From: Oligoflexia bacterium
GTDB lineage: Bacteria; Bdellovibrionota_G; JANQFH01
Assembly: GCA_028277945.1 (NCBI GenBank)
Contig: JANQFH010000024.1
Coordinates: forward strand, 102,917 to 166,916
Reading direction: 5' to 3'
DNA: 64,000 bases
Positions within the stretch are counted from its first letter, which is position 1, and each line of letters starts with the position of its first letter. Below the pieces are notes generated by a model. It was not told where the DNA came from, did no database searches, and saw only the letters and a list, made by a program, of their open reading frames with translations. The position numbers were made by a program, and so were the translations under genes. Shown piece after piece: positions 1-64,000 of this stretch.

Positions 1-2
1 AT

Positions 3-308
3 CCCGAGATCTCCCTCTATCTTGGTTGGGCACGCTATAAGGTGGCGAGCGCGAGTAAAGTTCATGGAGAGATGCAAGCCGCCAAGGCACTTATAGAGAA
101 GTATAAGGACGGCCGACCAAACCTCGATGCGGGTTATTTTTTCCTTGGCCAGATTGCCAAGCTTGAGGGCAATCTACATTCGGCCGAACAGATGTTTGTT
201 AAAACCATGGACATCAACCCACGGAACCACGAAGCCGAGCGCGAGCTCCGTCTTATGGATAGGCGGCGTGAAAAAACACGCAAGGGAATTTTTAAGAAGG
301 AGAAGTAG
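3..308 (+). CDS. C-terminal fragment of a TPR-repeat protein (5' end outside the window)
   Basis: The frame is open from nt 3 to TAG 306-308. The tracked 42..308 ORF is only its GTG-delimited part. TPR-like GYFFLGQIAKLEGNLHSAEQMFVKTMDINPRNHEAEREL is followed by a basic tail. Confidence 0.5.
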   Translation, partial: PEISLYLGWARYKVASASKVHGEMQAAKALIEKYKDGRPNLDAGYFFLGQIAKLEGNLHSAEQMFVKTMDINPRNHEAERELRLMDRRREKTRKGIFKKEK

Positions 309-359
309 CATTATCACTTGGACGGATTTACTCTCTGTTTCTAATAGGACGACACTATT

Positions 360-998
360 GTGTATGGCATGACGGACATTATCACTATCATCGCCATGTT
401 TGTGGCTGCTGGAGGCATTTATCTTGCTGTTGCCTGCAGACAGGTCAACATTCTGTTTATTATTCTTCCTGTGCTTATGGTGCTCATTGCTTGGGTGCTG
501 CTATTCCCTAGCAGCAAACCCGTTGGTAGTGATGATATTGAATCAGGCACTCTTTTGCTCACGCATGTCATCTTTTTTTCTTTTGGCATTGGGGCACTTT
601 TCTTGGCATTTATTCTCGGCGTGCTCCTAATCCTACAGGACTACTGCATCAAGCACAAAAGGGTAGGTAGGATCACGGAGTTCTTACCCTCGCTGCAAGT
701 GTTAGACCGTCTGATGCTACGCTTTATTCTTGTTGGGTTTCCTTTTATCACCGCTGGCCTGGTGTTTGGCATCATTCTGGCTCACACTAGCTGGACGACC
801 TTATGGATCAAGGACGCCAAGGTAATCTTTTCGTTGATTTGCTGGGTGTGGTATACGTTGCTACTACAGTTCCGTTTGGCATTTGGCTGGCGAGGCAGGA
901 GGCTGGCTCTGCTCAACCTCTTTGGCTTTGTGGTTTTGGTGTTTACACTATTTGGGGTACAGATGTTATTTAGCGGTGGCAGCCACCGCTATCTTTGA
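360..998 (+). CDS. Polytopic membrane protein of the cytochrome c assembly (CcsA/HemX-like) family
   Basis: 212-aa ORF with about 6 hydrophobic helices and a Trp-rich C-terminal half (HTSWTTLWIKDAKVIFSLICWVWYTLLLQFRLAFGWRGRR). It lies directly upstream of hemA, as hemX/ccsA-like genes often do. Start is 360 (GTG) or 369 (ATG). Confidence 0.6.
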   Translation: MYGMTDIITIIAMFVAAGGIYLAVACRQVNILFIILPVLMVLIAWVLLFPSSKPVGSDDIESGTLLLTHVIFFSFGIGALFLAFILGVLLILQDYCIKHKRVGRITEFLPSLQVLDRLMLRFILVGFPFITAGLVFGIILAHTSWTTLWIKDAKVIFSLICWVWYTLLLQFRLAFGWRGRRLALLNLFGFVVLVFTLFGVQMLFSGGSHRYL

Positions 999-1017
999 GG
1001 TTTATGGACACAACGGC

Positions 1018-2334
1018 ATGGAGAAGACTCTAGCAGATCATAACTTTGTGGTTGTAGGTCTCAGCCATCACAACACACCTCTGCCGCTGTTGGAGCAGGC
1101 TACGTTTGATCAAAACCGTCTACCGTTGGCACTCAGAGATCTGCATACACGCAAACAGGTAAAGAGCGGCCTTATAATCTCGACTTGTAACCGAGTTGAG
1201 GTCTATGCACTCGGCAAGGGCGAGGCGTTACCTAAGAGCTGTGAGGAATTTCTGCTGCATTGGTGCCGTGGTCCAGCAGAGGAGGTCCGTCGGCATCTCT
1301 ATAAGAAGGAAGGCAAAGCGGCTCTGCAGCAGCTATTTGACGTAGCTGCAAGTCTTGACTCTATGGTTCCAGGTGAGCCACAGGTCTTCGGTCAGGTTAA
1401 GGCGGCCTATGCCCAGCAGATGCGCCTGCATTACAACCACCCGCTTATGGACCGGATCATGCGCAAGACCTTTTCTGTAGCTAAAAGAGTGCGCACGGAA
1501 ACCGGTATTGCCACGCAGCCAGTTTCTCTGGCTTATGTTGCCGTAGAATTAGCTCGCAAGATCTTTGGCGAGCTGCGTGGCAGCAAGGTCATGCTGGTCG
1601 GTGCCGGCAAGATGGGAGAGCTAGCCCTGCGACACCTGATGGCTAGAGGTATTAGCGAACTGATCATCTGCAATCGTTCGTACCAGAACGCCCTCACCTT
1701 GGCGACGGAATTCTCAGCTACTGCCATACACATGGAGGCTTTGACGGAGTACCTTAAGCAGGTTGACATCGTTATCGCCTCAACCGCTGCCCAGGGTTTT
1801 CTCATCAACAAGAAGAGTGTGAGTATGATGATGCCAGAACGGATGAACCGCCCTATCTTTTTTATCGATATCGCCATGCCAAGAAACATTGATCCCATGG
1901 TCAACCGAATCGATAATGTCTATCTGTACAACCTCGATGACCTTAAAACCGTTTCCATACGCAATGTAGAGCAACGCAAACAAGAAATGGTCAAAGGCAC
2001 ACAGATTGTTGCTGGTGAAGTCGAGAGCTTCTTGTCCACACTTGCACAACAGCGATTTCGTGACACCATCGGTCAGCTGCAACAGTCGGTTAAGAAAATT
2101 GTCGAAATCGAGATGGGTGTTGTTGCTGATAGACTTAAGCAGTCACTTTCTCCGGAAGAGATAGATGTGCTTAAGAGGTCTTCTGAGCGCTTAACAGCAA
2201 AGCTCATGCAGCAACCCGCCCACTTTTTAAAGAACGCCGCTGTTGCAAGAGAAGTTGAAGTGTTGCGCCAGGCCTTTGGCTTAGCAAACGGTCTCGACAG
2301 TGAAGAAGATCCGCATCGGCAGTCGCGGCAGTAA
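1018..2334 (+). CDS. hemA: Glutamyl-tRNA reductase
   Basis: The ATG at 1018 gives MEKTLADHNFVVVGLSHHNTPLPLLEQ, a typical HemA N-terminus. It also has the STCNRVEVY active-site Cys motif and the NADPH site LVGAGKMGEL. The tracked ORF start at 883 overlaps the upstream gene and is not used. Confidence 0.93.
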   Translation: MEKTLADHNFVVVGLSHHNTPLPLLEQATFDQNRLPLALRDLHTRKQVKSGLIISTCNRVEVYALGKGEALPKSCEEFLLHWCRGPAEEVRRHLYKKEGKAALQQLFDVAASLDSMVPGEPQVFGQVKAAYAQQMRLHYNHPLMDRIMRKTFSVAKRVRTETGIATQPVSLAYVAVELARKIFGELRGSKVMLVGAGKMGELALRHLMARGISELIICNRSYQNALTLATEFSATAIHMEALTEYLKQVDIVIASTAAQGFLINKKSVSMMMPERMNRPIFFIDIAMPRNIDPMVNRIDNVYLYNLDDLKTVSIRNVEQRKQEMVKGTQIVAGEVESFLSTLAQQRFRDTIGQLQQSVKKIVEIEMGVVADRLKQSLSPEEIDVLKRSSERLTAKLMQQPAHFLKNAAVAREVEVLRQAFGLANGLDSEEDPHRQSRQ

Positions 2335-3244
2335 GCTCGCGCTAATACAGGCAGCAACGGTACGAGACCGGCTGGTAGAAATCGACCCTAGCCTAGAGAG
2401 AGCGTGCGAAATTGTGCCCATCCATACAACGGGGGACAAAATCCAAGCTGTTGCTAGCAACCTAACCAACAAGGCCGGGCTGTTTGTCAAAGAGATTGAG
2501 AGGGCGCTCAAAAAGCAGAAGATTGATATTGCGGTTCATAGTCTAAAAGACTTGCCAGCAAAACAACACAGTGATTTCGATCTTGGCGCTTTTTTAGCCC
2601 GACAGGATCCGCGAGATGCCATTGTCTGTAGTGACCGCCGTCGTGTCGACAGCATCTGGCATATGTTACAAACGGGCGCTGCTGCAGGAGTTCGGTTTGG
2701 CACCTCAAGTCCACGCCGCAGTGCCATGTTAAGACACTATCTTCGCGATTGCCACATCCAACCTTTGCGCGGCAATGTCGATAGCCGGCTTAAAAGACTG
2801 CAAACAGATGACTTTGATGTGATTGTCTTGGCTATGGCTGGGCTGTTACGTCTTGGCTTGCAATCAGAAGCAGTACGCGCTTTACCATTACAACGTTTTA
2901 TTCCCGCAGCTGGCCAAGGAGTGGTTGTTGTTGAGCTGCTTAAACAGCAGCAACAGCTTTTAACTCTCGTGGAGCAAATCAACCATCCACCCACACAGAC
3001 GGCGGCCCTTGCCGAACGCAGCTTTATTGCCAAACTAGGAGCCAGTTGCTGGAGTGCTGTGGGTGTCTATGCCGAACTTGAAGGCGATACCATTCGTCTA
3101 CATGCCGCACTCTTTTCTAGCGACGGCAGAGAAAAGATAGAAGATCAACTCGAGGGTAGATTAGACGAGCCGGAAGAGTTGGGCTGTGGTTTGGCCGAGC
3201 GGTTTATTGCCCAGGGAGCCGCTTCGCTTATGGGAGATGGCTAA
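2300..3244 (+). CDS. hemC: Hydroxymethylbilane synthase (porphobilinogen deaminase)
   Basis: The GTG start gives MKKIRIGSRGSKLALIQA. Also present are HSLKDLP, GTSSPRR, RGNVDSRL and the cofactor-Cys region. The gene overlaps the hemA stop by 35 nt. Confidence 0.93.
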   Translation: MKKIRIGSRGSKLALIQAATVRDRLVEIDPSLERACEIVPIHTTGDKIQAVASNLTNKAGLFVKEIERALKKQKIDIAVHSLKDLPAKQHSDFDLGAFLARQDPRDAIVCSDRRRVDSIWHMLQTGAAAGVRFGTSSPRRSAMLRHYLRDCHIQPLRGNVDSRLKRLQTDDFDVIVLAMAGLLRLGLQSEAVRALPLQRFIPAAGQGVVVVELLKQQQQLLTLVEQINHPPTQTAALAERSFIAKLGASCWSAVGVYAELEGDTIRLHAALFSSDGREKIEDQLEGRLDEPEELGCGLAERFIAQGAASLMGDG

Positions 3245-3250
3245 GAGAGC

Positions 3251-4084
3251 ATGGATGTTGTTGGCAAACGGCTGGTTATTACGCGGCCGCCACGGGAGGC
3301 GAGGCGCATGCAACGCGAGCTTGAACGTCGTGGTGCCAAGGTGCACTGTTGTCCCACCGTGGACATTGTGTCCCTGCCTTTGTCCGCTAGTATGGCCAAG
3401 CTCTTGGAGCAGCTTGAGCGCTTTGATGGCATCCTCTTCTCCAGCAAGAATGGCGTGCGCTGCTTTCTTCGTCTTTTTAGGCAGCATGCTCGAAGGCACG
3501 ACCTAGGTCAGCTACGCCGACTTGCCGCAGCCGCCGTGGGTGCGAGTACAGCAAGGCTTTGGCAACGTTGCACGAAGGTGGCGCCGCTCTACCCCTTACA
3601 AGAAAAAGGAAGTCGCGCTCTTGTGGAGTGCATGGCGCGTCAGTGGATTACTGAGGCTGCTGTTGCCGCCAATAAAGGCGATGGCCAAACAGCACTCTTG
3701 GTCAACGGACCCAAGCGTTGGTTGTTCCCGAGTGCCACGCGAGGAGGTGAGCCACTTAGCCGAGCACTGCAACAACTCGGCTTTATTGTTGCACCGCTTG
3801 CCTGTTATGAAACCAAAAGTCGCAGCGTCGACGCTATCGATCTATCGCCATTTACCGCAGCGGACGTCGACATCATTGTCTTTTTCAGCCCCAGCCAAGT
3901 TCGAGCTCTGACCGCGGCACTGAAGCATCGCGGTCTCTTTCCTTTGCCGTCAAAGACCCTTGTCCTCTCTATGGGCGAACGGACAACCACTCAAATTCGC
4001 CAAGATGGCTACGGCAAAACCTGCGAGGCGAGTATCAGCAGTGTTGACGGACTGCTGACGACGCTTGCCAGCGTTGGAGTATAA
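3251..4084 (+). CDS. hemD: Uroporphyrinogen-III synthase
   Basis: 277 aa with an N-terminus LVITRPPREARRMQRELERRGAKVHCCPT typical of HemD/HEM4. It sits in the hemA-hemC-hemD order. Confidence 0.8.
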   Translation: MDVVGKRLVITRPPREARRMQRELERRGAKVHCCPTVDIVSLPLSASMAKLLEQLERFDGILFSSKNGVRCFLRLFRQHARRHDLGQLRRLAAAAVGASTARLWQRCTKVAPLYPLQEKGSRALVECMARQWITEAAVAANKGDGQTALLVNGPKRWLFPSATRGGEPLSRALQQLGFIVAPLACYETKSRSVDAIDLSPFTAADVDIIVFFSPSQVRALTAALKHRGLFPLPSKTLVLSMGERTTTQIRQDGYGKTCEASISSVDGLLTTLASVGV

Positions 4085-4101
4085 ATGGACGGAGTGTCTA
4101 T

Positions 4102-4109
4102 GCTATAAT
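4102..4109 (+). promoter_or_regulatory. Candidate extended -10 element (TGcTATAAT) for the 4134 gene
   Basis: A perfect TATAAT at 4104-4109 is preceded by TGc and lies 25 nt upstream of ATG 4134. No good -35 is present. Motif-only call. Confidence 0.3.
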
Positions 4110-4133
4110 GGTTTGAGGGGAGTCCCACCAAAC

Positions 4134-4790
4134 ATGGCAAAAAATAATTTTTTTAGTAAATTCAGCAGGTTAAATGCTGGAGAGCGAGGCGTCGTGGTCG
4201 TGGTGGCGCTTGTGGTGCTCACCTTAGGGGCGCTTGTGGCCATTGTCTCGCTGACCGTCAGCCGGCAGAATGTCGTCAGTACCGGCAAGGTTCGAGGCGT
4301 CGTCGGTGCTAAGTATACTGTGGATGAGGCTATCCAGCGTACGCTCTCGGAGATTCGCCAAAATGTGAATGATTTCTATTCCAATGACAGCGATGCAACC
4401 AATACGCTCTACGCCACCTTCGACCCTGCCAACGATGATTCCGATGACATTGTCGATTGCCTATCTCAGTACCAGTGGACCGAGGCCGATCATGACGATC
4501 ACCTTAAGGTATACAGCGATGGCCGCGTAATGTGCAATTACCTCGGTGACGCTATGGAAAACACCCGTGTAGCGATCGTACGGCATAAGGACTTTCAGGA
4601 CGTCGACAACTACGGTCAGCGGTCAGCGGTTTACCTGATTAATGCCGTTGCCAAGCAGCCGAACGGCGTATTGGTAAAAAAGTATGCGGTTATCCTGGTA
4701 CCGCTGATCCTAGAGCAGTTCTTTCTGCCTGAGACCTCCATTCCAGACCCCACCGTGCATCCCTTTATTGCCTCGGTCCAAGAGGGTTGA
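4134..4790 (+). CDS. Hypothetical N-terminally membrane-anchored protein
   Basis: The ATG at 4134 gives MAKNNFFSKFSRLNAGERG followed by one hydrophobic helix (VVVVVALVVLTLGALVAIVSL). The remainder is acidic and I recognise no family. Confidence 0.5.
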   Translation: MAKNNFFSKFSRLNAGERGVVVVVALVVLTLGALVAIVSLTVSRQNVVSTGKVRGVVGAKYTVDEAIQRTLSEIRQNVNDFYSNDSDATNTLYATFDPANDDSDDIVDCLSQYQWTEADHDDHLKVYSDGRVMCNYLGDAMENTRVAIVRHKDFQDVDNYGQRSAVYLINAVAKQPNGVLVKKYAVILVPLILEQFFLPETSIPDPTVHPFIASVQEG

Positions 4791-4802
4791 GAAGCTTTGC
4801 AC

Positions 4803-4830
4803 TTGACTTTGCAATCGGCCTCATAATAAT
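4803..4830 (+). promoter_or_regulatory. Candidate sigma70-type promoter for the response-regulator gene
   Basis: TTGACT (4803-4808), a 16-nt spacer, then AATAAT (4825-4830), about 40 nt upstream of ATG 4868. Motif-only call. Confidence 0.35.
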
Positions 4831-4867
4831 AAGCATGTAAAACTATTTAAAAATTTCGTTACTTGTT

Positions 4868-6007
4868 ATGGCAAAGAAGCTCTTACTCGCGGATGACAGT
4901 ATTACCATTCAAAAGGTGGTGGGGATCACCTTTGCGCAGGAGGATTTCGACATCACCTATGTTGACAATGGGGTGGATGCCATCAACAAGGCCAAGGAAC
5001 TTCATCCAGACATCATTCTTGCCGATATCGTCATGCCGCAGAAGACCGGTTACGACGTCTGTGAAGCGATCAAGAACGACGCGGAACTCAAAGGCATTCC
5101 CATCCTATTGCTAGCCGGCACCTTTGAGACCTTTGATGTCAACCGTGGCAAAACCGTCGGTGCCGACGATTACATCATCAAGCCATTTGAGTCGCAGGCG
5201 CTCATTGATAAAGTCAATCATCTGCTTGCCGGGGAGGCCCAGCAACCTTCAGCAGAGCCGGAAGAGGTTTCCGCGGTAGAGCCTCAAGCCGTGGAACCGC
5301 CAACGCAACCCCCTTCTGTCGCTGCAGAATCCGAGGGTGTTGCCTTTGATTTGCAAGCCGATGTCGATGCTACGCAAGCTGAGGGCCTAGACGATCTGTC
5401 TATGCCTGAACCGACGGTGTCGGCACCAGAACCAGCGCAACCTCTGGAGCCGGAACCGCTAGCTGCGGAACCCATGGATGCTGAGAGCATGGCCCCACCT
5501 CCTAGCGACACCCCTATGGAACCAGCCTTTGACGTAACGACTGTCGAAAGTGCCAGCCCGGTGACAGAAGCGCCGAGCTTTGCTGAGCCTCCCGCCATGG
5601 ATGAGTTTGGTTTGGGTACGATCGATGAACCCCTGGCAGCGGACGCTGTGGCCACTCCCGTGTCCCAGGGTGAAGAGCCACTAGCCGTAGAGCCGGAGGG
5701 CACTGCCGCAGATTTTGCCGACGTGGCTGCAGAACTACCCACAGAGAGTGGCGCCGCCGCAAGTGATGTCGATCTTCTTGACCTTCCACCCCTTCCCGAG
5801 GATACCTTAGAGGCTGCAGAGACAAGCACGCCAGCTGCCGAGGCAGCGCTGCCAAGCGCAGCCATTAGCGAGGCAGAGATCCATCGTCTCATCGATGAGA
5901 AAGTACGTGCGGTTGTCGAGAAGATAGCCTGGGAGATCATTCCCGATTTGGCGGAGAGGCTGATCAAGGAAGAGATCGAGCGTCTCACTCGTGACGACAA
6001 CAACTAG
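4868..6007 (+). CDS. Response regulator: CheY-like receiver, ~200-aa Pro/Ala/Glu-rich linker and a short conserved helical C-terminal tail
   Basis: REC motifs are present: LLADDS, phospho-acceptor ILADIVMP, and the ADDYIIKPF Lys loop. A low-complexity acidic P/A/E region follows, then EIHRLIDEKVRAVVEKIAWEIIPDLAERLIKEEIERL. Confidence 0.85.
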   Translation: MAKKLLLADDSITIQKVVGITFAQEDFDITYVDNGVDAINKAKELHPDIILADIVMPQKTGYDVCEAIKNDAELKGIPILLLAGTFETFDVNRGKTVGADDYIIKPFESQALIDKVNHLLAGEAQQPSAEPEEVSAVEPQAVEPPTQPPSVAAESEGVAFDLQADVDATQAEGLDDLSMPEPTVSAPEPAQPLEPEPLAAEPMDAESMAPPPSDTPMEPAFDVTTVESASPVTEAPSFAEPPAMDEFGLGTIDEPLAADAVATPVSQGEEPLAVEPEGTAADFADVAAELPTESGAAASDVDLLDLPPLPEDTLEAAETSTPAAEAALPSAAISEAEIHRLIDEKVRAVVEKIAWEIIPDLAERLIKEEIERLTRDDNN

Positions 6008-6009
6008 TA

Positions 6010-6126
6010 TTCGAGAGTCCGCAAAGACTTTACGGTGGCTACGCGCATCGATTATAGTCTTTAACGCCTTTGCGATGCTCTCGAGCTCTGCACTCCCTTG
6101 CGAGTGAATCGCTCGGTCGCTTTGCA
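6010..6126 (-). repeat. 117-nt core repeat, copy A (inverted relative to copy B at 15891..16007)
   Basis: By hand alignment, the reverse complement matches 15891..16007 at 105 of 117 positions. Confidence 0.85.
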
Positions 6127-6148
6127 TTTGCCTAACTCCACCTCTACA

Positions 6149-6245
6149 GGCGTGTCCAACCAAACCTGAGGTGGAATAAAGCGCAGACGAGCGGAGCGAG
6201 GCGAGCCATCCACCGAAGAGTTGGTTGGACACGCCATATAGAGGT
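6149..6245 (+). repeat. Shell element, copy A: long hairpin with a perfect 15-bp stem, ending at the valS Shine-Dalgarno
   Basis: GGCGTGTCCAACCAA (6149-6163) pairs perfectly with TTGGTTGGACACGCC (6221-6235). There is an inner GGTGGA/TCCACC stem. The two halves are homologous to 15851..15885 and 16018..16062. Confidence 0.8.
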
Positions 6246-6246
6246 T

Positions 6247-8967
6247 ATGAAGATCAAGTTTGATAAAGCCTACGAACCGCAGCTGGTTGAACAGGTTTGG
6301 TATCAGCGCTGGCAGCAAGCGGGTTGCTTTCACGCCGATGCCGACTCTACCAAAGACCCCTTTTGTATTGTCATCCCGCCGCCAAACGTCACAGGTTCGT
6401 TGCATATGGGTCACGCCCTAGACAACACCTTGCAAGACATTCTCATCCGCTACAGACGTATGCGCGGCTATAACGCCCTGTGGATGCCAGGCATGGACCA
6501 TGCCGGCATTGCCACGCAAAATGTCGTCGAAAAACAACTCGAATCCCAAGGTTTGAGTCGCGAAACGCTTGGCCGTGAGAAGTTCGTAGCCGCAGTATGG
6601 AAGTGGAAAGAAGAGTATGGCGGTAAGATTCTTACACAGCTGCAGCGCTTAGGCGCCTCCTGCGACTGGCGGCGGCAACGTTTTACCATGGACGCAGGAC
6701 TTTCGACAGCCGTACGCGAAGTCTTTGTTGAACTCTACGAAGAGGGTTACATCTATCGCGGTTTCTATATTATCAACTGGTGTACTCGCTGCCACACGGC
6801 GTTGAGCGATCTCGAAGTCGAGCATGAAGAGCTTCCAGGTAGGCTCTACACGATCAAATATCCCTTGGCCGATTCAGCCAAAGCGTTCATTCCCATAGCA
6901 ACCACTCGTCCAGAGACGATGCTTGGCGACACCGCCGTGGCCGTTCATCCAGACGACAAACGTTACCAGCGCTACATTGGCAAACAGCTGCGTTTGCCGT
7001 TGGTGGATCGTCTGATTCCAGTGATAGGCGATGCGAGTGTTAAACAGGACTTTGGTACCGGTGCATTAAAGATCACTCCAGCACACGACTTCAATGATTT
7101 TGAAATTGGCAAAAAGCACCAGTTGGATTCGGTCTCGGTTATGGACGAAAAGGGTCAGATTGACTGTGCGCAGACACGCTATCATGGGATGACGGTTAAA
7201 GGGGCGCGTAAGGCTGTGGTGGCCGATCTCAAACAGCATAACCTTTTTATGAACGACAAAGCGCATCCACACATGGTCGGGCACTGCTCTCGCTGCGAGA
7301 GTATTGTCGAGCCGCGAGTCTCGCGGCAGTGGTTTGTGAAGATGCAAGGGTTGGCCAAGACCGCCATCCATGCCGTACGCCAAGGTGAAACAGAGATCAT
7401 TCCGCGTAACTGGGAGAAGGTCTACTTTGATTGGTTAGAAAACATCCGTGACTGGTGTATCAGCCGTCAGCTCTGGTGGGGGCATCGCATTCCCGTCTGG
7501 TACTGTGAGAAGTGCGATGCAACGATCGTCAGCAAAACCGATCCTAAATCCTGCAATCAATGTTCTAATAAGAAACTGAAACAGGACGACGATGTGCTTG
7601 ACACATGGTTTAGTTCTGCTCTGTGGCCATTTTCAACCCTAGGTTGGCCTGAAAAGACAACCGAGCTGAAGACCTTTTATCCGACCTCCGTTCTGGTTAC
7701 TGGCTTTGACATTCTCTTCTTCTGGGTCTGTCGCATGATGATGCTGGGCCTGAAGTTTATGAACGACGTTCCCTTTAGGCAGGTCTACTTACACGCTCTG
7801 GTCCGTGACAGCCAAGGCCAGAAAATGACGAAGTCCAAGGGTAACGTGATCGATCCACTGACGCTGATGGACGAATACGGCACGGATGCGCTACGTTTTA
7901 CCCTTACCGCTTTAGCGATCCAAGGCCGAGACATGTCGATTTCTCATGAGCGCATTAAGGGATACCGCCACTTTGTCAATAAGCTGTGGAATGCCTCGCG
8001 GTTTGTGGCTATTAGCTTTGAAAATCTTCGCGCCAAGGTCGATTTGACCGATAGAGCAAAAGAGCCGCCAAAAGCTACAACAGCTGCCGATATTTGGATC
8101 AACAGCCTTCTCAGGGAAACCATCAACCAGGTGAACCAAGCTTATGAGGAGATGCGTTTTAGCGATGCCGCGCAACAGCTCTATCACTTTGTCTGGCATC
8201 AGTACTGTGACTGGTACATTGAAATGGCCAAAAGCAGTTTGATTGTGGCAGACGGTGCTAACAACGAACAACTCGAGCGCGCTGTGGCTACTGCCACCAA
8301 TCTCGTACACACTCTAGATACCATTCTACGTTTGTTACATCCGATCATGCCTTTTGTTACAGAGGAGATCTGGCAAAAGCTTGCTAGCTTGGTCGGTACT
8401 CAGGCGAGCGACTATCTCATGCTCGCACCCTTTCCTGAGCTTGCCGCAGCTGAGCTCAACTCAGAGCAGCAGGTGCAGTGCAGCGAGATCGAGTTTATCA
8501 AACAGGTGGTCACAGCCATACGTACGCTTAAGAGTGAGAACGCCATTGCTCCCTCTCGCCGCGTTCCCGTGACCTTTGTGGATGTGAAAACAGAGCAAGC
8601 GGCTGTGCTCAAGAGGCACTGGCAGTATGTGGTCAATTTAGCGCTTCTTGAAGCCGACCCACACTTCCAGGCGACTGCTGCAGGAGCGCAGCAAAAGGGC
8701 CCGGTTGCCAGTAGCGTTGTTGACGGTATGCAGATCGTCCTACCGTTGGGTGATCTTATTGACGTTGACAAAGAGAGGGGTCGACTCGAGCGAGAAATCA
8801 GCAAGCTCAAACAAGAGTGGCAGCGTCTGGACAAGAAGCAGAAAGACCGCGAGTTTCTAAAAAAGGCGCCACCCGAGGTTGTTGAGACACAGCAGAAGCG
8901 ATTTGTCCAAGCAGAAAAAGACCTGCAATCACTGCAAGCTTTTCTGCAGCGACTAACAGATGGCTAG
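6247..8967 (+). CDS. valS: Valine--tRNA ligase
   Basis: 906 aa with the HIGH motif PPPNVTGSLHMGHAL, the KMSKS motif KMTKSKGN, an editing domain and a C-terminal coiled coil. Confidence 0.97.
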   Translation: MKIKFDKAYEPQLVEQVWYQRWQQAGCFHADADSTKDPFCIVIPPPNVTGSLHMGHALDNTLQDILIRYRRMRGYNALWMPGMDHAGIATQNVVEKQLESQGLSRETLGREKFVAAVWKWKEEYGGKILTQLQRLGASCDWRRQRFTMDAGLSTAVREVFVELYEEGYIYRGFYIINWCTRCHTALSDLEVEHEELPGRLYTIKYPLADSAKAFIPIATTRPETMLGDTAVAVHPDDKRYQRYIGKQLRLPLVDRLIPVIGDASVKQDFGTGALKITPAHDFNDFEIGKKHQLDSVSVMDEKGQIDCAQTRYHGMTVKGARKAVVADLKQHNLFMNDKAHPHMVGHCSRCESIVEPRVSRQWFVKMQGLAKTAIHAVRQGETEIIPRNWEKVYFDWLENIRDWCISRQLWWGHRIPVWYCEKCDATIVSKTDPKSCNQCSNKKLKQDDDVLDTWFSSALWPFSTLGWPEKTTELKTFYPTSVLVTGFDILFFWVCRMMMLGLKFMNDVPFRQVYLHALVRDSQGQKMTKSKGNVIDPLTLMDEYGTDALRFTLTALAIQGRDMSISHERIKGYRHFVNKLWNASRFVAISFENLRAKVDLTDRAKEPPKATTAADIWINSLLRETINQVNQAYEEMRFSDAAQQLYHFVWHQYCDWYIEMAKSSLIVADGANNEQLERAVATATNLVHTLDTILRLLHPIMPFVTEEIWQKLASLVGTQASDYLMLAPFPELAAAELNSEQQVQCSEIEFIKQVVTAIRTLKSENAIAPSRRVPVTFVDVKTEQAAVLKRHWQYVVNLALLEADPHFQATAAGAQQKGPVASSVVDGMQIVLPLGDLIDVDKERGRLEREISKLKQEWQRLDKKQKDREFLKKAPPEVVETQQKRFVQAEKDLQSLQAFLQRLTDG

Positions 8968-8975
8968 GAGTTGCT

Positions 8976-9596
8976 GTGGAGTTGGTAAACGACTTGCAGC
9001 TGCAGGAGCTCTGCCTAGCACTAGAGACGACGATGTCGTTGGGTAAACCCTGTTACTACGTCAAGAGCTGCACCTCAACCAATGACATCGTAAACAAACT
9101 TGGTGAAGCTGGAGCGCCTGAGGGCTTGGTGGTTGTTGCTGAGAGCATGACTCATGGCCGTGGCCGGCGTGGTCACAGCTGGTTTAACAACGCCGATAGC
9201 CTGCAGTTTTCTATGCTGCTGCGCCCACCCAGTGAGCTCGAAGACCTACCCTTTCTCAACGTGCTCGTCGCCTATGCCGTTTTAAAAGTATTGTACGGTC
9301 TGTATCGGCTGCCACTGCTGCTTAAGTGGCCGAACGATCTGCTCATCGGCCAACGTAAGCTCTGCGGTGTGATGAGTGAGATGCGTACCTCCGGCGACAA
9401 CAGCAACTTTGTGGTGATGGGCTGTGGTCTTAATCTCAACAACCGCGCCGACGCCTTTCCTGCTGAGCTCAAGAGCGTGGCAACCAGCGTCTTTGCGGAG
9501 ACCGGTCAGTCCACTGACAAGGAGCACCTCTTAACTAAATTGTTTCCCATCATCTCTACCCTCTATACGGGCTACCTAAAACAGGAACCGGCTTAG
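8976..9596 (+). CDS. birA: Biotin--[acetyl-CoA-carboxylase] ligase, short form (no HTH, apparently no C-terminal domain)
   Basis: It has the BPL signature GRGRRGHSW and KWPNDLL, with a GTG start. At 206 aa it is shorter than usual. Confidence 0.75.
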   Translation: MELVNDLQLQELCLALETTMSLGKPCYYVKSCTSTNDIVNKLGEAGAPEGLVVVAESMTHGRGRRGHSWFNNADSLQFSMLLRPPSELEDLPFLNVLVAYAVLKVLYGLYRLPLLLKWPNDLLIGQRKLCGVMSEMRTSGDNSNFVVMGCGLNLNNRADAFPAELKSVATSVFAETGQSTDKEHLLTKLFPIISTLYTGYLKQEPA

Positions 9597-9785
9597 AGAT
9601 TTCGATGCATCTGTGTAAGGTTTTCATGGCAAGCCTGGGGAGCCATGCGTGCAAGCAGACTTCAGTCAATTTAATGTAATTATTTTAAATAGTTGTGACG
9701 AAGTAGCCTGCATGACAGTATGGCATCTCTCTTGCTAGTAATATCGGTGGACATGGGAGTCTCGCCGAGAAAAGAGGAATCACGG

Positions 9786-12377
9786 ATGCTGCTTCAGCAA
9801 CCTAGGCATGGCAGAGTTCTCACCCTGCTGATGATCTTGCCACTGTTTGTCCTGCTGCAGCTAACCCCTCCTGCTTCAATGGCCAGCAGTAGTAATTGGC
9901 GCGATCAATTGAGTAAAATGTATCCAAGACTCTATGAGCAGCTATTTGAAAAGCAAGGAGATGACATTTATCGATACCGCGAGCTTATTGATCTTATCGA
10001 TGACTATCCTAAAGAGTACCGCGACAAATTATTTCAGGATGAAGATCCTCTCGAAGACCTTATTGAGGATTATGATGAGTACAAGGCTTGGCTAGAGGAA
10101 AATCAAGATCTCAAACCAAAACATTACAGCTCTCCAGTAACTCGCGATGGTGTCATCAGATATCTGGAAGAGCGCCGTGAGCAGGGGAATGCAAAAGAGC
10201 AGTATGATCGACGCAGCAGATTCTTCGATAGTGGGTGGTTGACCGAAGCAAGAGTAGAGTTGTTGGAGTACTTTCGCGAGCACTGGGCCTATGAACAAAG
10301 CGATCAGGCTCCGAAAATGGCGATGTCGTCACCTCTAGAGGAAGATAGTTCAGACCAAGATAGTAGAGCGTTTGGCCGCTTTAGCTTCAAAGCAGATTTT
10401 GACCATGATCACCTATCGACGCCGGCAGATAAGGAGCTTTATCGTATGGAGGAGACTGCGGCTTCCTTTGAGGCGTCTTATAAATGGCTAAAGGTCAATA
10501 GAGCAAAAGACCTGCCGGAGTTGACTGTTGTTGAATTCAAAGAGAGCGGCATTCGTAACAACGACCCTACTGTAAAATTTCGTGAGGTTCTGATGGAGCC
10601 GATCTTACCTCATCTGCCAGCACTGATTATGCTCTATCGAGATTCCGAAGGTGATCCTAAGAGTACGGAAGTTCGCACGCATGTGAGGCAACTGCTGCGC
10701 AGTCTCTTGGCAAATAAGCTTGTAAAGCTAGCCTATCAAATATGGAAAGAGATGTTGGGTGCTTACTTACCTGTGGTAGAGACCTTTGCTCTCTATCCGG
10801 GATTTCTTCCAAGGTCGTGGCTTTTTGTTTCTCTGAATGAGGAGCCGCAGCTCGAGCTCATTCAAGGAGATAAAGGGGAGTGGCCGGACCTTTTGGGTAG
10901 CATTCCTGCCTTTTTGCGTCTGGTTCTCGGCAAGGAGAGAGATAGGAAGAGAAGCCTCACTGCAAAGGAGGTCTTTTGGCAAAGCCTTCCTCTCCACCCT
11001 GGCGAGGAGGAGCTTGCACGCATTGATGAGGAGCTGTCAGCTCATCTTGCACAAATGGATGAGGTAAATTGGGAATCGCTTGAAAAGATTTTGGCTTCCA
11101 CTCCAGAAGCGGATTTGCACGAGGCCATCCAATCTCTGTTTGGAGGGTCGAATCTACGTGGGCTTACCGGGCGCAACCTAGCTGCCTATGAGAGTTACAA
11201 AGGTGGTGAACAGCAGCTGTTAGGCGGGACTAATGCAGGCGGGTGGTATCGTCCCGCAGCGAGCTACCTCCTTACTGAAATAGATTATTCTTATAGAGAT
11301 TTTTTAGAGGAACAGCAGAAATACACGAAAGAAGGTTTAGTAGAAGCTTACCCGCAAGTATCGGATCCCACGGCAGCAAAGGACGAGAGACCAAGCCTGA
11401 ATTACGCCGCAAACCTTGAGCTGTTTGCTAGATTTATCCAGGTGAAAGATTCCATTCTAAGCAGTGGTTGTTTATCATCAACAGATGATCCGGTGCTTAC
11501 GTGGCAAAATACTTTTATGCAGCAGACTGATCATATGGAACCCTACCAGCGCAGGCGCTGGCTTGACCTCGAAGACGCTTTTCACTACGTAGGCTCGTCT
11601 GAGGAGGAGGATGAAACCATTGCTGAGTTGCTCGAACCACCAAGTTATTCTTCTTCGATACATACGATTCTTTTTGGGCGACCTGGCGGTTGGGCTGCAG
11701 AGAGACGATTAGGAGGCGATGCGGCAAAGGTTGCGCAATGGGCGCATGGCTACAGGGAAGCCGTCAATCAGAGAAACATACAACGGGCCGCGGAGTTTGT
11801 TGAAGAAAGGGGAAAGAAGACGGATGAACTGCGAAAACAGCATGAGTCTCTGTTATTTCAATATCGCAGGCTGCAGAGAGAGTGTGATGAATTCAACGAA
11901 AACTACTATAAGGCCGAAGAGGATGGAGAAGAGTCAGAGGCAGAAAGAGATCGAGATGCTCTCGTTGATGAGTTAGGCGCTTGTATCGCTCAGTTAGATA
12001 AAGTTCAAAGCAAGTTAGAAGAGGTAAGGCGGCATCTTTGGGACCAGTTGGTCGGTGTCGACGGACTCTACATCTACTATCTTCTGGCAAACAGACTTCC
12101 CTTTGATGAAGAACATTACAACTGGGGAGATGCAGATCCACAAGCGGCGGCCTTTCTGCGGGAGCAGTGGGCCGAGAGTCCTGAAGTGAAGTTGGCTACG
12201 GCTTTTGTCGACCAACTCAATACCATGATCTTTATGAGTTATTTCGACATCAATTTAGACGGTTATGCTGACTTTAACGATTTAAATATCTATAGGCGTA
12301 AGGTTGACTCCGTAGACTACCGACACTGGCATAGAAACCGCTCTGCTGATTTTTACGACTCGCGGCGTTCAAAGTGA
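9786..12377 (+). CDS. Hypothetical secreted acidic helical protein (864 aa from ATG 9786)
   Basis: The ATG at 9786 is preceded by AAGAGGA. Signal peptide MLLQQPRHGRVLTLLMILPLFVLLQLTPPASMA. The protein is very D/E-rich with coiled-coil-like stretches. A C-terminal DINLDGYADFND loop resembles an EF-hand or dockerin Ca loop. No family recognised. Confidence 0.6.
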   Translation: MLLQQPRHGRVLTLLMILPLFVLLQLTPPASMASSSNWRDQLSKMYPRLYEQLFEKQGDDIYRYRELIDLIDDYPKEYRDKLFQDEDPLEDLIEDYDEYKAWLEENQDLKPKHYSSPVTRDGVIRYLEERREQGNAKEQYDRRSRFFDSGWLTEARVELLEYFREHWAYEQSDQAPKMAMSSPLEEDSSDQDSRAFGRFSFKADFDHDHLSTPADKELYRMEETAASFEASYKWLKVNRAKDLPELTVVEFKESGIRNNDPTVKFREVLMEPILPHLPALIMLYRDSEGDPKSTEVRTHVRQLLRSLLANKLVKLAYQIWKEMLGAYLPVVETFALYPGFLPRSWLFVSLNEEPQLELIQGDKGEWPDLLGSIPAFLRLVLGKERDRKRSLTAKEVFWQSLPLHPGEEELARIDEELSAHLAQMDEVNWESLEKILASTPEADLHEAIQSLFGGSNLRGLTGRNLAAYESYKGGEQQLLGGTNAGGWYRPAASYLLTEIDYSYRDFLEEQQKYTKEGLVEAYPQVSDPTAAKDERPSLNYAANLELFARFIQVKDSILSSGCLSSTDDPVLTWQNTFMQQTDHMEPYQRRRWLDLEDAFHYVGSSEEEDETIAELLEPPSYSSSIHTILFGRPGGWAAERRLGGDAAKVAQWAHGYREAVNQRNIQRAAEFVEERGKKTDELRKQHESLLFQYRRLQRECDEFNENYYKAEEDGEESEAERDRDALVDELGACIAQLDKVQSKLEEVRRHLWDQLVGVDGLYIYYLLANRLPFDEEHYNWGDADPQAAAFLREQWAESPEVKLATAFVDQLNTMIFMSYFDINLDGYADFNDLNIYRRKVDSVDYRHWHRNRSADFYDSRRSK

Positions 12378-12401
12378 GGATTGACCTTAGCGACGTCGTG
12401 C

Positions 12402-12429
12402 TTGACATGTTGTGGCTGTGGACTACATT
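12402..12429 (+). promoter_or_regulatory. Candidate sigma70-type promoter for the EF-G paralog
   Basis: TTGACA (12402-12407), a 16-nt spacer, then TACATT (12424-12429). Motif-only call. Confidence 0.35.
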
Positions 12430-12493
12430 CTCATGATCGAGGCCAGCTCACCCCGCCGGGAAAGGCCTTAAAATCCAACCTGTTACAAAGGAA

Positions 12494-14584
12494 GTGTGCA
12501 TGGCAGCGCAAGCTTCAGATTCTCTGATCAACTTTGGTCTCTTCGGTCACCACGGTGCTGGTAAGACCTCACTGGCTGAGGCCATTCTCTACACCAGTAA
12601 AGCCATCGGCCGGCTCGGCACGGTAGAGGAGTCAACCACGGTGATGGATTTTGAGCCGGAAGAGAAGCAACACAAGATGAGTCTCTCAAGCGGCTTTTTT
12701 CATTTTAATTGGAAAAAACAGGAGCTCAACCTTCTCGACACGCCAGGAGAGAGCAACTTCTTTGCTGATGCCAGAGGTTGTATGCAGGCGGTAGAGACCG
12801 CGGTTGTTGTGGTCGATGGTGTCGACAGTTTTAAGGTAAACGCTGAAAAGTCCCTGGTGCTATCCAAAGAACTTAACCTCTCCCGCGCCCTGGTGATCAA
12901 TCGGCTCGATAAAGATCGCGCTGACTTTGACCGCGTATTTGCGGATGCCGTCAACCTAGGCAAAGAGCTTGGCATAACCTTTGTACCCGTGACCCTGCCG
13001 ATTGGCGCTGGCGCCAATCTAGAGGGCATGGTCGACTTAGTAGCGATGCAAGCCTATGGTTTTAAACCGGGCGACAGTGGGGAACTTGAGAAAAGAGAGC
13101 TGCCAGAGAGTGCGAGCAAGTATCGCGACAAGCTGGTTGAAGCCGTGGCAGAGACAGACGATGCCTTGACGGAAAAGTATCTCGAAGCAGGAGATCTTAC
13201 CGCCGAGGAGCTTACAGGTGGGCTGCGTCAGGGTATTGTCAGTGGCCTGTTGGCGCCGGTGTTTGCGACCGCAGCAACCAACAACTGGGGCACCCCACTC
13301 TTCCTAGATTACATTGCAGAGTTCTTTCCCAAGCCGACAGAAAAGCAGCATGTGCTCAAGGTCGATGGCGACAATGTCGTGCCTCTGGAAGGCAAAGAGG
13401 GTGATCCCTTTTGCGGTCTTGTCGTCAAGACCTTGGTCGACCCCTATGCAGGACACCTTTCGGTGTTGCGCGTTTTTGCCGGCCATCTCGACCACGCCTC
13501 CACAGTTTATAACAGTAACAGGAGGCACAAAGAGCGGGTGGGCAACATACTGCGTCTCAAAGGCGACAAACAGGATACTATCCCCTCCTGCGGATTTGGC
13601 GATATTGTCGCGCTTCCTAAGCTCAAATCCACGGCCACGGGAGATACCCTGTGTGATGAAAAACAGCACCTGCAGCTCAAGTCCCTACCGCCGACGCCAG
13701 GTGTGATTGCCTTTGTCATTAGACCAAAGACCAAAGGTGAAGAGGATAAAGTGGGTCAAGGGCTGCATCGGCTGCAGGAAGAGGATCCGACCTTGGTGTT
13801 GGGTCGCGATGAACAGACAAAAGAGGTTTTGGTAACGGGTATGGGTCAGATGCACGTTGAGATTACGGTGGAAAAACTCAAACGCAAGTTTGGCGTTGAG
13901 GTTGAGCTGCAGACACCCAAGGTTCCCTACCGCGAGACGATCAACGGCACCACAAAAATACAGGGTAAGTATAAAAAGCAGACCGGTGGTCGGGGTCAAT
14001 ATGGGGATTGCTGGTTAGAGCTGGCACCGCTTGTGCGCGGCAAGGGGTTTGAGTTTGTCAACAAGATTGTCGGCGGGGCGATTCCCAGACAGTATATACC
14101 TGCAGTGGAAAAGGGCATTGTCGAGGCGATGCAGAATGGCGCTATGGCTGGTTATCCCGTGGTCGATGTTAAAGTGACGCTATATGATGGCTCCTATCAC
14201 GATGTCGACTCGTCAGAGATGGCGTTCAAAATTGCCGGTTCCATGGCTTTTAAAAAAGGTGTTCTCGAAGCGAAACCGGTTTTGCTAGAACCTGTCATGC
14301 ACGTTGAGATTACCGTTCCTGAAGAGAACATGGGCGATGTTATGGGAGATATCAACAGTCGACGTGGCCGTGTTCTTGGTATGGAACAAAAGGGCCACAC
14401 ACAACTGATCCGTGCACAGGTGCCGATGGCCGAGGTACTTACCTATGCCCCTGACCTTAAGTCGATGACAGCTGGACGTGGTTCGTTTATCATGGAGTTT
14501 GATCATTATGACCAGCTGCCAGCGCACTTAAAGGAGAAGGTTGTGGCTGCTAGCCAAAAAGATAGAGCAACAGACGAGAGTTAA
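12494..14584 (+). CDS. Elongation factor G-like translational GTPase (divergent paralog)
   Basis: 696 aa with a five-domain EF-G layout. G1 is GHHGAGKTS, G3 is DTPGESNF and G4 is NRLD. The C-terminal half is typical of EF-G (GQMHVEI, KKQTGGRGQYG, YHDVDSSEMAF). Start is 12494 (GTG) or 12500 (ATG). Confidence 0.85.
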   Translation: MCMAAQASDSLINFGLFGHHGAGKTSLAEAILYTSKAIGRLGTVEESTTVMDFEPEEKQHKMSLSSGFFHFNWKKQELNLLDTPGESNFFADARGCMQAVETAVVVVDGVDSFKVNAEKSLVLSKELNLSRALVINRLDKDRADFDRVFADAVNLGKELGITFVPVTLPIGAGANLEGMVDLVAMQAYGFKPGDSGELEKRELPESASKYRDKLVEAVAETDDALTEKYLEAGDLTAEELTGGLRQGIVSGLLAPVFATAATNNWGTPLFLDYIAEFFPKPTEKQHVLKVDGDNVVPLEGKEGDPFCGLVVKTLVDPYAGHLSVLRVFAGHLDHASTVYNSNRRHKERVGNILRLKGDKQDTIPSCGFGDIVALPKLKSTATGDTLCDEKQHLQLKSLPPTPGVIAFVIRPKTKGEEDKVGQGLHRLQEEDPTLVLGRDEQTKEVLVTGMGQMHVEITVEKLKRKFGVEVELQTPKVPYRETINGTTKIQGKYKKQTGGRGQYGDCWLELAPLVRGKGFEFVNKIVGGAIPRQYIPAVEKGIVEAMQNGAMAGYPVVDVKVTLYDGSYHDVDSSEMAFKIAGSMAFKKGVLEAKPVLLEPVMHVEITVPEENMGDVMGDINSRRGRVLGMEQKGHTQLIRAQVPMAEVLTYAPDLKSMTAGRGSFIMEFDHYDQLPAHLKEKVVAASQKDRATDES

Positions 14585-14627
14585 GTTGGTCTGTTAACAA
14601 GCAATCGCCACTGGCCAAAGTTATTCC

Positions 14628-15731
14628 ATGTCCTCTGTCCCGGACTATAAGGTCAAAATACCACCTGAGATCGTCAAGTTTCTTGATAAGGCTGCACCCA
14701 AAGATGCCAAGCTTCTTGCTGCTCGGGGTTTGGTACCCATGGCGCCGGATGTACTGATTACGGCGCTGTTTTTGCTATCTGGCGATAGCGATGCTGAGGT
14801 TCGCGATACAGCAAAAAAGAGCCTCTTGGGACAGCCAGAAACCGCCTTAATCAATCTACTCAAGCAACCCTGCCATGCCAAGGTCCTCGACTTTTACGCA
14901 AAAACAAAAATGGATAACAGCACTATTATCGAGGCCATTCTTCTCAACCGCTATACCCCTGATGAAACCTTTGTCTATTTGGCACCGCAGGTTGGTGAGC
15001 AGCTGCTTACAATTATCGCCAACAACCAAGAACGGCTACTACGTTGCCCTAAGATTGGTGAGAGCCTGCGCAAAAATCCACAAGCATCCCAGTCTGTGAT
15101 TGATCGTATGGTCTCCTTTTTGCGTTTGAATGGCATCATTCTCGAAGGCGTTAGCGAAGAGCTTACCAGAGAAGAGATCCAACAGATTATGGCCGAGGAT
15201 GACCAGCTACTGATCGCGGCGATCTATAACGAAGATGAAGACGATAGCCTAGAAAACCTCTCTATCTCCCTGCTTCAGGAGGAAGATGATGAAGATCTGA
15301 CCAAAGAGGGAGTAAGTCTCGATGATCGGCAGATCTTGAAGAAACTTTCAGAGCTCACAGTTGCAGAAAAGATCAAGCTGGCGATCAAGGGAAACAGAGA
15401 GGTGCGTACGGTACTGATCAAGGATCCCAACAAGCTCATCTGTACGGCTGTCATCAAGAGTCCAAAGATCAAGGACAATGAAGTGATCAGCATTGCCCAG
15501 ATGCGCAGCGTTCATGACGAGATACTACGCTTGATCGCCAGAAATCCCGAGTGGACGAAAAATTACCAAATCAAGAGCTCACTAGTTAACAATCCCAAGT
15601 GTCCCATTCCTGTGGCGGTACAGTTTATCAAGCACCTGCGCGTCAACGACCTTGGTATGCTGTCTAAGAATCGCAATGTCTCACAGCAGGTGCGCCGCTT
15701 TGCCAGGCAGCTCTACAATCAGAAGCGCTAG
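14628..15731 (+). CDS. Hypothetical protein with HEAT/ARM-like repeats and an acidic central segment
   Basis: 367 aa, 43 nt downstream of the EF-G paralog. It has a HEAT-like LSGDSDAEVRDTAKKSLLG motif and an acidic DEDDSLENLSISLLQEEDDEDL stretch. No family recognised. Confidence 0.55.
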   Translation: MSSVPDYKVKIPPEIVKFLDKAAPKDAKLLAARGLVPMAPDVLITALFLLSGDSDAEVRDTAKKSLLGQPETALINLLKQPCHAKVLDFYAKTKMDNSTIIEAILLNRYTPDETFVYLAPQVGEQLLTIIANNQERLLRCPKIGESLRKNPQASQSVIDRMVSFLRLNGIILEGVSEELTREEIQQIMAEDDQLLIAAIYNEDEDDSLENLSISLLQEEDDEDLTKEGVSLDDRQILKKLSELTVAEKIKLAIKGNREVRTVLIKDPNKLICTAVIKSPKIKDNEVISIAQMRSVHDEILRLIARNPEWTKNYQIKSSLVNNPKCPIPVAVQFIKHLRVNDLGMLSKNRNVSQQVRRFARQLYNQKR

Positions 15732-15850
15732 CATTTTAGGCGCCTATCAACGCAACACGTCATCTACAGCCTAGTGTTTTGGCGCACAACCACTGTCGCA
15801 AAGTTCAAGGTAGTGATCTTAATTTTTGTTCTCCACTCTTCGTTAGCGAT

Positions 15851-16062
15851 GGTACGACAACCTGAGAGAAAATAAAGCGCAGGAGGCCCTTGCAAAGCGA
15901 CCGAGCGATTTACTCGCGAGGGAGCGCAGAGCTCGAGAGCATCGCAAAGGCATTAAAAACTATGGTCGATGCGAGTAGCACCCCTAAAGTCTTTGCGGGC
16001 TCTCGAAATAATCGTCCGACGAGCCATTCGCCGAAGGCTGGTTGGGCACGTCCTATAGAAGT
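15851..16062 (+). repeat. Composite repeat, copy B: shell halves (15851-15885 and 16018-16062) flanking the core (15891-16007)
   Basis: The left half AACCTGAG..AATAAAGCGCAG and the right half GAGCCAT.C.CCGAAG..TGGTTGG.CACG match the copy A shell at about 80%. The core matches the reverse complement of 6010..6126 at 105/117. Confidence 0.8.
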
Positions 16063-16140
16063 GACGTTAAACGTAGAAAGAATTTACAAAACATGGGTGG
16101 GCCACTAGACTAGGCTTCAGCTTACCAAGGTAGGGTTATC

Positions 16141-16863
16141 GTGATGACAAAACGGCAGCGACAAAAAGAACTTAGCCAGCCCGATAGGTTTCATCTGATC
16201 ATCGATAGATTGCACGAGAGTCTTGTGCAGCATCGCAGCGAGATCCTCTTTGCCTTTGTGGCGTTGTTGGTGCTGATCGGTCTTGGTGTTGGCGTTGTTG
16301 CCTGGATGGATAGTCGCGAGCGGCGTGCCTTGGATATGCTGGAAGCCATTGAGTTGGACTACAACGCCTACTTTGAAGCGGGGAATGATGAAGAGAGAGA
16401 AGTCGATGTTACCCATCTCATCACCCGACTCGATGAGCTGGCGCAACAAAGGGGCAGTACCAAGGCAGGCGGGCTGGCCTTCTTTTATCTCGGTGAGCTC
16501 TATTACCAAGAAGAGCGCTATGAAGACGCTGTTGCTGCCTATCAAGGTTATCTAAACAAACTGCCAAAAAAATCTCCCTATCGCGCTTGGGTGTTGACAA
16601 ATATAGGCTACAGTTATGAGGCGTTGTCCGATTTTGCGGCCGCAGCAGAGAGCTTTTTGGCTGTCGCACAGATGGCGGGTAATCCGCTGCAAGACGACGC
16701 CTATTTGAATACAGCGCGGGTGTTGGAAAAACAGAATAAGGTTGGTGAGGCACGTCAGTACTATCAACGCTTGATCGATGAGTTTCCGGACTCGCCGCAG
16801 GCACCCTTGGCACGCACCAAACTAGCGCTGTTAGCATCGAAAGAGGCTGCTGCTACTCCATGA
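16141..16863 (+). CDS. YfgM-like membrane-anchored TPR protein
   Basis: N-terminal basic segment, one TM helix (ILFAFVALLVLIGLGVGVVAW) and a TPR-like C-terminus. It sits upstream of a bamB-like gene, as in the enterobacterial yfgM-bamB arrangement. Confidence 0.6.
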   Translation: MMTKRQRQKELSQPDRFHLIIDRLHESLVQHRSEILFAFVALLVLIGLGVGVVAWMDSRERRALDMLEAIELDYNAYFEAGNDEEREVDVTHLITRLDELAQQRGSTKAGGLAFFYLGELYYQEERYEDAVAAYQGYLNKLPKKSPYRAWVLTNIGYSYEALSDFAAAAESFLAVAQMAGNPLQDDAYLNTARVLEKQNKVGEARQYYQRLIDEFPDSPQAPLARTKLALLASKEAAATP

Positions 16864-17516
16864 ATCCGTTTGCTCTGGCGCAACGTCGATGGATCTGTCT
16901 ATGGGTTTTTGCTAGCATGTTTTTGCCCGGGCTGTCCTATGGTTTTGATTCTCTCAGCAAGCAAGAGTCTTACCTAAACATTCGGCGTGGCCAGATGCTA
17001 TTGGGGTTCACTGCCGGCGCATTGATCAGTGATAGCGGGGTGACCAACAATGGCGAGGACTTTGGCTTTCGCCTCGGTTTTGGCTACTCTTTTACCCGTC
17101 GCTTGCGGCTTGAGTTCATCTATCAGTTTTCGGTCATTCCTTTTGAATCACCCGATCCCCTCAGTAGTGGCACAAGACAGACGAACTTTCATTTCAACAG
17201 TGAGACCTTCCGTCTAGTCTATCGCTACGACCGCTCCAAGCTCATTCCCTATGGTTTTTTGGGTTTAGGGTTGTATCAGCTCAGTGGCATCAGCTCCAAT
17301 ACTGGGCTCGATTTTTCTACGGATGTGCATATGCCCGCGGGTCTTGGTATAGAGACCTACCTCTATAAAGACCGCTTTTCTTTGGCGCTCGAGTACGCCT
17401 ACCATTTCATGTTTGATGAGAACCAAGACAGTGGTGTTCTCAACTTGCTGAGCTTAGATGAAGTTTCCTTCGACATCCACATAGCAACCTTACAAATCTA
17501 TTGGCATCTGTTTTGA
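16860..17516 (+). CDS. Putative outer-membrane beta-barrel protein
   Basis: It has a signal peptide, alternating aromatic/hydrophobic strands (FGFRLGFGYSF, LEFIYQF, LALEYAYHF) and a C-terminal Phe (YWHLF). Its ATGA start overlaps the upstream stop. Confidence 0.5.
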   Translation: MNPFALAQRRWICLWVFASMFLPGLSYGFDSLSKQESYLNIRRGQMLLGFTAGALISDSGVTNNGEDFGFRLGFGYSFTRRLRLEFIYQFSVIPFESPDPLSSGTRQTNFHFNSETFRLVYRYDRSKLIPYGFLGLGLYQLSGISSNTGLDFSTDVHMPAGLGIETYLYKDRFSLALEYAYHFMFDENQDSGVLNLLSLDEVSFDIHIATLQIYWHLF

Positions 17517-18706
17517 TGAATTGTCATTTTAGAATAACTACAGCTCCCGAGAAGGTACGGCCTTACTTTCAGGGAACGCGTTCCCTGAAAGTAAGGCCGT
17601 ACCTTTTTCTGTTAGGGGCGCTGCTCTCTCTCTGTCTCGTTACCACTGCTTGCAGTAGCAAGAAACCCTATAGACTCAAGTGGGAGCGGGGCAAGCTCGA
17701 CGGTGTGGGTGGCTCTCCCATACGCTCTTCACTGCATGGGGCGACAACGCTTTATACCGACAGGTCCGAGTCGGTCATCTATGTTGGCACTCGTGGTGGT
17801 CGCTTGATTGCGCTTGCAGGCAAACGGGGTAAAGCTCTGTGGCAGCTAGCAGGAGAAGCTGGCTATGAGGCTCCTGCAGCCGTGAGCGATCGGGTTTTGT
17901 ACCTTGGCAACCTCGATGGCTCTATGGTTGCCGTCGAGCGCCAGCAAGGCGAGCTGTTGTGGGAATACCAAGGGGATGCAGAACTTCTCAGCCAGCCGGT
18001 GATCTTCAAAGAGCTGGTCATTTTTGGCGACAGCGCCAACACTGTGGTGGCCCTCAACCGTAGCGATGGCTCTTTTGCGTGGAAATACCGTGAAGATCCA
18101 CCTGCAGATCTTACCTTACGTGGTACTTCAACACCGGTTATTGCCTCAGAACGGGGCTGGCTCTTTGTTGGTTTTAGCGGTGGGGTATTGGCGGCGCTTG
18201 AAGCTGCTACGGGTCGGCTGCTCTGGCGTCAGCAGATAGCCTCCCAGTCACGGCAGATTGATGTGGATGCTACCCCGCTTGTTCTCGGCGAGCGAGTTTA
18301 TGTGGCTTCGGTAAGTGGCCCGCTGGTTGCGATGGATCTTACCGGTAATCTGTTGTGGAGCAAACCCCAGTTGCGCACGCAGTTGAGCGTTCAGGATGAT
18401 GGTGAGCATCTCTTTGTGGCAACTTTGGATAGTCGCGTTTATGCCTTAGATATGCAAGATGGCAACCAGCTCTGGGAGTGTGATTTAGCCGGTGATGGTA
18501 GAGTGCCTACTTCGCTGCTTATCGATGGTAACCATCTATTGGTTGCACTCAGTGATGGTCGCGTTGCTGCTCTTTCAGTTCAGGATGGTAACCTGCTGTG
18601 GCAGTACAAGCTTGGTAGACAGATCAGCGGTCGTTTGCTGCAGGCAGGGGATGGTTTTGTTGCCATGAACGGGGCCGAGACCTTGTTCTATTTCAGCCGT
18701 CGTTGA
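17516..18706 (+). CDS. BamB-like PQQ-type beta-propeller lipoprotein
   Basis: The ATG at 17516 shares its A with the upstream TGA. Lipobox-like LVTTAC. There are repeated propeller blades (LYVGT..G.LIAL....G..LW). The tracked ORF starts at TTG 17501. Confidence 0.7.
   Translation: MNCHFRITTAPEKVRPYFQGTRSLKVRPYLFLLGALLSLCLVTTACSSKKPYRLKWERGKLDGVGGSPIRSSLHGATTLYTDRSESVIYVGTRGGRLIALAGKRGKALWQLAGEAGYEAPAAVSDRVLYLGNLDGSMVAVERQQGELLWEYQGDAELLSQPVIFKELVIFGDSANTVVALNRSDGSFAWKYREDPPADLTLRGTSTPVIASERGWLFVGFSGGVLAALEAATGRLLWRQQIASQSRQIDVDATPLVLGERVYVASVSGPLVAMDLTGNLLWSKPQLRTQLSVQDDGEHLFVATLDSRVYALDMQDGNQLWECDLAGDGRVPTSLLIDGNHLLVALSDGRVAALSVQDGNLLWQYKLGRQISGRLLQAGDGFVAMNGAETLFYFSRR
17552..17605. repeat. 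54-bp perfect palindrome (27-bp arms) followed by a T-run, inside the 5' coding region of the bamB-like ORF
   Basis: AAGGTACGGCCTTACTTTCAGGGAACG / CGTTCCCTGAAAGTAAGGCCGTACCTT, checked base by base, with TTTTT at 17604-17608. Confidence 0.9.
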
Positions 18707-18724
18707 GTTTCTGCAGGCAGGCTA

Positions 18725-20935
18725 GTGACACGGGCAGCCTCCATATGGGTCGTTTTCTTCACATCGGTAGGTTTTTTTCTTATTGCCATGCTTCCTGGCG
18801 AGGCGTGGTTTGACTCTACCGAACTGACCCAAGGGGCTTACTTTCTCGATTCGACCCATCCGCCAGGACAACCTCTATATATCTCTGTTGGTAAACTCTT
18901 GACCTTTTTACCGCTGGGTTCGATTGCCTTTCGTACCAACCTACTATCCGCGCTCAGCTGTGCCGGTGCCATTGCCGTGGCGAGTCTGTTGCTGACGCGC
19001 GGCCCTTCCCTATTTTTGGCAGCGCTGTTTGCTCTGGTTTTGAGCATGCATCCAACCATGGCACTACAAGGAGTGCGAAGCGAGGTGTATGGTCTGCATC
19101 TGATTATAGCGATTCTCGTCATCGTATTGATGCAGTGGCGCCTGATGCAGCAACGAGCCGCTATACAACAGGGCTGGCTCCTGCCACTGTTTCTCTTTGG
19201 CCTTGGACTTGCCAATCATCATTTTCTTACCTTGCTGTTACTACCTTTTATCTTGGTTCACGCTCTGCTGTTAAAGGTTCCAAGAGGTCGCAAACTACAG
19301 TTAGCCCTCTGGGGTATCTTTTTCATGTTGGCTGGCCTCTCTCTCTACCTCTTTCTGCCAGTGCGTAGCCATTCACAACAGGCGATTTTTTCTTGGGGCG
19401 CCCCAACCCATTTTGTCGCCTTGATACACATGCTGGCTGGCAGAGACTATCAAGTCTTCTTTCTGCCGCCGTGGCGCGATTGGGCGCCGTTTCTAAAAGC
19501 GGTTACTACAGTACGGCTAGAGATCATCGTTGCCGCTCTTATCGCCTTCTATCTGCTGCTACGTGCTCGGCAGTGGCAAACGCTGTTACTGCTGCTTGCT
19601 GTGGCCAGCACGCTTCCTGCCTTTCTCGTTCGTGCCTTCAACCCGGAAAACCCAGACGCCCAAGGCTACATTGCCATGGTGCCACTCCTATTCTACGTGG
19701 TGGTCTTTATGGTCGTGCAAGAGCGCAAGGCGTGGGTACGTGCTGCTTGTATCGGAATCTGCTTTTTATTTGCCGTGCAGCTGGTGATCCGTTCACCGGA
19801 CCCCATAGTACGTCATAGTGATTATCTCGTGGAGGAGTATGTTCAGGACCTAGAAGCAAACGCACCCTATGGCGCGCTCTTTTTTCTCTCTAGTGACCAC
19901 GCCATCTTCCCAATGGTCTACAGCCAAAACGTCTTTCGCGCGCGACCCGATCTGCGGTTTATCTCACCGCTATTGGGTCGTGCCCGCTGGTATCATGATT
20001 ATCTTCGGCGTCGTTACCCTGATCTTGACATGCCGCCAGCGCGACGCGGCTGGCTTGCGGCGTTGTTAGAGACCAGCAGACGACCGCTCTTTGCCGAGCA
20101 ACCCAAGACTCTGCGAGCTGGTAGCCAAGATCCCGGGGGGCCACAGAGCATACAACCTTGGTACCACTGGTATCGGCTGCACTCATCCACGCAACCGCAA
20201 CAGGAGGTGCAGGCGACCATAGCATCGAGTTTTTTCCAACAAGCCTATACAACCCATCCCCAACGCTACCGCATGACCGCCAGAAAGATTCGTGATTTGA
20301 TCTACGTGACTCGTGGCAACTTCTATTACCGGCAGGGGGATCTTGCTGCAGCAACTCACCAGTTGGAGTTGGCCGTCAACCACGAACCTCTTCCAGCCAT
20401 CGTCAGACGTAGCGAGAGGGTGGAAAGGAGTATCCTGCCAATGCATCGTCGCCGACATCCCGTGTGGATCTCGGAGCCGGCAGACAACCTCTACTTGCTT
20501 GGCAGCTACTATATGCAAGCAGCTGAGGTTGAAGCAGCCCGTAGCGTTTTTGCCGAAGCTGCAGCAGCGGGTAACCCCAATGGCATGTTGTTACTTGCGG
20601 ATCTGGCCTTGCGACAAGGTGACGCCGGCAAGGCTGTGCGCCTGATCCAACGCATTCCGAACGACTTTCCTGAAAAGCCTCTGGCACTTGGCATTGCCTA
20701 TCTAAGGCAAGGAGACTTTGATCTTGCCGAGCGTTTTCTGCGCCAAGGCTCTCGCCGTCTGCCTGAAGATATTCCTTCGCGTCTCTACCTCTCCCGTATA
20801 GAGCGTACCCGTGGCAACTTTACTCGGGCACGCGCGTTGGTCGAGGAGCTGTTACAACAGCATCCCGACAATCCACAGATCTTGCACGAGCTCGAGACCT
20901 TAGAGCGTATTCGTAGCGGTAGGGAGGGAGGCTAG
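18725..20935 (+). CDS. DUF2723-type polytopic membrane protein (glycosyltransferase-like) with C-terminal TPR repeats
   Basis: N-terminal WFDSTELTQGAYFLDSTHPPGQPLY, which is characteristic of DUF2723. About 10 TM helices are followed by TPR-like repeats (YYRQGDLAAA, LRQGDAGKA, YLRQGDFDLAE). Confidence 0.65.
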   Translation: MTRAASIWVVFFTSVGFFLIAMLPGEAWFDSTELTQGAYFLDSTHPPGQPLYISVGKLLTFLPLGSIAFRTNLLSALSCAGAIAVASLLLTRGPSLFLAALFALVLSMHPTMALQGVRSEVYGLHLIIAILVIVLMQWRLMQQRAAIQQGWLLPLFLFGLGLANHHFLTLLLLPFILVHALLLKVPRGRKLQLALWGIFFMLAGLSLYLFLPVRSHSQQAIFSWGAPTHFVALIHMLAGRDYQVFFLPPWRDWAPFLKAVTTVRLEIIVAALIAFYLLLRARQWQTLLLLLAVASTLPAFLVRAFNPENPDAQGYIAMVPLLFYVVVFMVVQERKAWVRAACIGICFLFAVQLVIRSPDPIVRHSDYLVEEYVQDLEANAPYGALFFLSSDHAIFPMVYSQNVFRARPDLRFISPLLGRARWYHDYLRRRYPDLDMPPARRGWLAALLETSRRPLFAEQPKTLRAGSQDPGGPQSIQPWYHWYRLHSSTQPQQEVQATIASSFFQQAYTTHPQRYRMTARKIRDLIYVTRGNFYYRQGDLAAATHQLELAVNHEPLPAIVRRSERVERSILPMHRRRHPVWISEPADNLYLLGSYYMQAAEVEAARSVFAEAAAAGNPNGMLLLADLALRQGDAGKAVRLIQRIPNDFPEKPLALGIAYLRQGDFDLAERFLRQGSRRLPEDIPSRLYLSRIERTRGNFTRARALVEELLQQHPDNPQILHELETLERIRSGREGG

Positions 20936-20946
20936 AGTTCGGTTGC

Positions 20947-21717
20947 ATGTACCTTGTGGCCAACAATCTGCGTCGACTAGGCATCGTCCATGGATTCTGT
21001 GGCCGTCTCCACGGCCTGAGCTTACCACCCTACAACAGCCTCAATACCGGGCTGCGTTGTGGCGATGAGGAACCACGCGTCTGGCAAAATCTACAGCTCA
21101 TTGGCAGACGTGCTGGCTTCTCCCTACAGCAACTCCACTGGGCGCGGCAGCAGAGTGGTGATGGCATCCTTGAAGTGCGTGGACAGGATCGGGCTGAGAG
21201 CAGTCGCAATAAGGCGGCTGACAGCCTTATCACTCAAGCGACTGGAATGGTGCTGGCTGTGAAGACCGCAGACTGTCTACCTATACTCATCGGCGCGCAA
21301 GGCAGCTCATGGGTTGCCGTGGTGCACATGGGTTGGCGAGGTGCGCTACTCGAGATTCTACCAAAGACCTTAAAACGGTTGATTAAGGCACGGGTGGCAG
21401 TTGGCCAACTATACCTTGCTCTCGGACCTGCTATCGGTCCTTGCTGCCTGCGGTTGGATGGCGCAGCACAAAGCTCATTTGAGAAGCGATTTGCCAACCA
21501 CCGCGCTTTCCACCACAAGCGGGGTGAGCAGGCGCTTTATCTCGATCTGTGGGAGCTGGCGACGGCGGCTGCGTTGGCAGCGGGTGTGAACAGAAAAAAT
21601 ATAGAGATATTAAGGCGTTGTACAGTCTGCCAACCTCGCGCCTACTTCTCTTATCGGCGTGAAGGGGCTCGCACCGGCCGGCAGCTAAGCTTTATCATCG
21701 CCGCCGGCATTAGGTAG
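20947..21717 (+). CDS. pgeF: Peptidoglycan editing factor PgeF (YfiH/DUF152, laccase-domain protein)
   Basis: Motifs TADCLPILI, HMGWRG, GPAIGPCC and CTVC...YFSYRR. Confidence 0.85.
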   Translation: MYLVANNLRRLGIVHGFCGRLHGLSLPPYNSLNTGLRCGDEEPRVWQNLQLIGRRAGFSLQQLHWARQQSGDGILEVRGQDRAESSRNKAADSLITQATGMVLAVKTADCLPILIGAQGSSWVAVVHMGWRGALLEILPKTLKRLIKARVAVGQLYLALGPAIGPCCLRLDGAAQSSFEKRFANHRAFHHKRGEQALYLDLWELATAAALAAGVNRKNIEILRRCTVCQPRAYFSYRREGARTGRQLSFIIAAGIR

Positions 21718-21823
21718 TTGCTGGATATTAATACAAAAAAAGGCTTGTCCTGATCCCGTTAAATAGGTATACCATTTTATTAAAGATTTATCGGTTAAAG
21801 ACTTAGAGTCGGGAGGGCTCAAT

Positions 21824-22111
21824 ATGGCACTGACGAAGGCGCACCTCATCGAAAAGGTTACTAATGAGGTTGGCCTCAACAAAAAGGTTGCCATGGAGAT
21901 CATTGAGAGGTTCTTTGAGATCCTCAAAGGCTGCTTAGAGCGTAGCGAAGATTTAAAGATCTCAGGTTTTGGCACCTTTCATGTGCGCCAAAAAAAGACC
22001 CGTATGGGTCGCAACCCGCAAACCGGCGAAGCCATGGAGATCAGCGCGCGCAAAGTGGTCACCTTCAAACCGAGTCAACGCCTGCGCGACGCGCTTAATG
22101 GCAAGTCCTGA
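21824..22111 (+). CDS. ihfA: Integration host factor subunit alpha (HU/IHF family)
   Basis: MALTKAHLIEKV...ISGFGTFHVRQKKTRMGRNPQTGEAMEISARKVVTFKPS aligns closely with my memory of E. coli IhfA. Confidence 0.8.
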   Translation: MALTKAHLIEKVTNEVGLNKKVAMEIIERFFEILKGCLERSEDLKISGFGTFHVRQKKTRMGRNPQTGEAMEISARKVVTFKPSQRLRDALNGKS

Positions 22112-23113
22112 TCATTTCAACATCTTTTTCCGTCGTAACAACCAGATGTATTTCCAGCAGAAGAGCAGTGGCCAGCGTTTTTCGTAGGGTTTCACCTCAA
22201 TCTGCCAACGTTGGGTCCTTTCAATTTTCACCAACATATACCCAGCCCAGTCTTTGACCGTCACCACGTACTTTGGCCAGCGCAACAGGGCTCGTCTACG
22301 ACTACGCCGAATAAACCTTTTGGTTTGACGTTGAGCCGCCCGACACTCCCCTCGTCGGTAGTGAGTTTTGTCTCTCTCCTGATCCAACCAGGTTGTCTTT
22401 GCCGCTGTATCGTCGAGGATGGGCAGAAAAAACTGGCGATAAAACTCCGTTTGACTCGCAAAGATTTTTTTTACCTTGTCTGTTGCTTCAACACGTGGCT
22501 CGCCGGTGTAACTCAACCGTAGTGCCGCCAAGATCGCTTCATCCGGACTAAAGCGGTTTGGCAGCAGCGGTAGAGAGCGTTGCACTGCCTGTTGCATAGC
22601 ATGGAGACAGCAGCGGACGATCTTAGACAGAACCTCTGGACGTTTCAGGTAGACAACGGCCAGACGTTTGCTGAAGCGACCCACATGGTAAACGTCGGCT
22701 GCTCTTGCCGAGGTTTCCCGCTCAAGGTCGTTCAAGGAGATGACCGAGTACTTACTGCTGCCATAGCGGTAGATGTTAGGTGGCAGCATGCGGTTGAGTT
22801 GGGCGTGCAGCCAACCAAGACGATGCCAACGCCGCTCTTGCGGGCGTCCACCACCGCCATAGAAACCGGCATAACTGTCGACGATGACGTAGTAATCTGG
22901 AGTAGAGGTCGCTGTCGCCATGCCGGCATGCAAGCGCGAGCCATAGAAGAGAATGGCTAAGATTGCCGCTGCCCCAGGCTCACTCGTCTGGGTGAGCTCG
23001 CCTACAAACTGCTCGGCATGCGCATGATCCGTGAGCGGCTGCGGCTGGTAGGTTTGACGCAGCTGCTCCTCAAGCCGTGAGTGGATTGGGGCTGAGGTTG
23101 GGCTCGCATTCAC
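22112..23113 (-). CDS. Tam41/Mmp37-like protein (putative phosphatidate cytidylyltransferase fold)
   Basis: The string of motifs resembles PF09139: LFYGS...DYYVIVD, KYSVISLNDL, VYHVGRFSKRL, LRLSYTGEPRV, FYRQFFLPIL. GTG start. The stop abuts the ihfA stop. Confidence 0.5.
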   Translation of the reverse strand: MNASPTSAPIHSRLEEQLRQTYQPQPLTDHAHAEQFVGELTQTSEPGAAAILAILFYGSRLHAGMATATSTPDYYVIVDSYAGFYGGGGRPQERRWHRLGWLHAQLNRMLPPNIYRYGSSKYSVISLNDLERETSARAADVYHVGRFSKRLAVVYLKRPEVLSKIVRCCLHAMQQAVQRSLPLLPNRFSPDEAILAALRLSYTGEPRVEATDKVKKIFASQTEFYRQFFLPILDDTAAKTTWLDQERDKTHYRRGECRAAQRQTKRFIRRSRRRALLRWPKYVVTVKDWAGYMLVKIERTQRWQIEVKPYEKRWPLLFCWKYIWLLRRKKMLK

Positions 23114-23271
23114 AATTTATTGAATATACTAGAAAATCTGACATAAAACCAGGCTCGCTTTTGACGCATTGGTGTAATAGAGCTTGACAAGCGCTCAGGC
23201 GTCACCTAAGGTGTAACGCGTTGAATAAATGACACCGCCCAAGATAGGGGGCGTGGGGAAAGGAGAAACCT

Positions 23272-23838
23272 ATGGCAACGGCTACTGAGACAACCGCGAG
23301 GGTGATCAAAAAGTATCAGAATCGCAAACTCTACGACACCCGCGATAGCTGCTACATCACTCTGGATGAGATTGCTAAGCTTATTCAGAAGGGTGAAGAT
23401 GTAACGGTGATTGACAACCGTACCAAGAACGATGTCACTTCAATCATTCTGACACAGATTCTTGTGGATCAAGAGAAGAGTCAGAAATCGATTTTACCGC
23501 TTAGCATGCTCAAACAGATCATCCGCGGAGGTAGTGGTTCGCTGTTTGATTTCATTCAGCGCTATGTGGTGTTGGGAATGGAAAACGAAAACGACTCGCA
23601 GGCAGAGGCAACCCGTTACATTGAACGCATGGTTAGCCGCGGTGAGATTACCAAGGCAGAGGGCAAGGTATTGCTCAATCAGCTAGCGGTGCAGAGTGCG
23701 AAAAACCTCGAGCAGCTGCAAAACCGTATCAACGACACTATTGAAAAGACCGTACGCCGTGCCAGCAACCTCGGTCAGATTGAAGACAAGATCGCCCGTC
23801 TCAATGAGCGTATCGACCATCTTGAGTCAACCGTCTAA
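23272..23838 (+). CDS. phaR: PhaR-type polyhydroxyalkanoate synthesis regulator
   Basis: The N-terminal domain IKKYQNRKLYDTRDSCYITLDEIAKLIQKGEDVTVIDNRTKNDVTSIILTQIL matches the PHB/PHA accumulation regulator DNA-binding domain. The C-terminus is a coiled coil. Confidence 0.8.
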   Translation: MATATETTARVIKKYQNRKLYDTRDSCYITLDEIAKLIQKGEDVTVIDNRTKNDVTSIILTQILVDQEKSQKSILPLSMLKQIIRGGSGSLFDFIQRYVVLGMENENDSQAEATRYIERMVSRGEITKAEGKVLLNQLAVQSAKNLEQLQNRINDTIEKTVRRASNLGQIEDKIARLNERIDHLESTV

Positions 23839-23866
23839 GCTCACGACTTCTTAGATAGAGCTTAAG

Positions 23867-23901
23867 AAGCGCCTGTGGTATAGACCCCAGGCGCTTTTTT
23901 T
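23867..23901 (+). terminator. Rho-independent terminator after phaR
   Basis: A 9-bp stem AAGCGCCTG / CAGGCGCTT runs into seven T residues. Confidence 0.7.
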
Positions 23902-25203
23902 ATGCGGATTTTATCCATGCGACCGAGCCTTGTTTATATATTGGGCACTGCCGGGGATGCTTTTTCGCAAGCGCTGTATACGGTGGGAAAAGCCGTGTTT
24001 CTGTGGCACTTTCTTGGCGATGATAATCTGCTCTCTGCGGGATTGATTGCCACGGCTTTCAGCTTTTTCTTCTTTTTTGAGGCTATCATGGAGGTGGTTT
24101 CTAGCTTTGCCGCGGATAGATGGGGTCTATCTAGAAGAAAGGTATTTTTAACGGGTATTCTGCTGCCGACAATCTGTTTTGTCGTGCTCTCGCTACATCC
24201 CTTTTGGATTGCAGATACCACGCTGGCCATGCTCGCTTTTGCTATCAGCCAGTTTCTGTTTGCAACCAGCATTACTTTGATATCCGGTACCTTTGATGGC
24301 TGGTCAATTACCGCCGAACTGTCGCAGGACTCTAGCTTTTCCAAGGCAAAGTTTTTTAGTTTGGCGACGATAGCCAAACGTTTAGCCTATTCTTTGGGAT
24401 GCTTGCTCATTGTCATAGTGTTATTCGTCATGGAAGCGAGTGAAAATCCTAACGTGAAAGGCATCTGGTGGACGCGCATATGGATATTTGCTGTGATATT
24501 TCAGATGATGCTGTTTGTGCTTTTGTATCATTTCTCCAGGGGACATGATTCCGTGCAAAAGGCAGGTCCACTGCCTGCATGGGCCCCTATGTTGCACGCT
24601 ACCTATCAACCATCAGCCCTACCCGGGCTTGTTTTGTACTGTAGCATGTATCTGCTAGGTATGGTGGTCACGGTTTCCTGGCCGACGCTGGTTGATGTTG
24701 TTGGGCCACGGCCGCTGCCCTACTTAATAGCGCCCGCGTTAACGCTGGTTGGTTTTTTTGGTGCTATGTGGGCGAAGCGTGTCACCAAACGATCGAGTGA
24801 TCAGGCCGCAGAACAACATGCGCTCAAAGGCGCACTGCACACCTGCTATCTTCTTATTGGTGCAGGGCTCTGTCTCTCTTTCTCTCAAGAGCGCGGCATG
24901 CTCCCATTGATTGCCGTGGCGTTTGTTATCCTCATGCGCCTACCTTTTTACTTTGGTTTTCCATTTGTCCTAAGCCTCATGCATGAGAATATTGGTGGCA
25001 GCGAGAATGTCCGTGCTTGCGTGGTGTCACTGCGTACAGCCACAGCGAGTCTGTTTGTTGGTGTCGCCTTTATCATACAACGTCTTCTATTCGACGCTCT
25101 CGCGCTAGCACCTTACAAGATGTTCGCCTGGACGCTGATTTGTGGTTCCCTGCTCGCCCTCGTGGCACTGCTAGCATTAAAGCTTCGCCAAAAAGATTTA
25201 TAA
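23902..25203 (+). CDS. Polytopic membrane protein, probably an MFS-type transporter
   Basis: 433 aa with about 12 hydrophobic helices and an MFS-like loop FAADRWGLSRRKV after TM2. Confidence 0.5.
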   Translation: MRILSMRPSLVYILGTAGDAFSQALYTVGKAVFLWHFLGDDNLLSAGLIATAFSFFFFFEAIMEVVSSFAADRWGLSRRKVFLTGILLPTICFVVLSLHPFWIADTTLAMLAFAISQFLFATSITLISGTFDGWSITAELSQDSSFSKAKFFSLATIAKRLAYSLGCLLIVIVLFVMEASENPNVKGIWWTRIWIFAVIFQMMLFVLLYHFSRGHDSVQKAGPLPAWAPMLHATYQPSALPGLVLYCSMYLLGMVVTVSWPTLVDVVGPRPLPYLIAPALTLVGFFGAMWAKRVTKRSSDQAAEQHALKGALHTCYLLIGAGLCLSFSQERGMLPLIAVAFVILMRLPFYFGFPFVLSLMHENIGGSENVRACVVSLRTATASLFVGVAFIIQRLLFDALALAPYKMFAWTLICGSLLALVALLALKLRQKDL

Positions 25204-25291
25204 AATCAAAATGCAGCGTCGATGCCAAAACTATTCGCAACTCCTTTGAAATTATTGAGGGCCTGATTCTTGGTCATTTGGTGATGCCCTT

Positions 25292-26485
25292 TTAAGAAAG
25301 AATGTCTTTGGGCTCGGCTGCAAAAAACTCCTCTAGTGGTATCCCGCCACTGCCGATGATGAGGCTTTTAGTTTTTGAGAATTTTTCTTTCAATCGATAC
25401 AGACCCGAAGCTTTCAACGGACGTCCACTCTTTACTTCGATTGCCCAGAGCTTGTCTGCTGTTCTTACCACAAAATCGACTTCGTTTGATCGTTCTCTCC
25501 AGTAAGTGACGCTATAAGGTAGTCCCTGAAGACAGTTGAGCAAATGCCCCCCAACGGCGTTTTCGACAATCCTTCCCCACCAACTTCCATCGTTTCTAGC
25601 TTCCTTGAAATTCTTTTGCGACAAAGCATGAATAAGACCATTGTTCCAAAGAATGAGCTTCGGACTTGATCCTCTCTTTTTAGCTTGATCTCTTGGGAAT
25701 CGTTCCAGGCCGCTGACGAGAAAAGCCGTTTCTAGGAGTCTGAGGTAGTGAGCAAGCGTAGTAGTATTGCCGACATCTTGCAACTGTCCTAGCATTTTAT
25801 TGTATGAAAGAATTTGTGCTGGGTAAGCAGCTGCTAGCGCGAACAGATGACGGAGAAGAGTAGGCTTTGTAATATGCTGCATTTGTAACACGTCTCTTGT
25901 GATGGCTGTTTCTATCAATGAATCCGTGATGTAGGATCGCCAAAAACCTTCATCTTTGTAGTACAGGGCTGCCTTGGGATAACCTCCGAAGAAGAGCCAG
26001 GATTCAAGATCCCATGCGAACTTTGCCTTACACTCCGTCCAACTCCAGTGAGCAAATCGAAAAAGCGTAAACCTTCCAGCTAAACTCTCTGATAGGCCGT
26101 GTTGTAAAAGAATGGACGAAGAGCCCAGCAAGAGGACGGCAATTCTACGTCCTTGTTTCTGATCCTCATCCCATAGACGCTTAACTATTTCACTCCAACT
26201 TTGAACTTTTTGTACTTCGTCAAGGATCAATAGGGTTCTTAGCTTATTGCATTCTGATAAACGTCTAGCCACATGCCATTGGTTTTCAATCCATTCGATA
26301 CCGAAAGGTTGCATGCCATCTGCGGCTGCATAGTGAACGGATCCCTTCCATCTCTTTTCAATTTGCGTGGCAGCTGTGGTCTTGCCAACTTGGCGAGGCC
26401 CCATGACCACGTGGATGAGGTCCTTGGCCGTTTGCAAACTCTGCCAGAGCTTTACTGTGGTTGGGCGTAGATAGTCTTTTGCCAT
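25292..26485 (-). CDS. AAA+ ATPase of the AAA_14 / DUF4143 family
   Basis: Walker A VMGPRQVGKTT and Walker B LILDEVQ. The C-terminal half is typical of DUF4143 (restriction-endonuclease-like, WEVDFVV-type motif seen as NEVDFVV...WAIEVK). The gene is visibly AT-rich. Confidence 0.8.
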   Translation of the reverse strand: MAKDYLRPTTVKLWQSLQTAKDLIHVVMGPRQVGKTTAATQIEKRWKGSVHYAAADGMQPFGIEWIENQWHVARRLSECNKLRTLLILDEVQKVQSWSEIVKRLWDEDQKQGRRIAVLLLGSSSILLQHGLSESLAGRFTLFRFAHWSWTECKAKFAWDLESWLFFGGYPKAALYYKDEGFWRSYITDSLIETAITRDVLQMQHITKPTLLRHLFALAAAYPAQILSYNKMLGQLQDVGNTTTLAHYLRLLETAFLVSGLERFPRDQAKKRGSSPKLILWNNGLIHALSQKNFKEARNDGSWWGRIVENAVGGHLLNCLQGLPYSVTYWRERSNEVDFVVRTADKLWAIEVKSGRPLKASGLYRLKEKFSKTKSLIIGSGGIPLEEFFAAEPKDILS

Positions 26486-26521
26486 AACCTAGATATAACA
26501 CGGAGTTAATGCGATGGTAAA

Positions 26522-26574
26522 CAAAATACTCGGTGGTTGAGTATTTTTGCTCAATCACTGAGTATTTTGTTTTT
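26522..26574. repeat. Inverted plus direct repeat cluster (CAAAATACTC / GAGTATTTT / GAGTATTTTG + T-run) between the ATPase gene start and the dehydrogenase gene end
   Basis: 26522-26531 is the exact reverse complement of 26560-26569. A 9-nt second copy of the right arm lies at 26539-26547. TTTTT at 26570-26574. Confidence 0.8.
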
Positions 26575-26621
26575 AGAAAAATATCTTTTTATTTGAACTT
26601 GTTAGCTAGCAAAACCGATTT

Positions 26622-27917
26622 TCAGAGGCGAAAGACTTTGGGACTGTTGATGCCACGGGTGGCATCGCGGGTGTCGATGATCAGCTTGGCTTTGTCGACG
26701 AGGTTGTTGTAGTCAATACCATCGTGTTTGGTAGTGATCACCACACAGTCGCAGCTCTCAATCAGATTGTCGGTTAGCTGACAACTGCTTAACTTCTCAC
26801 TGCCAACTTCCAACGCGGAAACATAAGGATCGTGATAGCTCACCTGGGCGCCGCGCTGTTTTAAGAGTTCGATGATGTCGAGAGCAGGTGATTCCCGCGT
26901 GTCGTCGATATTCTCTTTATAGGAGACACCGAGCAGCAGGATCTTAGCGTTTTTGATGCTCTTTTCTAAACTGTTTAGTCCGGTGGTGATGCGCTCAACA
27001 ATGTGGTGGGGCATGTTGAAGTTGATCTTGCCGGCGAGCTCAATGAACTGCGGAATGTAGTCGAGGGTTTTGAGTTTCCACGATAAATAGTAGGGATCCA
27101 CGGGAATGCAATGGCCACCAAGCCCGGGGCCGGGGTAGAAAGGTAAAAACCCAAAGGGTTTGGTGGCAGCAGCATCAATGGTCTCCCAGGTGTCGACCCC
27201 GAGCAGGTTGCACATGATCGAGAGCTCGTTCACCAAGCCAATGTTGACCATCCGAAAAGTATTCTCTAAGAGCTTGACCATCTCCGCCACACGCGTTGAG
27301 CTTACGGGTACGGGTTTATCGATAAAGCTCTTAAAGAAAGCCGTAGCCACACGGGTACAGTTTGGCGTGATGCCACCCACAACCTTGGGGGTGTTTTTGA
27401 TATTGAACTTCTTGTTGCCCGGATCCACTCGTTCTGGGCTGAAGGCGAGGAAGTAGTCTTTACCCACCTGCAGCCCACTCTCAGCAAGCAGGGGTAATAC
27501 AATCTCATCCGTAGTACCCGGATAGGTGGTGCTCTCAAGAATGACCAGCTGTCCACGCTTGAGGCGACTCTTTAGCTGTTGGCAGGCGGCAATGATAAAG
27601 CTGATATCGGGATCTTTGGTCTTTGCTAGCGGCGTCGGCACACAGATGTTGATGACATCAGCCTCGCGGACAGCGTCGTAACTGCTGGTTGGCGTTATCC
27701 GCGACTGCACAGCGCGATAACTAGCGCTAGGAACATCGAGGATGTAGGAGTGGCCACCTTTTAACTGCTCGATCCGCTGCTTATCGATGTCCACGCCAAT
27801 GACGTCGATACCCGCCTCAGCCAGGTGTACCGCCAACGGCAGGCCAACGTAGCCCAGACCAATGACCGCTACCTTGTGCTCCTTGGCAGCGATCTTCTTT
27901 AGAAGCTCACTTTCCAT
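26622..27917 (-). CDS. Nucleotide-sugar dehydrogenase (UDP-glucose/GDP-mannose dehydrogenase family; UDP-N-acetyl-hexosamine dehydrogenase-like)
   Basis: N-terminal Rossmann motif KVAVIGLGYVGLPLA, catalytic Cys region GLGGHCIP, and UDP-binding domain LLGVSYKENIDDTRESP. Start is ATG 27917 (MESELLKK); the tracked ORF extends to 27941. Confidence 0.85.
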   Translation of the reverse strand: MESELLKKIAAKEHKVAVIGLGYVGLPLAVHLAEAGIDVIGVDIDKQRIEQLKGGHSYILDVPSASYRAVQSRITPTSSYDAVREADVINICVPTPLAKTKDPDISFIIAACQQLKSRLKRGQLVILESTTYPGTTDEIVLPLLAESGLQVGKDYFLAFSPERVDPGNKKFNIKNTPKVVGGITPNCTRVATAFFKSFIDKPVPVSSTRVAEMVKLLENTFRMVNIGLVNELSIMCNLLGVDTWETIDAAATKPFGFLPFYPGPGLGGHCIPVDPYYLSWKLKTLDYIPQFIELAGKINFNMPHHIVERITTGLNSLEKSIKNAKILLLGVSYKENIDDTRESPALDIIELLKQRGAQVSYHDPYVSALEVGSEKLSSCQLTDNLIESCDCVVITTKHDGIDYNNLVDKAKLIIDTRDATRGINSPKVFRL

Positions 27918-27948
27918 TTGCTGGCGTAAGCCAAGCGGCACAAAGCCA

Positions 27949-28548
27949 TTAACGGTGTTTGCCCTGGGCGTATTCCTTAAGGCCGTTTGGATCTGGTTTC
28001 ATGGTCTCACTTCCAGGTGTCCAATCTGCAGGACAGACCTCACCGCTCTGCTTTGCATGTTGGAACGCCTGAATAAGGCGGATGGTCTCATCCACACCGC
28101 GGCCGACCGCAAGGTTGTTGATGGTTGCGTGTTGCACCATGCCCTCGTCATCAATAAGAAAGAGACCGCGCAGTGCTACACCAGCATCCTCGATCAACAC
28201 GCCGTAGCTACGTGCCACTGTTTTGTTGAGATCAGCCAGCAGCGGAAAGTTGATATCACCTACACCCCCTTGGCTGCGATCGGTCTCCGTCCACGCCAGG
28301 TGGGTAAACTTGCTGTCCACAGAGATACCATAGAGGTTGGTATTCAGTTCTTTGAAGCGGTTGTCAGCGTCGCTAAAGGCGACAATCTCAGTCGGGCAGA
28401 CAAAGGTAAAATCCAGTGGGTAGAAGAGCAACAGCGTCCACTTGCCATCGCTATGCGGTAGCTTGTAGGTGTTGAAGTTTTTGTGGAGCACACCTTCCAA
28501 TTCAAAGCTCGGCGCCTTACCCCCGATTGCTAGGGTCGATTCACTCAT
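27949..28548 (-). CDS. Typical 2-Cys peroxiredoxin (AhpC/Tsa family)
   Basis: Peroxidatic Cys motif FYPLDFTFVCPTEI and resolving Cys motif GEVCPADW. Confidence 0.9.
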   Translation of the reverse strand: MSESTLAIGGKAPSFELEGVLHKNFNTYKLPHSDGKWTLLLFYPLDFTFVCPTEIVAFSDADNRFKELNTNLYGISVDSKFTHLAWTETDRSQGGVGDINFPLLADLNKTVARSYGVLIEDAGVALRGLFLIDDEGMVQHATINNLAVGRGVDETIRLIQAFQHAKQSGEVCPADWTPGSETMKPDPNGLKEYAQGKHR

Positions 28549-28696
28549 GCGTCTCTCTCCTTTTAATTTCTACTAGTTAGTTGCGAATGCGGCAGGTTCT
28601 AGCACGCTGGCGCTATGGTGTCAATGCGCCCATACCCGTTGGCCTGAGAGCAGGGCTTTACACCCTCTACTAATGGTAATAAGGAGTGTGGTCGTT

Positions 28697-29662
28697 ATGG
28701 CTGCGCAGCAGAAACAGGACAAACTGGCCTTTCTCTTTCCAGGTCAGGGTTCGCAGTATGTAGCGATGGGCCGCTATCTCTATGACCATGACCCTGAGAG
28801 CCACAAGCTCTTTAGCCTTGCCGACAAAGTCTTAGACTTCCCGCTATCGCAGACAATCCTTGAGGGGCCTGAAGCGCGCTTGCAAGAGACGGAAGTTACC
28901 CAGCCGGCCATCCTCACGGTCAGCGTGGCCACGGCACGTTATCTACTTGCAGCTGGCATAGAGCCCGATCTTGTTGCCGGTCACAGTCTTGGCGAGTACA
29001 GTGCGTTGGTGTTAGCCGAGAGCCTAGACTTTGCTGATGCCCTGCGCACCGTGAGTTTGCGGGGTCGCTACATGCAGGAGGCCGTACCCCCAGGACAGGG
29101 TACGATGGCGGCGATTCTCGGCCTCAAGGATGCTGAAGTCGAGGCTCTCTGTCAGCGCGTCTGTGATCAGGGTAACAGGGTCGAGCCCGCGGGTTACAAC
29201 TGCCCCGGACAGGTCGTGGTTGCTGGAGAGGTCGCTGCGATCGAAGAGCTGGTTTCCCTGGCAAAGGCAGCTGGAGCCAGGGCACGTCAGCTCAAAGTCA
29301 GTGCGCCCTTCCACTGCTCGTTGCTTGCACCGGCAGCAGAGAAGCTTGCCAAACAGCTCGCGCGCATCGCCATCAGCAAGCCAAAGATCCCCTACTTTGC
29401 CAATGTCGATGCCAAGCTGGTGACCGATCCTACTGAGATCGTTAGCAAACTAACAGAACAGGTGTGCAACCCGATACGCTGGTCGCAAACCCTGATGAAC
29501 ATGTTTCTTGCTGGGGTGCAGCGATTTGTCGAAGTCGGGCCTGGCAAGGTGCTGATTGGCCATCTTAAAAAGGTTGAACGTCGACGTGGAGAGCGCGCTG
29601 CAGTTTTTGCGGTTACCGACAGAGAGGCGGATCTGAAGAACGTTTTAGCGACCTTCGCTTGA
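28697..29662 (+). CDS. fabD: Malonyl CoA-ACP transacylase
   Basis: The ATG at 28697 follows AAGGAG. Motifs FLFPGQGSQY, active-site GHSLGEYSAL, and SAPFHCSLL. Confidence 0.9.
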   Translation: MAAQQKQDKLAFLFPGQGSQYVAMGRYLYDHDPESHKLFSLADKVLDFPLSQTILEGPEARLQETEVTQPAILTVSVATARYLLAAGIEPDLVAGHSLGEYSALVLAESLDFADALRTVSLRGRYMQEAVPPGQGTMAAILGLKDAEVEALCQRVCDQGNRVEPAGYNCPGQVVVAGEVAAIEELVSLAKAAGARARQLKVSAPFHCSLLAPAAEKLAKQLARIAISKPKIPYFANVDAKLVTDPTEIVSKLTEQVCNPIRWSQTLMNMFLAGVQRFVEVGPGKVLIGHLKKVERRRGERAAVFAVTDREADLKNVLATFA

Positions 29663-29738
29663 CAAGGGTAGGCAGTTTCCTTAAAAGGAGCCTGTTATCG
29701 AAAATGGCAACAGGCACTCTAACCTGAGGAGTAGAACC

Positions 29739-30287
29739 ATGAAGATCAAACGAGATTTTTTTATGACAACCGCGGTCCTGTCACTGGTGTTGCTGCTGGC
29801 AGCATGTGGCAGCAAGCAAGTCGACGATGTTGCCGCGGCTTCCGATCAGCCTGGCGATGATGAGGGTATTGCAGCTGGCTTTGACAGTGAGACCTCCGGC
29901 ATCGAGGAGGGTGCGGCTGGTGCAGAGGCGGGCAGTATCGATGCCGCCAAAAGCGCGCTCACGCCCATCTACTTTGAGTTTGATCAAGCAACGTTAACCA
30001 GCGATGCTCGCCAGACACTGCGAACACATTACGAGTTTTTACGCAACTACCCACAAGCGGCGATCGTTGTTGAAGGCCACTGTGATGATCGTGGCACCGA
30101 TGAGTACAACCTTGCTTTAGGTGAGCGTCGTGCTAAATCGGTGAAAGACTACCTTTCTAGCCTGGGTGTCGAGGCAGGTCGCTTGTCGATTATCAGCTAT
30201 GGCGAAGAGCGCCCAGTCGTCTTTGGTAGCGGTGAGAGTTCCTGGGCCAAGAACCGCCGTGCCGAATTCGTGATGAACCTAAAGTAA
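29739..30287 (+). CDS. pal: Peptidoglycan-associated lipoprotein (OmpA-family C-terminal domain)
   Basis: Lipobox LLAAC and OmpA-like domain IYFEFDQATL...VEGHCDDRGTDEYNLALGERRA...NRRAEF. Confidence 0.85.
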   Translation: MKIKRDFFMTTAVLSLVLLLAACGSKQVDDVAAASDQPGDDEGIAAGFDSETSGIEEGAAGAEAGSIDAAKSALTPIYFEFDQATLTSDARQTLRTHYEFLRNYPQAAIVVEGHCDDRGTDEYNLALGERRAKSVKDYLSSLGVEAGRLSIISYGEERPVVFGSGESSWAKNRRAEFVMNLK

Positions 30288-31100
30288 TTGCAGTCCGTTA
30301 GCACAATGAGTGGTTTCTGTTTGCGGCACAACCGCGATAAGCAGTTGTGCCCTTTTTTCATCTTAGCGTTTGTACTGTCGATGACGTTCGTGGCATGCCA
30401 GTATCGTGAAGATCAGCTTAAGGACAAAATGGACAGGCAGTCTGGGGAAGTGGCCGCTTTGCAGCAGCGGGTTGACAGTTTTTCTCGAGAGTTTGCCGCT
30501 AAGGAAGAGGCCATCGACGATTTGCTCGAGAGTGTTAAACAGGAACGTGCCGACACGCAGGTGACGATTCAGGATATGCGTACTGAAATACAAGGGTTGC
30601 GCGGTGATATCGAAGAGCTCGGACACAAGCTAGAAGTTCTTAAGCTTGATGTGCAAAAGATACGAGCAGACTTTCAAAACAACAGCCTCAGTCGTCTTGA
30701 GCAGGGTCGCAGTGGTGCTGACGATGTCGAGTTCTACAACCGAACCTTGAAGATCATACTGGAGGAGAAGGACTACACTCTTGGCATTACCAAGTTTCAG
30801 GAGTTTATCCGTAAGTACCCACAGAGCACGCTCGCAGACAATGCCGCCTATTGGATCGGCGAAGGTTACTACGCGCAAGGCAAGTTCGGCGAAGCGATCC
30901 TTGAGTTCCAACGGATCATGGACGACTATCCTAACAGTGATAAGGTCTGTGCTGCCCTACTCAAGCAAGCGCTTTGTTTTGAGAACCTCGGTCAGAGAGA
31001 CAAGGCAAAGGTCTTTTTTGAAGAGACCGGTGCCCGTTGCCAAGGTAAGCCTGAAGGCAGACAAGCGGCACAGCGTCTTGCCGAACTAAAGAAAAAGTAA
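30288..31100 (+). CDS. cpoB: Tol-Pal system protein YbgF/CpoB-like (coiled coil plus TPR)
   Basis: It lies immediately downstream of pal. It has a lipobox-like FVAC, a coiled-coil N-terminal half, and a C-terminal FIRKYPQSTLADNAAYWIGEGYYAQGKFGEAILEFQRIMDDYPNSDK typical of YbgF. Confidence 0.7.
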   Translation: MQSVSTMSGFCLRHNRDKQLCPFFILAFVLSMTFVACQYREDQLKDKMDRQSGEVAALQQRVDSFSREFAAKEEAIDDLLESVKQERADTQVTIQDMRTEIQGLRGDIEELGHKLEVLKLDVQKIRADFQNNSLSRLEQGRSGADDVEFYNRTLKIILEEKDYTLGITKFQEFIRKYPQSTLADNAAYWIGEGYYAQGKFGEAILEFQRIMDDYPNSDKVCAALLKQALCFENLGQRDKAKVFFEETGARCQGKPEGRQAAQRLAELKKK

Positions 31101-31106
31101 GCTTCT

Positions 31107-32150
31107 GTGGCTTTACTCGGCATAGAAACCTCTTGTGACGAAACCGCAGCAGCGGTGATTTCAGATCAGGGCGAGATTCTCTCATCTATTGTCCGGTCCC
31201 AACAGCAGCTGCACGCACCCTTTCTCGGGGTGGTACCCGAAGTGGCGTCAAGGTCTCACTGTACGACCATGCTGCCGATAATCGATGCAGCTCTCAAGAG
31301 CGCTGGCATCGACTATCCGCAGCTGTCTGCCGTTGCCGTCACCACCGGCCCCGGCCTCCGTGGCAGCCTCTTGGTAGGCCTGGTCACAGCCAAGGCTTTG
31401 GCCTACGGTTTGCAATTACCGCTTATCGGCGTTGACCATCTAGAAGCCCACATCGCCGCAGCCTTTTTGGGTGAGGCCGAGCCACGTTTTCCCCTGCTCG
31501 CCCTGGTAATCTCTGGCGGCCATACCATGCTCTGTTTCCTCACTCGCTTCGGCGAGATGGAGATCGTTGGCAATACCTTAGACGACGCCGTAGGTGAAGC
31601 CTACGACAAGGTCGCCACTTTTCTCGATCTCGGCTATCCAGGTGGACCGATCATCGATCGCTTGGCAGAGGAGTACGCTGGAGACTTGATAGAGCTGCCG
31701 ATTCCTATGCAGCGCTCTGGAGATCTAAATTTTAGCTTTAGCGGCTTAAAGACCGCGGTAGTGCAATTTTGTAGAGCTTATCCAAAAGAGGTCGGTGAAC
31801 ACAAAGACAAGATTGCTGCCTCTTTCCAACGTGCTGCTGTAACCTCCCTCATGCAAAAGCTACTAAGAGCCGGTGAGCTCTACCCGCAGGTGCAACAGAT
31901 TATCGTTTGTGGTGGAGTCTCCTGCAACCGCGCTCTTCGTCGTGCCCTTAGGGAGCAACCAGTTTTTCGCCAGCGACCGCTCCTCCTGCCAGAGCCACAG
32001 TACTGTACCGATAATGCGGCGATGATTGCCAAGCTGGGGCACTACTACTTTAAACGCGAGAATTTCACTCCCCTTGACGTTTCTCCTTATACCTCCGCAA
32101 GTCATTCCCCCGTGTGTCATCGTCGAACGGACATCTCTCCTATGGCATAG
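31107..32150 (+). CDS. tsaD: tRNA N6-adenosine threonylcarbamoyltransferase
   Basis: LLGIETSCDETAAAV, the HLEAHI metal site, and the GGVSCN motif. Confidence 0.92.
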   Translation: MALLGIETSCDETAAAVISDQGEILSSIVRSQQQLHAPFLGVVPEVASRSHCTTMLPIIDAALKSAGIDYPQLSAVAVTTGPGLRGSLLVGLVTAKALAYGLQLPLIGVDHLEAHIAAAFLGEAEPRFPLLALVISGGHTMLCFLTRFGEMEIVGNTLDDAVGEAYDKVATFLDLGYPGGPIIDRLAEEYAGDLIELPIPMQRSGDLNFSFSGLKTAVVQFCRAYPKEVGEHKDKIAASFQRAAVTSLMQKLLRAGELYPQVQQIIVCGGVSCNRALRRALREQPVFRQRPLLLPEPQYCTDNAAMIAKLGHYYFKRENFTPLDVSPYTSASHSPVCHRRTDISPMA

Positions 32151-32153
32151 GGG

Positions 32154-32990
32154 TTGATGCAACTCTTTGGCCACAGACCAAAACGGCGCGCCGGCCAAAA
32201 TTTTCTCGTGCACGCGAGCACGGCCGAGCGGTTTGTCGATACGGCAACCCATCCAGCTCTTGCGAATGTGACAACAGTCGTTGAGATTGGCCCCGGTCTT
32301 GGCGCCATCACGCAAATTCTCTGCCGTCGCTTTCCCCAAGTCATAGCCATTGAAGCGGACCGACGACTTGTCAAGATTTGGCAAGAGAAGCTATCCCAAC
32401 CGAAAAACTTACAGTTAATACAAGCAGACGCCACCAACTTTGACTACGCTCGCTTGGCAAAAAGGCTTGGCCATCGCCTCTGCATCTTTGGTAATCTGCC
32501 CTTCAATGTCTCTACGGTCATCCTCGAACGTCTCTTTAGCCAGTGGCAGCACATCAGTTACGCTCATCTCACCTTTCAGCAGGAGGTGGCTGCCCGGTTG
32601 GTGGCAAAACCGGGCAGCAGAGACTACGGTTCGCTCACACTCTTTGCTTACCTATACTGCGATGTGGAAAAGCAGCTGAACATCGATAAAAATCAATTCT
32701 TTCCTCTGCCCAAGGTGGACACAACCGTTGTTGGGCTGAGCTTTCTCGATCATCCACGTGTTGAGGCGGCGCATCTAAAAGACTTTGAAAAGTTCGTCCG
32801 CCAGCTCTTTATGTACCGGCGTAAGACTCTGCTCAACGGCCTGAAGCAGATACGCCGTTTTTCATCTTCTCTTGCGCAGGCTCAAGAGTATTTACAACAG
32901 CAAAAACTTAAGGCAGACATTCGAGTGGAGAGGTTGACCCCTGCCGAGATTTACGAACTCTACTGTTACTGTTGTCGTAAGGAGGCATAG
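32154..32990 (+). CDS. rsmA: 16S rRNA (adenine1518/1519-N6)-dimethyltransferase
   Basis: GQNFL motif, SAM site VVEIGPGLGAIT, and GNLPFNVST. Confidence 0.9.
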   Translation: MMQLFGHRPKRRAGQNFLVHASTAERFVDTATHPALANVTTVVEIGPGLGAITQILCRRFPQVIAIEADRRLVKIWQEKLSQPKNLQLIQADATNFDYARLAKRLGHRLCIFGNLPFNVSTVILERLFSQWQHISYAHLTFQQEVAARLVAKPGSRDYGSLTLFAYLYCDVEKQLNIDKNQFFPLPKVDTTVVGLSFLDHPRVEAAHLKDFEKFVRQLFMYRRKTLLNGLKQIRRFSSSLAQAQEYLQQQKLKADIRVERLTPAEIYELYCYCCRKEA

Positions 32991-32993
32991 GCT

Positions 32994-33842
32994 ATGGGTT
33001 GGAAGATAGACTGTATTAGTATGGGGAGCTTTGGGCTAGATGGCGGTGCTATGTTTGGCATCATTCCCAAGCCTCTGTGGCAGCGCACCAACCCTGACGA
33101 TGATAAGAACCGTATCACCCTGCAGAGCAACTGTATGTTGCTACGTCAGGGAGAGCGCTGTGTGATCGTAGAGGTAGGCAACAGTTTTGACTTTAGCGAT
33201 AAGGATCGATCTATCTATGCTATTGGTGGTGTGACTCCGCAACCGACTTGGCAGCAGGCTCTCAAACCTTTTGATTTAACGCCTGAACAGATCACCGACG
33301 TCATCTGTACGCATCTACATTTTGATCATGCCGGTGGCCTGTCTTTTCTGAATTCAGATGGCAAGCGGCAGCTCAGCTTTCCTAATGCTACTCATTATAT
33401 CCAGAAGCGTCAGCTGGAGTGGGCCAAAGCACCCTCAGAAAAGGATGCCGGCAGCTTTCGTAGTGAGGGTATCTATCCCTTTATAGAAGATCACGCCAAG
33501 TGCGTTTTCTTAGAGGGGGATGGCGAGCTCTTCGAAGGTGTGCGGGTTACTACGGTGGATGGTCATACACCGGCACAGCAACTGGTGCATGTGCAGCAGC
33601 AGGAGCAGAACTGGGTCTTTGTGGCCGATCTTATTCCCACCACCTCGCATCTACATCTGCCCTACATCATGGCCTATGATGTTGAGCCGCTAAAGACCCT
33701 CAAAGAGAAACAGGACTTTCTAAAGCAAGCAGTGGATGAGGCGTGGACCCTCTGGTTCTATCACGACCCAAAGACCATTGCTGCCAAGGTCACCTTTGAT
33801 GGCAGGCGCTTCCAACTCGGCGAGGTGGTTTTGCCAGGCTGA
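32994..33842 (+). CDS. MBL-fold metallo-hydrolase
   Basis: It has the HLHFDHAGG (HxHxDH) motif plus downstream His/Asp ligands. Confidence 0.75.
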   Translation: MGWKIDCISMGSFGLDGGAMFGIIPKPLWQRTNPDDDKNRITLQSNCMLLRQGERCVIVEVGNSFDFSDKDRSIYAIGGVTPQPTWQQALKPFDLTPEQITDVICTHLHFDHAGGLSFLNSDGKRQLSFPNATHYIQKRQLEWAKAPSEKDAGSFRSEGIYPFIEDHAKCVFLEGDGELFEGVRVTTVDGHTPAQQLVHVQQQEQNWVFVADLIPTTSHLHLPYIMAYDVEPLKTLKEKQDFLKQAVDEAWTLWFYHDPKTIAAKVTFDGRRFQLGEVVLPG

Positions 33843-33878
33843 CAGTACCGTTGACCTACCTTCTCCTTTTGGTAACGT

Positions 33879-34454
33879 TTGCTCATGCAAGATGGGTTCT
33901 TAACCGACCGTCGAAAAGAGCTTGAAGAGAGCTTCTTTCATCGACTCGAGGTCAAGCAGCTTGAAAAAATGCAGCAGGAGCAGCAAAAGGCTGACAGACG
34001 CCAAGCCCTGAAAAACGCCTCTGGCATTGCTGACCCCGCCCTTCTCGACAAGCTGCTTGAATTAGAGATTTCGCCGCAGACCCTAGCAGCGCTCACGCTC
34101 ACGCCGTTGATAGAGGTGGCCTGGGCAGATGGTAAGATGGAGGATAAAGAGCGCACGGCGATTCTTGCCGCCGCAGAAGACCAGGGTGTGCAAAAGCAAA
34201 GCGCTGCCAGCGAGCTCCTGCAGGCGTGGCTCAACCACCGTCCTGGGCCAGAACTTATGCAAACCTGGCAAGACTACATTCAGCAGCTTGGAAAACAGAT
34301 GTCGGCAGAAGAGTTTACCGGTCTGAAACTTGCGGTACTCCACCGCGCCCGAGCCGTTGCTGAAGCCGCCGGCGGCTTCCTCGGCCTTGGCAACAAGGTC
34401 TCCAAAGAGGAAGAGCAGGTATTGCAAAAGCTGGAGAAGGCTTTTACAAACTAG
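33879..34454 (+). CDS. TerB-like (tellurite-resistance TerB / DjlA N-domain fold) protein
   Basis: EVAWADGKMEDKERTAILAAAE is a typical TerB-type helix pair. The start is probably ATG 33885. Confidence 0.45.
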   Translation: MLMQDGFLTDRRKELEESFFHRLEVKQLEKMQQEQQKADRRQALKNASGIADPALLDKLLELEISPQTLAALTLTPLIEVAWADGKMEDKERTAILAAAEDQGVQKQSAASELLQAWLNHRPGPELMQTWQDYIQQLGKQMSAEEFTGLKLAVLHRARAVAEAAGGFLGLGNKVSKEEEQVLQKLEKAFTN

Positions 34455-34906
34455 CTGGATTTGTCACTGTGCATTTGATTAATCTCTCGTTTTATAGCGG
34501 TAACAAATTGCTTGGCTGCTTCGAGATAGCCCTTTAATTCCTGCGTGCCCATTTCAAAAATTCCTAAATACTCAAATCGATTTCGCCGTTTTCTGAGGCG
34601 ATTAAACTTTAGAAGCAACTGCTTGTATTCCTTTCCCAGCATCCTTTCTACGGCAATCAGAACGCCCTGATGTTGGCGGACGGGTCCTGGGCGATAGCCA
34701 TGAAGCCTTAGCAGAGCATTAGCCGTATGAAAGAACGCCTTATATACAAAGTCCATCGCTCCAGCCTCGTCAAAGGAGATTAACTTACTTGCTGAATCAA
34801 GGTCCTTTTCGGCTCGGATCATCAGCAATTCAACCTGCTCTTTCCCTATTCCAGGCTCGTGTTTTAATTGGCCCTTTTCCAGCAAATCTTTAAAGTCCGT
34901 TTTCAT
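34451..34906 (-). CDS. HEPN-domain protein (toxin-like partner of the upstream nucleotidyltransferase)
   Basis: 151-aa helical protein lying 2 nt downstream of the MNT gene. HEPN-like LKFNRLRKRRNRFEY sits where the Rx4-6H motif is expected, with Tyr in the His position. Confidence 0.65.
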   Translation of the reverse strand: MKTDFKDLLEKGQLKHEPGIGKEQVELLMIRAEKDLDSASKLISFDEAGAMDFVYKAFFHTANALLRLHGYRPGPVRQHQGVLIAVERMLGKEYKQLLLKFNRLRKRRNRFEYLGIFEMGTQELKGYLEAAKQFVTAIKREINQMHSDKSS

Positions 34907-34908
34907 AG

Positions 34909-35502
34909 TTACGTTTTCAGTTCAATGCGCTTTTGCTTTAATACATTCATAACAAAGCTGTCTTTCTGTCTTTGCTTCCCCCCCCATTCTTCTTCGGTGT
35001 GATAGATGTAGGATATCTCTCGACTGAACTGCTTTTCTAAGGTCTGAAGTTTTTCTGTAAACTTCGAATCGTCAAATTTTTCATTATCTACAATAAGACA
35101 CAGGTCAATGTCCGAATAGGCTTTCTCCTCGCCCTTGGCAAAGGATCCATAAATAAAGCCGCGCTTGACAGCTGTAAACTCCTTTAAAAGATCTTGCAAG
35201 GCTCCCTTTATACCAATCGTCTTGAAAATAAGAGACTTTAGATCTTGGTATAAGGGATGGTCTTTATTAATGGAAAAAAATTTCTGCACTCCTCGCTTTT
35301 CCGATTTAAAGAGGTTGTCTTTTTCAAGCGCTTGCAGCTCTTTAGACAGGTTGCCGGCGCTGACTTCCAACCTACGCGCTATATCTCGCAAGTGCAGCCA
35401 AGCATCAGGATTCGTGAAAAAATAGGCAAGGAGCTTATTTCGTAGAGTCGCTTTATCTGTTCGTAGCAGTATCGGTGGCATTGTTATATAAATATATAAC
35501 AT
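34909..35502 (-). CDS. Minimal nucleotidyltransferase (MNT) with N-terminal winged-helix domain
   Basis: NTase motif YGSFAKGEEKAYSDIDL. An ArsR-like wHTH precedes it (LHLRDIARRLEVSAGNLSKELQALEKDNL). The real start may be ATG 35481 (MPPILL). Confidence 0.75.
   Translation of the reverse strand: MLYIYITMPPILLRTDKATLRNKLLAYFFTNPDAWLHLRDIARRLEVSAGNLSKELQALEKDNLFKSEKRGVQKFFSINKDHPLYQDLKSLIFKTIGIKGALQDLLKEFTAVKRGFIYGSFAKGEEKAYSDIDLCLIVDNEKFDDSKFTEKLQTLEKQFSREISYIYHTEEEWGGKQRQKDSFVMNVLKQKRIELKT
35482..35501. promoter_or_regulatory. 20-bp palindrome TGTTATATA-AA-TATATAACA at the MNT gene start (candidate operator)
   Basis: Perfect 9-nt arms at 35482-35490 and 35493-35501. A third half-site, ATGTTATAT, follows at 35503-35511. 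The MNT protein carries a wHTH. Confidence 0.45.
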
Positions 35503-35540
35503 ATGTTATATTTTTTTACAACATAAGTGTTCAACTTGCC

Positions 35541-35810
35541 TTTGTGACTGCGGCGGCGGCAAAAGCCTACCTCGTCCAAGCCGGCAAAATCGTTGCGGAC
35601 TTTGTGCCGCCCAAGACAGGCAAATTTGTCGATGCTGTTGGCGCGGGTGACGCCTTTAGCGCTGCGGTTATCCTTGGTCTCTATAATGATTGGCCAGAGA
35701 GTCAGCTGTTACAAAGAGCTTGCGGGTACGCCACCGCCACCTGTGAGATTCAAGGGGCCGTTAGTCATGATCGCAGTCACTATCAACGATGGTGCGATAG
35801 ATGGTGCTAA
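35541..35810 (+). pseudogene. 3' remnant of a PfkB-family sugar kinase gene
   Basis: Only the last ~90 codons are present: KAYLVQAGKIVADFVPPKTGKFVDAVGAGDAFSAAVILGL carries the PfkB DxxGAGD signature 2. There is no N-terminal two-thirds, and the upstream sequence is the AT-rich MNT promoter region. Confidence 0.6.
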
Positions 35811-35827
35811 AGCTTAGGGTGCCACAG

Positions 35828-36754
35828 CTAAAAGCGTATGCCCAAGCCAGCCACGGGAGCAAAGAAGATACGATCATCAAAGACGTGGAATTGCAAACCA
35901 AAGGTTGGGCCTAAGTGTTTCGTAAGATAACAGGTGATATCAAACTTTGCACCAACGTAGAACTCATCCTCTTCAAGGATGCCGAGCAACGGCGCAAATC
36001 GTAACCATAGCTCTTCGCTTACCGTGAAGCGGTTGATCAAGCTAAAGTAACCTCCTGATAAACCGTTGCCACCTTGGTCGACATGGAGAAAGCCGATCCC
36101 TACCCCTGGTTGGTTATGAAGCCTGGGTCTGGCCATGAGGTGTAGACCTGTTTGCACTACCGTGAGTTCATCATTTGGATCACTATTTGGCGAGTAAGAT
36201 GTTTCAAAATCAATGCCGATGTTACGAAAGTCCAAAGAGATGTCTCCTAATATTTGTGCGTTCTTGGTGAGATTGTATCCCCCCTTTGCATGCAACTCAC
36301 CATGCAGTCGTTGAAAACGTTGTAGCTGGGGCTCGTCAGCAGGCCGGTCGTAATAGTAAAAGACAAAACCAAATGCAGAGGCAACATAAAGTAGGATTGC
36401 CGTCAACGCCTCGTCCTTGTCTGATCTATCCGCGGTAACTGGGCCACGAATCTGGTCTTTTGTGCTCCCCTCGATGGCCGTCGGTGCCTGTGGGTAAAAA
36501 CCAACATCGCCCTGTTTGGAACGGTACAGCTCATAGCCGGCTCGACATCGTTGCTGACACCTCGCGATGCAGGCTTTAAGCACTTGTTCTCGACGGGAAG
36601 CATCAACAATCGTCTCAAACTGTTTTTGGCATTGTTGCGAACACTCTTGAATACAGTCTGCCACACCCTCAGCCGAGGTCTGCGCATTGGCGGCTGTTGG
36701 CAATGCTAGCAGCAGAAGCAAACAGAGAAACAGCATACGCATTGATAAACCCAA
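35828..36754 (-). CDS. Secreted protein: twin CX3CX3C helical hairpin followed by a putative outer-membrane beta-barrel
   Basis: Signal peptide ...ALPTAANA. CIQECSQQC and CIARCQQRC are 19 aa apart. The C-terminal half is strand-rich and ends GLGIRF. Confidence 0.5.
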   Translation of the reverse strand: MGLSMRMLFLCLLLLLALPTAANAQTSAEGVADCIQECSQQCQKQFETIVDASRREQVLKACIARCQQRCRAGYELYRSKQGDVGFYPQAPTAIEGSTKDQIRGPVTADRSDKDEALTAILLYVASAFGFVFYYYDRPADEPQLQRFQRLHGELHAKGGYNLTKNAQILGDISLDFRNIGIDFETSYSPNSDPNDELTVVQTGLHLMARPRLHNQPGVGIGFLHVDQGGNGLSGGYFSLINRFTVSEELWLRFAPLLGILEEDEFYVGAKFDITCYLTKHLGPTFGLQFHVFDDRIFFAPVAGLGIRF

Positions 36755-36777
36755 TCTAAGATGATAGGCAAGCCTTT

Positions 36778-38382
36778 ATGACGAACCCCTCCCACTGGTA
36801 TGAAGCTGGGACCATTGCCGATCTTCGTAAGAAAGGCCGCCTGCTCTTTCGTCATGGGCCATTGCAGCTTGCTATATTTCAAGTGGATGAGCAAATCTTT
36901 GCCATAGACAACCGTTGTCCGCATGAGGGCTATCCTCTGGTTGAGGGAAAGATCGCTGCCGGGGAAAAGGTGCTTACCTGTAACTGGCACAACTGGAAGT
37001 TTGATCTGCACAGCGGCCGCTGTCTGCGTGGTAGTGACAACACCCGAGTCTACCCTACCAAGTCAGAGTCTGGATCAATCTGGGTCGAGATTGCACCGCC
37101 AAACAAAGAGGAAATTGCCACGCGTCTACTGGCAGGACTCAAGCAGGCGATTGCCAAGCAGGAGTACGGTAGGATTGCGCGTACACTTGCACGGCTCCAT
37201 TTCAACGGCATTGATCTCAAGCGTGCTTTGATCCACGCTATTGAAAACTCCTACGATCGACTCGAGTTTGGTACCACACACGCCTATGCAGCTACGGCCG
37301 ACTGGTTGCAGCTCTATCAAGAGAGCCCAACAAACCTAGAGAGCCAGATCATTGCTCTGGCCGAAGCCATCGATCATATTGCCCAGGACAGTCTGCGCCA
37401 TCCCTCCTACCCTTACCCCCAGACAAGCCGCGAGTTCTCGCATGCGGGTTTTCTCGATGCCGTAGAAAAAGAAGACGAAGAAGGGGCGCTGTCCCAACTC
37501 CGCGGTGCTTTTAATGCAGGTAAGAGCTTTGCCGATTTGGAGCACTCGCTAACTGCTGCGGCATTGGCGCATTACAATGACTTTGGTCACTCGCTCATCT
37601 ATGTCTATAAGAGCCGCTATCTCATCGAACAGTTAGGCAGCTGCGTTGAGCAGCCCTTATCTCTGGCATTGGGCCGATCGCTATGCGGCGCTACCCGCGA
37701 GGATCTACTACCGGAGTTTCGTAAGTATACGCACTACCTAGATGCGGCATCCAAGCAGCCACCGTCCTCTCAGCAAGATGTTGAGGATGTAGAGGATCTG
37801 TTCGGCCTCTCAGTCAACCGCGCCATGCAATGGGTCGTCGACAAACTACAGAGCCACGCACCAATGGCAGTTTTCGCCGCTCTGCTCGAGGTTAATGCCC
37901 GCAACCTGCTTTGCTATGATATGGGTTTTCAAACAGCCAGCGATCGATCGGTAAGCGATAACGTTGGTTGGCTTGATTTTACCCACGCCATCACCTTTGC
38001 CAATGCCGCTCGCATGCAGTGCAGCCGTTTCCCAGAGTTTTGGCCGCAGGCACTGCTGCAGCTCGCCTGTTTTCACGGCCGCAACCAGCCTTACACCACG
38101 GCTGTGGACGAAGAGAGGTGGCAGGTAGAAAACAGCGAGCGCTTTTTTGCTGCGGCCAGCGAGCAGATCTTCGATCATGGAATGGCGCGTCCCATCTACT
38201 CAGCACATCTGCTTAAAACCACGATTGCTGTGAGAGAAGAGCTACCCACGGCAACACCTAGCGGCACGCGCTACCTGCTGGCAGCCTTGAATCGATTCCT
38301 GCACTCCCCCATCAAAACCAAACACACCCGCCGCGTTGCCAAACAGGCAATTAGCTTAGTGTCACGAGACTTTCACTCTTAG
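36778..38382 (+). CDS. Rieske [2Fe-2S] domain protein fused to a ~430-aa helical domain of unknown function
   Basis: CPHEGYPL ... CNWHNWKF (CxH...CxxH) lies in the first 100 aa. I do not recognise the rest. Confidence 0.75.
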   Translation: MTNPSHWYEAGTIADLRKKGRLLFRHGPLQLAIFQVDEQIFAIDNRCPHEGYPLVEGKIAAGEKVLTCNWHNWKFDLHSGRCLRGSDNTRVYPTKSESGSIWVEIAPPNKEEIATRLLAGLKQAIAKQEYGRIARTLARLHFNGIDLKRALIHAIENSYDRLEFGTTHAYAATADWLQLYQESPTNLESQIIALAEAIDHIAQDSLRHPSYPYPQTSREFSHAGFLDAVEKEDEEGALSQLRGAFNAGKSFADLEHSLTAAALAHYNDFGHSLIYVYKSRYLIEQLGSCVEQPLSLALGRSLCGATREDLLPEFRKYTHYLDAASKQPPSSQQDVEDVEDLFGLSVNRAMQWVVDKLQSHAPMAVFAALLEVNARNLLCYDMGFQTASDRSVSDNVGWLDFTHAITFANAARMQCSRFPEFWPQALLQLACFHGRNQPYTTAVDEERWQVENSERFFAAASEQIFDHGMARPIYSAHLLKTTIAVREELPTATPSGTRYLLAALNRFLHSPIKTKHTRRVAKQAISLVSRDFHS

Positions 38383-38405
38383 GTTCGTATACGAATTTTT
38401 TGCTT

Positions 38406-39563
38406 TTAACGTTGGCTAAGTCGGTCTTCAATCACTCTCGAGATCAATAGAGTTGCCCGCCTCGGAATCTCAGCCAGTGAGTATATATCGAGAGGCTTGT
38501 CGCCGCTCTTTTTCTTAACTAGCCTTTCCAAAACCTTTTGAAACTCGTTTAGGGATCTTACCTGAACGGCCCAGTTTTCCTGGATAGCAACATTTGTGTA
38601 GTTTCCTGTTGGAAGATCTAAGTATATGACGGGTTTGTTCATAAAAAGCGCTTGTACCCCTACGGTCGATCGATGGCAGACAATTACTTCAGCAATCACA
38701 CTCACACTCTTTGTATCAATAGTCTTGGGAACGACTTGGATATTTTCGGCTCCCTCTTCTCTGAGGATTTGCTTTTCCAATTTTCCATCTACCTTAGGAT
38801 GAAGAGAAAGTAGAAAGGTCAGACTGGGAAAGGCTCTTGTAGCGCGTACAAATAGACGGAAAGCCTCTGCATAGTCTCTTCCGTAACCACCGGCGTAGAG
38901 AACCATGGGTCGCGTTGCAGCGAGTTCAAGTTTTGCATATATTTTCCTTGGATCAACGTTGGCTGTAGTCTGCGCCCAGTGTTCAAGGCTCGGCTGTCCA
39001 ACTACACGGAGTCTGTGCCCCTTCAGAAGGGACGAAGAGAGTTTATTTGTTGGAATCCAGATTTCGTCCCAAGAGTCACCTGCGCGGACCACAAGAGTAT
39101 CCTCTTCTGGAGGAGAAAAGGCATCATAAAAACCGGCGACAAAGGCTTCCTTCTTGTAGCTTCGAGCAACCTGTGCCTGAACTTCAGACACAACACCCGT
39201 AACAATCACCTTCGGTCTAACACAGCCTTTTAGTTTGGCGATTTGTTTCTCAGAGAGCTTCCTTGTCCTTGACCAGTGAATTCTCTCGGCAGACAAGACG
39301 ACGCCGCAATTTTTATCAAAGGATTTAGCGGGTTGCTGGCTCTCCACAAGGGAAAGGGCGGTTGAAAAGGCCAGTATCGCGTAGTCTATGCTTTTTTTAT
39401 CCAGCTCCTTGAATACTGGCTGGAGTCCCTTTGTCTCTCCTGCATCATACAAGACAAACAGGGTCGACGGGCCTTTGGCATCGCCGAAAGAGATGTGAAT
39501 TGCTAAAAGATAAAAGGACAGAAAAGTGGCTATGAAATACAGTGACTGACGTGCTTTTTTCAT
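38406..39563 (-). CDS. Hypothetical signal-anchored protein, possibly GT-B-fold glycosyltransferase-like
   Basis: The ATG at 39563 gives MKKARQSLYFIATFLSFYLLAIHISFG. Two Rossmann-like halves are suggested. The gene is AT-rich. The tracked ORF extends to 39596. Confidence 0.4.
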   Translation of the reverse strand: MKKARQSLYFIATFLSFYLLAIHISFGDAKGPSTLFVLYDAGETKGLQPVFKELDKKSIDYAILAFSTALSLVESQQPAKSFDKNCGVVLSAERIHWSRTRKLSEKQIAKLKGCVRPKVIVTGVVSEVQAQVARSYKKEAFVAGFYDAFSPPEEDTLVVRAGDSWDEIWIPTNKLSSSLLKGHRLRVVGQPSLEHWAQTTANVDPRKIYAKLELAATRPMVLYAGGYGRDYAEAFRLFVRATRAFPSLTFLLSLHPKVDGKLEKQILREEGAENIQVVPKTIDTKSVSVIAEVIVCHRSTVGVQALFMNKPVIYLDLPTGNYTNVAIQENWAVQVRSLNEFQKVLERLVKKKSGDKPLDIYSLAEIPRRATLLISRVIEDRLSQR

Positions 39564-39653
39564 GGAATTATAGAATTCTTCATTACCCAGGCCCAATAAA
39601 AATAGCTATGGTGATTTAAAGATCAACAGTTACAGGCCCTTAACATTTAGAGA

Positions 39654-40961
39654 TCAGTCTCTGTTTCCCTCTCTAAACTCCAACTTTATGGGTACGCCAA
39701 CAAGTTTTAGCTGTTTGTACAATGAATTCTCAAGATACTTCTTGTAGTTGTTGGTAAGTCGTTCTAGGTGGTTGACAAAGATCTGGAAGGTGGGCGGGCT
39801 GCAACCGGTCTGGGTGGCATAACGAATCTTTAATGGCCGGCCACCGGCTTGTGGTGGTGGTGTCTGCGCGGTGATCTTTGCCATCATCTCATTGAGTTTT
39901 GCCGTGGTTACCTTCTTCTTGTAGCTGCGCATCACCTTTTTAACGAGAGGAAAGAGTGCCTCCATGCCCTGCCCTAGCTTGGCAGCGCCATGGCAGGTGC
40001 TTACATAAGGAAAGTGTTTCACGCCTGAAGGTGCAGGACCCTCAAGCAGATCGCACTTGTTGTAGAAACAGATCAGGCCGCGACCACGTTGCAGGATTTG
40101 CGATACCAGCCGCATCTCCTGGTGCGTGATGCCTTCAGTGGCATCGACAACCAAGATAGCAATGTGCGAGCGGCCGACAGCACGCATGCTGCGCAGAACA
40201 GCGAGGTATTCTAAGGTTTCGTCTATCTTTGCCTGTCGGCGGATACCTGCTGTGTCAATGAGAAGATACTCTTGTCCTTGGTGTGAGATACGCGTGTCGA
40301 TCGGATCCCTGGTGGTACCAGGTTGTGGCGACACCACAGCGCGCTCTTCACCACAGAGGTAGTTCAATAGCCGACTCTTGCCAACATTGGGCCGACCGAC
40401 AATAGCGATGCGGGTCAAGTCTTTATGGATTTCTGCATCGCTCTCACGATAGAGCGACATATAGTCTGCAAGCACGGCGGTCATGAGCTCATCAATACCG
40501 CGGTTGTGCTGGGCTGAGATGGGAAAGATCGGGGTGATACCGAGTTTGTGAAAGGGTAGTAAGAAGTCCTCGTGCAGGTTGAGATCGACCTTGTTGACGC
40601 AAAGAAAGAGCTTTTTCTCACTTCGTCGTAGACGTCGAATCAACTCCTCGTCTTCGGGCAGGAGACCTGCCCGCCCATCGACAACGGTAATGATGCAGTC
40701 TGCCTGGTCGATGGCCGCATCGACTTGACGAGTGACGTAGTTGCGCAGGCTCTCGCGCTTGCCCAGCTCGAGGCCGCCGGTATCCACGAGCGTGAAGTCG
40801 ACGATTTTGCCATCCACCGACCACTCAGCCGAGGAGTAGAGACGGTCTCGGGTGACCCCAGCAACGTTATGGACTAGAGAGCGCTGCTCGCCAACGATGC
40901 GGTTGAACAGGGTCGATTTGCCAACATTGGCCCGACCGACTATGGCAACGACAAAGGACAT
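39654..40961 (-). CDS. der: Ribosome-associated GTPase Der (EngA), tandem G domains
   Basis: Two P-loops, GRANVGKST and GRPNVGKSR, two DTGG/DTAG motifs, NKVD/NKCD, and a KH-like C-terminus. Confidence 0.93.
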   Translation of the reverse strand: MSFVVAIVGRANVGKSTLFNRIVGEQRSLVHNVAGVTRDRLYSSAEWSVDGKIVDFTLVDTGGLELGKRESLRNYVTRQVDAAIDQADCIITVVDGRAGLLPEDEELIRRLRRSEKKLFLCVNKVDLNLHEDFLLPFHKLGITPIFPISAQHNRGIDELMTAVLADYMSLYRESDAEIHKDLTRIAIVGRPNVGKSRLLNYLCGEERAVVSPQPGTTRDPIDTRISHQGQEYLLIDTAGIRRQAKIDETLEYLAVLRSMRAVGRSHIAILVVDATEGITHQEMRLVSQILQRGRGLICFYNKCDLLEGPAPSGVKHFPYVSTCHGAAKLGQGMEALFPLVKKVMRSYKKKVTTAKLNEMMAKITAQTPPPQAGGRPLKIRYATQTGCSPPTFQIFVNHLERLTNNYKKYLENSLYKQLKLVGVPIKLEFREGNRD

Positions 40962-40964
40962 GAT

Positions 40965-41852
40965 TCAGTAACCAAAGGCTTTCACGGTCTTGAGCTCTTG
41001 ACGCCAATTCTTATGGACTTTGACAAAAAGTTCAACATGGACTTTCTTGCCATGGTTCGCCTCAAGCTCCTCTCTTGCTGCCATGCCAATCCGCTTTATG
41101 GTGGCACCTCGCTTGCCAATGAGGATTTTCTTGAGGGCTTGGCGATCGACAACGATCACCGCCTGAACGAGGAGCTGCTGCGTACTCTCTTTATACGCTT
41201 CGACGATGACCGCACAAGCGTAGGGGACTTCCTGACCGGTGAACTTGAAGATCTTTTCGCGAATGATCTCTGCCGCGAGGAAGCGCTCTGTTTGATCAGT
41301 AAGCGTCTCATTGGGGTAGTAGAGTGGGCCATCCGGCAGATGTTTACGGATGGTGGCGAGCAGTTGGGAGAGCCCCTCGCCACTCTTTGCCGAGACCGGT
41401 AACAGGGTTGCAACACCGCTGTTGTTGCCGATCTCTTGCAACGTTCTCTCCTGTTCAGCTTTGTCGGCAAGCCGGTCTACTTTGTTGAGCACGGCAATCC
41501 GCTTGACACCGCTCTCTTTGCTCTGTTTTGTCACCAGCGCGTCTTCCTCACCCCACTCCCGTGTCGCATCGAACAGCAAAAGGGCAAGATCAGCCTCCTT
41601 GAGCGCTTCTAAGGCGTTGGCTTGAATACGCTGATCTAAGCTGAGCTCCGTTGGCCGACAGTTGAGACCAGGGGTATCCAAAAAGACCATCTGCGCCTGC
41701 TCGTCCGTATGAACACCGAGGATGCGATGCCGCGTTGTCTGTGGTTTGGCGGAGACAATGCCCACCTTATGACCGAGGACACGGTTGAGCAGTGTTGTCT
41801 TACCGGTGTTGGGCCGACCGCAGATGGCTATAAACCCACTCTTAAATGCCAT
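40965..41852 (-). CDS. era: GTPase Era
   Basis: GRPNTGKTTLLN, DTPG, NKVD and a KH domain (VIVVDRQALKKILIGKRGATIKRI). ATG 41852 is preferred; the tracked ORF runs to 41882. Confidence 0.9.
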   Translation of the reverse strand: MAFKSGFIAICGRPNTGKTTLLNRVLGHKVGIVSAKPQTTRHRILGVHTDEQAQMVFLDTPGLNCRPTELSLDQRIQANALEALKEADLALLLFDATREWGEEDALVTKQSKESGVKRIAVLNKVDRLADKAEQERTLQEIGNNSGVATLLPVSAKSGEGLSQLLATIRKHLPDGPLYYPNETLTDQTERFLAAEIIREKIFKFTGQEVPYACAVIVEAYKESTQQLLVQAVIVVDRQALKKILIGKRGATIKRIGMAAREELEANHGKKVHVELFVKVHKNWRQELKTVKAFGY

Positions 41853-41902
41853 CTTGCAGCTATAGCGATTTGCCTGGAGCATAGCAACTAGTTGCTATGG
41901 GC

Positions 41903-43585
41903 TTATAGAATGCCTGCCTGCATCAGCCACACCTCGGTGGCGGCAATACGCTGGAGGTTCTTGGGAACGAGTTGATGCGTCTTTTGCAGCATTGCCTTTG
42001 CTGAGCTCTTGTAGAGCGCCCGGCGTGGATCCACCTTTGCTGCATTGAGATAGAGCCTGCCGTAAGCGCGAGCCAGCCAAGTGAACGTATAGGCATCCCC
42101 TTGATCGATGGCCATGGATTTTTTGAACGCCTCAACCGCGTCATCATAGTGCTTGGTCTGATAGTGAAGATAGCCGAGATACTTCCAGCCAAAAGGACTC
42201 TGCGAAGATAATTGTAAAAACCTTTTGATCTCCTTTATGGCACTTTTGTATTGGTAGGTCGTACTAACATGCGCAATGGCCAGATACTTGTGCGGCAGAG
42301 GGTGGTCTGGTTTAAGCGATCGCGCTTTTTTGAGCGGCGGAAAGATATGCTTTGGTCGCATGGAGGCGATGGTGTTCAACCTTCCCAGTTCCAAGGCGGT
42401 ATCAAAGTCGTTGGGATGCTGCTTGATTTTTTTCTCTAAGCGGCGGATGGCAGCGGCGACTTGCGGATCGTTTGCCACTCTATAGACATCTTTGTCTTGC
42501 CAAGGGATATCTTGGCCCACCCATTGCGGTGCGTAGTCAAGTAGCGCTATATAGGGGTGATCGGCCCGCTCTACCCCCCAAGAGGGGCTGTTGCCCATGC
42601 GCACGAACTTTCGCGTGGAAACCAGATCCAACTTCCAACCCTCTGGTGTGCGAGCAAAGAGAAAGGGTGAGTTATCCCAACCCTTGTTGTTGCCAAAGGA
42701 GACCACAGCATAGTCTCTATCTTGGATAATCTCATAGGTTCGGCCGCTCCAGGTTTGGTAGTTGCGTTCCAGACGCGATTTTGGTGAGTTTACATAGTCT
42801 CGGTAGGCGAGTTTTGTAACCTCGGTGTAGACACCAAGGTTAGGGTCGTTGACCCTGTCTTTCCAGGCGCGCAGTAGGGTCTGCCAAGCTGATTCAGCAT
42901 CCTTGCCAGCCGGGTATTGTTTACCAACTTTTGAGAGTTGCTCTGGCAAGAAAGTCTTGAGGTCTCGCTTGGCGCCGGCGCCGCCAGTTAAAAGCTGCTG
43001 GTCAAGCGCGGTAATCGTGCTCTGATTGTAGTTTCCTCTCTGCTTGATCTGTGCCCGTTGCTCTAGCTCTTCCATCACGGCAACCAAACCAACACCCAAC
43101 TGCCCACTCAAAAAATAGGGACGCAGCTGTATGTCTTCTATGTAACCGGTAAAGGCGTCGGTAAACACATCTTCAAGTTCGTAGGAGACCTCTAGCTTGA
43201 CCTGTTTCTTGTTCTCAACCACAAGCAGCAACAACGCTCGCCCATTAAACTCTCTACCGAGTTGCCAACCATTCAAGATTTTGTCAGCCAGGACTTCGAT
43301 TGAATCTGCAGTTGTCATAGTGGGCAAGGTCACAATAGCAGCTTCAATATGGTAGCGATCACGGTTTGTTTTAAGAAAGAGGTTTGTCGATTCATGGAAG
43401 TCTTGCAACAGGTTGGCGTAGTCGAAAAGCAGATTTTCAGAGAAGGGACGCTTGGCGGTATCGAACTGACCAACCTGTGCTCCAGTCTGGTATTGGGAGC
43501 GCAGCCTCTGTCGATAGGCTTGTATGCCAATAGCTACCACAAGCAGAGCGAGTAGCAACGTGCCGTAGAGAACTCGCTTACGCAC
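41903..43585 (-). CDS. Membrane-anchored TPM-domain protein with C-terminal TPR repeats
   Basis: N-terminal TM helix, then a TPM-like segment (NLLFDYANLLQDFHESTNLFLKTNRDRYHIEAAIVTLP). The C-terminus has TPR-like repeats (LGYLHYQTKHYDDAVEAFKKSMAI). It lies directly downstream of lemA. Confidence 0.55.
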   Translation of the reverse strand: MRKRVLYGTLLLALLVVAIGIQAYRQRLRSQYQTGAQVGQFDTAKRPFSENLLFDYANLLQDFHESTNLFLKTNRDRYHIEAAIVTLPTMTTADSIEVLADKILNGWQLGREFNGRALLLLVVENKKQVKLEVSYELEDVFTDAFTGYIEDIQLRPYFLSGQLGVGLVAVMEELEQRAQIKQRGNYNQSTITALDQQLLTGGAGAKRDLKTFLPEQLSKVGKQYPAGKDAESAWQTLLRAWKDRVNDPNLGVYTEVTKLAYRDYVNSPKSRLERNYQTWSGRTYEIIQDRDYAVVSFGNNKGWDNSPFLFARTPEGWKLDLVSTRKFVRMGNSPSWGVERADHPYIALLDYAPQWVGQDIPWQDKDVYRVANDPQVAAAIRRLEKKIKQHPNDFDTALELGRLNTIASMRPKHIFPPLKKARSLKPDHPLPHKYLAIAHVSTTYQYKSAIKEIKRFLQLSSQSPFGWKYLGYLHYQTKHYDDAVEAFKKSMAIDQGDAYTFTWLARAYGRLYLNAAKVDPRRALYKSSAKAMLQKTHQLVPKNLQRIAATEVWLMQAGIL

Positions 43586-43588
43586 GCC

Positions 43589-44557
43589 TCACTCTTTGCT
43601 GCCAAAGGGGTCTTCGATAGGTTTCATGGCTGCCGCCTCCGCCTGAAAGTAAGGCTTTTGATGGAAATCAAACAGCGTCGCTATAAGATTAGAGGGAAAG
43701 GTCATGGTTCTGGTATTGTAGTGTCGAACGATCTCATTAAAGTGTCGCCTCTCCATGGCAATACGGTTTTCCGTGCCTTCAATTTGATCTTGAAGCGTGA
43801 GAAAGTTTCGGCTCGCCTTCAAATCTGGATAGTTCTCCACTACCGCGAAGAGGCGCGTGAGTGCGGACTGAACTCCAGCCTGGGCAGACTCCAAACTCTG
43901 CAACTTTTCTAGGTCATCTGGGGCAGTGCCCTGCATTCCTTGTAGGACTCCTGCAGCGCGTGCTCTTGCTTCGGTTAGAGTTTCTAAGGTCTGGCGTTCG
44001 TGCTGCATATAGGTTTTCACGGCATCGATGAGCAGCGGCACGAGATCTAACCGGCGTTGGTAGGCATTTTCAACCTGGGCCCAACCAGCATTGACCCCTT
44101 CACGGCCCTTAACCAGGCTATTGAACATAAAAAAACTTAAGCTTCCGAGCATGGCGGCAATGACAATAAAAATCATGGCGACACCAAACCGAGTACCTTT
44201 TGTCATAGTGAGTCTCCTTTCTTGATCTAATTGAGAAAGATCAACGGGACGATTCTGTGTGGTCTGATTTTGTTGAATGACACCCGCTGACGAACCTTCT
44301 GGGGTTTTCTTAGCCTCATAGAAGAAAAAAGAGCCAGCTATCAGGCCAAAGATAAAAAATGTTACCAACCACAACAACCAGCCACGAATTTTTGTTGTGA
44401 ATCCCTTGTGGCGCAGTTGCGCCACACGGTTATACTGCTCCTGCCTCTCTTCTTGTGTCTTTAGCACCGTGAACAGGCGATCAGCTTCCTGTTGAGACAA
44501 CTTGTTGTCACGGACCATCTTTTCCAGGCGCTGCTTTTCGTTTGGCAAATCAGACAT
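43589..44557 (-). CDS. lemA: LemA-family protein with a ~120-aa N-terminal extension
   Basis: The LemA core is GWAQVENAYQRRLDLVPLLIDAVKTYMQHERQTLETLTEARA ... NRIAMERRHFNEIVRHYN. An extra N-terminal coiled-coil plus TM region precedes the usual anchor. Confidence 0.85.
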   Translation of the reverse strand: MSDLPNEKQRLEKMVRDNKLSQQEADRLFTVLKTQEERQEQYNRVAQLRHKGFTTKIRGWLLWLVTFFIFGLIAGSFFFYEAKKTPEGSSAGVIQQNQTTQNRPVDLSQLDQERRLTMTKGTRFGVAMIFIVIAAMLGSLSFFMFNSLVKGREGVNAGWAQVENAYQRRLDLVPLLIDAVKTYMQHERQTLETLTEARARAAGVLQGMQGTAPDDLEKLQSLESAQAGVQSALTRLFAVVENYPDLKASRNFLTLQDQIEGTENRIAMERRHFNEIVRHYNTRTMTFPSNLIATLFDFHQKPYFQAEAAAMKPIEDPFGSKE

Positions 44558-44561
44558 ATTC

Positions 44562-44912
44562 CTAGAGACCCTCGATCAAGCGCATGCCATGTTTGGCAGA
44601 GATTCTGCCGGCCTCAATGTCATTTAAGATCTGTTCTTGGCGTTGTTTATCCTTTTGCTTTTCGGTTTCGAGGTGCTCGATTAGCTGGTCAAGTCGGTTA
44701 CGAATGGTCGGGTAAGAGAACTCCAACTGGCGGGCCATCTCCTTAAGGCTGCCACTGGCGAGCAGAAAGAGTTCAGCAAAGCGTTGTTCCTCTTGGCTCA
44801 AACGAAATAGAGCGGGTGTCGGCATGCTGCCTTCGACAGCGAGAGCACACTCGCCGCAGGTGAGTTTGCTGATGTGCATCGGGGTCGAGCAGTATGGGCA
44901 GTCGGGCTGCAT
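44562..44912 (-). CDS. DUF2089-type protein (zinc ribbon plus HTH)
   Basis: A CPYC...CGEC zinc ribbon at the N-terminus is followed by an HTH-like RFAELFLLASGSLKEMARQLEFSYPTIRNRL. Confidence 0.6.
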   Translation of the reverse strand: MQPDCPYCSTPMHISKLTCGECALAVEGSMPTPALFRLSQEEQRFAELFLLASGSLKEMARQLEFSYPTIRNRLDQLIEHLETEKQKDKQRQEQILNDIEAGRISAKHGMRLIEGL

Positions 44913-44999
44913 ACTTCTGACTATACTGAATAAAATTCAAAAAATCAAAGAAAAAAATAAATAAAATTAATAATTACTATGAAATTATTGGATTTTATT

Positions 45000-46091
45000 C
45001 TAGAATAGAAATCGTCGTAGACCAACGTTCATGAGCAGGCCAAAAGCTACGAAGGCACTGATCGTTACCGAGCCACCGTAGCTCAAAAAGGGTAGGGGTA
45101 GGCCAACCACCGGCAACAGGCCAAGCTCCATGCCAATGTTAATGAAGAAGTGCCAAAAGAAGTAGGCGGCTATGCCAAAGGCGAGCAAGGTGCCAAAACG
45201 GTCTTTTGCGCGCATGGCAATGTTTAGCGCTGAGAGAATAAACAAGAAAAAGCAGGCCATCAGAAACATCGAACCCAAGAAACCCCACTCTTCCGCAAAA
45301 TTGGAAAAGATGAAATCCGTGTGCTGTTTGGGCAGAAACATCAACTTGCTCTGCGTGCCGCTTAAAAAACCTTTTCCCGTGAGCATTCCAGAGCCTACGG
45401 CAATCTTGCTCTGAATCACTTGGTAGCCGCCAGCAAGACGATACTTCTCCGGATTGAGAAAAGTGATCACGCGGCTCTTCTGATAGGCAGAGAGCAAGAA
45501 GATCCAAGCCAGCGGTAGCGACACAGCAATGGCAATGGCCATACCGATAATAGTGCGACGGTGCACACCCACGTAGAGAATGATACTCACGCCGGTAATT
45601 CCCAGTACCAGAGTCGTGCCAAGATCGGGCTGCAGGTTGATAAGTCCCATCGGCAGTAGGATTACCAACAGCGGCACAATAAGCTGAACCAAGTTGTAGG
45701 GGGGTTGCTGTTCACGTTTGGCAAAGATCTTCGCCAACATGATGATCACTGCGAGTTTTGCCAGCTCCGATGGTTGGATGGTCAACGGGCCAAGGTGCAA
45801 CCAACGCACGCTGCCGCCAATAGGATTTCCAGTGACGAGCACCAGAACTAGCAGCAGTATAGTAAAGCCGTAGATAAAATAGGCAGCGCGCTCCATATAG
45901 AGGTAGTTGACAAGGCTTGCCAGTATAAAGACGATGAGGCCGAGCAGAATCCAGATCATCTGGTTTTTAAAGTACTTTGCCACCGGTAAGCCGTAGGTTG
46001 CCGAATAGAGGTTGGCAAGACCGACAAGCGTCAACAACAAGACAATGATAACCAGCGGCCAATCAATATTACTGAGGAGTTTACGTTCCAT
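45000..46091 (-). CDS. rodA: SEDS peptidoglycan polymerase RodA
   Basis: About 10 TM helices with SEDS motifs (QPSELAKL, TDFIFSNFAEEWGF, LPFLSYGGS). It lies downstream of mrdA. Confidence 0.9.
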   Translation of the reverse strand: MERKLLSNIDWPLVIIVLLLTLVGLANLYSATYGLPVAKYFKNQMIWILLGLIVFILASLVNYLYMERAAYFIYGFTILLLVLVLVTGNPIGGSVRWLHLGPLTIQPSELAKLAVIIMLAKIFAKREQQPPYNLVQLIVPLLVILLPMGLINLQPDLGTTLVLGITGVSIILYVGVHRRTIIGMAIAIAVSLPLAWIFLLSAYQKSRVITFLNPEKYRLAGGYQVIQSKIAVGSGMLTGKGFLSGTQSKLMFLPKQHTDFIFSNFAEEWGFLGSMFLMACFFLFILSALNIAMRAKDRFGTLLAFGIAAYFFWHFFINIGMELGLLPVVGLPLPFLSYGGSVTISAFVAFGLLMNVGLRRFLF

Positions 46092-47961
46092 GGGACAACT
46101 GCTTCTCCTCTTCGTCGACTAAGTAGGCTTCGATAATCTGTTTGGCAATGGGTGCGGCTGCTTTGGCACCATTGCCACTATGCTCGGCAAGCACGGCAAC
46201 AGCGATCTTAGGCTGCGTTACTGGAGCAAAAGCAATGAACCAAGCGTGGTCCTCAAACTCTGCCGCAAGCTTTTCACCGCGTTGTTGTTTCACAACTTGT
46301 GCCGTACCAGTCTTGCCGGCAATGCGAATCTTGTTGCTGCGCGCGCGCCAGTAGGCTGTGCCTTTGCGTTCATTGACCGCCTGATCCAACCCGGTGATAA
46401 TCTGCTCAAGCTGTTGACGTTGCAATGGCAAGGTCGACTCTACGGTCGTGGTAAATTCCTGGGTTGCTCCAGTGACAGGGTTGACTGCCTTTTGTACCAC
46501 TCTAGGTTGTACCAACTTCCCGCCATTCGCCACTGCTGCGGTAACCCGTGCCATCTGCAGCGGCGTGACTGCCAGATAACCTTGGCCAATGGCAACTGAG
46601 GCGGTCTCACCGTCGACCCAAGGCTGTTGCAAGGTCTTGCGTTTCCACGCGGTTGTTGGCACGATACCACTCTGTTCGTGGTTCAAGCCCAAGCCACTGC
46701 GACGCCCAAGTCCGAAAATCTTTGCCTCCTCAGCAATGCGGTCAATACCGAGTTCAAGCCCAAGCTGATAGAAAAAGACATCACAAGATCGTTCCAAAGC
46801 GGCAATCAGATCGACCGCTTCGTGTCCTGGGTAGGGTCGCCAGCAACGTTTGACCTCACGACCTATTCGGTAAGATCCGCGACACGCTTGGAAGTCCTGT
46901 CCATCTAAAGGTAAACGCTCTCGCAGTCCAGCAGCAGCGGTGATGACTTTAAAGGTTGATCCCGGCGGATAGATTCCCATGGTGGCGCGATCGTAGAGTG
47001 GCTTTTCTGGATCTTGGCGCAGTTGTTTCCAGTAGTCCGCAGGAATGGTACGGGAGAACTTTGTCAGATCAAAGCAGGGTTTGCTAACCATCGCCAAGAT
47101 CTCACCGCTTTCAGGCTCTAGGGCAACCACAGCACCCGATTTATGGATAAATACCTCCTCAGCCCGCTTCTGGAGTTCCAGATCAATGCTAAGAAAGAGA
47201 TCCATTCCGGGTTTGGCCTCTCGCTTGCGCAGGGTCGGTAACAGAAAGTCAGCATCCTCCTCGCCGAGCTCACGGCCGTAGGCATCTTCAATGACCGGCC
47301 TGGCGCCGTTGCTGCCACGCAGTTGTGCATCCATCAACGCTTCCACACCCCAAACACCGATATAGTCACCACGACTGATATCACTGTCGGCGTTGGCTGT
47401 GCGTAGCTGCGCTAAGCGATTCTTACTGACTTCGCGCAGGTAGCCAAAGAGATGGCAGGCAAGGCTGCCGTGCGGGTAGCGCCGCATCGGCCGGTAAACA
47501 ATATCCACACCAGGTAGCTGATACTTCTTTGCCTTGGTGTTGGCTATGATCTCGTGGGAGACATCTTCAAGTATCGTTGTAGCTTCAAACCGTGGTGCGC
47601 TGCTGACCTTGGCTTCAATGTTAGCCATTTGTTCAACAGGGAGCTGCAGATCATTACGCAAGAAAGCAAACACCGCAGCCTTTCTATCGCCAAGGTGGCC
47701 ACGGGTGATGGTAATGTCAAAAGAGGGACGATTGTCGACGAGAATCCTGCCGTGACGATCTAAGAGTTTACCGCGCAGAGCATAGATCTTTTTGATAGTG
47801 ATGCGGTTTTCTTCGGAGAACTGTTTGTACTCTTTACCATGTACAAGCTGGAGCTGGATGAGTCGTAGCGTAAGGATGACAAAAAAAATGCCAAACAGCA
47901 GGGCAGCAACGGCGATCTTCTCTTTGCTCTCCTTAGAGTCTAAGTTCGGTCTTATCAGCAT
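46081..47961 (-). CDS. mrdA: Penicillin-binding protein 2 (elongasome transpeptidase)
   Basis: The SxxK motif appears as PPGSTFK. A KTGT motif (GKTGTAQV) and a PBP dimerisation domain are present. ATG 47961 is preferred; the tracked ORF runs to 48012. Confidence 0.9.
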   Translation of the reverse strand: MLIRPNLDSKESKEKIAVAALLFGIFFVILTLRLIQLQLVHGKEYKQFSEENRITIKKIYALRGKLLDRHGRILVDNRPSFDITITRGHLGDRKAAVFAFLRNDLQLPVEQMANIEAKVSSAPRFEATTILEDVSHEIIANTKAKKYQLPGVDIVYRPMRRYPHGSLACHLFGYLREVSKNRLAQLRTANADSDISRGDYIGVWGVEALMDAQLRGSNGARPVIEDAYGRELGEEDADFLLPTLRKREAKPGMDLFLSIDLELQKRAEEVFIHKSGAVVALEPESGEILAMVSKPCFDLTKFSRTIPADYWKQLRQDPEKPLYDRATMGIYPPGSTFKVITAAAGLRERLPLDGQDFQACRGSYRIGREVKRCWRPYPGHEAVDLIAALERSCDVFFYQLGLELGIDRIAEEAKIFGLGRRSGLGLNHEQSGIVPTTAWKRKTLQQPWVDGETASVAIGQGYLAVTPLQMARVTAAVANGGKLVQPRVVQKAVNPVTGATQEFTTTVESTLPLQRQQLEQIITGLDQAVNERKGTAYWRARSNKIRIAGKTGTAQVVKQQRGEKLAAEFEDHAWFIAFAPVTQPKIAVAVLAEHSGNGAKAAAPIAKQIIEAYLVDEEEKQLSHGT

Positions 47962-48469
47962 GTTGGACACTCTCTTTGACCCAGTCAAAGAAGGTAAAGA
48001 TGATGGCACCAAACAGGGCGTTCATCAACGCTTGCCGCACCGAGGGCCACAGCAGCTGCTCCATGCCAACACTCCAGTTGGAGACAAGCTGCATCATGTA
48101 AAAGAAAAGGTGATTGTAAAGAAGGCTAAGCGAAAACACTAGCAGGATATAGGTCTCAATTCTCTTAAAGAAGAGACGGATATTAAGAATATAGGTAACG
48201 AGAAAACAGAGCGGAGCCAACAACGCGTAGAGACGCATACTAGAGGGTGAGAAGGTGTTGGCAAAGAGTCCGACGATAAATGCGAGGATGGTTCCTCGCA
48301 GAATGGATTTTTCTCGCACCCCTAAATAGATGCAAAAGATACAGGCAATGTCAGCCTGAGTACGAATCACTTTAAAGGGTAGGGCAAAGTCAAGCAGGCG
48401 GTAGGCCGGCAGGCTCTGCAGAACGTATAAGATGGCAACCGTGGCACTAATAGTGATGACCTGTTTCAC
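47933..48469 (-). CDS. mreD: Rod shape-determining protein MreD
   Basis: 178-aa polytopic membrane protein lying between mreC and mrdA. Confidence 0.7.
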   Translation of the reverse strand: MKQVITISATVAILYVLQSLPAYRLLDFALPFKVIRTQADIACIFCIYLGVREKSILRGTILAFIVGLFANTFSPSSMRLYALLAPLCFLVTYILNIRLFFKRIETYILLVFSLSLLYNHLFFYMMQLVSNWSVGMEQLLWPSVRQALMNALFGAIIFTFFDWVKESVQHADKTELRL

Positions 48470-49356
48470 GGGGTTGCCTCGCTGGTGGTATTAGCCGGCT
48501 GCTCTGCCGTCTGGTTACGGCGGCCTTCTATGACCACCAACACCTCTTCAAGGCGAGCGAACTTGACTGTAGGCTCAACATAGCCATCGACAAAGAGGCT
48601 GGCGGGATCCTGACGCTTTTCAACGATGGTGCCAACAGCAATCCCCTTAGGATAAATACTATCGAGACCCGAGCTGACAAGGCGGCTGCCTATTTCCATG
48701 GCCTCACCACGGACGACAAACTCCAGCCGTAATCGTACTGTTCCCTGTCCCTGTAGGATGCCGCGAGCGCGGGTGTTCTGATCGTAAACGTCGATGCTAC
48801 TGTTGGGATCGACCAGCAGCAGAACATTGGCATAGTGTGCTGTCGTATTGAGAACATGACCGACAACACCGGCAGAGTTGACCACCGCCATACCGGCACG
48901 TACCCCATCACGCTCGCCTTTGTCTATGCGCACACTGTGTTTGAAGCTAGAACTTCCCAGCGAGATGACCCGTGCAGCGACAGTTTGCAGCTGCGTTTGC
49001 GCTTGGAAACCAAGCAGATGGCGCAGTCGCAGGTTCTCCTGGCGCTCTTCCTCGAGTTGGGCTAGGCGTAGCACCTGGTTGCGGTGACGTTTGCTAAGTT
49101 CCAGGTAGTTTTGCCGCACATCTTTGAGAAAGAGGTAGTCCATCCACAACTGATAGGTTCTATCGATGAGGTAGGTCAGTGCCTGTTGTGGCGGGGAGGT
49201 GATGTTAACCAACAACCTCTCTAAAGGGTTTAGTTGGTGCTGATTCTGCAAGCGTAGGGAAAAGATCTGGGCGAGCGCATAGAGCAGCAGCAGGGAGATG
49301 ATGAGAATATCGCGATAACGGTGCAGAAGCGAACCCACAGCTGCCTCAATCAGCAA
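48466..49356 (-). CDS. mreC: Rod shape-determining protein MreC
   Basis: N-terminal anchor, coiled coil (ENLRLRHLLG) and beta-barrel domains (GVVGHV, SSGLDSIYPKGIAVG). TTG start. Confidence 0.85.
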   Translation of the reverse strand: MLIEAAVGSLLHRYRDILIISLLLLYALAQIFSLRLQNQHQLNPLERLLVNITSPPQQALTYLIDRTYQLWMDYLFLKDVRQNYLELSKRHRNQVLRLAQLEEERQENLRLRHLLGFQAQTQLQTVAARVISLGSSSFKHSVRIDKGERDGVRAGMAVVNSAGVVGHVLNTTAHYANVLLLVDPNSSIDVYDQNTRARGILQGQGTVRLRLEFVVRGEAMEIGSRLVSSGLDSIYPKGIAVGTIVEKRQDPASLFVDGYVEPTVKFARLEEVLVVIEGRRNQTAEQPANTTSEATP

Positions 49357-49378
49357 AAAACCGGTTGATTTAACCTAC

Positions 49379-50311
49379 TTGAAGAATATGGTGGAGGCAA
49401 TGGATTTACTCTGGCAGGAGCCGCAACAGGTGCTGTCGCTACGTTGTCCGGCAAAGGTCAATCTCTTTTTGCGTATTCTTGGCCGCAGGCAGGATGGTTA
49501 TCACAACCTAGTAAGCCTTATGGCCAAGGTGACACTCTTTGATGAACTGATCCTACGGCGCTTGCGTCGCTCGACCATTAAACTCATCTGTCCACAAAAC
49601 CGCCAACTCGAAAGCGACGATAACCTTGTCATGCGTGTTGCCAGAGAGCTGCTACCAGCAGACATTGGGGTTGAGATGGAGTTGCACAAATCGATTCCCA
49701 TAGGTGCTGGGTTAGGGGGTGGTAGTAGTAATGCCGCCGCTGCTCTGCTTGGCCTCAACCAGCTATTCGAGCTAAAGCAAGACACTCAGCGGCAACACCA
49801 GCTCGCCGCTCGTCTCGGCGCCGACGTACCATTCTTTCTTCTCAAACAGAGTGCTGCCATGGCCACCGGCATAGGCACAACCTTAAGACCTCTCTCTCGC
49901 CTACCCAAACTTGCGCTGTTGTTGGTCTATCCTCGGGTGGCGGTTTCATCGGCAGCGGCCTACCGAGCCTTTGCCCATGCCACCGAAGCCGGCTCTGAGC
50001 AAATTTCTTTGACATTAAGTTCTAGTAATGATAAGAGAAATTGCGGTATGGGGGCTGCGTCCGCGGCGCATTGCGTAGCACGTATGCTGCACAATGATTT
50101 AGAAACGGTCGTAGCGCAGCAACTTCCCCAGATCCAAGAGCTTAAACAGCGGTTGTTGGCAGCCTCTGCACTGGCAGCAACCATGAGCGGTAGTGGCTCT
50201 ACCGTCTTTGGGCTCTATGCGGGTGAAGAGGAAGCAAGACGTGACGAGAAGCAGTTACAGCAGGAGCATCACCTGTGGGTGAAGCAGGTAGCGACACTGT
50301 CTGCAGATTGA
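49379..50311 (+). CDS. ispE: 4-diphosphocytidyl-2-C-methyl-D-erythritol kinase
   Basis: CPAKVNLFLRILGRRQDGYH and the GHMP motif IPIGAGLGGGSSNAAA. Start is 49379 (TTG) or 49388 (ATG). Confidence 0.88.
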   Translation: MKNMVEAMDLLWQEPQQVLSLRCPAKVNLFLRILGRRQDGYHNLVSLMAKVTLFDELILRRLRRSTIKLICPQNRQLESDDNLVMRVARELLPADIGVEMELHKSIPIGAGLGGGSSNAAAALLGLNQLFELKQDTQRQHQLAARLGADVPFFLLKQSAAMATGIGTTLRPLSRLPKLALLLVYPRVAVSSAAAYRAFAHATEAGSEQISLTLSSSNDKRNCGMGAASAAHCVARMLHNDLETVVAQQLPQIQELKQRLLAASALAATMSGSGSTVFGLYAGEEEARRDEKQLQQEHHLWVKQVATLSAD

Positions 50312-50336
50312 CTGGGGTGCTCATTAGGAGGGCGGC

Positions 50337-50666
50337 ATGGAGATAACTAGCATCAAGGTTTTTCCGGTTGATGAAGAGCGGTTGAAGGCGTTTGCAACGA
50401 TTGTTTTCGATAGTTGCTTCGTGGTTCGCGATCTCAAGATTATCAAAGGCAATAAGGGCCTGTTTGTGGCCATGCCAAGCAAGCGGTGCAAGGATGGCAC
50501 CTTTAAAGATATGGCCCATCCGCTCAATAGCGAGACGCGCAATCTGATCGAGGAGCTTGTCATCAAAGAGTACAATGAAGAGTTGAAGAGAAACGGCACA
50601 ACCCCAAAAGCTGGCTCTGCGGACGACTCTCCCGAGGATTCTTCCCTTGATGTTATCTCTCCCTGA
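50337..50666 (+). CDS. spoVG: Septation/regulatory protein SpoVG
   Basis: MEITSIKVFPVDEERLKAFATIVFDSCFVVRDLKIIKGNKGLFVAMPSKR...AHPLNSETR is near-consensus SpoVG. Confidence 0.9.
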   Translation: MEITSIKVFPVDEERLKAFATIVFDSCFVVRDLKIIKGNKGLFVAMPSKRCKDGTFKDMAHPLNSETRNLIEELVIKEYNEELKRNGTTPKAGSADDSPEDSSLDVISP

Positions 50667-50699
50667 AGTATGAAGAAGGCCAACAGGCAAGCCGGTCAT

Positions 50700-50771
50700 T
50701 GGGGCGTCGTCAAGTGGTAAGACACAGGATTTTGGTTCCTGCATTCGGAGGTTCGAATCCTCCCGCCCCAG
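50700..50771 (+). tRNA. tRNA-Gln (anticodon UUG), CCA not encoded
   Basis: The cloverleaf was folded by hand. The acceptor TGGGGCG pairs with CGCCCCA. The D stem is GTC/GAC. The anticodon stem is CAGGA/TCCTG with loop TTTTGGT. The T arm is GGAGG-TTCGAAT-CCTCC and the discriminator is G. It is close to E. coli tRNA-Gln as I remember it. Confidence 0.9.
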
Positions 50772-50795
50772 CTTTACGTCTAAAGTAGGTTAAAG

Positions 50796-51779
50796 ATGAA
50801 ACACAACGATAAGATCTCTCCCAGCGCCTCAGAAACGGCCAGGGACATTAAGGTCTTTAGCGGCAACGCCAACAAAGAGCTGACCAAGCATATCTGTGAC
50901 TTTCTCAACATTGTTCCTGGCGAAGCTGAAGTGAGCCGCTTTAGTGATGGTGAGACCCGGGTAGAAATTAACGAGAACGTCCGCGGTCACGATATCTTTA
51001 TCGTCCAATCCACTTGCGATCCCGTCAACGACCATCTCATGGAGCTGTTGGTGATGATCGACGCCTTAAAACGCGCCTCTGCCCATCGCATCACTGCGGT
51101 GATACCCTACTACGGTTATGCCCGTCAGGACCGCAAGGTAGCTCCGCGTGCACCTATTACCGCCAAGCTGGTGGCTGACCTGTTGGCTGCTGCTGGCACC
51201 GATCGCGTTCTCAGTATGGATTTGCACGCCGGCCAGATTCAGGGCTTTTTTGATATTCCCTTTGACCACCTCTATGCCGCTCCGGTTTTGCTCGACTATT
51301 TAAAAAAGCTCCGCGGAGACCGCGAGGTCGTGGTGGTGGCGCCAGATGCAGGCGGTACAGAGCGCGCTCGTTACTACGGTAAGCGTCTCGATGCGAGTCT
51401 CGCGGTTATTGATAAACGGCGTGAACGCGCCAATGTCTCGGCAGTGATGCACATCATTGGTGATGTCAAAGATCGGGTTGCTATTCTTGTCGATGACATC
51501 ATCGATACCGCCGGTTCTATCACCCAGGCTGTACCCGCACTGCTCGATGCCGGCGCCATGGAGGTTTATGCCGTAGCCACCCACGCCGTGCTCTCAGGTC
51601 CTGCCTTGGAACGGATTGCCGCCTCGAAGATGTTAAAGTTGGCAGTAACAGACACCATCCCGCTGAGCGAGGAGTGCCGTAAGGTCGACAAGGTTGAGGT
51701 CTTCTCCGTGGCCCAGCTCTTGGGCGAGGCCATCAAGCGCATCCACAACGCTGACTCGGTCAGCTCGCTGTTTATTTAA
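50796..51779 (+). CDS. prs: Ribose-phosphate pyrophosphokinase
   Basis: [16 protein letters not shown], the PRPP loop [10 protein letters not shown], and a typical SVSSLF C-terminus. Confidence 0.95.
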
Positions 51780-51788
51780 AGACCCCTT
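51737..51788 (+). repeat. Direct repeat DR1a: last 43 nt of prs (stop codon included) plus 9 nt
   Basis: It matches 52518..52569 at 50 of 52 positions. Both differences are silent in the Prs frame (GCT/GCC and TAA/TGA). Confidence 0.9.
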
Positions 51789-51836
51789 TGGCCCCAAAGG
51801 TAATAAATTGTTAGGGGGCCTTCTTAGTCTTCATGA

Positions 51837-52115
51837 CTAGGCCACCAGTTTTTTCCTAAGCTTTTCAAGCTCATGCTCTAGACGATCTAGTCGAGATTCC
51901 TGCTGCTTTCTGTGGTGGAGCGTGTCGCGTAGGAGCCTATTTAATAGTGTCTGATAAGGGATTCCAGTGTTGTCGGACATCTTTTTTACTTCTGCCAACA
52001 AATCAGCATCAAAGTTTATGGTAATTTTCACCTTGTGCACTTTTGCCATCTGCTGACGTATTTGACGCGTTCCTTTTTTATCAATCTTTAGCTCACTCAA
52101 CTTTGGTTGCTTCAT
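51837..52115 (-). CDS. brnA: BrnA-type antitoxin
   Basis: The ATG at 52115 gives MKQPKLSELK. VKITINFDADLLAEVKKMSDNTGIPYQTLLNRLLRD is typical of the BrnA antitoxin family. The tracked ORF starts at TTG 52154. The gene overlaps the brnT stop. Confidence 0.75.
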   Translation of the reverse strand: MKQPKLSELKIDKKGTRQIRQQMAKVHKVKITINFDADLLAEVKKMSDNTGIPYQTLLNRLLRDTLHHRKQQESRLDRLEHELEKLRKKLVA

Positions 52116-52383
52116 GGTACAGTCTCCTAAAGTTACGCCATTCGGCTGATCCAATAATACGGATCTTATTTCCTCGCCTTGTGAAACGAGTTGTGAGAAT
52201 GCGATTTGATCTTGATTTGCCTACCCAGTAAAACCGCTTCTCATTCTGAGAATGCTGTTTATCCACCATCTGCACACCTTTAGGATCAAAAAAGGTTTCA
52301 ACTGCTTCGGCAAAACGGATGCCATGTTTTTGTATATTAAGACGCTCCTTGTCGATATCCCATTCAAATTCCACCTCAATCAC
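52093..52383 (-). CDS. brnT: BrnT-type toxin (DUF497 ribonuclease family)
   Basis: FEWDIDKERLNIQKHGIRFAEAVETFFDP is the BrnT/DUF497 N-terminal signature. GTG start. A TGgTAATAT extended -10-like box lies upstream on the minus strand. Confidence 0.8.
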   Translation of the reverse strand: MIEVEFEWDIDKERLNIQKHGIRFAEAVETFFDPKGVQMVDKQHSQNEKRFYWVGKSRSNRILTTRFTRRGNKIRIIGSAEWRNFRRLYHEATKVE

Positions 52384-52517
52384 TTACCGTATATATATGT
52401 ATATTACCATATTTTCACTCATGAGCGGGTCGTTGCTGAGCCAGACAAATAAGTTCTTTATTGTCAAATAGTTATTATTTCTGGTTACTAGAATAGCGGC
52501 GCAACTCAGCATGATTG

Positions 52518-52569
52518 GCGCATCCACAACGCCGACTCGGTCAGCTCGCTGTTTATTTGAAGACCCCTT
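52518..52569 (+). repeat. Direct repeat DR1b: orphan copy of the prs 3' end
   Basis: See DR1a. Homology to prs starts abruptly at GCGCATCC, and no prs-like sequence lies upstream of it. Confidence 0.9.
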
Positions 52570-52741
52570 CCTTCTCACGGGAGCCTGAGTCGCAAATAGG
52601 AAAAATTTTACGCAGTTTTATTTATGCCTCATCTGAATAAGTGTTTGAAAATTAACAGCTTTTCTCCTGGCACTTTTCTTGCTTTAAAACTTGCTATAGA
52701 AATGGAGAATGAATCATTCAGGCATTCATAGGAGTATGAAA

Positions 52742-53161
52742 ATGAAACGAATATCACTCATGTTTATCCTGGGAGCCGTGTTGGTACCCGTTTCGGGCTA
52801 CTCTGAACTCAGCATGGTTGAATGTGTCGCCCTTAAACAGATTATTGAAGAGTATGCGGTGACAAAGCCATTAAAAGAGATGTCCGGGAATGGTTCAGGG
52901 AATATTGGCCTGTCCGACAAAGCGACCCCAGAAGAGATTGCGGAGGCAGAACGACAGGCAGAGAAGATACAAGCAGCGTATGAAAAAAGAAAGCTTGAGG
53001 TAGAAGCTGACAATAAAGAAGCCCAAGCATTCAATGAGGAGATGAAAAGAAAACGGCAAGCAGTTGAAAAAGTGTATTCCGACAACGCGTGTGAAGAACA
53101 CTTCGAAGATCTTCTTAGTACGTTGGGTGTAAAGCTAGGTGACGAGCAAGAAGGCGACTAG
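52742..53161 (+). CDS. Small secreted Lys/Glu-rich coiled-coil protein
   Basis: The ATG at 52742 lies 7 nt after AGGAG. Signal peptide MKRISLMFILGAVLVPVSGYS, then a charged helical region (EEIAEAERQAEKIQAAYEKRKLEVEADNKEAQAFNEEMKRKRQAVEK). No family recognised. Confidence 0.5.
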   Translation: MKRISLMFILGAVLVPVSGYSELSMVECVALKQIIEEYAVTKPLKEMSGNGSGNIGLSDKATPEEIAEAERQAEKIQAAYEKRKLEVEADNKEAQAFNEEMKRKRQAVEKVYSDNACEEHFEDLLSTLGVKLGDEQEGD

Positions 53162-53194
53162 AAGGCCAAATCTGATATTGCCTCGGTTTCTTAT

Positions 53195-54496
53195 CTAAGA
53201 GCTATCCTCTGTGGATCTTTCTTTCTGCCTTTGAATATAGGTGTGGGTATTGGAGAGGGCTTGAATCATATCCTTATCTGTCTCAGCCAAAAGAGCTGTT
53301 GCTACTTTCTCTAATGCCTCATCTGCACGGTTGATGTTGACCGCCACCAGTGCCTCTGCCTTGGCAGCAAGCGCCAGAGCATAACTATCGTCGATCGTGC
53401 GCCATAACTCTTCCTCGGCACGCTGCTCGTAAAAGGCAAATTTTCTCTCAAGGCTCTTGGCTTTAAGACCTAGTGCAGCTTGACGCCGCACCTCTCCATC
53501 CGCATCATCTAACCGCGCGATAAACAGGATAACTACCTCATCGTTCTTTTTCCAATCGAGGAATCCGAGCGCAGCCGTTGCCCGCTGCCGTGATCGTTGA
53601 TCATCGTTGTCGCCCGTTGCTTGTGCCAGCAATGAAAACGCCAGATCGAGTAAGGCTCTGTTGAATTCTAAATAGTATAATATGGTTTCCATGTCCTTAA
53701 CCATGAACTCCTTATCGGTAGTCAGGTAGTTTTCAACCAAATCCTCAAGCAGCACTGAGTAGGCGTCATCACCTTCTTCGTCGGACATGGGTTTATATTC
53801 CAACAAGTAGCCAAAGGCCACGGGAAGGGCCTCTCGCTGCCAAACCACATCTTCATCATTCCCTTTGAACTGCAGGTAATGGTCTGAGTAGAGTGCCTCG
53901 ACGGTTAGAGGTCTACTATAGAGGTGCTCACGCAGCTCAGACCCCACTAAAAATTTGTTTCTTTCTGCAAAACCTAACTCTGCCAACCAGACCCAAGTTC
54001 GATCTCCATGGCCAAGTTTAGCCAGTGTATGCAACGCCTGCGCTATAGCGTCCCTTAAGGTGAAATTTTTCTCTTCTTTTGCTTGGCGCGCATCTTCTTC
54101 TATCGCTACATCCAACAACTCATCGAAAGCAGCACCATACTCCATGGCAACTAAGGTCTCGACTGCCTGCTGTCGCAATTGTGCCGCCTGCCATGAGGAT
54201 TCCTCACCTTCTTCGGCACTCTTAACGATTTCTAGAACCGCCTCTCCCGCCTTTTCAGCAGCCTCTTTGCCTCTGTCAGCTAACATACAGAGAGCAGTGC
54301 TGCGCGTTTCGTAGCTCCATTCACTACTCAGTCGCTCTACCAAGGTGTCGATGTCGTCTATCAAGCCTGCAGGGTTGGCAATGCCTTGCGGGCAATGTGC
54401 CCGTGCGACTGCCTGGTTCGTTAACGTTGAGCTCATGACAAAGATACAGGCCAAAACAGTCGAGAGTCCGATCTTACTTTGGCTAGGTAAAGACAT
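53195..54496 (-). CDS. Secreted HEAT-repeat protein
   Basis: The ATG at 54496 lies 6 nt after GGAGG. Signal peptide MSLPSQSKIGLSTVLACIFVMSSTLTNQAVARA. It has HEAT-like units (TRSTALCMLADRGKEA; LDDADGEVRRQAALGLKAKS). It is divergent from the 2411-aa gene. Confidence 0.6.
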   Translation of the reverse strand: MSLPSQSKIGLSTVLACIFVMSSTLTNQAVARAHCPQGIANPAGLIDDIDTLVERLSSEWSYETRSTALCMLADRGKEAAEKAGEAVLEIVKSAEEGEESSWQAAQLRQQAVETLVAMEYGAAFDELLDVAIEEDARQAKEEKNFTLRDAIAQALHTLAKLGHGDRTWVWLAELGFAERNKFLVGSELREHLYSRPLTVEALYSDHYLQFKGNDEDVVWQREALPVAFGYLLEYKPMSDEEGDDAYSVLLEDLVENYLTTDKEFMVKDMETILYYLEFNRALLDLAFSLLAQATGDNDDQRSRQRATAALGFLDWKKNDEVVILFIARLDDADGEVRRQAALGLKAKSLERKFAFYEQRAEEELWRTIDDSYALALAAKAEALVAVNINRADEALEKVATALLAETDKDMIQALSNTHTYIQRQKERSTEDSS

Positions 54497-54745
54497 GACG
54501 ACCTCCAGCGGCAAGTAAGCCCTGATTAAAAATTCCTTGAGATTTCCCTAACCTAGATATCGCATCGTGTCAACAAGACATTTCTTTGTAACATCTCTCT
54601 TACCACGGGCTTGCCACGGGCGGCTGGGTCGCAAATAGGGAGAAGACTAAGAGAACAGCTCCTGCTGGCCCAAGGTAGATGGTCACCGGCCAGCCCTAAC
54701 TTATTTTTTCTTTTTTTCCAACAACTTAGTCTTTCCCATCCCCTC

Positions 54746-54774
54746 TTGACACCCCCTAACGCATCGCATACAAG
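54746..54774 (+). promoter_or_regulatory. Candidate promoter for the 2411-aa gene
   Basis: TTGACA (54746-54751), a 17-nt spacer, then TACAAG (54769-54774). The -10 is weak. Motif-only call. Confidence 0.25.
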
Positions 54775-54795
54775 ATTTAGTTATCAGGATATAGT

Positions 54796-57700
54796 ATGGC
54801 CGAGTTTCAGCGTAAGATTTTCACATCTTCAGTATTTTTCAGGTCTTTTGGTTTGCTGTGTTGGTTTGTATTGCTCTTTGCCAGCCCAGCTTTAGCCCAT
54901 TCTTCAGCAGCTGAGCTGTATGCCAACTACCGTTCTATATACGGCAGCTATAGTTGGTGGTTAGAGCGTTGGCTGGATTGGCATGAGCAGCGGCGTAGGT
55001 ACTTTGCCGAGATTGAGAGTCCTCAAGGAGACTTCACCGCCTTTGCCGAGACCTCAGCGTTTGCCGATTTATCAGATTTAGAGCAGCGGTTCTATTATGA
55101 GAACTCGCTTAGGCAGTTCACGGTTTTAAAGGCCGATGATCTAGTCATTGTAGCTCAAGCAGAGCCCAATGCCCTGGTACGTGCACAGTTATTAGAGGCT
55201 GCCTTAGGCAACTACCTGCTCGTGCAAGACCGTTGGCGTATTGAGGCCACAGACAGAGCGTTACTTACGACCTATGCTGAAGCTGGGGATGTTTTTTGGC
55301 AGCATTACTATGAAGCGCGGCGGATGATGCTGGGTTTGGATGCCACTGCTACTTGGCAGCAGATGCTCGTTGCTTTTGATCGTTTGGCCACAGAGACCCT
55401 CGGCCTATCTGAGTACGAACGCATCTACCAGGGCTCTCAGCACTTTTTAGCTTACATAGAAGAGGAGGAGCCTCGTTCCATAGCCCGCAATCTTGCCAAG
55501 AACGGTTTGGCCCTGACCCTGTTGGAATCGAGCGATGTCAACAGTACCTGGAAGAACTCCGCTTATGAGACCTCAAAGTTAATCAAGCAACTCGGTTTGC
55601 TCTCTGTGTTGCTGGAGTGGGTCCATAACCAAGAAGCTAGTACGCTTGAGGAGGCGCTGCCTCTCCTGACAAAGCATGCTCCTAAGAGCGGCGTCCTACC
55701 CAAGCAAGAGGGTGAGCCTGGGGTGCACTATGTGGATGTGACCCAGAAGGTCTATTTGGGGTTGGGTCAAGAGAACGATCGTTGGATCCTACGTGGGGGT
55801 GAGATCTATTTACTCCCAAGCATCCAAGATAAGCAGATCACCATTGAGGTCACTGAGATTGGTGGGATGGTGGGCATGGTTCGTGACACTCCTACTGTCC
55901 AGGTAGATGACACCCAGAGAGGTACGGGACGTCTGTGGGCTTTAGATGAGGCTAAGCTGTATGCCAAGGTAAAGCTGCGCTCATCCATGCATTTTGCAGG
56001 GGATCAAGTAGGTACGATAACCGTTCAGCATGGCAGGATCATCGCCTCGGAGTATGAAGAGAACAAAGATCTCCATGGCAAGCTCTACCTAGCCTTGCAG
56101 CCGAGCAAACTACGGCGTCAATGGATCAGCTCACTATACCGGGATCTTCCCAAGCAATGGCAACAACAGGGACGTACAGATGTCGCCCTATTAGATGATC
56201 TTCTAGCACTCGAGCGTCTCTCTAAGCACAACTGGCGTTCTCGGCATGATCGTTATCTTGCCATGGCCAAGCGTTACCGCAGAGAGCACAGCCACAACAC
56301 CGCGACCCACATTGCAGAGGATAACCTGTTGTTGACCCTACACTCCCGTGAAGCTGAGGAGATGGCCGCACAGATCAATGGTTTTTTTGGCGATCGTCAT
56401 AGGGATCAACTAGCCGCTTTTACGATCTACGATCTGCCCATTTTAGTCCCCGCCTTAGCATTGATGGTTCCAAGTGGGGGTGCCAGCCTTGGTGGCGTAG
56501 CCGCGGCCACGGGGCGTAGTGTAATGTGGCGCACTCTGTTTGCTCAAGGAGCCAAGCGTTGGTTGATCCGAGGTCTTATTGGTAGCTCTATCCTCACTCC
56601 CTTACACGCGGGTTGGAAGCATCTAACTGGCCGTCCAGCCTTGGATCACATCTGGTTAGACTTTGCCGTCAATGCCACCTTTATTGCTTCGTTTGGCGGT
56701 ATTCGTGTGCTGCATCAGCTGGGAGACCGGTTGATGTTGAAGGCGCTGCCTTTTTTAAGAAAGCCAGGGGGTTATCTCGTACCACGGATGACCTTCCGCG
56801 GCACCATGGAAGCGGCTCCAGCCTTAAGCCATACAGGTACGGCGTTGAGTCAAACGGCTTTGGTTTTAGAGATGGGTATGGCTCTCACCGCAGCCTCTGG
56901 GGGTTGGAGTAATCTGCTTAGTCTCGGTGCCCAAGGTCCCAAAAGCCTGAGTGATTGGCGCGATCTGTATTTTCGTACGACGTTGATGGTGGGTATGCTG
57001 CATACCTCCTTAGTGGCTATGCGACCTGGTCTTTTACGCCAACCCATCATCGGTCAACAGATCGCTGGCCAACGCTTTGGCTTGCAACAGATCGGTCAGC
57101 AGCTGCAACCCTCGACTCGTCCAGGTTCTTCCCAGCCTGCAAACTATGCCAGACAGGCTGAAGCAGTTGCTCTGGAGATCATGGAGAGCTGGCGCCAAGG
57201 AGGCTCTGGACCTCGGCAGCCTAGCTCAAGTTGGGGAGAGGCTGGCAACTACAACAATTTTGTAGAAAGCCTGCCTGGATCCTCAACAACAGGACCGAGA
57301 GCGGCTACACCCGTAAACAGTAGACAAGTGGCGACAAGAACAACAACACCCACCTCAAGTAGAACCCAGAGCCCACAGAATAACCGGCAAACTACTCCTG
57401 AAAATACCCCCACAACAACCATGCCAGATATGCCAGCTGTGGTACCCATTACCGTACTACCCGCTATGCCAGAGATGTTCCCTGCTGAACCGGATGCAAC
57501 AACGACAATGCCTGATGAAGCTCAATCAAAAGCAGTCTTGCACAAGGCAAATTTTCAGGCTAGCAATGCCCCTCCATCCCTTCCTCCCGGCAATGACCTT
57601 TTAGATTGGTTTGCCTACGTAAAACTCTGTGCTGAATCTAGCGAATTTTGTGGTCGTTTTTCGTTTAAAGACTTTCAAACACAACGTAATGAACTGTTGA

Positions 57701-60700
57701 CAGCGTGGGGGCATCTTCTTGGGGACGAAACATTTGATCCTAAGCGCGAATTTCAGACCCTGTTAAGGCAACTCATAGTCGCACTTGAGACTGCAACAGG
57801 GTTGGAAAGATTCAAATCCTTCCGCGCTAATGAATTTGAATCGGTGGGAAGAGAAATTGAAGCACTAGGTGGGAAGATGGCCTACTATACGCTAAACATG
57901 GTGGGTGGAAGGCGTGTCATGCTAAGGCTCATTCCAGAGAGTCTCATGGATGCGGACAGGCAAGGGATCAACGTTGGCATTGTAGAGACTCAGTTTCTGG
58001 CTCAATATGATTTGGCACCAGAGATTTTAGGGGTCGTCCCAGCAGATGAACTTAAAGAACTACTGAAACTGCCAGGAATTAGTGACAACCCTCACGACCC
58101 GTTTGTTCTTGGTGTGGTGTTTGAAGATTTCAGTGATGCCTATTGGCCAGGACACGAGGAAATGCCTACAGGTGAAGAGCGCTCGTGGGACCCAATGGCT
58201 GTACGTCACCGTATGTTGGCTTTGGAATACTTTCTAGATCAATTGCATATAAACTATTCAAGCCAAATTGAGCTTCTCATCATGCCCGATGGACGAGTAT
58301 GGGTGTTCCCAAGTGACCTGCCACACTTTGCTGGGGTTGATGCAGACGTAAGGAATAATTTTGTTAGTCATCTCTGGAATCGAGTAGAGTGGGCTGACAT
58401 AGACCCTGACCGGTTTGGAGATTCTGTAGTATCGCTGCGACCCTTTCTTGAAGCCATGGGCCTACAGCCACCAAGTGGAAGGTCTCTTTCTGCGGAAGAC
58501 ATCGACGCTGAGCTCCGTGGTGAGGGCGGTATCAATGACCCGGATGAGACGGAACGACGCCTCATTGAGGGATGGCAAAGAATGATTGAACATGATGATT
58601 CTAATGGCGGTCCAAGAGGACCGCAGGCACTCTTGGACGATGGGACCTCTGGGGAGAGTTTTGGGCCACCCCTGCCTTTGGACTACGGCCCACCCCTCGA
58701 TCCAGAACTTACAGAGATGCCGTTGCTGCCGCATATTGTTCTTCCGAAGACCTCACCTTATATCGGTGATTCCCCTGGTTCCGCCACTTCCTTTGTGGCA
58801 TCCGAACAGGACAATCCATTGAGAGAGGATCGTGAAGAACAGTTTCGACATGCAGACCAAAAGCTACGATTGATTTTTGGTAATGCTGCCAATTGGGCAT
58901 TTCATAATAGTCCACCTAGCCTTGAGCACTATTTCCAAACGGAGCATGGATCACCAGAGCAAACTACACAAGAACGACAACTATTGGTGTTGCGCGCAAT
59001 GCTTGATGGCGTCTTTTTTGCTGGATTAAATAGATTGCTCGAACTCCAAAAGCTCTTTTTGTTTTCGGATGAAACGTTGCAACAGTTTAGAAGGTTCAAA
59101 GAACGTGTTCTTGCTAACCCTCCATCCAAGGGTAGAGACATAGCTGCTATTCTAGGTGAAATAGAAAAGGAGGCTAGTGATCTTATTGGCAGTCGGATCG
59201 ATGACGTTATGATTAGTGTTTTTCGCGATCCAGAGTTGGCTCCTCAGAGTGTACGGGATGCCCTTGCCCAGGCAGGTGTTGACTACCAGGACACTGTGCG
59301 TTGGAGTCCGGAAGTGCTTGCCCCAGATAAGTTTCAACAGCTGTTGTTTGAAGTTATGAAGGTTCTTGGGTGGGACGGCACTATTGAAGTCGGTATTACG
59401 TTTGGGCTTCCCGATCCTAGACATCCAGATCGACTATATCAGCTTCACGCTACAATACCTGAATGGGCTGGTTATATGGCACTGGTTCATGAGATAGGCC
59501 ACTGGTACCAAAGCTTTAGTCTTTTGCGGGCTGGGAGGCCAAGGCCTACTACACCTACCGTCACTATAGAAGGTGCCGATCTTTTCGAAACGCTTAGAGA
59601 ACTTGAAGTTTATCTTGAGATGCTAAGACCTACTGACCCAGAACATAGGACAACGGAGGAATTGCTTGACAGAGTTCACCATCTATCTCAACTTTTCGAT
59701 TATTATCTTCCACTGCTTCGCACCCTAGCTGCAAGGTCTGATCTAGTGACCGAGGTTGAAACTGCGTTACGTGTTGGAGAAGGTGAACACAGTGAAAATC
59801 CAGATTACGAAAGGTTTGTTGCATTCTGGCTTTCATTGGTTGATCCTGAATTTATACAGGAGGTTGTTGAAACACTTGATCGTCTTGAGGAACGTGCGGA
59901 AATTGTTCTCGAATTTTATTCGAGTTTAGACCTCTCCGTACGTCTTCAAAGTAGACCATCGTTGATTTTAGAAGAAGAAACCATGTCTGAGAGCGGAGGC
60001 GAAACTGTTGCGTCCTCGCCTCCTAGTCGCGGGTCTTCTCGAAGTACCTCTGTGGCGCCTGCCCGCCCTACTAGCATTGCCCAAAACGAACCTTGTCCTT
60101 GTGGCAGCGGTAAAAAATTCAAGAAATGTCATGGCGCGCCGGGTGGACCGAACGCACTCTTGGACGATGGGATCTCTGGGGAGAGTTTTGGGCCGCCCCT
60201 GCCTTTGGACTACGGCCCACCAGTCGATCTAGAACTTACAGAGATGCCGTTGCTGCCGCATTGGCATGCGGGGCAAGGCGCTGCAGGGTTTCCACTGGGG
60301 GACAGTGATGCAGATCCGCCATTCCTAACTCCTCGTTGGATCGAACAGACCACCCCGCCATGGGTGGTGGGTGACGAAGCTGATGTCGATGCTGCTGACG
60401 GTGACAACACAGACGAAACAGCAGCGCAACCACTCCTGACGCCGCTCGCTCCATCTCTATTGCCAAATGACGGGCTGTCCAATTTGCAGCTGCAAGCTTC
60501 TTCTGAGGAAAGAGATGCGGAAGACCAATCGACACCCGATGAACCCGAGGAAGCAACAACTCCAGCAGCAGAAGAAGCTCAACCAAGTGACGCTGGGCAC
60601 GAAGATGTCGTTGTAGATTTGTTAGGAGAGGAAGCCGCTACAATTTGGCATGCGCACTGGCCGTTAGAAGCTGACGCCACTGATTTAGCAGAGCAATTGT

Positions 60701-62031
60701 ACAGAGCCCTGGTTGCTGAAGCAGACATCCTAGGTAGAATGTTCGATGCGAAACTCAAAGCGGTTGGCTCTAATAGAGAGGAGGCGATTAGATGGGCGGA
60801 TCGAGATGCCGAGGGTGGAGAAGCAGAGGAAGACATCCCTGAAGATGTTTATCAGAGATACAAAAGAGCTGAAGCATTAGCGAGGGCAGATGCCGATTTT
60901 CAGCGGCAGATGCAAACCATTGAATTACTGAAGACCCTTTTAAAAGGAGCCGTAGATCGCTTAGCCAGTTGGGGCATCCATACATTGATCCATCGTCTTG
61001 GTCTTAGACCAGAACTATCCTTGGGAGAAGCGATGGGTGGTATGCCGACATGGGATGCTAACGAAGTATTTGCAGAAGCTGTGGGTAGTCTCCTACTTAG
61101 TCGAGGCATTGATTTTTTTGGTCCGGAATCCCCAATTACTGATGTGATGCTTGTTCAAGAGAGACTAAGGTGGGATTTAGCCTTGATAGCATTTACAGCA
61201 GGAGTTGATCCGGCAGTACTGACGACAGATTCTCATTATGAACTAGTACAGGACGACCTAAATGCTTTGCTACAGACGCTCGCAGTAGTTTGTCGTCGGA
61301 TTGAGGTGTTAGAGGTACAACGCGCCCTGGGACTTCGCACCATTAGCAAAGCAATAGCAGCTCTCGAAGCATTGCAAGGGGAAACAGGGCAGCGTGAATT
61401 TGAAGTTGAGGGTTTAACGGCTAACGAGAGGGATTTTTTTAATCTTGTTATATTGAATGCGCTTCCCGACGAGTTTGATGTTGCTAGTGCGATATCCGTA
61501 TTAGCAGACCTTCGTGCAGAGCAAAATCGAGCCGTTGATACAAAACAAGCGCTAGACAGATCTTTAAAGCCGTTATTGGATCTGCTTGAGCGATTTGATC
61601 AATTTCTGGGTGAACAGAGTGATGTAGAGCACAGCCTTGCGGATGCTTTTAGAGGTCAAGATGTGTCTGAACATCGGTTGAGAGAAAGAGTACAAATTTT
61701 CTTTGGTGGAAATAGAGAACTATCCGAAGCCGTCTACAAAGCTTTCCTTGGTGAACAGCATCTTGAGGGAGAAGCCAAAGTCGAATTTTGGCGTCGAGTT
61801 GCGGAGATTGCCGCTACAGCGTCTAATTTACTTTGGTCTATTGTGCACCGCCATCGAGCTCTGCCAACAGTAGAAACAATGGGCGATGGCATGGCACTAC
61901 GCTTTCAACCGGCTAGCCCTGAACTTGACCCAGCAGCAAGAGCAGAACAAATTGAGCGAGCCCTTGCTCGCGTGGCTGTAGAGTTCCGGTCCCGTCTTGA
62001 AGCGAGAGAGCGTGAACAAGGTGGTGAATAA
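54796..62031 (+). CDS. Giant multi-module protein (2411 aa): signal peptide, ~500-aa exported region, ~5 TM helices, S/T/P linker, three large modules separated by a duplicated 36-aa motif; HEIGH and SEC-C motifs
   Basis: The reading frame is uninterrupted for 7.2 kb, with AGGA 8 nt before the ATG. The N-terminus FVLLFASPALA|HS looks like a signal peptide. Hydrophobic helices lie around aa 540-745. HEIGH is at aa 1565-1569 and CPCGSGKKFKKCHG at aa 1767-1780. Confidence 0.8.
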   Translation: MAEFQRKIFTSSVFFRSFGLLCWFVLLFASPALAHSSAAELYANYRSIYGSYSWWLERWLDWHEQRRRYFAEIESPQGDFTAFAETSAFADLSDLEQRFYYENSLRQFTVLKADDLVIVAQAEPNALVRAQLLEAALGNYLLVQDRWRIEATDRALLTTYAEAGDVFWQHYYEARRMMLGLDATATWQQMLVAFDRLATETLGLSEYERIYQGSQHFLAYIEEEEPRSIARNLAKNGLALTLLESSDVNSTWKNSAYETSKLIKQLGLLSVLLEWVHNQEASTLEEALPLLTKHAPKSGVLPKQEGEPGVHYVDVTQKVYLGLGQENDRWILRGGEIYLLPSIQDKQITIEVTEIGGMVGMVRDTPTVQVDDTQRGTGRLWALDEAKLYAKVKLRSSMHFAGDQVGTITVQHGRIIASEYEENKDLHGKLYLALQPSKLRRQWISSLYRDLPKQWQQQGRTDVALLDDLLALERLSKHNWRSRHDRYLAMAKRYRREHSHNTATHIAEDNLLLTLHSREAEEMAAQINGFFGDRHRDQLAAFTIYDLPILVPALALMVPSGGASLGGVAAATGRSVMWRTLFAQGAKRWLIRGLIGSSILTPLHAGWKHLTGRPALDHIWLDFAVNATFIASFGGIRVLHQLGDRLMLKALPFLRKPGGYLVPRMTFRGTMEAAPALSHTGTALSQTALVLEMGMALTAASGGWSNLLSLGAQGPKSLSDWRDLYFRTTLMVGMLHTSLVAMRPGLLRQPIIGQQIAGQRFGLQQIGQQLQPSTRPGSSQPANYARQAEAVALEIMESWRQGGSGPRQPSSSWGEAGNYNNFVESLPGSSTTGPRAATPVNSRQVATRTTTPTSSRTQSPQNNRQTTPENTPTTTMPDMPAVVPITVLPAMPEMFPAEPDATTTMPDEAQSKAVLHKANFQASNAPPSLPPGNDLLDWFAYVKLCAESSEFCGRFSFKDFQTQRNELLTAWGHLLGDETFDPKREFQTLLRQLIVALETATGLERFKSFRANEFESVGREIEALGGKMAYYTLNMVGGRRVMLRLIPESLMDADRQGINVGIVETQFLAQYDLAPEILGVVPADELKELLKLPGISDNPHDPFVLGVVFEDFSDAYWPGHEEMPTGEERSWDPMAVRHRMLALEYFLDQLHINYSSQIELLIMPDGRVWVFPSDLPHFAGVDADVRNNFVSHLWNRVEWADIDPDRFGDSVVSLRPFLEAMGLQPPSGRSLSAEDIDAELRGEGGINDPDETERRLIEGWQRMIEHDDSNGGPRGPQALLDDGTSGESFGPPLPLDYGPPLDPELTEMPLLPHIVLPKTSPYIGDSPGSATSFVASEQDNPLREDREEQFRHADQKLRLIFGNAANWAFHNSPPSLEHYFQTEHGSPEQTTQERQLLVLRAMLDGVFFAGLNRLLELQKLFLFSDETLQQFRRFKERVLANPPSKGRDIAAILGEIEKEASDLIGSRIDDVMISVFRDPELAPQSVRDALAQAGVDYQDTVRWSPEVLAPDKFQQLLFEVMKVLGWDGTIEVGITFGLPDPRHPDRLYQLHATIPEWAGYMALVHEIGHWYQSFSLLRAGRPRPTTPTVTIEGADLFETLRELEVYLEMLRPTDPEHRTTEELLDRVHHLSQLFDYYLPLLRTLAARSDLVTEVETALRVGEGEHSENPDYERFVAFWLSLVDPEFIQEVVETLDRLEERAEIVLEFYSSLDLSVRLQSRPSLILEEETMSESGGETVASSPPSRGSSRSTSVAPARPTSIAQNEPCPCGSGKKFKKCHGAPGGPNALLDDGISGESFGPPLPLDYGPPVDLELTEMPLLPHWHAGQGAAGFPLGDSDADPPFLTPRWIEQTTPPWVVGDEADVDAADGDNTDETAAQPLLTPLAPSLLPNDGLSNLQLQASSEERDAEDQSTPDEPEEATTPAAEEAQPSDAGHEDVVVDLLGEEAATIWHAHWPLEADATDLAEQLYRALVAEADILGRMFDAKLKAVGSNREEAIRWADRDAEGGEAEEDIPEDVYQRYKRAEALARADADFQRQMQTIELLKTLLKGAVDRLASWGIHTLIHRLGLRPELSLGEAMGGMPTWDANEVFAEAVGSLLLSRGIDFFGPESPITDVMLVQERLRWDLALIAFTAGVDPAVLTTDSHYELVQDDLNALLQTLAVVCRRIEVLEVQRALGLRTISKAIAALEALQGETGQREFEVEGLTANERDFFNLVILNALPDEFDVASAISVLADLRAEQNRAVDTKQALDRSLKPLLDLLERFDQFLGEQSDVEHSLADAFRGQDVSEHRLRERVQIFFGGNRELSEAVYKAFLGEQHLEGEAKVEFWRRVAEIAATASNLLWSIVHRHRALPTVETMGDGMALRFQPASPELDPAARAEQIERALARVAVEFRSRLEAREREQGGE
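58627..58734 (+). repeat. Intragenic repeat R1 (36 codons: ALLDDGTSGESFGPPLPLDYGPPLDPELTEMPLLPH)
   Basis: It matches 60154..60261 at 103 of 108 nt by hand alignment, in the same reading frame. Confidence 0.9.
60154..60261 (+). repeat. Intragenic repeat R2 (ALLDDGISGESFGPPLPLDYGPPVDLELTEMPLLPH)
   Basis: See R1. It starts 6 codons after the SEC-C motif. Confidence 0.9.
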
Positions 62032-62045
62032 ACTAGGCTAAAGGC

Positions 62046-62075
62046 TTGACTTAGAGCGGCTGGTGCAGGTATATA
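62046..62075 (+). promoter_or_regulatory. Candidate promoter for rplY
   Basis: TTGACT (62046-62051), an 18-nt spacer, then TATATA (62070-62075). A GGCAAC...GTTGCC hairpin lies in the leader. Motif-only call. Confidence 0.3.
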
Positions 62076-62137
62076 GCCCCGGGTTCAAGGCAACATCGCT
62101 GATTCGTTGCCAAAATAGCGACCCCAGAATAGAGACC

Positions 62138-62851
62138 ATGGAGAAGATAACACTACAGGCGGAGCTGCGGCAGAGCCGTGGTACCAACGCCAACCGTCGA
62201 CTGCGGCTGCGGGGACTCGTGCCAGCAGTGGTCTATGGCCGCGGCAGTGATCCGGTCAGCCTACAGTTCAATCCCAAGAGCTTGCTACAGGCCCTGCAGG
62301 GGGGAGAGAGTGCCACGCGGCTGATCAGCCTCGATATTAGCGGTACTAAGAAAGACAGCTCGCGCCTGGTGTTGCTCAAAGAGGTGCAGCGCGATCCGCT
62401 AACGCAGGCTTGGAGCCATGTCGACTTTCTCGAAGTCAACATGAAAGAGGCCATTACCGTACCCGTGCCGCTGCGCTACGTCGGTAAAGCCGCCGGTCTT
62501 GTACAGGGCGGGATTGTCGATATCCAACGACGTCAACTAAACATCAGCTGCCTACCGGCAGATATCCCGACCCACATTGACGTGGATGTAACGCAGCTCA
62601 ACATTGGCGATTCCCTACATATTAGTGATATTCAAGTGGCTGCAGGCTTGACCATTGTCGATAGTGCTCATCTTACCTTGGCCACGGTGGTGGTGCCTGG
62701 TAAGGAAGAAGAGCCCGCAGCCGTCAGCGAGGAAGAGGCGGCCGCGGCGGAAGCGGCAGCCGCTGAAGGCGAACAACCTGCTGCTGCAAAGCCTGAAGCA
62801 GAAGCTGACGCTAAAGAAAAAGACAAAGAGAAAGAAAAAGAGAAAACATAG
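62138..62851 (+). CDS. rplY: 50S ribosomal protein L25 / general stress protein Ctc (long form)
   Basis: The ATG at 62138 gives MEKITLQAELRQSRGTNANRRLRLRGLVPAVVYG, the L25/Ctc signature. An acidic Ala/Glu/Lys tail follows. The tracked ORF starts earlier, at 62063. Confidence 0.88.
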   Translation: MEKITLQAELRQSRGTNANRRLRLRGLVPAVVYGRGSDPVSLQFNPKSLLQALQGGESATRLISLDISGTKKDSSRLVLLKEVQRDPLTQAWSHVDFLEVNMKEAITVPVPLRYVGKAAGLVQGGIVDIQRRQLNISCLPADIPTHIDVDVTQLNIGDSLHISDIQVAAGLTIVDSAHLTLATVVVPGKEEEPAAVSEEEAAAAEAAAAEGEQPAAAKPEAEADAKEKDKEKEKEKT

Positions 62852-62966
62852 CCATCCAACCATTCCTGTAGGCTTAACCATAGACCTTGCGAATTCCAGG
62901 CTGTAGATGTGGAAAAGACCGTAACTCATTTTTTAACTTCAATGAACCTCGGAACGAATTCAGCGA

Positions 62967-63112
62967 CTCAAAACAGAGTAGCGGGTGACGCGCCGGAGGG
63001 GCCCGCCTCCCGCCCAGTGCAACGCGAACTAGCGCAGCGTTGCGCAATATCACAAGACAGGACGGGAGGATGGGAGCATACGGCGCGGCAGGACCCGTTA
63101 CTCTGTTTTGAG
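62967..63112 (+). other. 146-nt imperfect long hairpin (structured RNA or MITE-like element) ending in the pth Shine-Dalgarno
   Basis: A 14-bp perfect outer stem, CTCAAAACAGAGTA / TACTCTGTTTTGAG. Inner stems are CGGGT/ACCCG, CGCGCCG/CGGCGCG, CCTCCCG/CGGGAGG and an apical GCAACGC/GCGTTGC. Confidence 0.6.
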
Positions 63113-63120
63113 GCTATGAA

Positions 63121-63780
63121 ATGAGTCTCAGTTTAGTAGTAGGCTTGGGCAATCCGGGCGGCGAGTACGCTGCAACAAGACACAACCTCGGCTTTCTTAT
63201 TGTCGACGCTTACCTGGCAAAGTGTGGTTTGAACTCACACAAGCACGGACTTTGGAAGCAGCTCCTGAGCAAAAAGCTGTGGCAGAAAAAATTTTCAGCA
63301 AAGTTTCTCGATCTTGAAAGGGTCGCTCCAGAAGTCCTAAAAAAAATAGGAATTCGCTATTGGTTAAAGCCCACAACCTTTATGAACCGCAGCGGCCAAT
63401 CTGTCGGTCCCTGCTTGCACACCCTGCAGTTAAAACCAGAGCAGATGTTGGTGGTGCACGACGATCTGGACATACCCCTGGGAAAAGTTAAGGTTAAGAG
63501 CTCCGGCGGTCATGGTGGCCATAACGGCATACGCTCCATCATCGACGCTGTGGCTGGCGACGGCTTCTGGCGTTTGCGTATTGGTATTGGTAAGCCAGCG
63601 GCAGATTTTGGTGGTGATGGTGCCGATTGGGTATTGCAGCCCAAAGATAGCGAAGAGCTGCAACCCTGTATTGCCGCGGGAACGCAAGCGCTCACAACAA
63701 TCGTGCAACACGGTTTAGAAAAGGCTATGCAGATCATACATACCAATACAGATAAGGAGAGAGATGATGTTGACGGATAA
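63121..63780 (+). CDS. pth: Peptidyl-tRNA hydrolase
   Basis: [30 protein letters not shown] and GGHGGHNG. It carries a ~25-aa Lys-rich insertion relative to E. coli Pth as I remember it. Confidence 0.92.
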
Positions 63781-64000
63781 GTTTTCAACCTTGGTCGTTG
63801 GCATGCCAGTGCTCGCCATTCTTGGCATGGTAGTCACCGCCTTTATTTATCTGACGGTAAAACGCTATCCTGAAGGTAATGAGACCATGGTATCGCTAGC
63901 GACCTCGATTCGCGAGGGAGCGATGGTCTTTCTCAAGCGCGAGTACAGCATCTTGGCGATTTTTGTTTTGCTTGTCTTTGTGCTGTTAACGCTTACTAAA
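63764..64000 (+). CDS. hppA: N-terminal fragment of a membrane-bound proton/sodium-translocating pyrophosphatase (runs off the window)
   Basis: This ORF is not in the track because it has no stop. ATG 63764 follows [39 protein letters not shown]...[23 protein letters not shown] matches the conserved I..GA..FL..EY N-terminus of H+-PPases. It overlaps the pth stop by 17 nt. Confidence 0.65.

What the first reader, a model, noticed from the sequence alone, without database searches (positions are those of the whole stretch)
58627..60261. Two 108-nt repeats, 95% identical, in frame and 1.4 kb apart inside the giant gene
R1 (58627-58734) and R2 (60154-60261) differ at 5 of 108 nt. They encode ALLDDG(T/I)SGESFGPPLPLDYGPP(L/V)D(P/L)ELTEMPLLPH. 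Both are preceded by a Gly/Pro turn (GGPRGPQ and APGGPN). The surrounding sequences are unrelated, so only this 36-aa unit is being kept nearly identical. That points to recent duplication, gene conversion, or strong selection on a Pro-rich linear motif. Because each copy sits exactly at a module boundary, it could be a processing site, a docking peptide for a partner such as the HEAT-repeat neighbour, or a recombination joint that swaps modules.
Basis: partly seen in the sequence, partly recalled or inferred. Interest (0 to 1): 0.6.

Follow-up and report, generated by a model that had tools for sequence, protein, structure and literature searches.

The report
Duplicated linker joint in giant gene
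A 36-residue proline-rich linker occurs twice, almost letter for letter, on either side of one module of a 2411-residue protein, and it most likely marks where modules were joined by recombination in a fast-evolving gene family of an uncultured Bdellovibrio-like bacterium.

Summary
The repeat is real. Positions 58627-58734 and 60154-60261 differ at 5 of 108 nt. They lie 1527 nt (509 codons) apart, in frame, in ORF 54796-62031 (2411 aa). Two of the five differences are synonymous, so the likeness comes from recent shared DNA ancestry (fusion, duplication or conversion), not from selection on the peptide.

Copy 2 starts where a SEC-C zinc motif ends. In the only two detectable relatives of the inter-repeat module (HExxH ... 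SEC-C), that motif ends the protein. Module B has therefore been internalised here.

The last 16 residues of the repeat (GPPxxxxLxEMPxLPH) recur, diverged, in two paralogues of the same genome. There they also sit between a shared Ser/Thr/Pro linker and unrelated C-terminal regions. The paralogues share further 79-91% identical nucleotide patches (upstream element plus signal peptide, linker) separated by unrelated sequence.

Best reading: a family-specific, probably disordered joint at which cargo modules were fused. I found no support for a processing site or for docking to the neighbouring gene.

The motif was not found in 16 other genomes of the phylum or in the protein and metagenome collections searched. 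Interest is moderate: a known evolutionary principle in an undescribed family.

The parts
54796..62031 (+). Giant ORF, 2411 aa. Order: signal-peptide-like N-terminus (aa 1-34), N-terminal domain, hydrophobic region (aa ~540-800), Ser/Thr/Pro linker (aa ~801-960), module A, R1, module B, R2, acidic stretch, module C.
   Evidence: ORF and translation. (hydropathy: segments 11-29 and 540-571). (the only Pfam hit is SEC-C). The signal-peptide cleavage site A-L-A|H was read by eye; no predictor was run.
58604..58734 (+). Repeat copy R1. Core 58627-58734 = aa 1278-1313, ALLDDGTSGESFGPPLPLDYGPPLDPELTEMPLLPH. The 23 nt before it encode NGGPRGPQ.
60131..60261 (+). Repeat copy R2. Core 60154-60261 = aa 1787-1822. 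The 23 nt before it encode (C)HGAPGGPN and overlap the last codons of the SEC-C motif.
58735..60084 (+). Module B, between the repeats. It carries HEIGH at 59488-59502 (aa 1565-1569), ELEVxLE and WLSLVD, all conserved in its two relatives.
   Evidence: The HExxH, ELEV and WL columns are invariant in 3 of 3 sequences.
60085..60135 (+). SEC-C zinc-binding motif (aa 1764-1780), the C-terminal end of module B.
   Evidence: PF02810, 34.9 bits against cut-off 20.4. (7 of 8 SEC-C-bearing NCBIfam profiles carry it at their extreme C-terminus and 1 at the N-terminus).
57676..58602 (+). Module A (aa 961-1269). No relatives were found. There is a weak protein-kinase-like lead.
   Evidence: 0 of 16 other genomes of the phylum. 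(feature look-alikes at 0.90-0.91 in Kdo/RIO1/ABC1-type clusters; a lead only).
60262..62028 (+). Acidic low-complexity stretch (aa 1823-1960) followed by helical module C (aa 1961-2411). No relatives were found.
54703..54896 (+). 5' patch shared with paralogues: 93 nt upstream plus the first 34 codons. It contains a 33-nt element (54745-54777, includes TTGACA) that is identical in three genes of the genome.
   Evidence: The sigma-70 consensus scan scored no promoter here.
57232..57501 (+). Linker patch shared with paralogues: 84% over 139 nt with the 1213-aa paralogue on contig C2, and 71% over 225 nt with the 1447-aa paralogue on C10.

Best explanation
R is a family-specific inter-module joint. 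It is a short, acidic, proline-rich and probably unstructured linker that precedes a cargo module in a lineage-specific family of large secreted or membrane-anchored proteins.

The giant gene is a serial fusion. It was a gene that once ended with module B, whose SEC-C motif is a protein terminus in its relatives. That gene was joined, at or just before its stop codon, to the 'joint + module C' part of a paralogue. Equivalently, 'joint + module B' was inserted in front of 'joint + module C'. Either way the joint is left on both sides of module B.

The near-identity of the two copies reflects recent common DNA ancestry of the two joints (a recent fusion or duplication, possibly refreshed by gene conversion). 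It does not reflect selection on the peptide.

Shown: the repeat; its frame; the SEC-C end directly before copy 2; the terminal position of SEC-C in both relatives; the diverged motif at the same architectural position in two paralogues; the patchwork of nucleotide identity among the paralogues.

Inferred: the order of events; that the joint acts as the homology patch for module exchange; that the peptide is a flexible tether.
For: (1) There are 5 differences in 108 nt and only 2 are synonymous. The same 16-residue tail in the paralogues is 34-35 of 48 nt identical to R, with 2-4 synonymous changes among 8-11 conserved codons. R1 and R2 are therefore far younger than the family motif.

(2) SEC-C (aa 1764-1780) ends where the extended copy 2 begins (60131).

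(3) Relatives of module B were sought in three ways: an exhaustive HMMER search of 1.84 billion representatives (2 hits at E<=0.001, of which I judge one a spurious coiled-coil/PAS match), 40 related genomes, and a pattern scan of 185,579 species genomes (1 locus). The only relatives found are P0008 and the 881-aa protein of G004. Both stop 2-3 residues after the SEC-C motif.

(4) Neither relative carries an R-like motif (hhalign probability 0.04% and 0.14%). R therefore belongs to the host gene family, not to module B.

(5) Two paralogues in the same genome carry GPPFQPSLDEMPVLPH and GPPFQPDLIELPLSPY between the shared Ser/Thr/Pro linker and unrelated C-terminal regions. Eight columns are invariant across the 4 instances.

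(6) The family is a mosaic at the DNA level. The 5' patch is 88-91% identical, the linker patch 68-85% and the post-linker patch 79-84%, each bounded by unrelated sequence. R1/R2 at 95% is the most similar patch.

(7) The right edge of both copies is sharp. The left edge of similarity coincides with the end of SEC-C, as expected if that point is the fusion junction.

(8) Both copies are modelled as coil with block-mean pLDDT about 25-36. This is weak evidence, because the whole model is poor (mean 47).

(9) GC3 of the R units is 0.57-0.61. This is closer to the N-terminal half (0.53-0.55) than to modules B and C (0.35-0.36). It is one observation of 44 codons and only suggestive.
Against: No parental gene, orphan 'joint + module' cassette or alternative arrangement was found. 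The motif profile hits only the four in-gene copies in this genome, plus one antisense chance match.

The family is known from one metagenome-assembled genome. Module exchange is therefore inferred from five paralogues, not observed between strains.

The similarity to the paralogues' motif covers only 16 residues.

One linker-bearing paralogue (1447 aa, contig C10) lacks the motif.

The module A / R1 boundary cannot be checked against relatives, because module A has none.

The 16-of-23 similarity left of the core may partly reflect shared Gly/Pro codons.

A simple copy-and-paste of R1 to the module B / module C junction would give the same picture.
Confidence: 0.58

Rival explanations
1. R is a functional short linear motif, such as a protease-processing site or a docking peptide. 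It would mark each cargo module for release or recognition, and its two copies would be kept alike by selection together with gene conversion. One version: the HExxH module B cuts at its own flanks, so the giant protein is a self-processing polyprotein.
For: The copies flank the only module with a metalloprotease-like HExxH, which is conserved in 3 of 3 sequences. A 16-residue core with 8 invariant positions is kept in paralogues whose DNA has diverged to about 72%. Divergence is uneven: 7 of 23 mismatches left of the core against 5 of 108 inside it. This fits a conversion tract.
Against: Three of the five differences between the copies change residues, two of them inside the conserved tail (L/V, P/L). 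That is not the pattern of tight peptide constraint. One paralogue lacks the motif. Neither relative of module B has it. Module B matches no peptidase family in Pfam or NCBIfam. Its model is too poor to assign a fold. No partner is indicated by gene neighbourhood.
Confidence: 0.15
2. A plain, recent local duplication. Some 108-131 nt of R1 were copied by illegitimate recombination or slippage to a second site in the same gene. The copy was tolerated because it landed in frame in an existing inter-domain linker. This has nothing to do with module exchange.
For: There are only two DNA copies in the genome, both in one gene. Identity is high. In-frame insertions in linkers are the ones that survive.
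Against: It does not explain why the site is exactly the end of a motif that ends the protein in both relatives. It does not explain why a related motif sits at the equivalent boundary in two paralogues. It does not explain why the 23 nt on the left are much more diverged than the core.
Confidence: 0.15
3. A switch. RecA-type recombination between R1 and R2 deletes module B plus one repeat in frame (1527 nt = 509 codons). Some cells would then make a shorter protein with module A joined to module C.
For: The repeats are direct and in frame, with identical runs of up to 31 nt. The product would stay open.
Against: No contig joining across the segment was seen. The contigs over the upstream region, module B and module C have similar mean depth (32.6, 31.8, 29.9). 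Contigs drop rare variants, however, and this run may be the source of the assembly. Five mismatches split the homology into short runs.
Confidence: 0.05
4. Assembly artefact: the repeat or the order of the modules was created by mis-joining at a repeated sequence.
For: The genome is a 92-contig metagenome assembly. An independent contig set of the same run breaks at the 29-31 nt shared tail of the repeat.
Against: One contig of that independent set runs uninterrupted from the tail of R1 through module B, SEC-C and all of R2 (58705-60260). The next contig overlaps it by 29 nt and continues into module C (60232-62100). The two copies differ at 5 positions and are only 108 nt long, so ordinary reads can span them. 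The only other resolution of the graph needs a free 1.5-kb circle at the same depth as the chromosome.
Confidence: 0.03

Closest known systems
Crinkler (CRN) effectors of Phytophthora and their HVLVVVP junction motif
   Same: Members share a signal peptide and a conserved N-terminal part. A short conserved motif marks the junction with unrelated C-terminal modules and has been reported as the recombination breakpoint. Otherwise unrelated genes share conserved fragments of 40-303 bp (PMC3726527, passages read). Here the paralogues share patches of 66-225 nt and a short motif before the variable modules.
   Different: CRN genes are eukaryotic (oomycete), the sequences are unrelated, and there are hundreds of CRN genes. 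Here there are five bacterial paralogues in one genome. The junction motif is repeated within one gene, so that two modules are stacked rather than exchanged.
Bacterial polymorphic toxin systems (CdiA, Rhs, MafB and others)
   Same: A constant 5' gene body is combined with diverse C-terminal domains that are generated by recombination (PMC3482391, abstract, passages).
   Different: There is no immunity gene directly 3': the ribosomal protein L25 gene starts 31 nt after the stop. No stand-alone cassettes carry the joint. No known toxin, trafficking or pre-toxin domain was found by Pfam in any of the five paralogues. The cargo modules here are in series.
'Terminal reassortment' of type III secreted effectors
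   Same: New chimeric secreted proteins arise by fusing a shared 5' region to unrelated 3' parts. I read this only as cited in the discussion of PMC3726527; I did not read the original paper. Three genes here share an identical 33-nt upstream element and a signal-peptide-like start.
   Different: No type III system or signal was examined. The N-terminus looks like a Sec signal peptide. The fusion point carries a recognisable repeated joint.
MARTX toxins
   Same: These are very large secreted proteins whose central region is an array of modular effector domains. The domains are released by processing, and their composition varies by gene exchange (abstracts of PMC4453568, PMC6731672 and PMC5555677 in the listing).
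   Different: Pfam found no RTX-type repeats and no cysteine protease domain. Processing is not shown. The organism is an uncultured Bdellovibrio-like bacterium.
SEC-C motif proteins (SecA C-terminus, YchJ-type proteins)
   Same: Module B ends with a canonical CPCGSGKKFKKCHG, which scores above the Pfam cut-off.
   Different: In the profiles matched, the motif is terminal in 8 of 8: 7 C-terminal and 1 N-terminal. Here 631 residues follow it.

Membership tests
SEC-C motif (Pfam PF02810) | CxC...C[HC] zinc-binding motif scoring above the curated cut-off | tested here: met
   34.9 bits against 20.4, aa 1764-1780.
SEC-C motif (Pfam PF02810) | Position at a protein terminus, as in SecA and YchJ-type families | tested here: not met
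   631 residues follow the motif; it is terminal in 8 of 8 SEC-C-bearing NCBIfam profiles matched; it is C-terminal in both relatives of module B.
Classical polymorphic toxin system | Constant N-terminal or 5' part with unrelated C-terminal parts among family members | tested here: met
   the shared 5' patch and linker patches are followed by unrelated C-terminal regions.
Classical polymorphic toxin system | Small immunity gene immediately 3' of the toxin gene (PMC3482391) | tested here: not met
   the L25 gene follows the giant gene. No consistent small same-strand ORF lies behind the five paralogues.
Classical polymorphic toxin system | Stand-alone toxin cassettes nearby that carry the junction sequence | tested here: not met
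   the motif is found only inside the three full-length genes of this genome, plus one antisense chance match.
Classical polymorphic toxin system | Recognised toxin domain or trafficking domain | tested here: inconclusive
   there are no Pfam families other than SEC-C in any of the five paralogues. Unknown domains cannot be excluded.
MARTX toxin | Glycine-rich RTX-type repeat regions and a cysteine protease (autoprocessing) domain | tested here: not met
   the Pfam scan at E<=1 returns only SEC-C and a sub-threshold DALR_2 match.
HExxH (zincin-type) metallopeptidase, for module B | Conserved HExxH | tested here: met
   H, E and H are invariant in 3 of 3 sequences (HEIGH, HEIGH, HELGH).
HExxH (zincin-type) metallopeptidase, for module B | Zincin fold with a third metal ligand, or a match to a peptidase family | tested here: inconclusive
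   no peptidase family matched; no solved relative by sequence; the model has mean pLDDT 47 and gives only generic helical matches (best Z 8.5).

The most novel reading that the evidence does not exclude
The giant protein is a self-processing polyprotein. The HExxH module B, or another protease, would cut within the repeated joint on both of its sides. That would release modules A, B and C as separate products from a membrane-anchored carrier. The logic is MARTX-like, but built from an unrelated protease and a new cleavage motif, in an uncultured coral-associated Bdellovibrio-like bacterium. The two sites would be kept alike by gene conversion.
Probability: 0.08. Interest if true: 0.7.

Novelty: new variant of a known kind. 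Interest (0 to 1): 0.35.

Why it matters
The locus is a clear bacterial example of how very large multi-module secreted proteins can be built. A short family-specific joint sits in front of each cargo module. A module that elsewhere ends a protein has been trapped between two copies of that joint.

The family has no Pfam domain apart from SEC-C and almost no relatives in the collections searched. It therefore points to undescribed cargo domains in an uncultured Bdellovibrio-like lineage found in a coral metagenome.

The three genes that share an identical 33-nt upstream element offer a testable co-regulated set.

The evolutionary principle (mosaic families with junction motifs) is already known, so the finding extends it rather than overturning anything.

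Tried and rejected
Giant homologues. A word-based search of 5.8 billion proteins with residues 1200-1900 found the protein itself and one SecA-like protein through SEC-C (2 hits among 8000 scored). With R1-module B-R2 as a stand-alone query, 5 of 5 hits were SecA proteins through SEC-C. With the 44-residue joint and 'longer' lengths, 0 of 20 candidates scored.

Metagenome contigs. The module B alignment gave 562 pattern matches and none was confirmed. A degenerate DNA pattern for ELTEMPLLPH gave 0 matches.

Genomes of the phylum. The joint profile, module A, module C and the N-terminal 800 residues were each found in 1 of 17 genomes, the window's own only. Completeness of the other 16 genomes is 58-98%.

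A fifth weak joint-like match (contig C10, E 0.0025) lies antisense inside a 283-aa gene. I rejected it as chance.

A resemblance seen by eye between 'PLLPHIVLP' after R1 and 'PILPIVLN' in P0008 was not supported by profile comparison.

Contig C66 carries a 76% match to the upstream element, but no family gene lies behind it.

Structure. The AlphaFold2 model of R1-module B-R2, built from 3 sequences, had mean pLDDT 47. A search of 48,161 chains gave only generic helical bundles (best Z 8.5). No fold is assigned.

ESM Atlas for module B returned only SEC-C clusters at 0.83-0.86.

Reads. Only contigs of three runs of one study could be laid, and one of those runs may be the source of this assembly. 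No joint across the inter-repeat segment was listed. Positions 57513-58704 had no listed contig. Other contigs touching 60085-60129 are SEC-C motifs of other organisms. None of this shows absence of a deletion form.

Complex prediction of the 36-mer with the neighbouring 'HEAT' gene was not run. Nothing but adjacency links them. The HEAT call is below threshold, and the gene has no copy near the paralogues.

Script error. One search read nucleotides as protein by mistake, so its output is void. It was repeated correctly.

Literature. I made no literature search for this protein family. The statement that it is undescribed rests on the database searches above only.
Full report
OBSERVATION. The window carries a 2411-codon ORF at 54796-62031 on the + strand. 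Inside it, 58627-58734 and 60154-60261 differ at 5 of 108 nt. The copies are 1527 nt (509 codons) apart, so both are read in the same frame, as residues 1278-1313 and 1787-1822. Three differences change the residue (T/I, L/V, P/L) and two are synonymous. The repeat finder and blastn extend the match 23 nt to the left at lower identity (16 of 23), giving 131 nt at 91%. On the right, identity stops abruptly after the His codon. blastn against the whole 2.86-Mb genome gives E = 1.3e-45, and there is no third DNA copy.

IS IT AN ASSEMBLY ARTEFACT? One public run (coded X1, a coral metagenome, possibly the source of this assembly) holds 99% of the sampled words of 58300-60600. In its independently built contigs, one 1556-nt contig runs without difference from 58705 (the tail of R1) through the inter-repeat segment and the whole of R2 to 60260. 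The next contig overlaps it by 29 nt and runs from 60232 to beyond 62100. The breaks fall at the 31-nt identical tail of the repeat. This is what short-word contigs do at a repeat (the word length of that contig set is recalled, not taken from a call). The contigs over the upstream region, the inter-repeat segment and the downstream region have mean word depths of 32.6, 31.8 and 29.9. The two copies differ at five positions and are shorter than ordinary reads. I rate an artefact at about 3%. This is not independent DNA, and contigs cannot show rare variants.

WHAT LIES BETWEEN AND AROUND THE COPIES. Pfam finds one domain in the whole protein: a SEC-C zinc motif at residues 1764-1780 (34.9 bits, cut-off 20.4). 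That is 60085-60135, and the extended copy 2 begins at 60131. In the NCBIfam profiles that matched through this motif, it lies at the extreme C-terminus in 7 of 8 and at the extreme N-terminus in 1 of 8. Here 631 residues follow it. The inter-repeat segment ('module B') also carries HEIGH at residues 1565-1569.

Relatives of module B are very rare.
- A search of 40 related genomes found one real match besides SecA termini: a gene in G004 (E 5e-14). Its record title calls it a Bdellovibrionota MAG.
- An exhaustive HMMER search of 1.84 billion representative proteins gave 2 hits at E<=0.001. One is real (P0008, E 3.4e-13, aligned to query residues 63-432). The other is a PAS/coiled-coil protein that I judge spurious.
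- The pattern scan of 185,579 species genomes found only the G004 locus.
- The metagenome scan found none.

The G004 protein has 881 aa, with a signal-peptide-like start, hydrophobic segments, a Pro-rich linker and then module B. Both it and P0008 stop 2-3 residues after the SEC-C motif. HExxH, ELEV and WL columns are invariant in the three sequences. Module B is therefore normally the C-terminal end of a protein, and in the giant gene it has been internalised. Neither relative has an R-like motif. R belongs to the host gene, not to module B.

THE FAMILY CONTEXT. Six-frame searches of the window's own genome show that the giant gene has paralogues.
- A 1590-aa ORF on contig C10 shares the first 39 residues at 82% identity. 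It carries GPPFQPSLDEMPVLPH once.
- A 1213-aa ORF on C2 carries GPPFQPDLIELPLSPY.
- A 1447-aa ORF on C10 shares the Ser/Thr/Pro linker but lacks the motif.
- A 1019-aa ORF on C24 shares part of the N-terminal domain (25% over residues 388-701).

In the two motif-bearing paralogues, the motif lies between the shared linker and unrelated C-terminal regions. This is the same architectural position that R has before modules B and C. An alignment of the four instances has 8 invariant columns: one Pro further upstream, then G-P-P ... L-x-E-x-P ... P in the 16-residue tail. At DNA level the tails are 34-35 of 48 nt identical to R, against 45 of 48 between R1 and R2.

The paralogues are a mosaic at DNA level.
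- A 5' patch (93 nt upstream plus 34 codons) is 90.7% identical between the giant gene and the 1590-aa gene, 90.4% to the 1213-aa gene, and 87.9% between those two.
- A linker patch is 68-85% identical.
- A post-linker patch is 79-84% identical.
- Each patch is bounded by unrelated sequence.

A 33-nt element containing TTGACA (54745-54777) is identical upstream of three of the genes. The consensus sigma-70 scan does not score it as a promoter. None of the five paralogues has any Pfam domain other than SEC-C. The joint profile, module A, module C and the N-terminal 800 residues were each found only in the window's own genome among the 17 genomes of the phylum held.

PHYSICAL NATURE OF R. Each copy has 19-22% Pro, 22% Leu, 11% Gly, no basic residue and net charge -7. 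It contains an internal echo (GPPLPLDY / GPPLDPEL; read). It is embedded in longer acidic, Pro-rich stretches. In the AlphaFold2 model of R1-module B-R2, both copies are coil with block-mean pLDDT about 25-36. The whole model is poor (mean 47), so this is weak evidence. GC3 of the two 44-codon R units is 0.57-0.61, against 0.36 and 0.35 for modules B and C and 0.53-0.55 for the N-terminal half. This is a small sample and counts as one observation.

BEST EXPLANATION (about 0.58). R is the family's inter-module joint. The giant gene arose when a gene ending in module B was fused, at its very end, to the 'joint + module C' part of a paralogue. Equivalently, 'joint + module B' was inserted before 'joint + module C'. 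This accounts for:
- the SEC-C motif directly before copy 2;
- the left limit of similarity coinciding with the end of that motif;
- the sharp right edges at the start of each module;
- the related motif at the same position in paralogues;
- the mosaic of shared patches.

The low synonymous divergence shows that the near-identity is due to recency or gene conversion, not to selection on the peptide. Mismatches are unevenly spread (7 of 23 left of the core, 5 of 108 inside it). This hints at conversion or at an older junction, and I cannot tell which. The order of events, and the role of R as the homology patch, are inferred.

RIVALS. Four rivals remain.
- A functional linear motif (processing or docking site), about 0.15. 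For it: the position on both sides of the HExxH module, and the conserved 16-residue core. Against it: 2 of the 3 residue changes fall in that core, one paralogue and both module B relatives lack it, and module B cannot be assigned to any peptidase family or fold.
- A plain local duplication unrelated to module exchange, about 0.15. It does not explain the coincidence with a protein-terminal motif or the paralogues' motif.
- A recombination switch that deletes module B in frame, about 0.05. It is possible on paper, but no sign of it was seen, and the data cannot exclude rare events.
- An artefact, about 0.03.

That gene (53195-54514, minus strand) reaches only 21.8 bits against a HEAT_2 cut-off of 27.7. 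It has its own signal-peptide-like start, and it has no copy elsewhere in the genome, so none lies beside the paralogues.

COMPARISON WITH KNOWN SYSTEMS.
- The closest analogue in logic is the Crinkler family of Phytophthora. A short motif (HVLVVVP) marks the recombination breakpoint between a shared N-terminus and unrelated C-terminal modules, and unrelated genes share 40-303-bp fragments (PMC3726527, passages read). The families are unrelated in sequence and in host.
- Bacterial polymorphic toxins share the principle of a constant 5' body with recombining C-terminal cassettes (PMC3482391, abstract and passages). Their defining immunity gene and stand-alone cassettes were looked for and not found, so I do not file this locus there.
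- MARTX toxins share the array of modules in one very large protein (abstracts in the listing). Pfam found neither their repeats nor their protease domain.
- 'Terminal reassortment' of type III effectors is cited only through PMC3726527.

TAXONOMY AND HABITAT. The nearest genome with a named record is a Bdellovibrionota MAG. Earlier notes on other pieces of this genome also call it Bdellovibrio-like. The only run holding the DNA is labelled coral metagenome. The surrounding genes are ordinary chromosomal genes: hemA/C/D, valS, fusA, bamB, der, era, mreC, PBP2, rodA, prs, L25 and pth.

VERDICT. The repeat is real and well explained. It is a duplicated linker joint that records a module fusion in an undescribed mosaic gene family. 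The principle is known and the family is new. Interest 0.35.

Noticed in passing
window 54703-54795 (33-nt core 54745-54777); also G000 contigs C10 and C2: A 93-nt upstream stretch is about 90% identical in front of three paralogous large genes. It contains a 33-nt element with TTGACA that is identical in all three, followed by AGGA and ATG. It looks like a shared control region, but the sigma-70 consensus scan did not score it.
   Followed up: partly
window 57676-58602 (module A, aa 961-1269): No relatives or Pfam domain were found. By eye there is a degenerate kinase-like pattern. The language-model look-alikes with a family are Kdo/RIO1/ABC1/YrbL-type clusters at 0.90-0.91. It may be a protein-kinase-like or pseudokinase module. 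This is a lead only.
   Followed up: partly
window 54796-62031: There is a step in codon composition inside the gene. GC3 is 0.53-0.55 for residues 1-800 and 0.35-0.43 for the linker and modules A, B and C. The two repeat units are islands of 0.57-0.61. This fits a different history for the constant and variable halves.
   Followed up: partly
window 58684-58731 and 60211-60258: The repeat contains its own small echo, GPPLPLDY followed by GPPLDPEL (GPPVDLEL in copy 2). The joint itself therefore grew by a micro-duplication.
   Followed up: no
L019:1090-3735 (G004, Bdellovibrionota MAG): The only genomic relative of module B has the same overall layout as the window's family: a signal-peptide-like start, hydrophobic segments, a Pro-rich linker and then the module. 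Its N-terminal parts show no detectable sequence similarity. The architecture may be older than the family.
   Followed up: partly
It has a hydrophobic N-terminus and has no paralogue in the genome.
   Followed up: partly
window 9720-12377, 14628-15731, 23902-25203, 38406-39596: Four sizeable ORFs (885, 367, 433 and 396 aa) among housekeeping genes have no Pfam family at E<=1e-5.
   Followed up: no
window 60085-60129: Contigs of other organisms from all three coral-metagenome runs match this 45-nt stretch at 90% or more, because it encodes the highly conserved SEC-C motif. Depth spikes here are not copies of this gene.
   Followed up: yes
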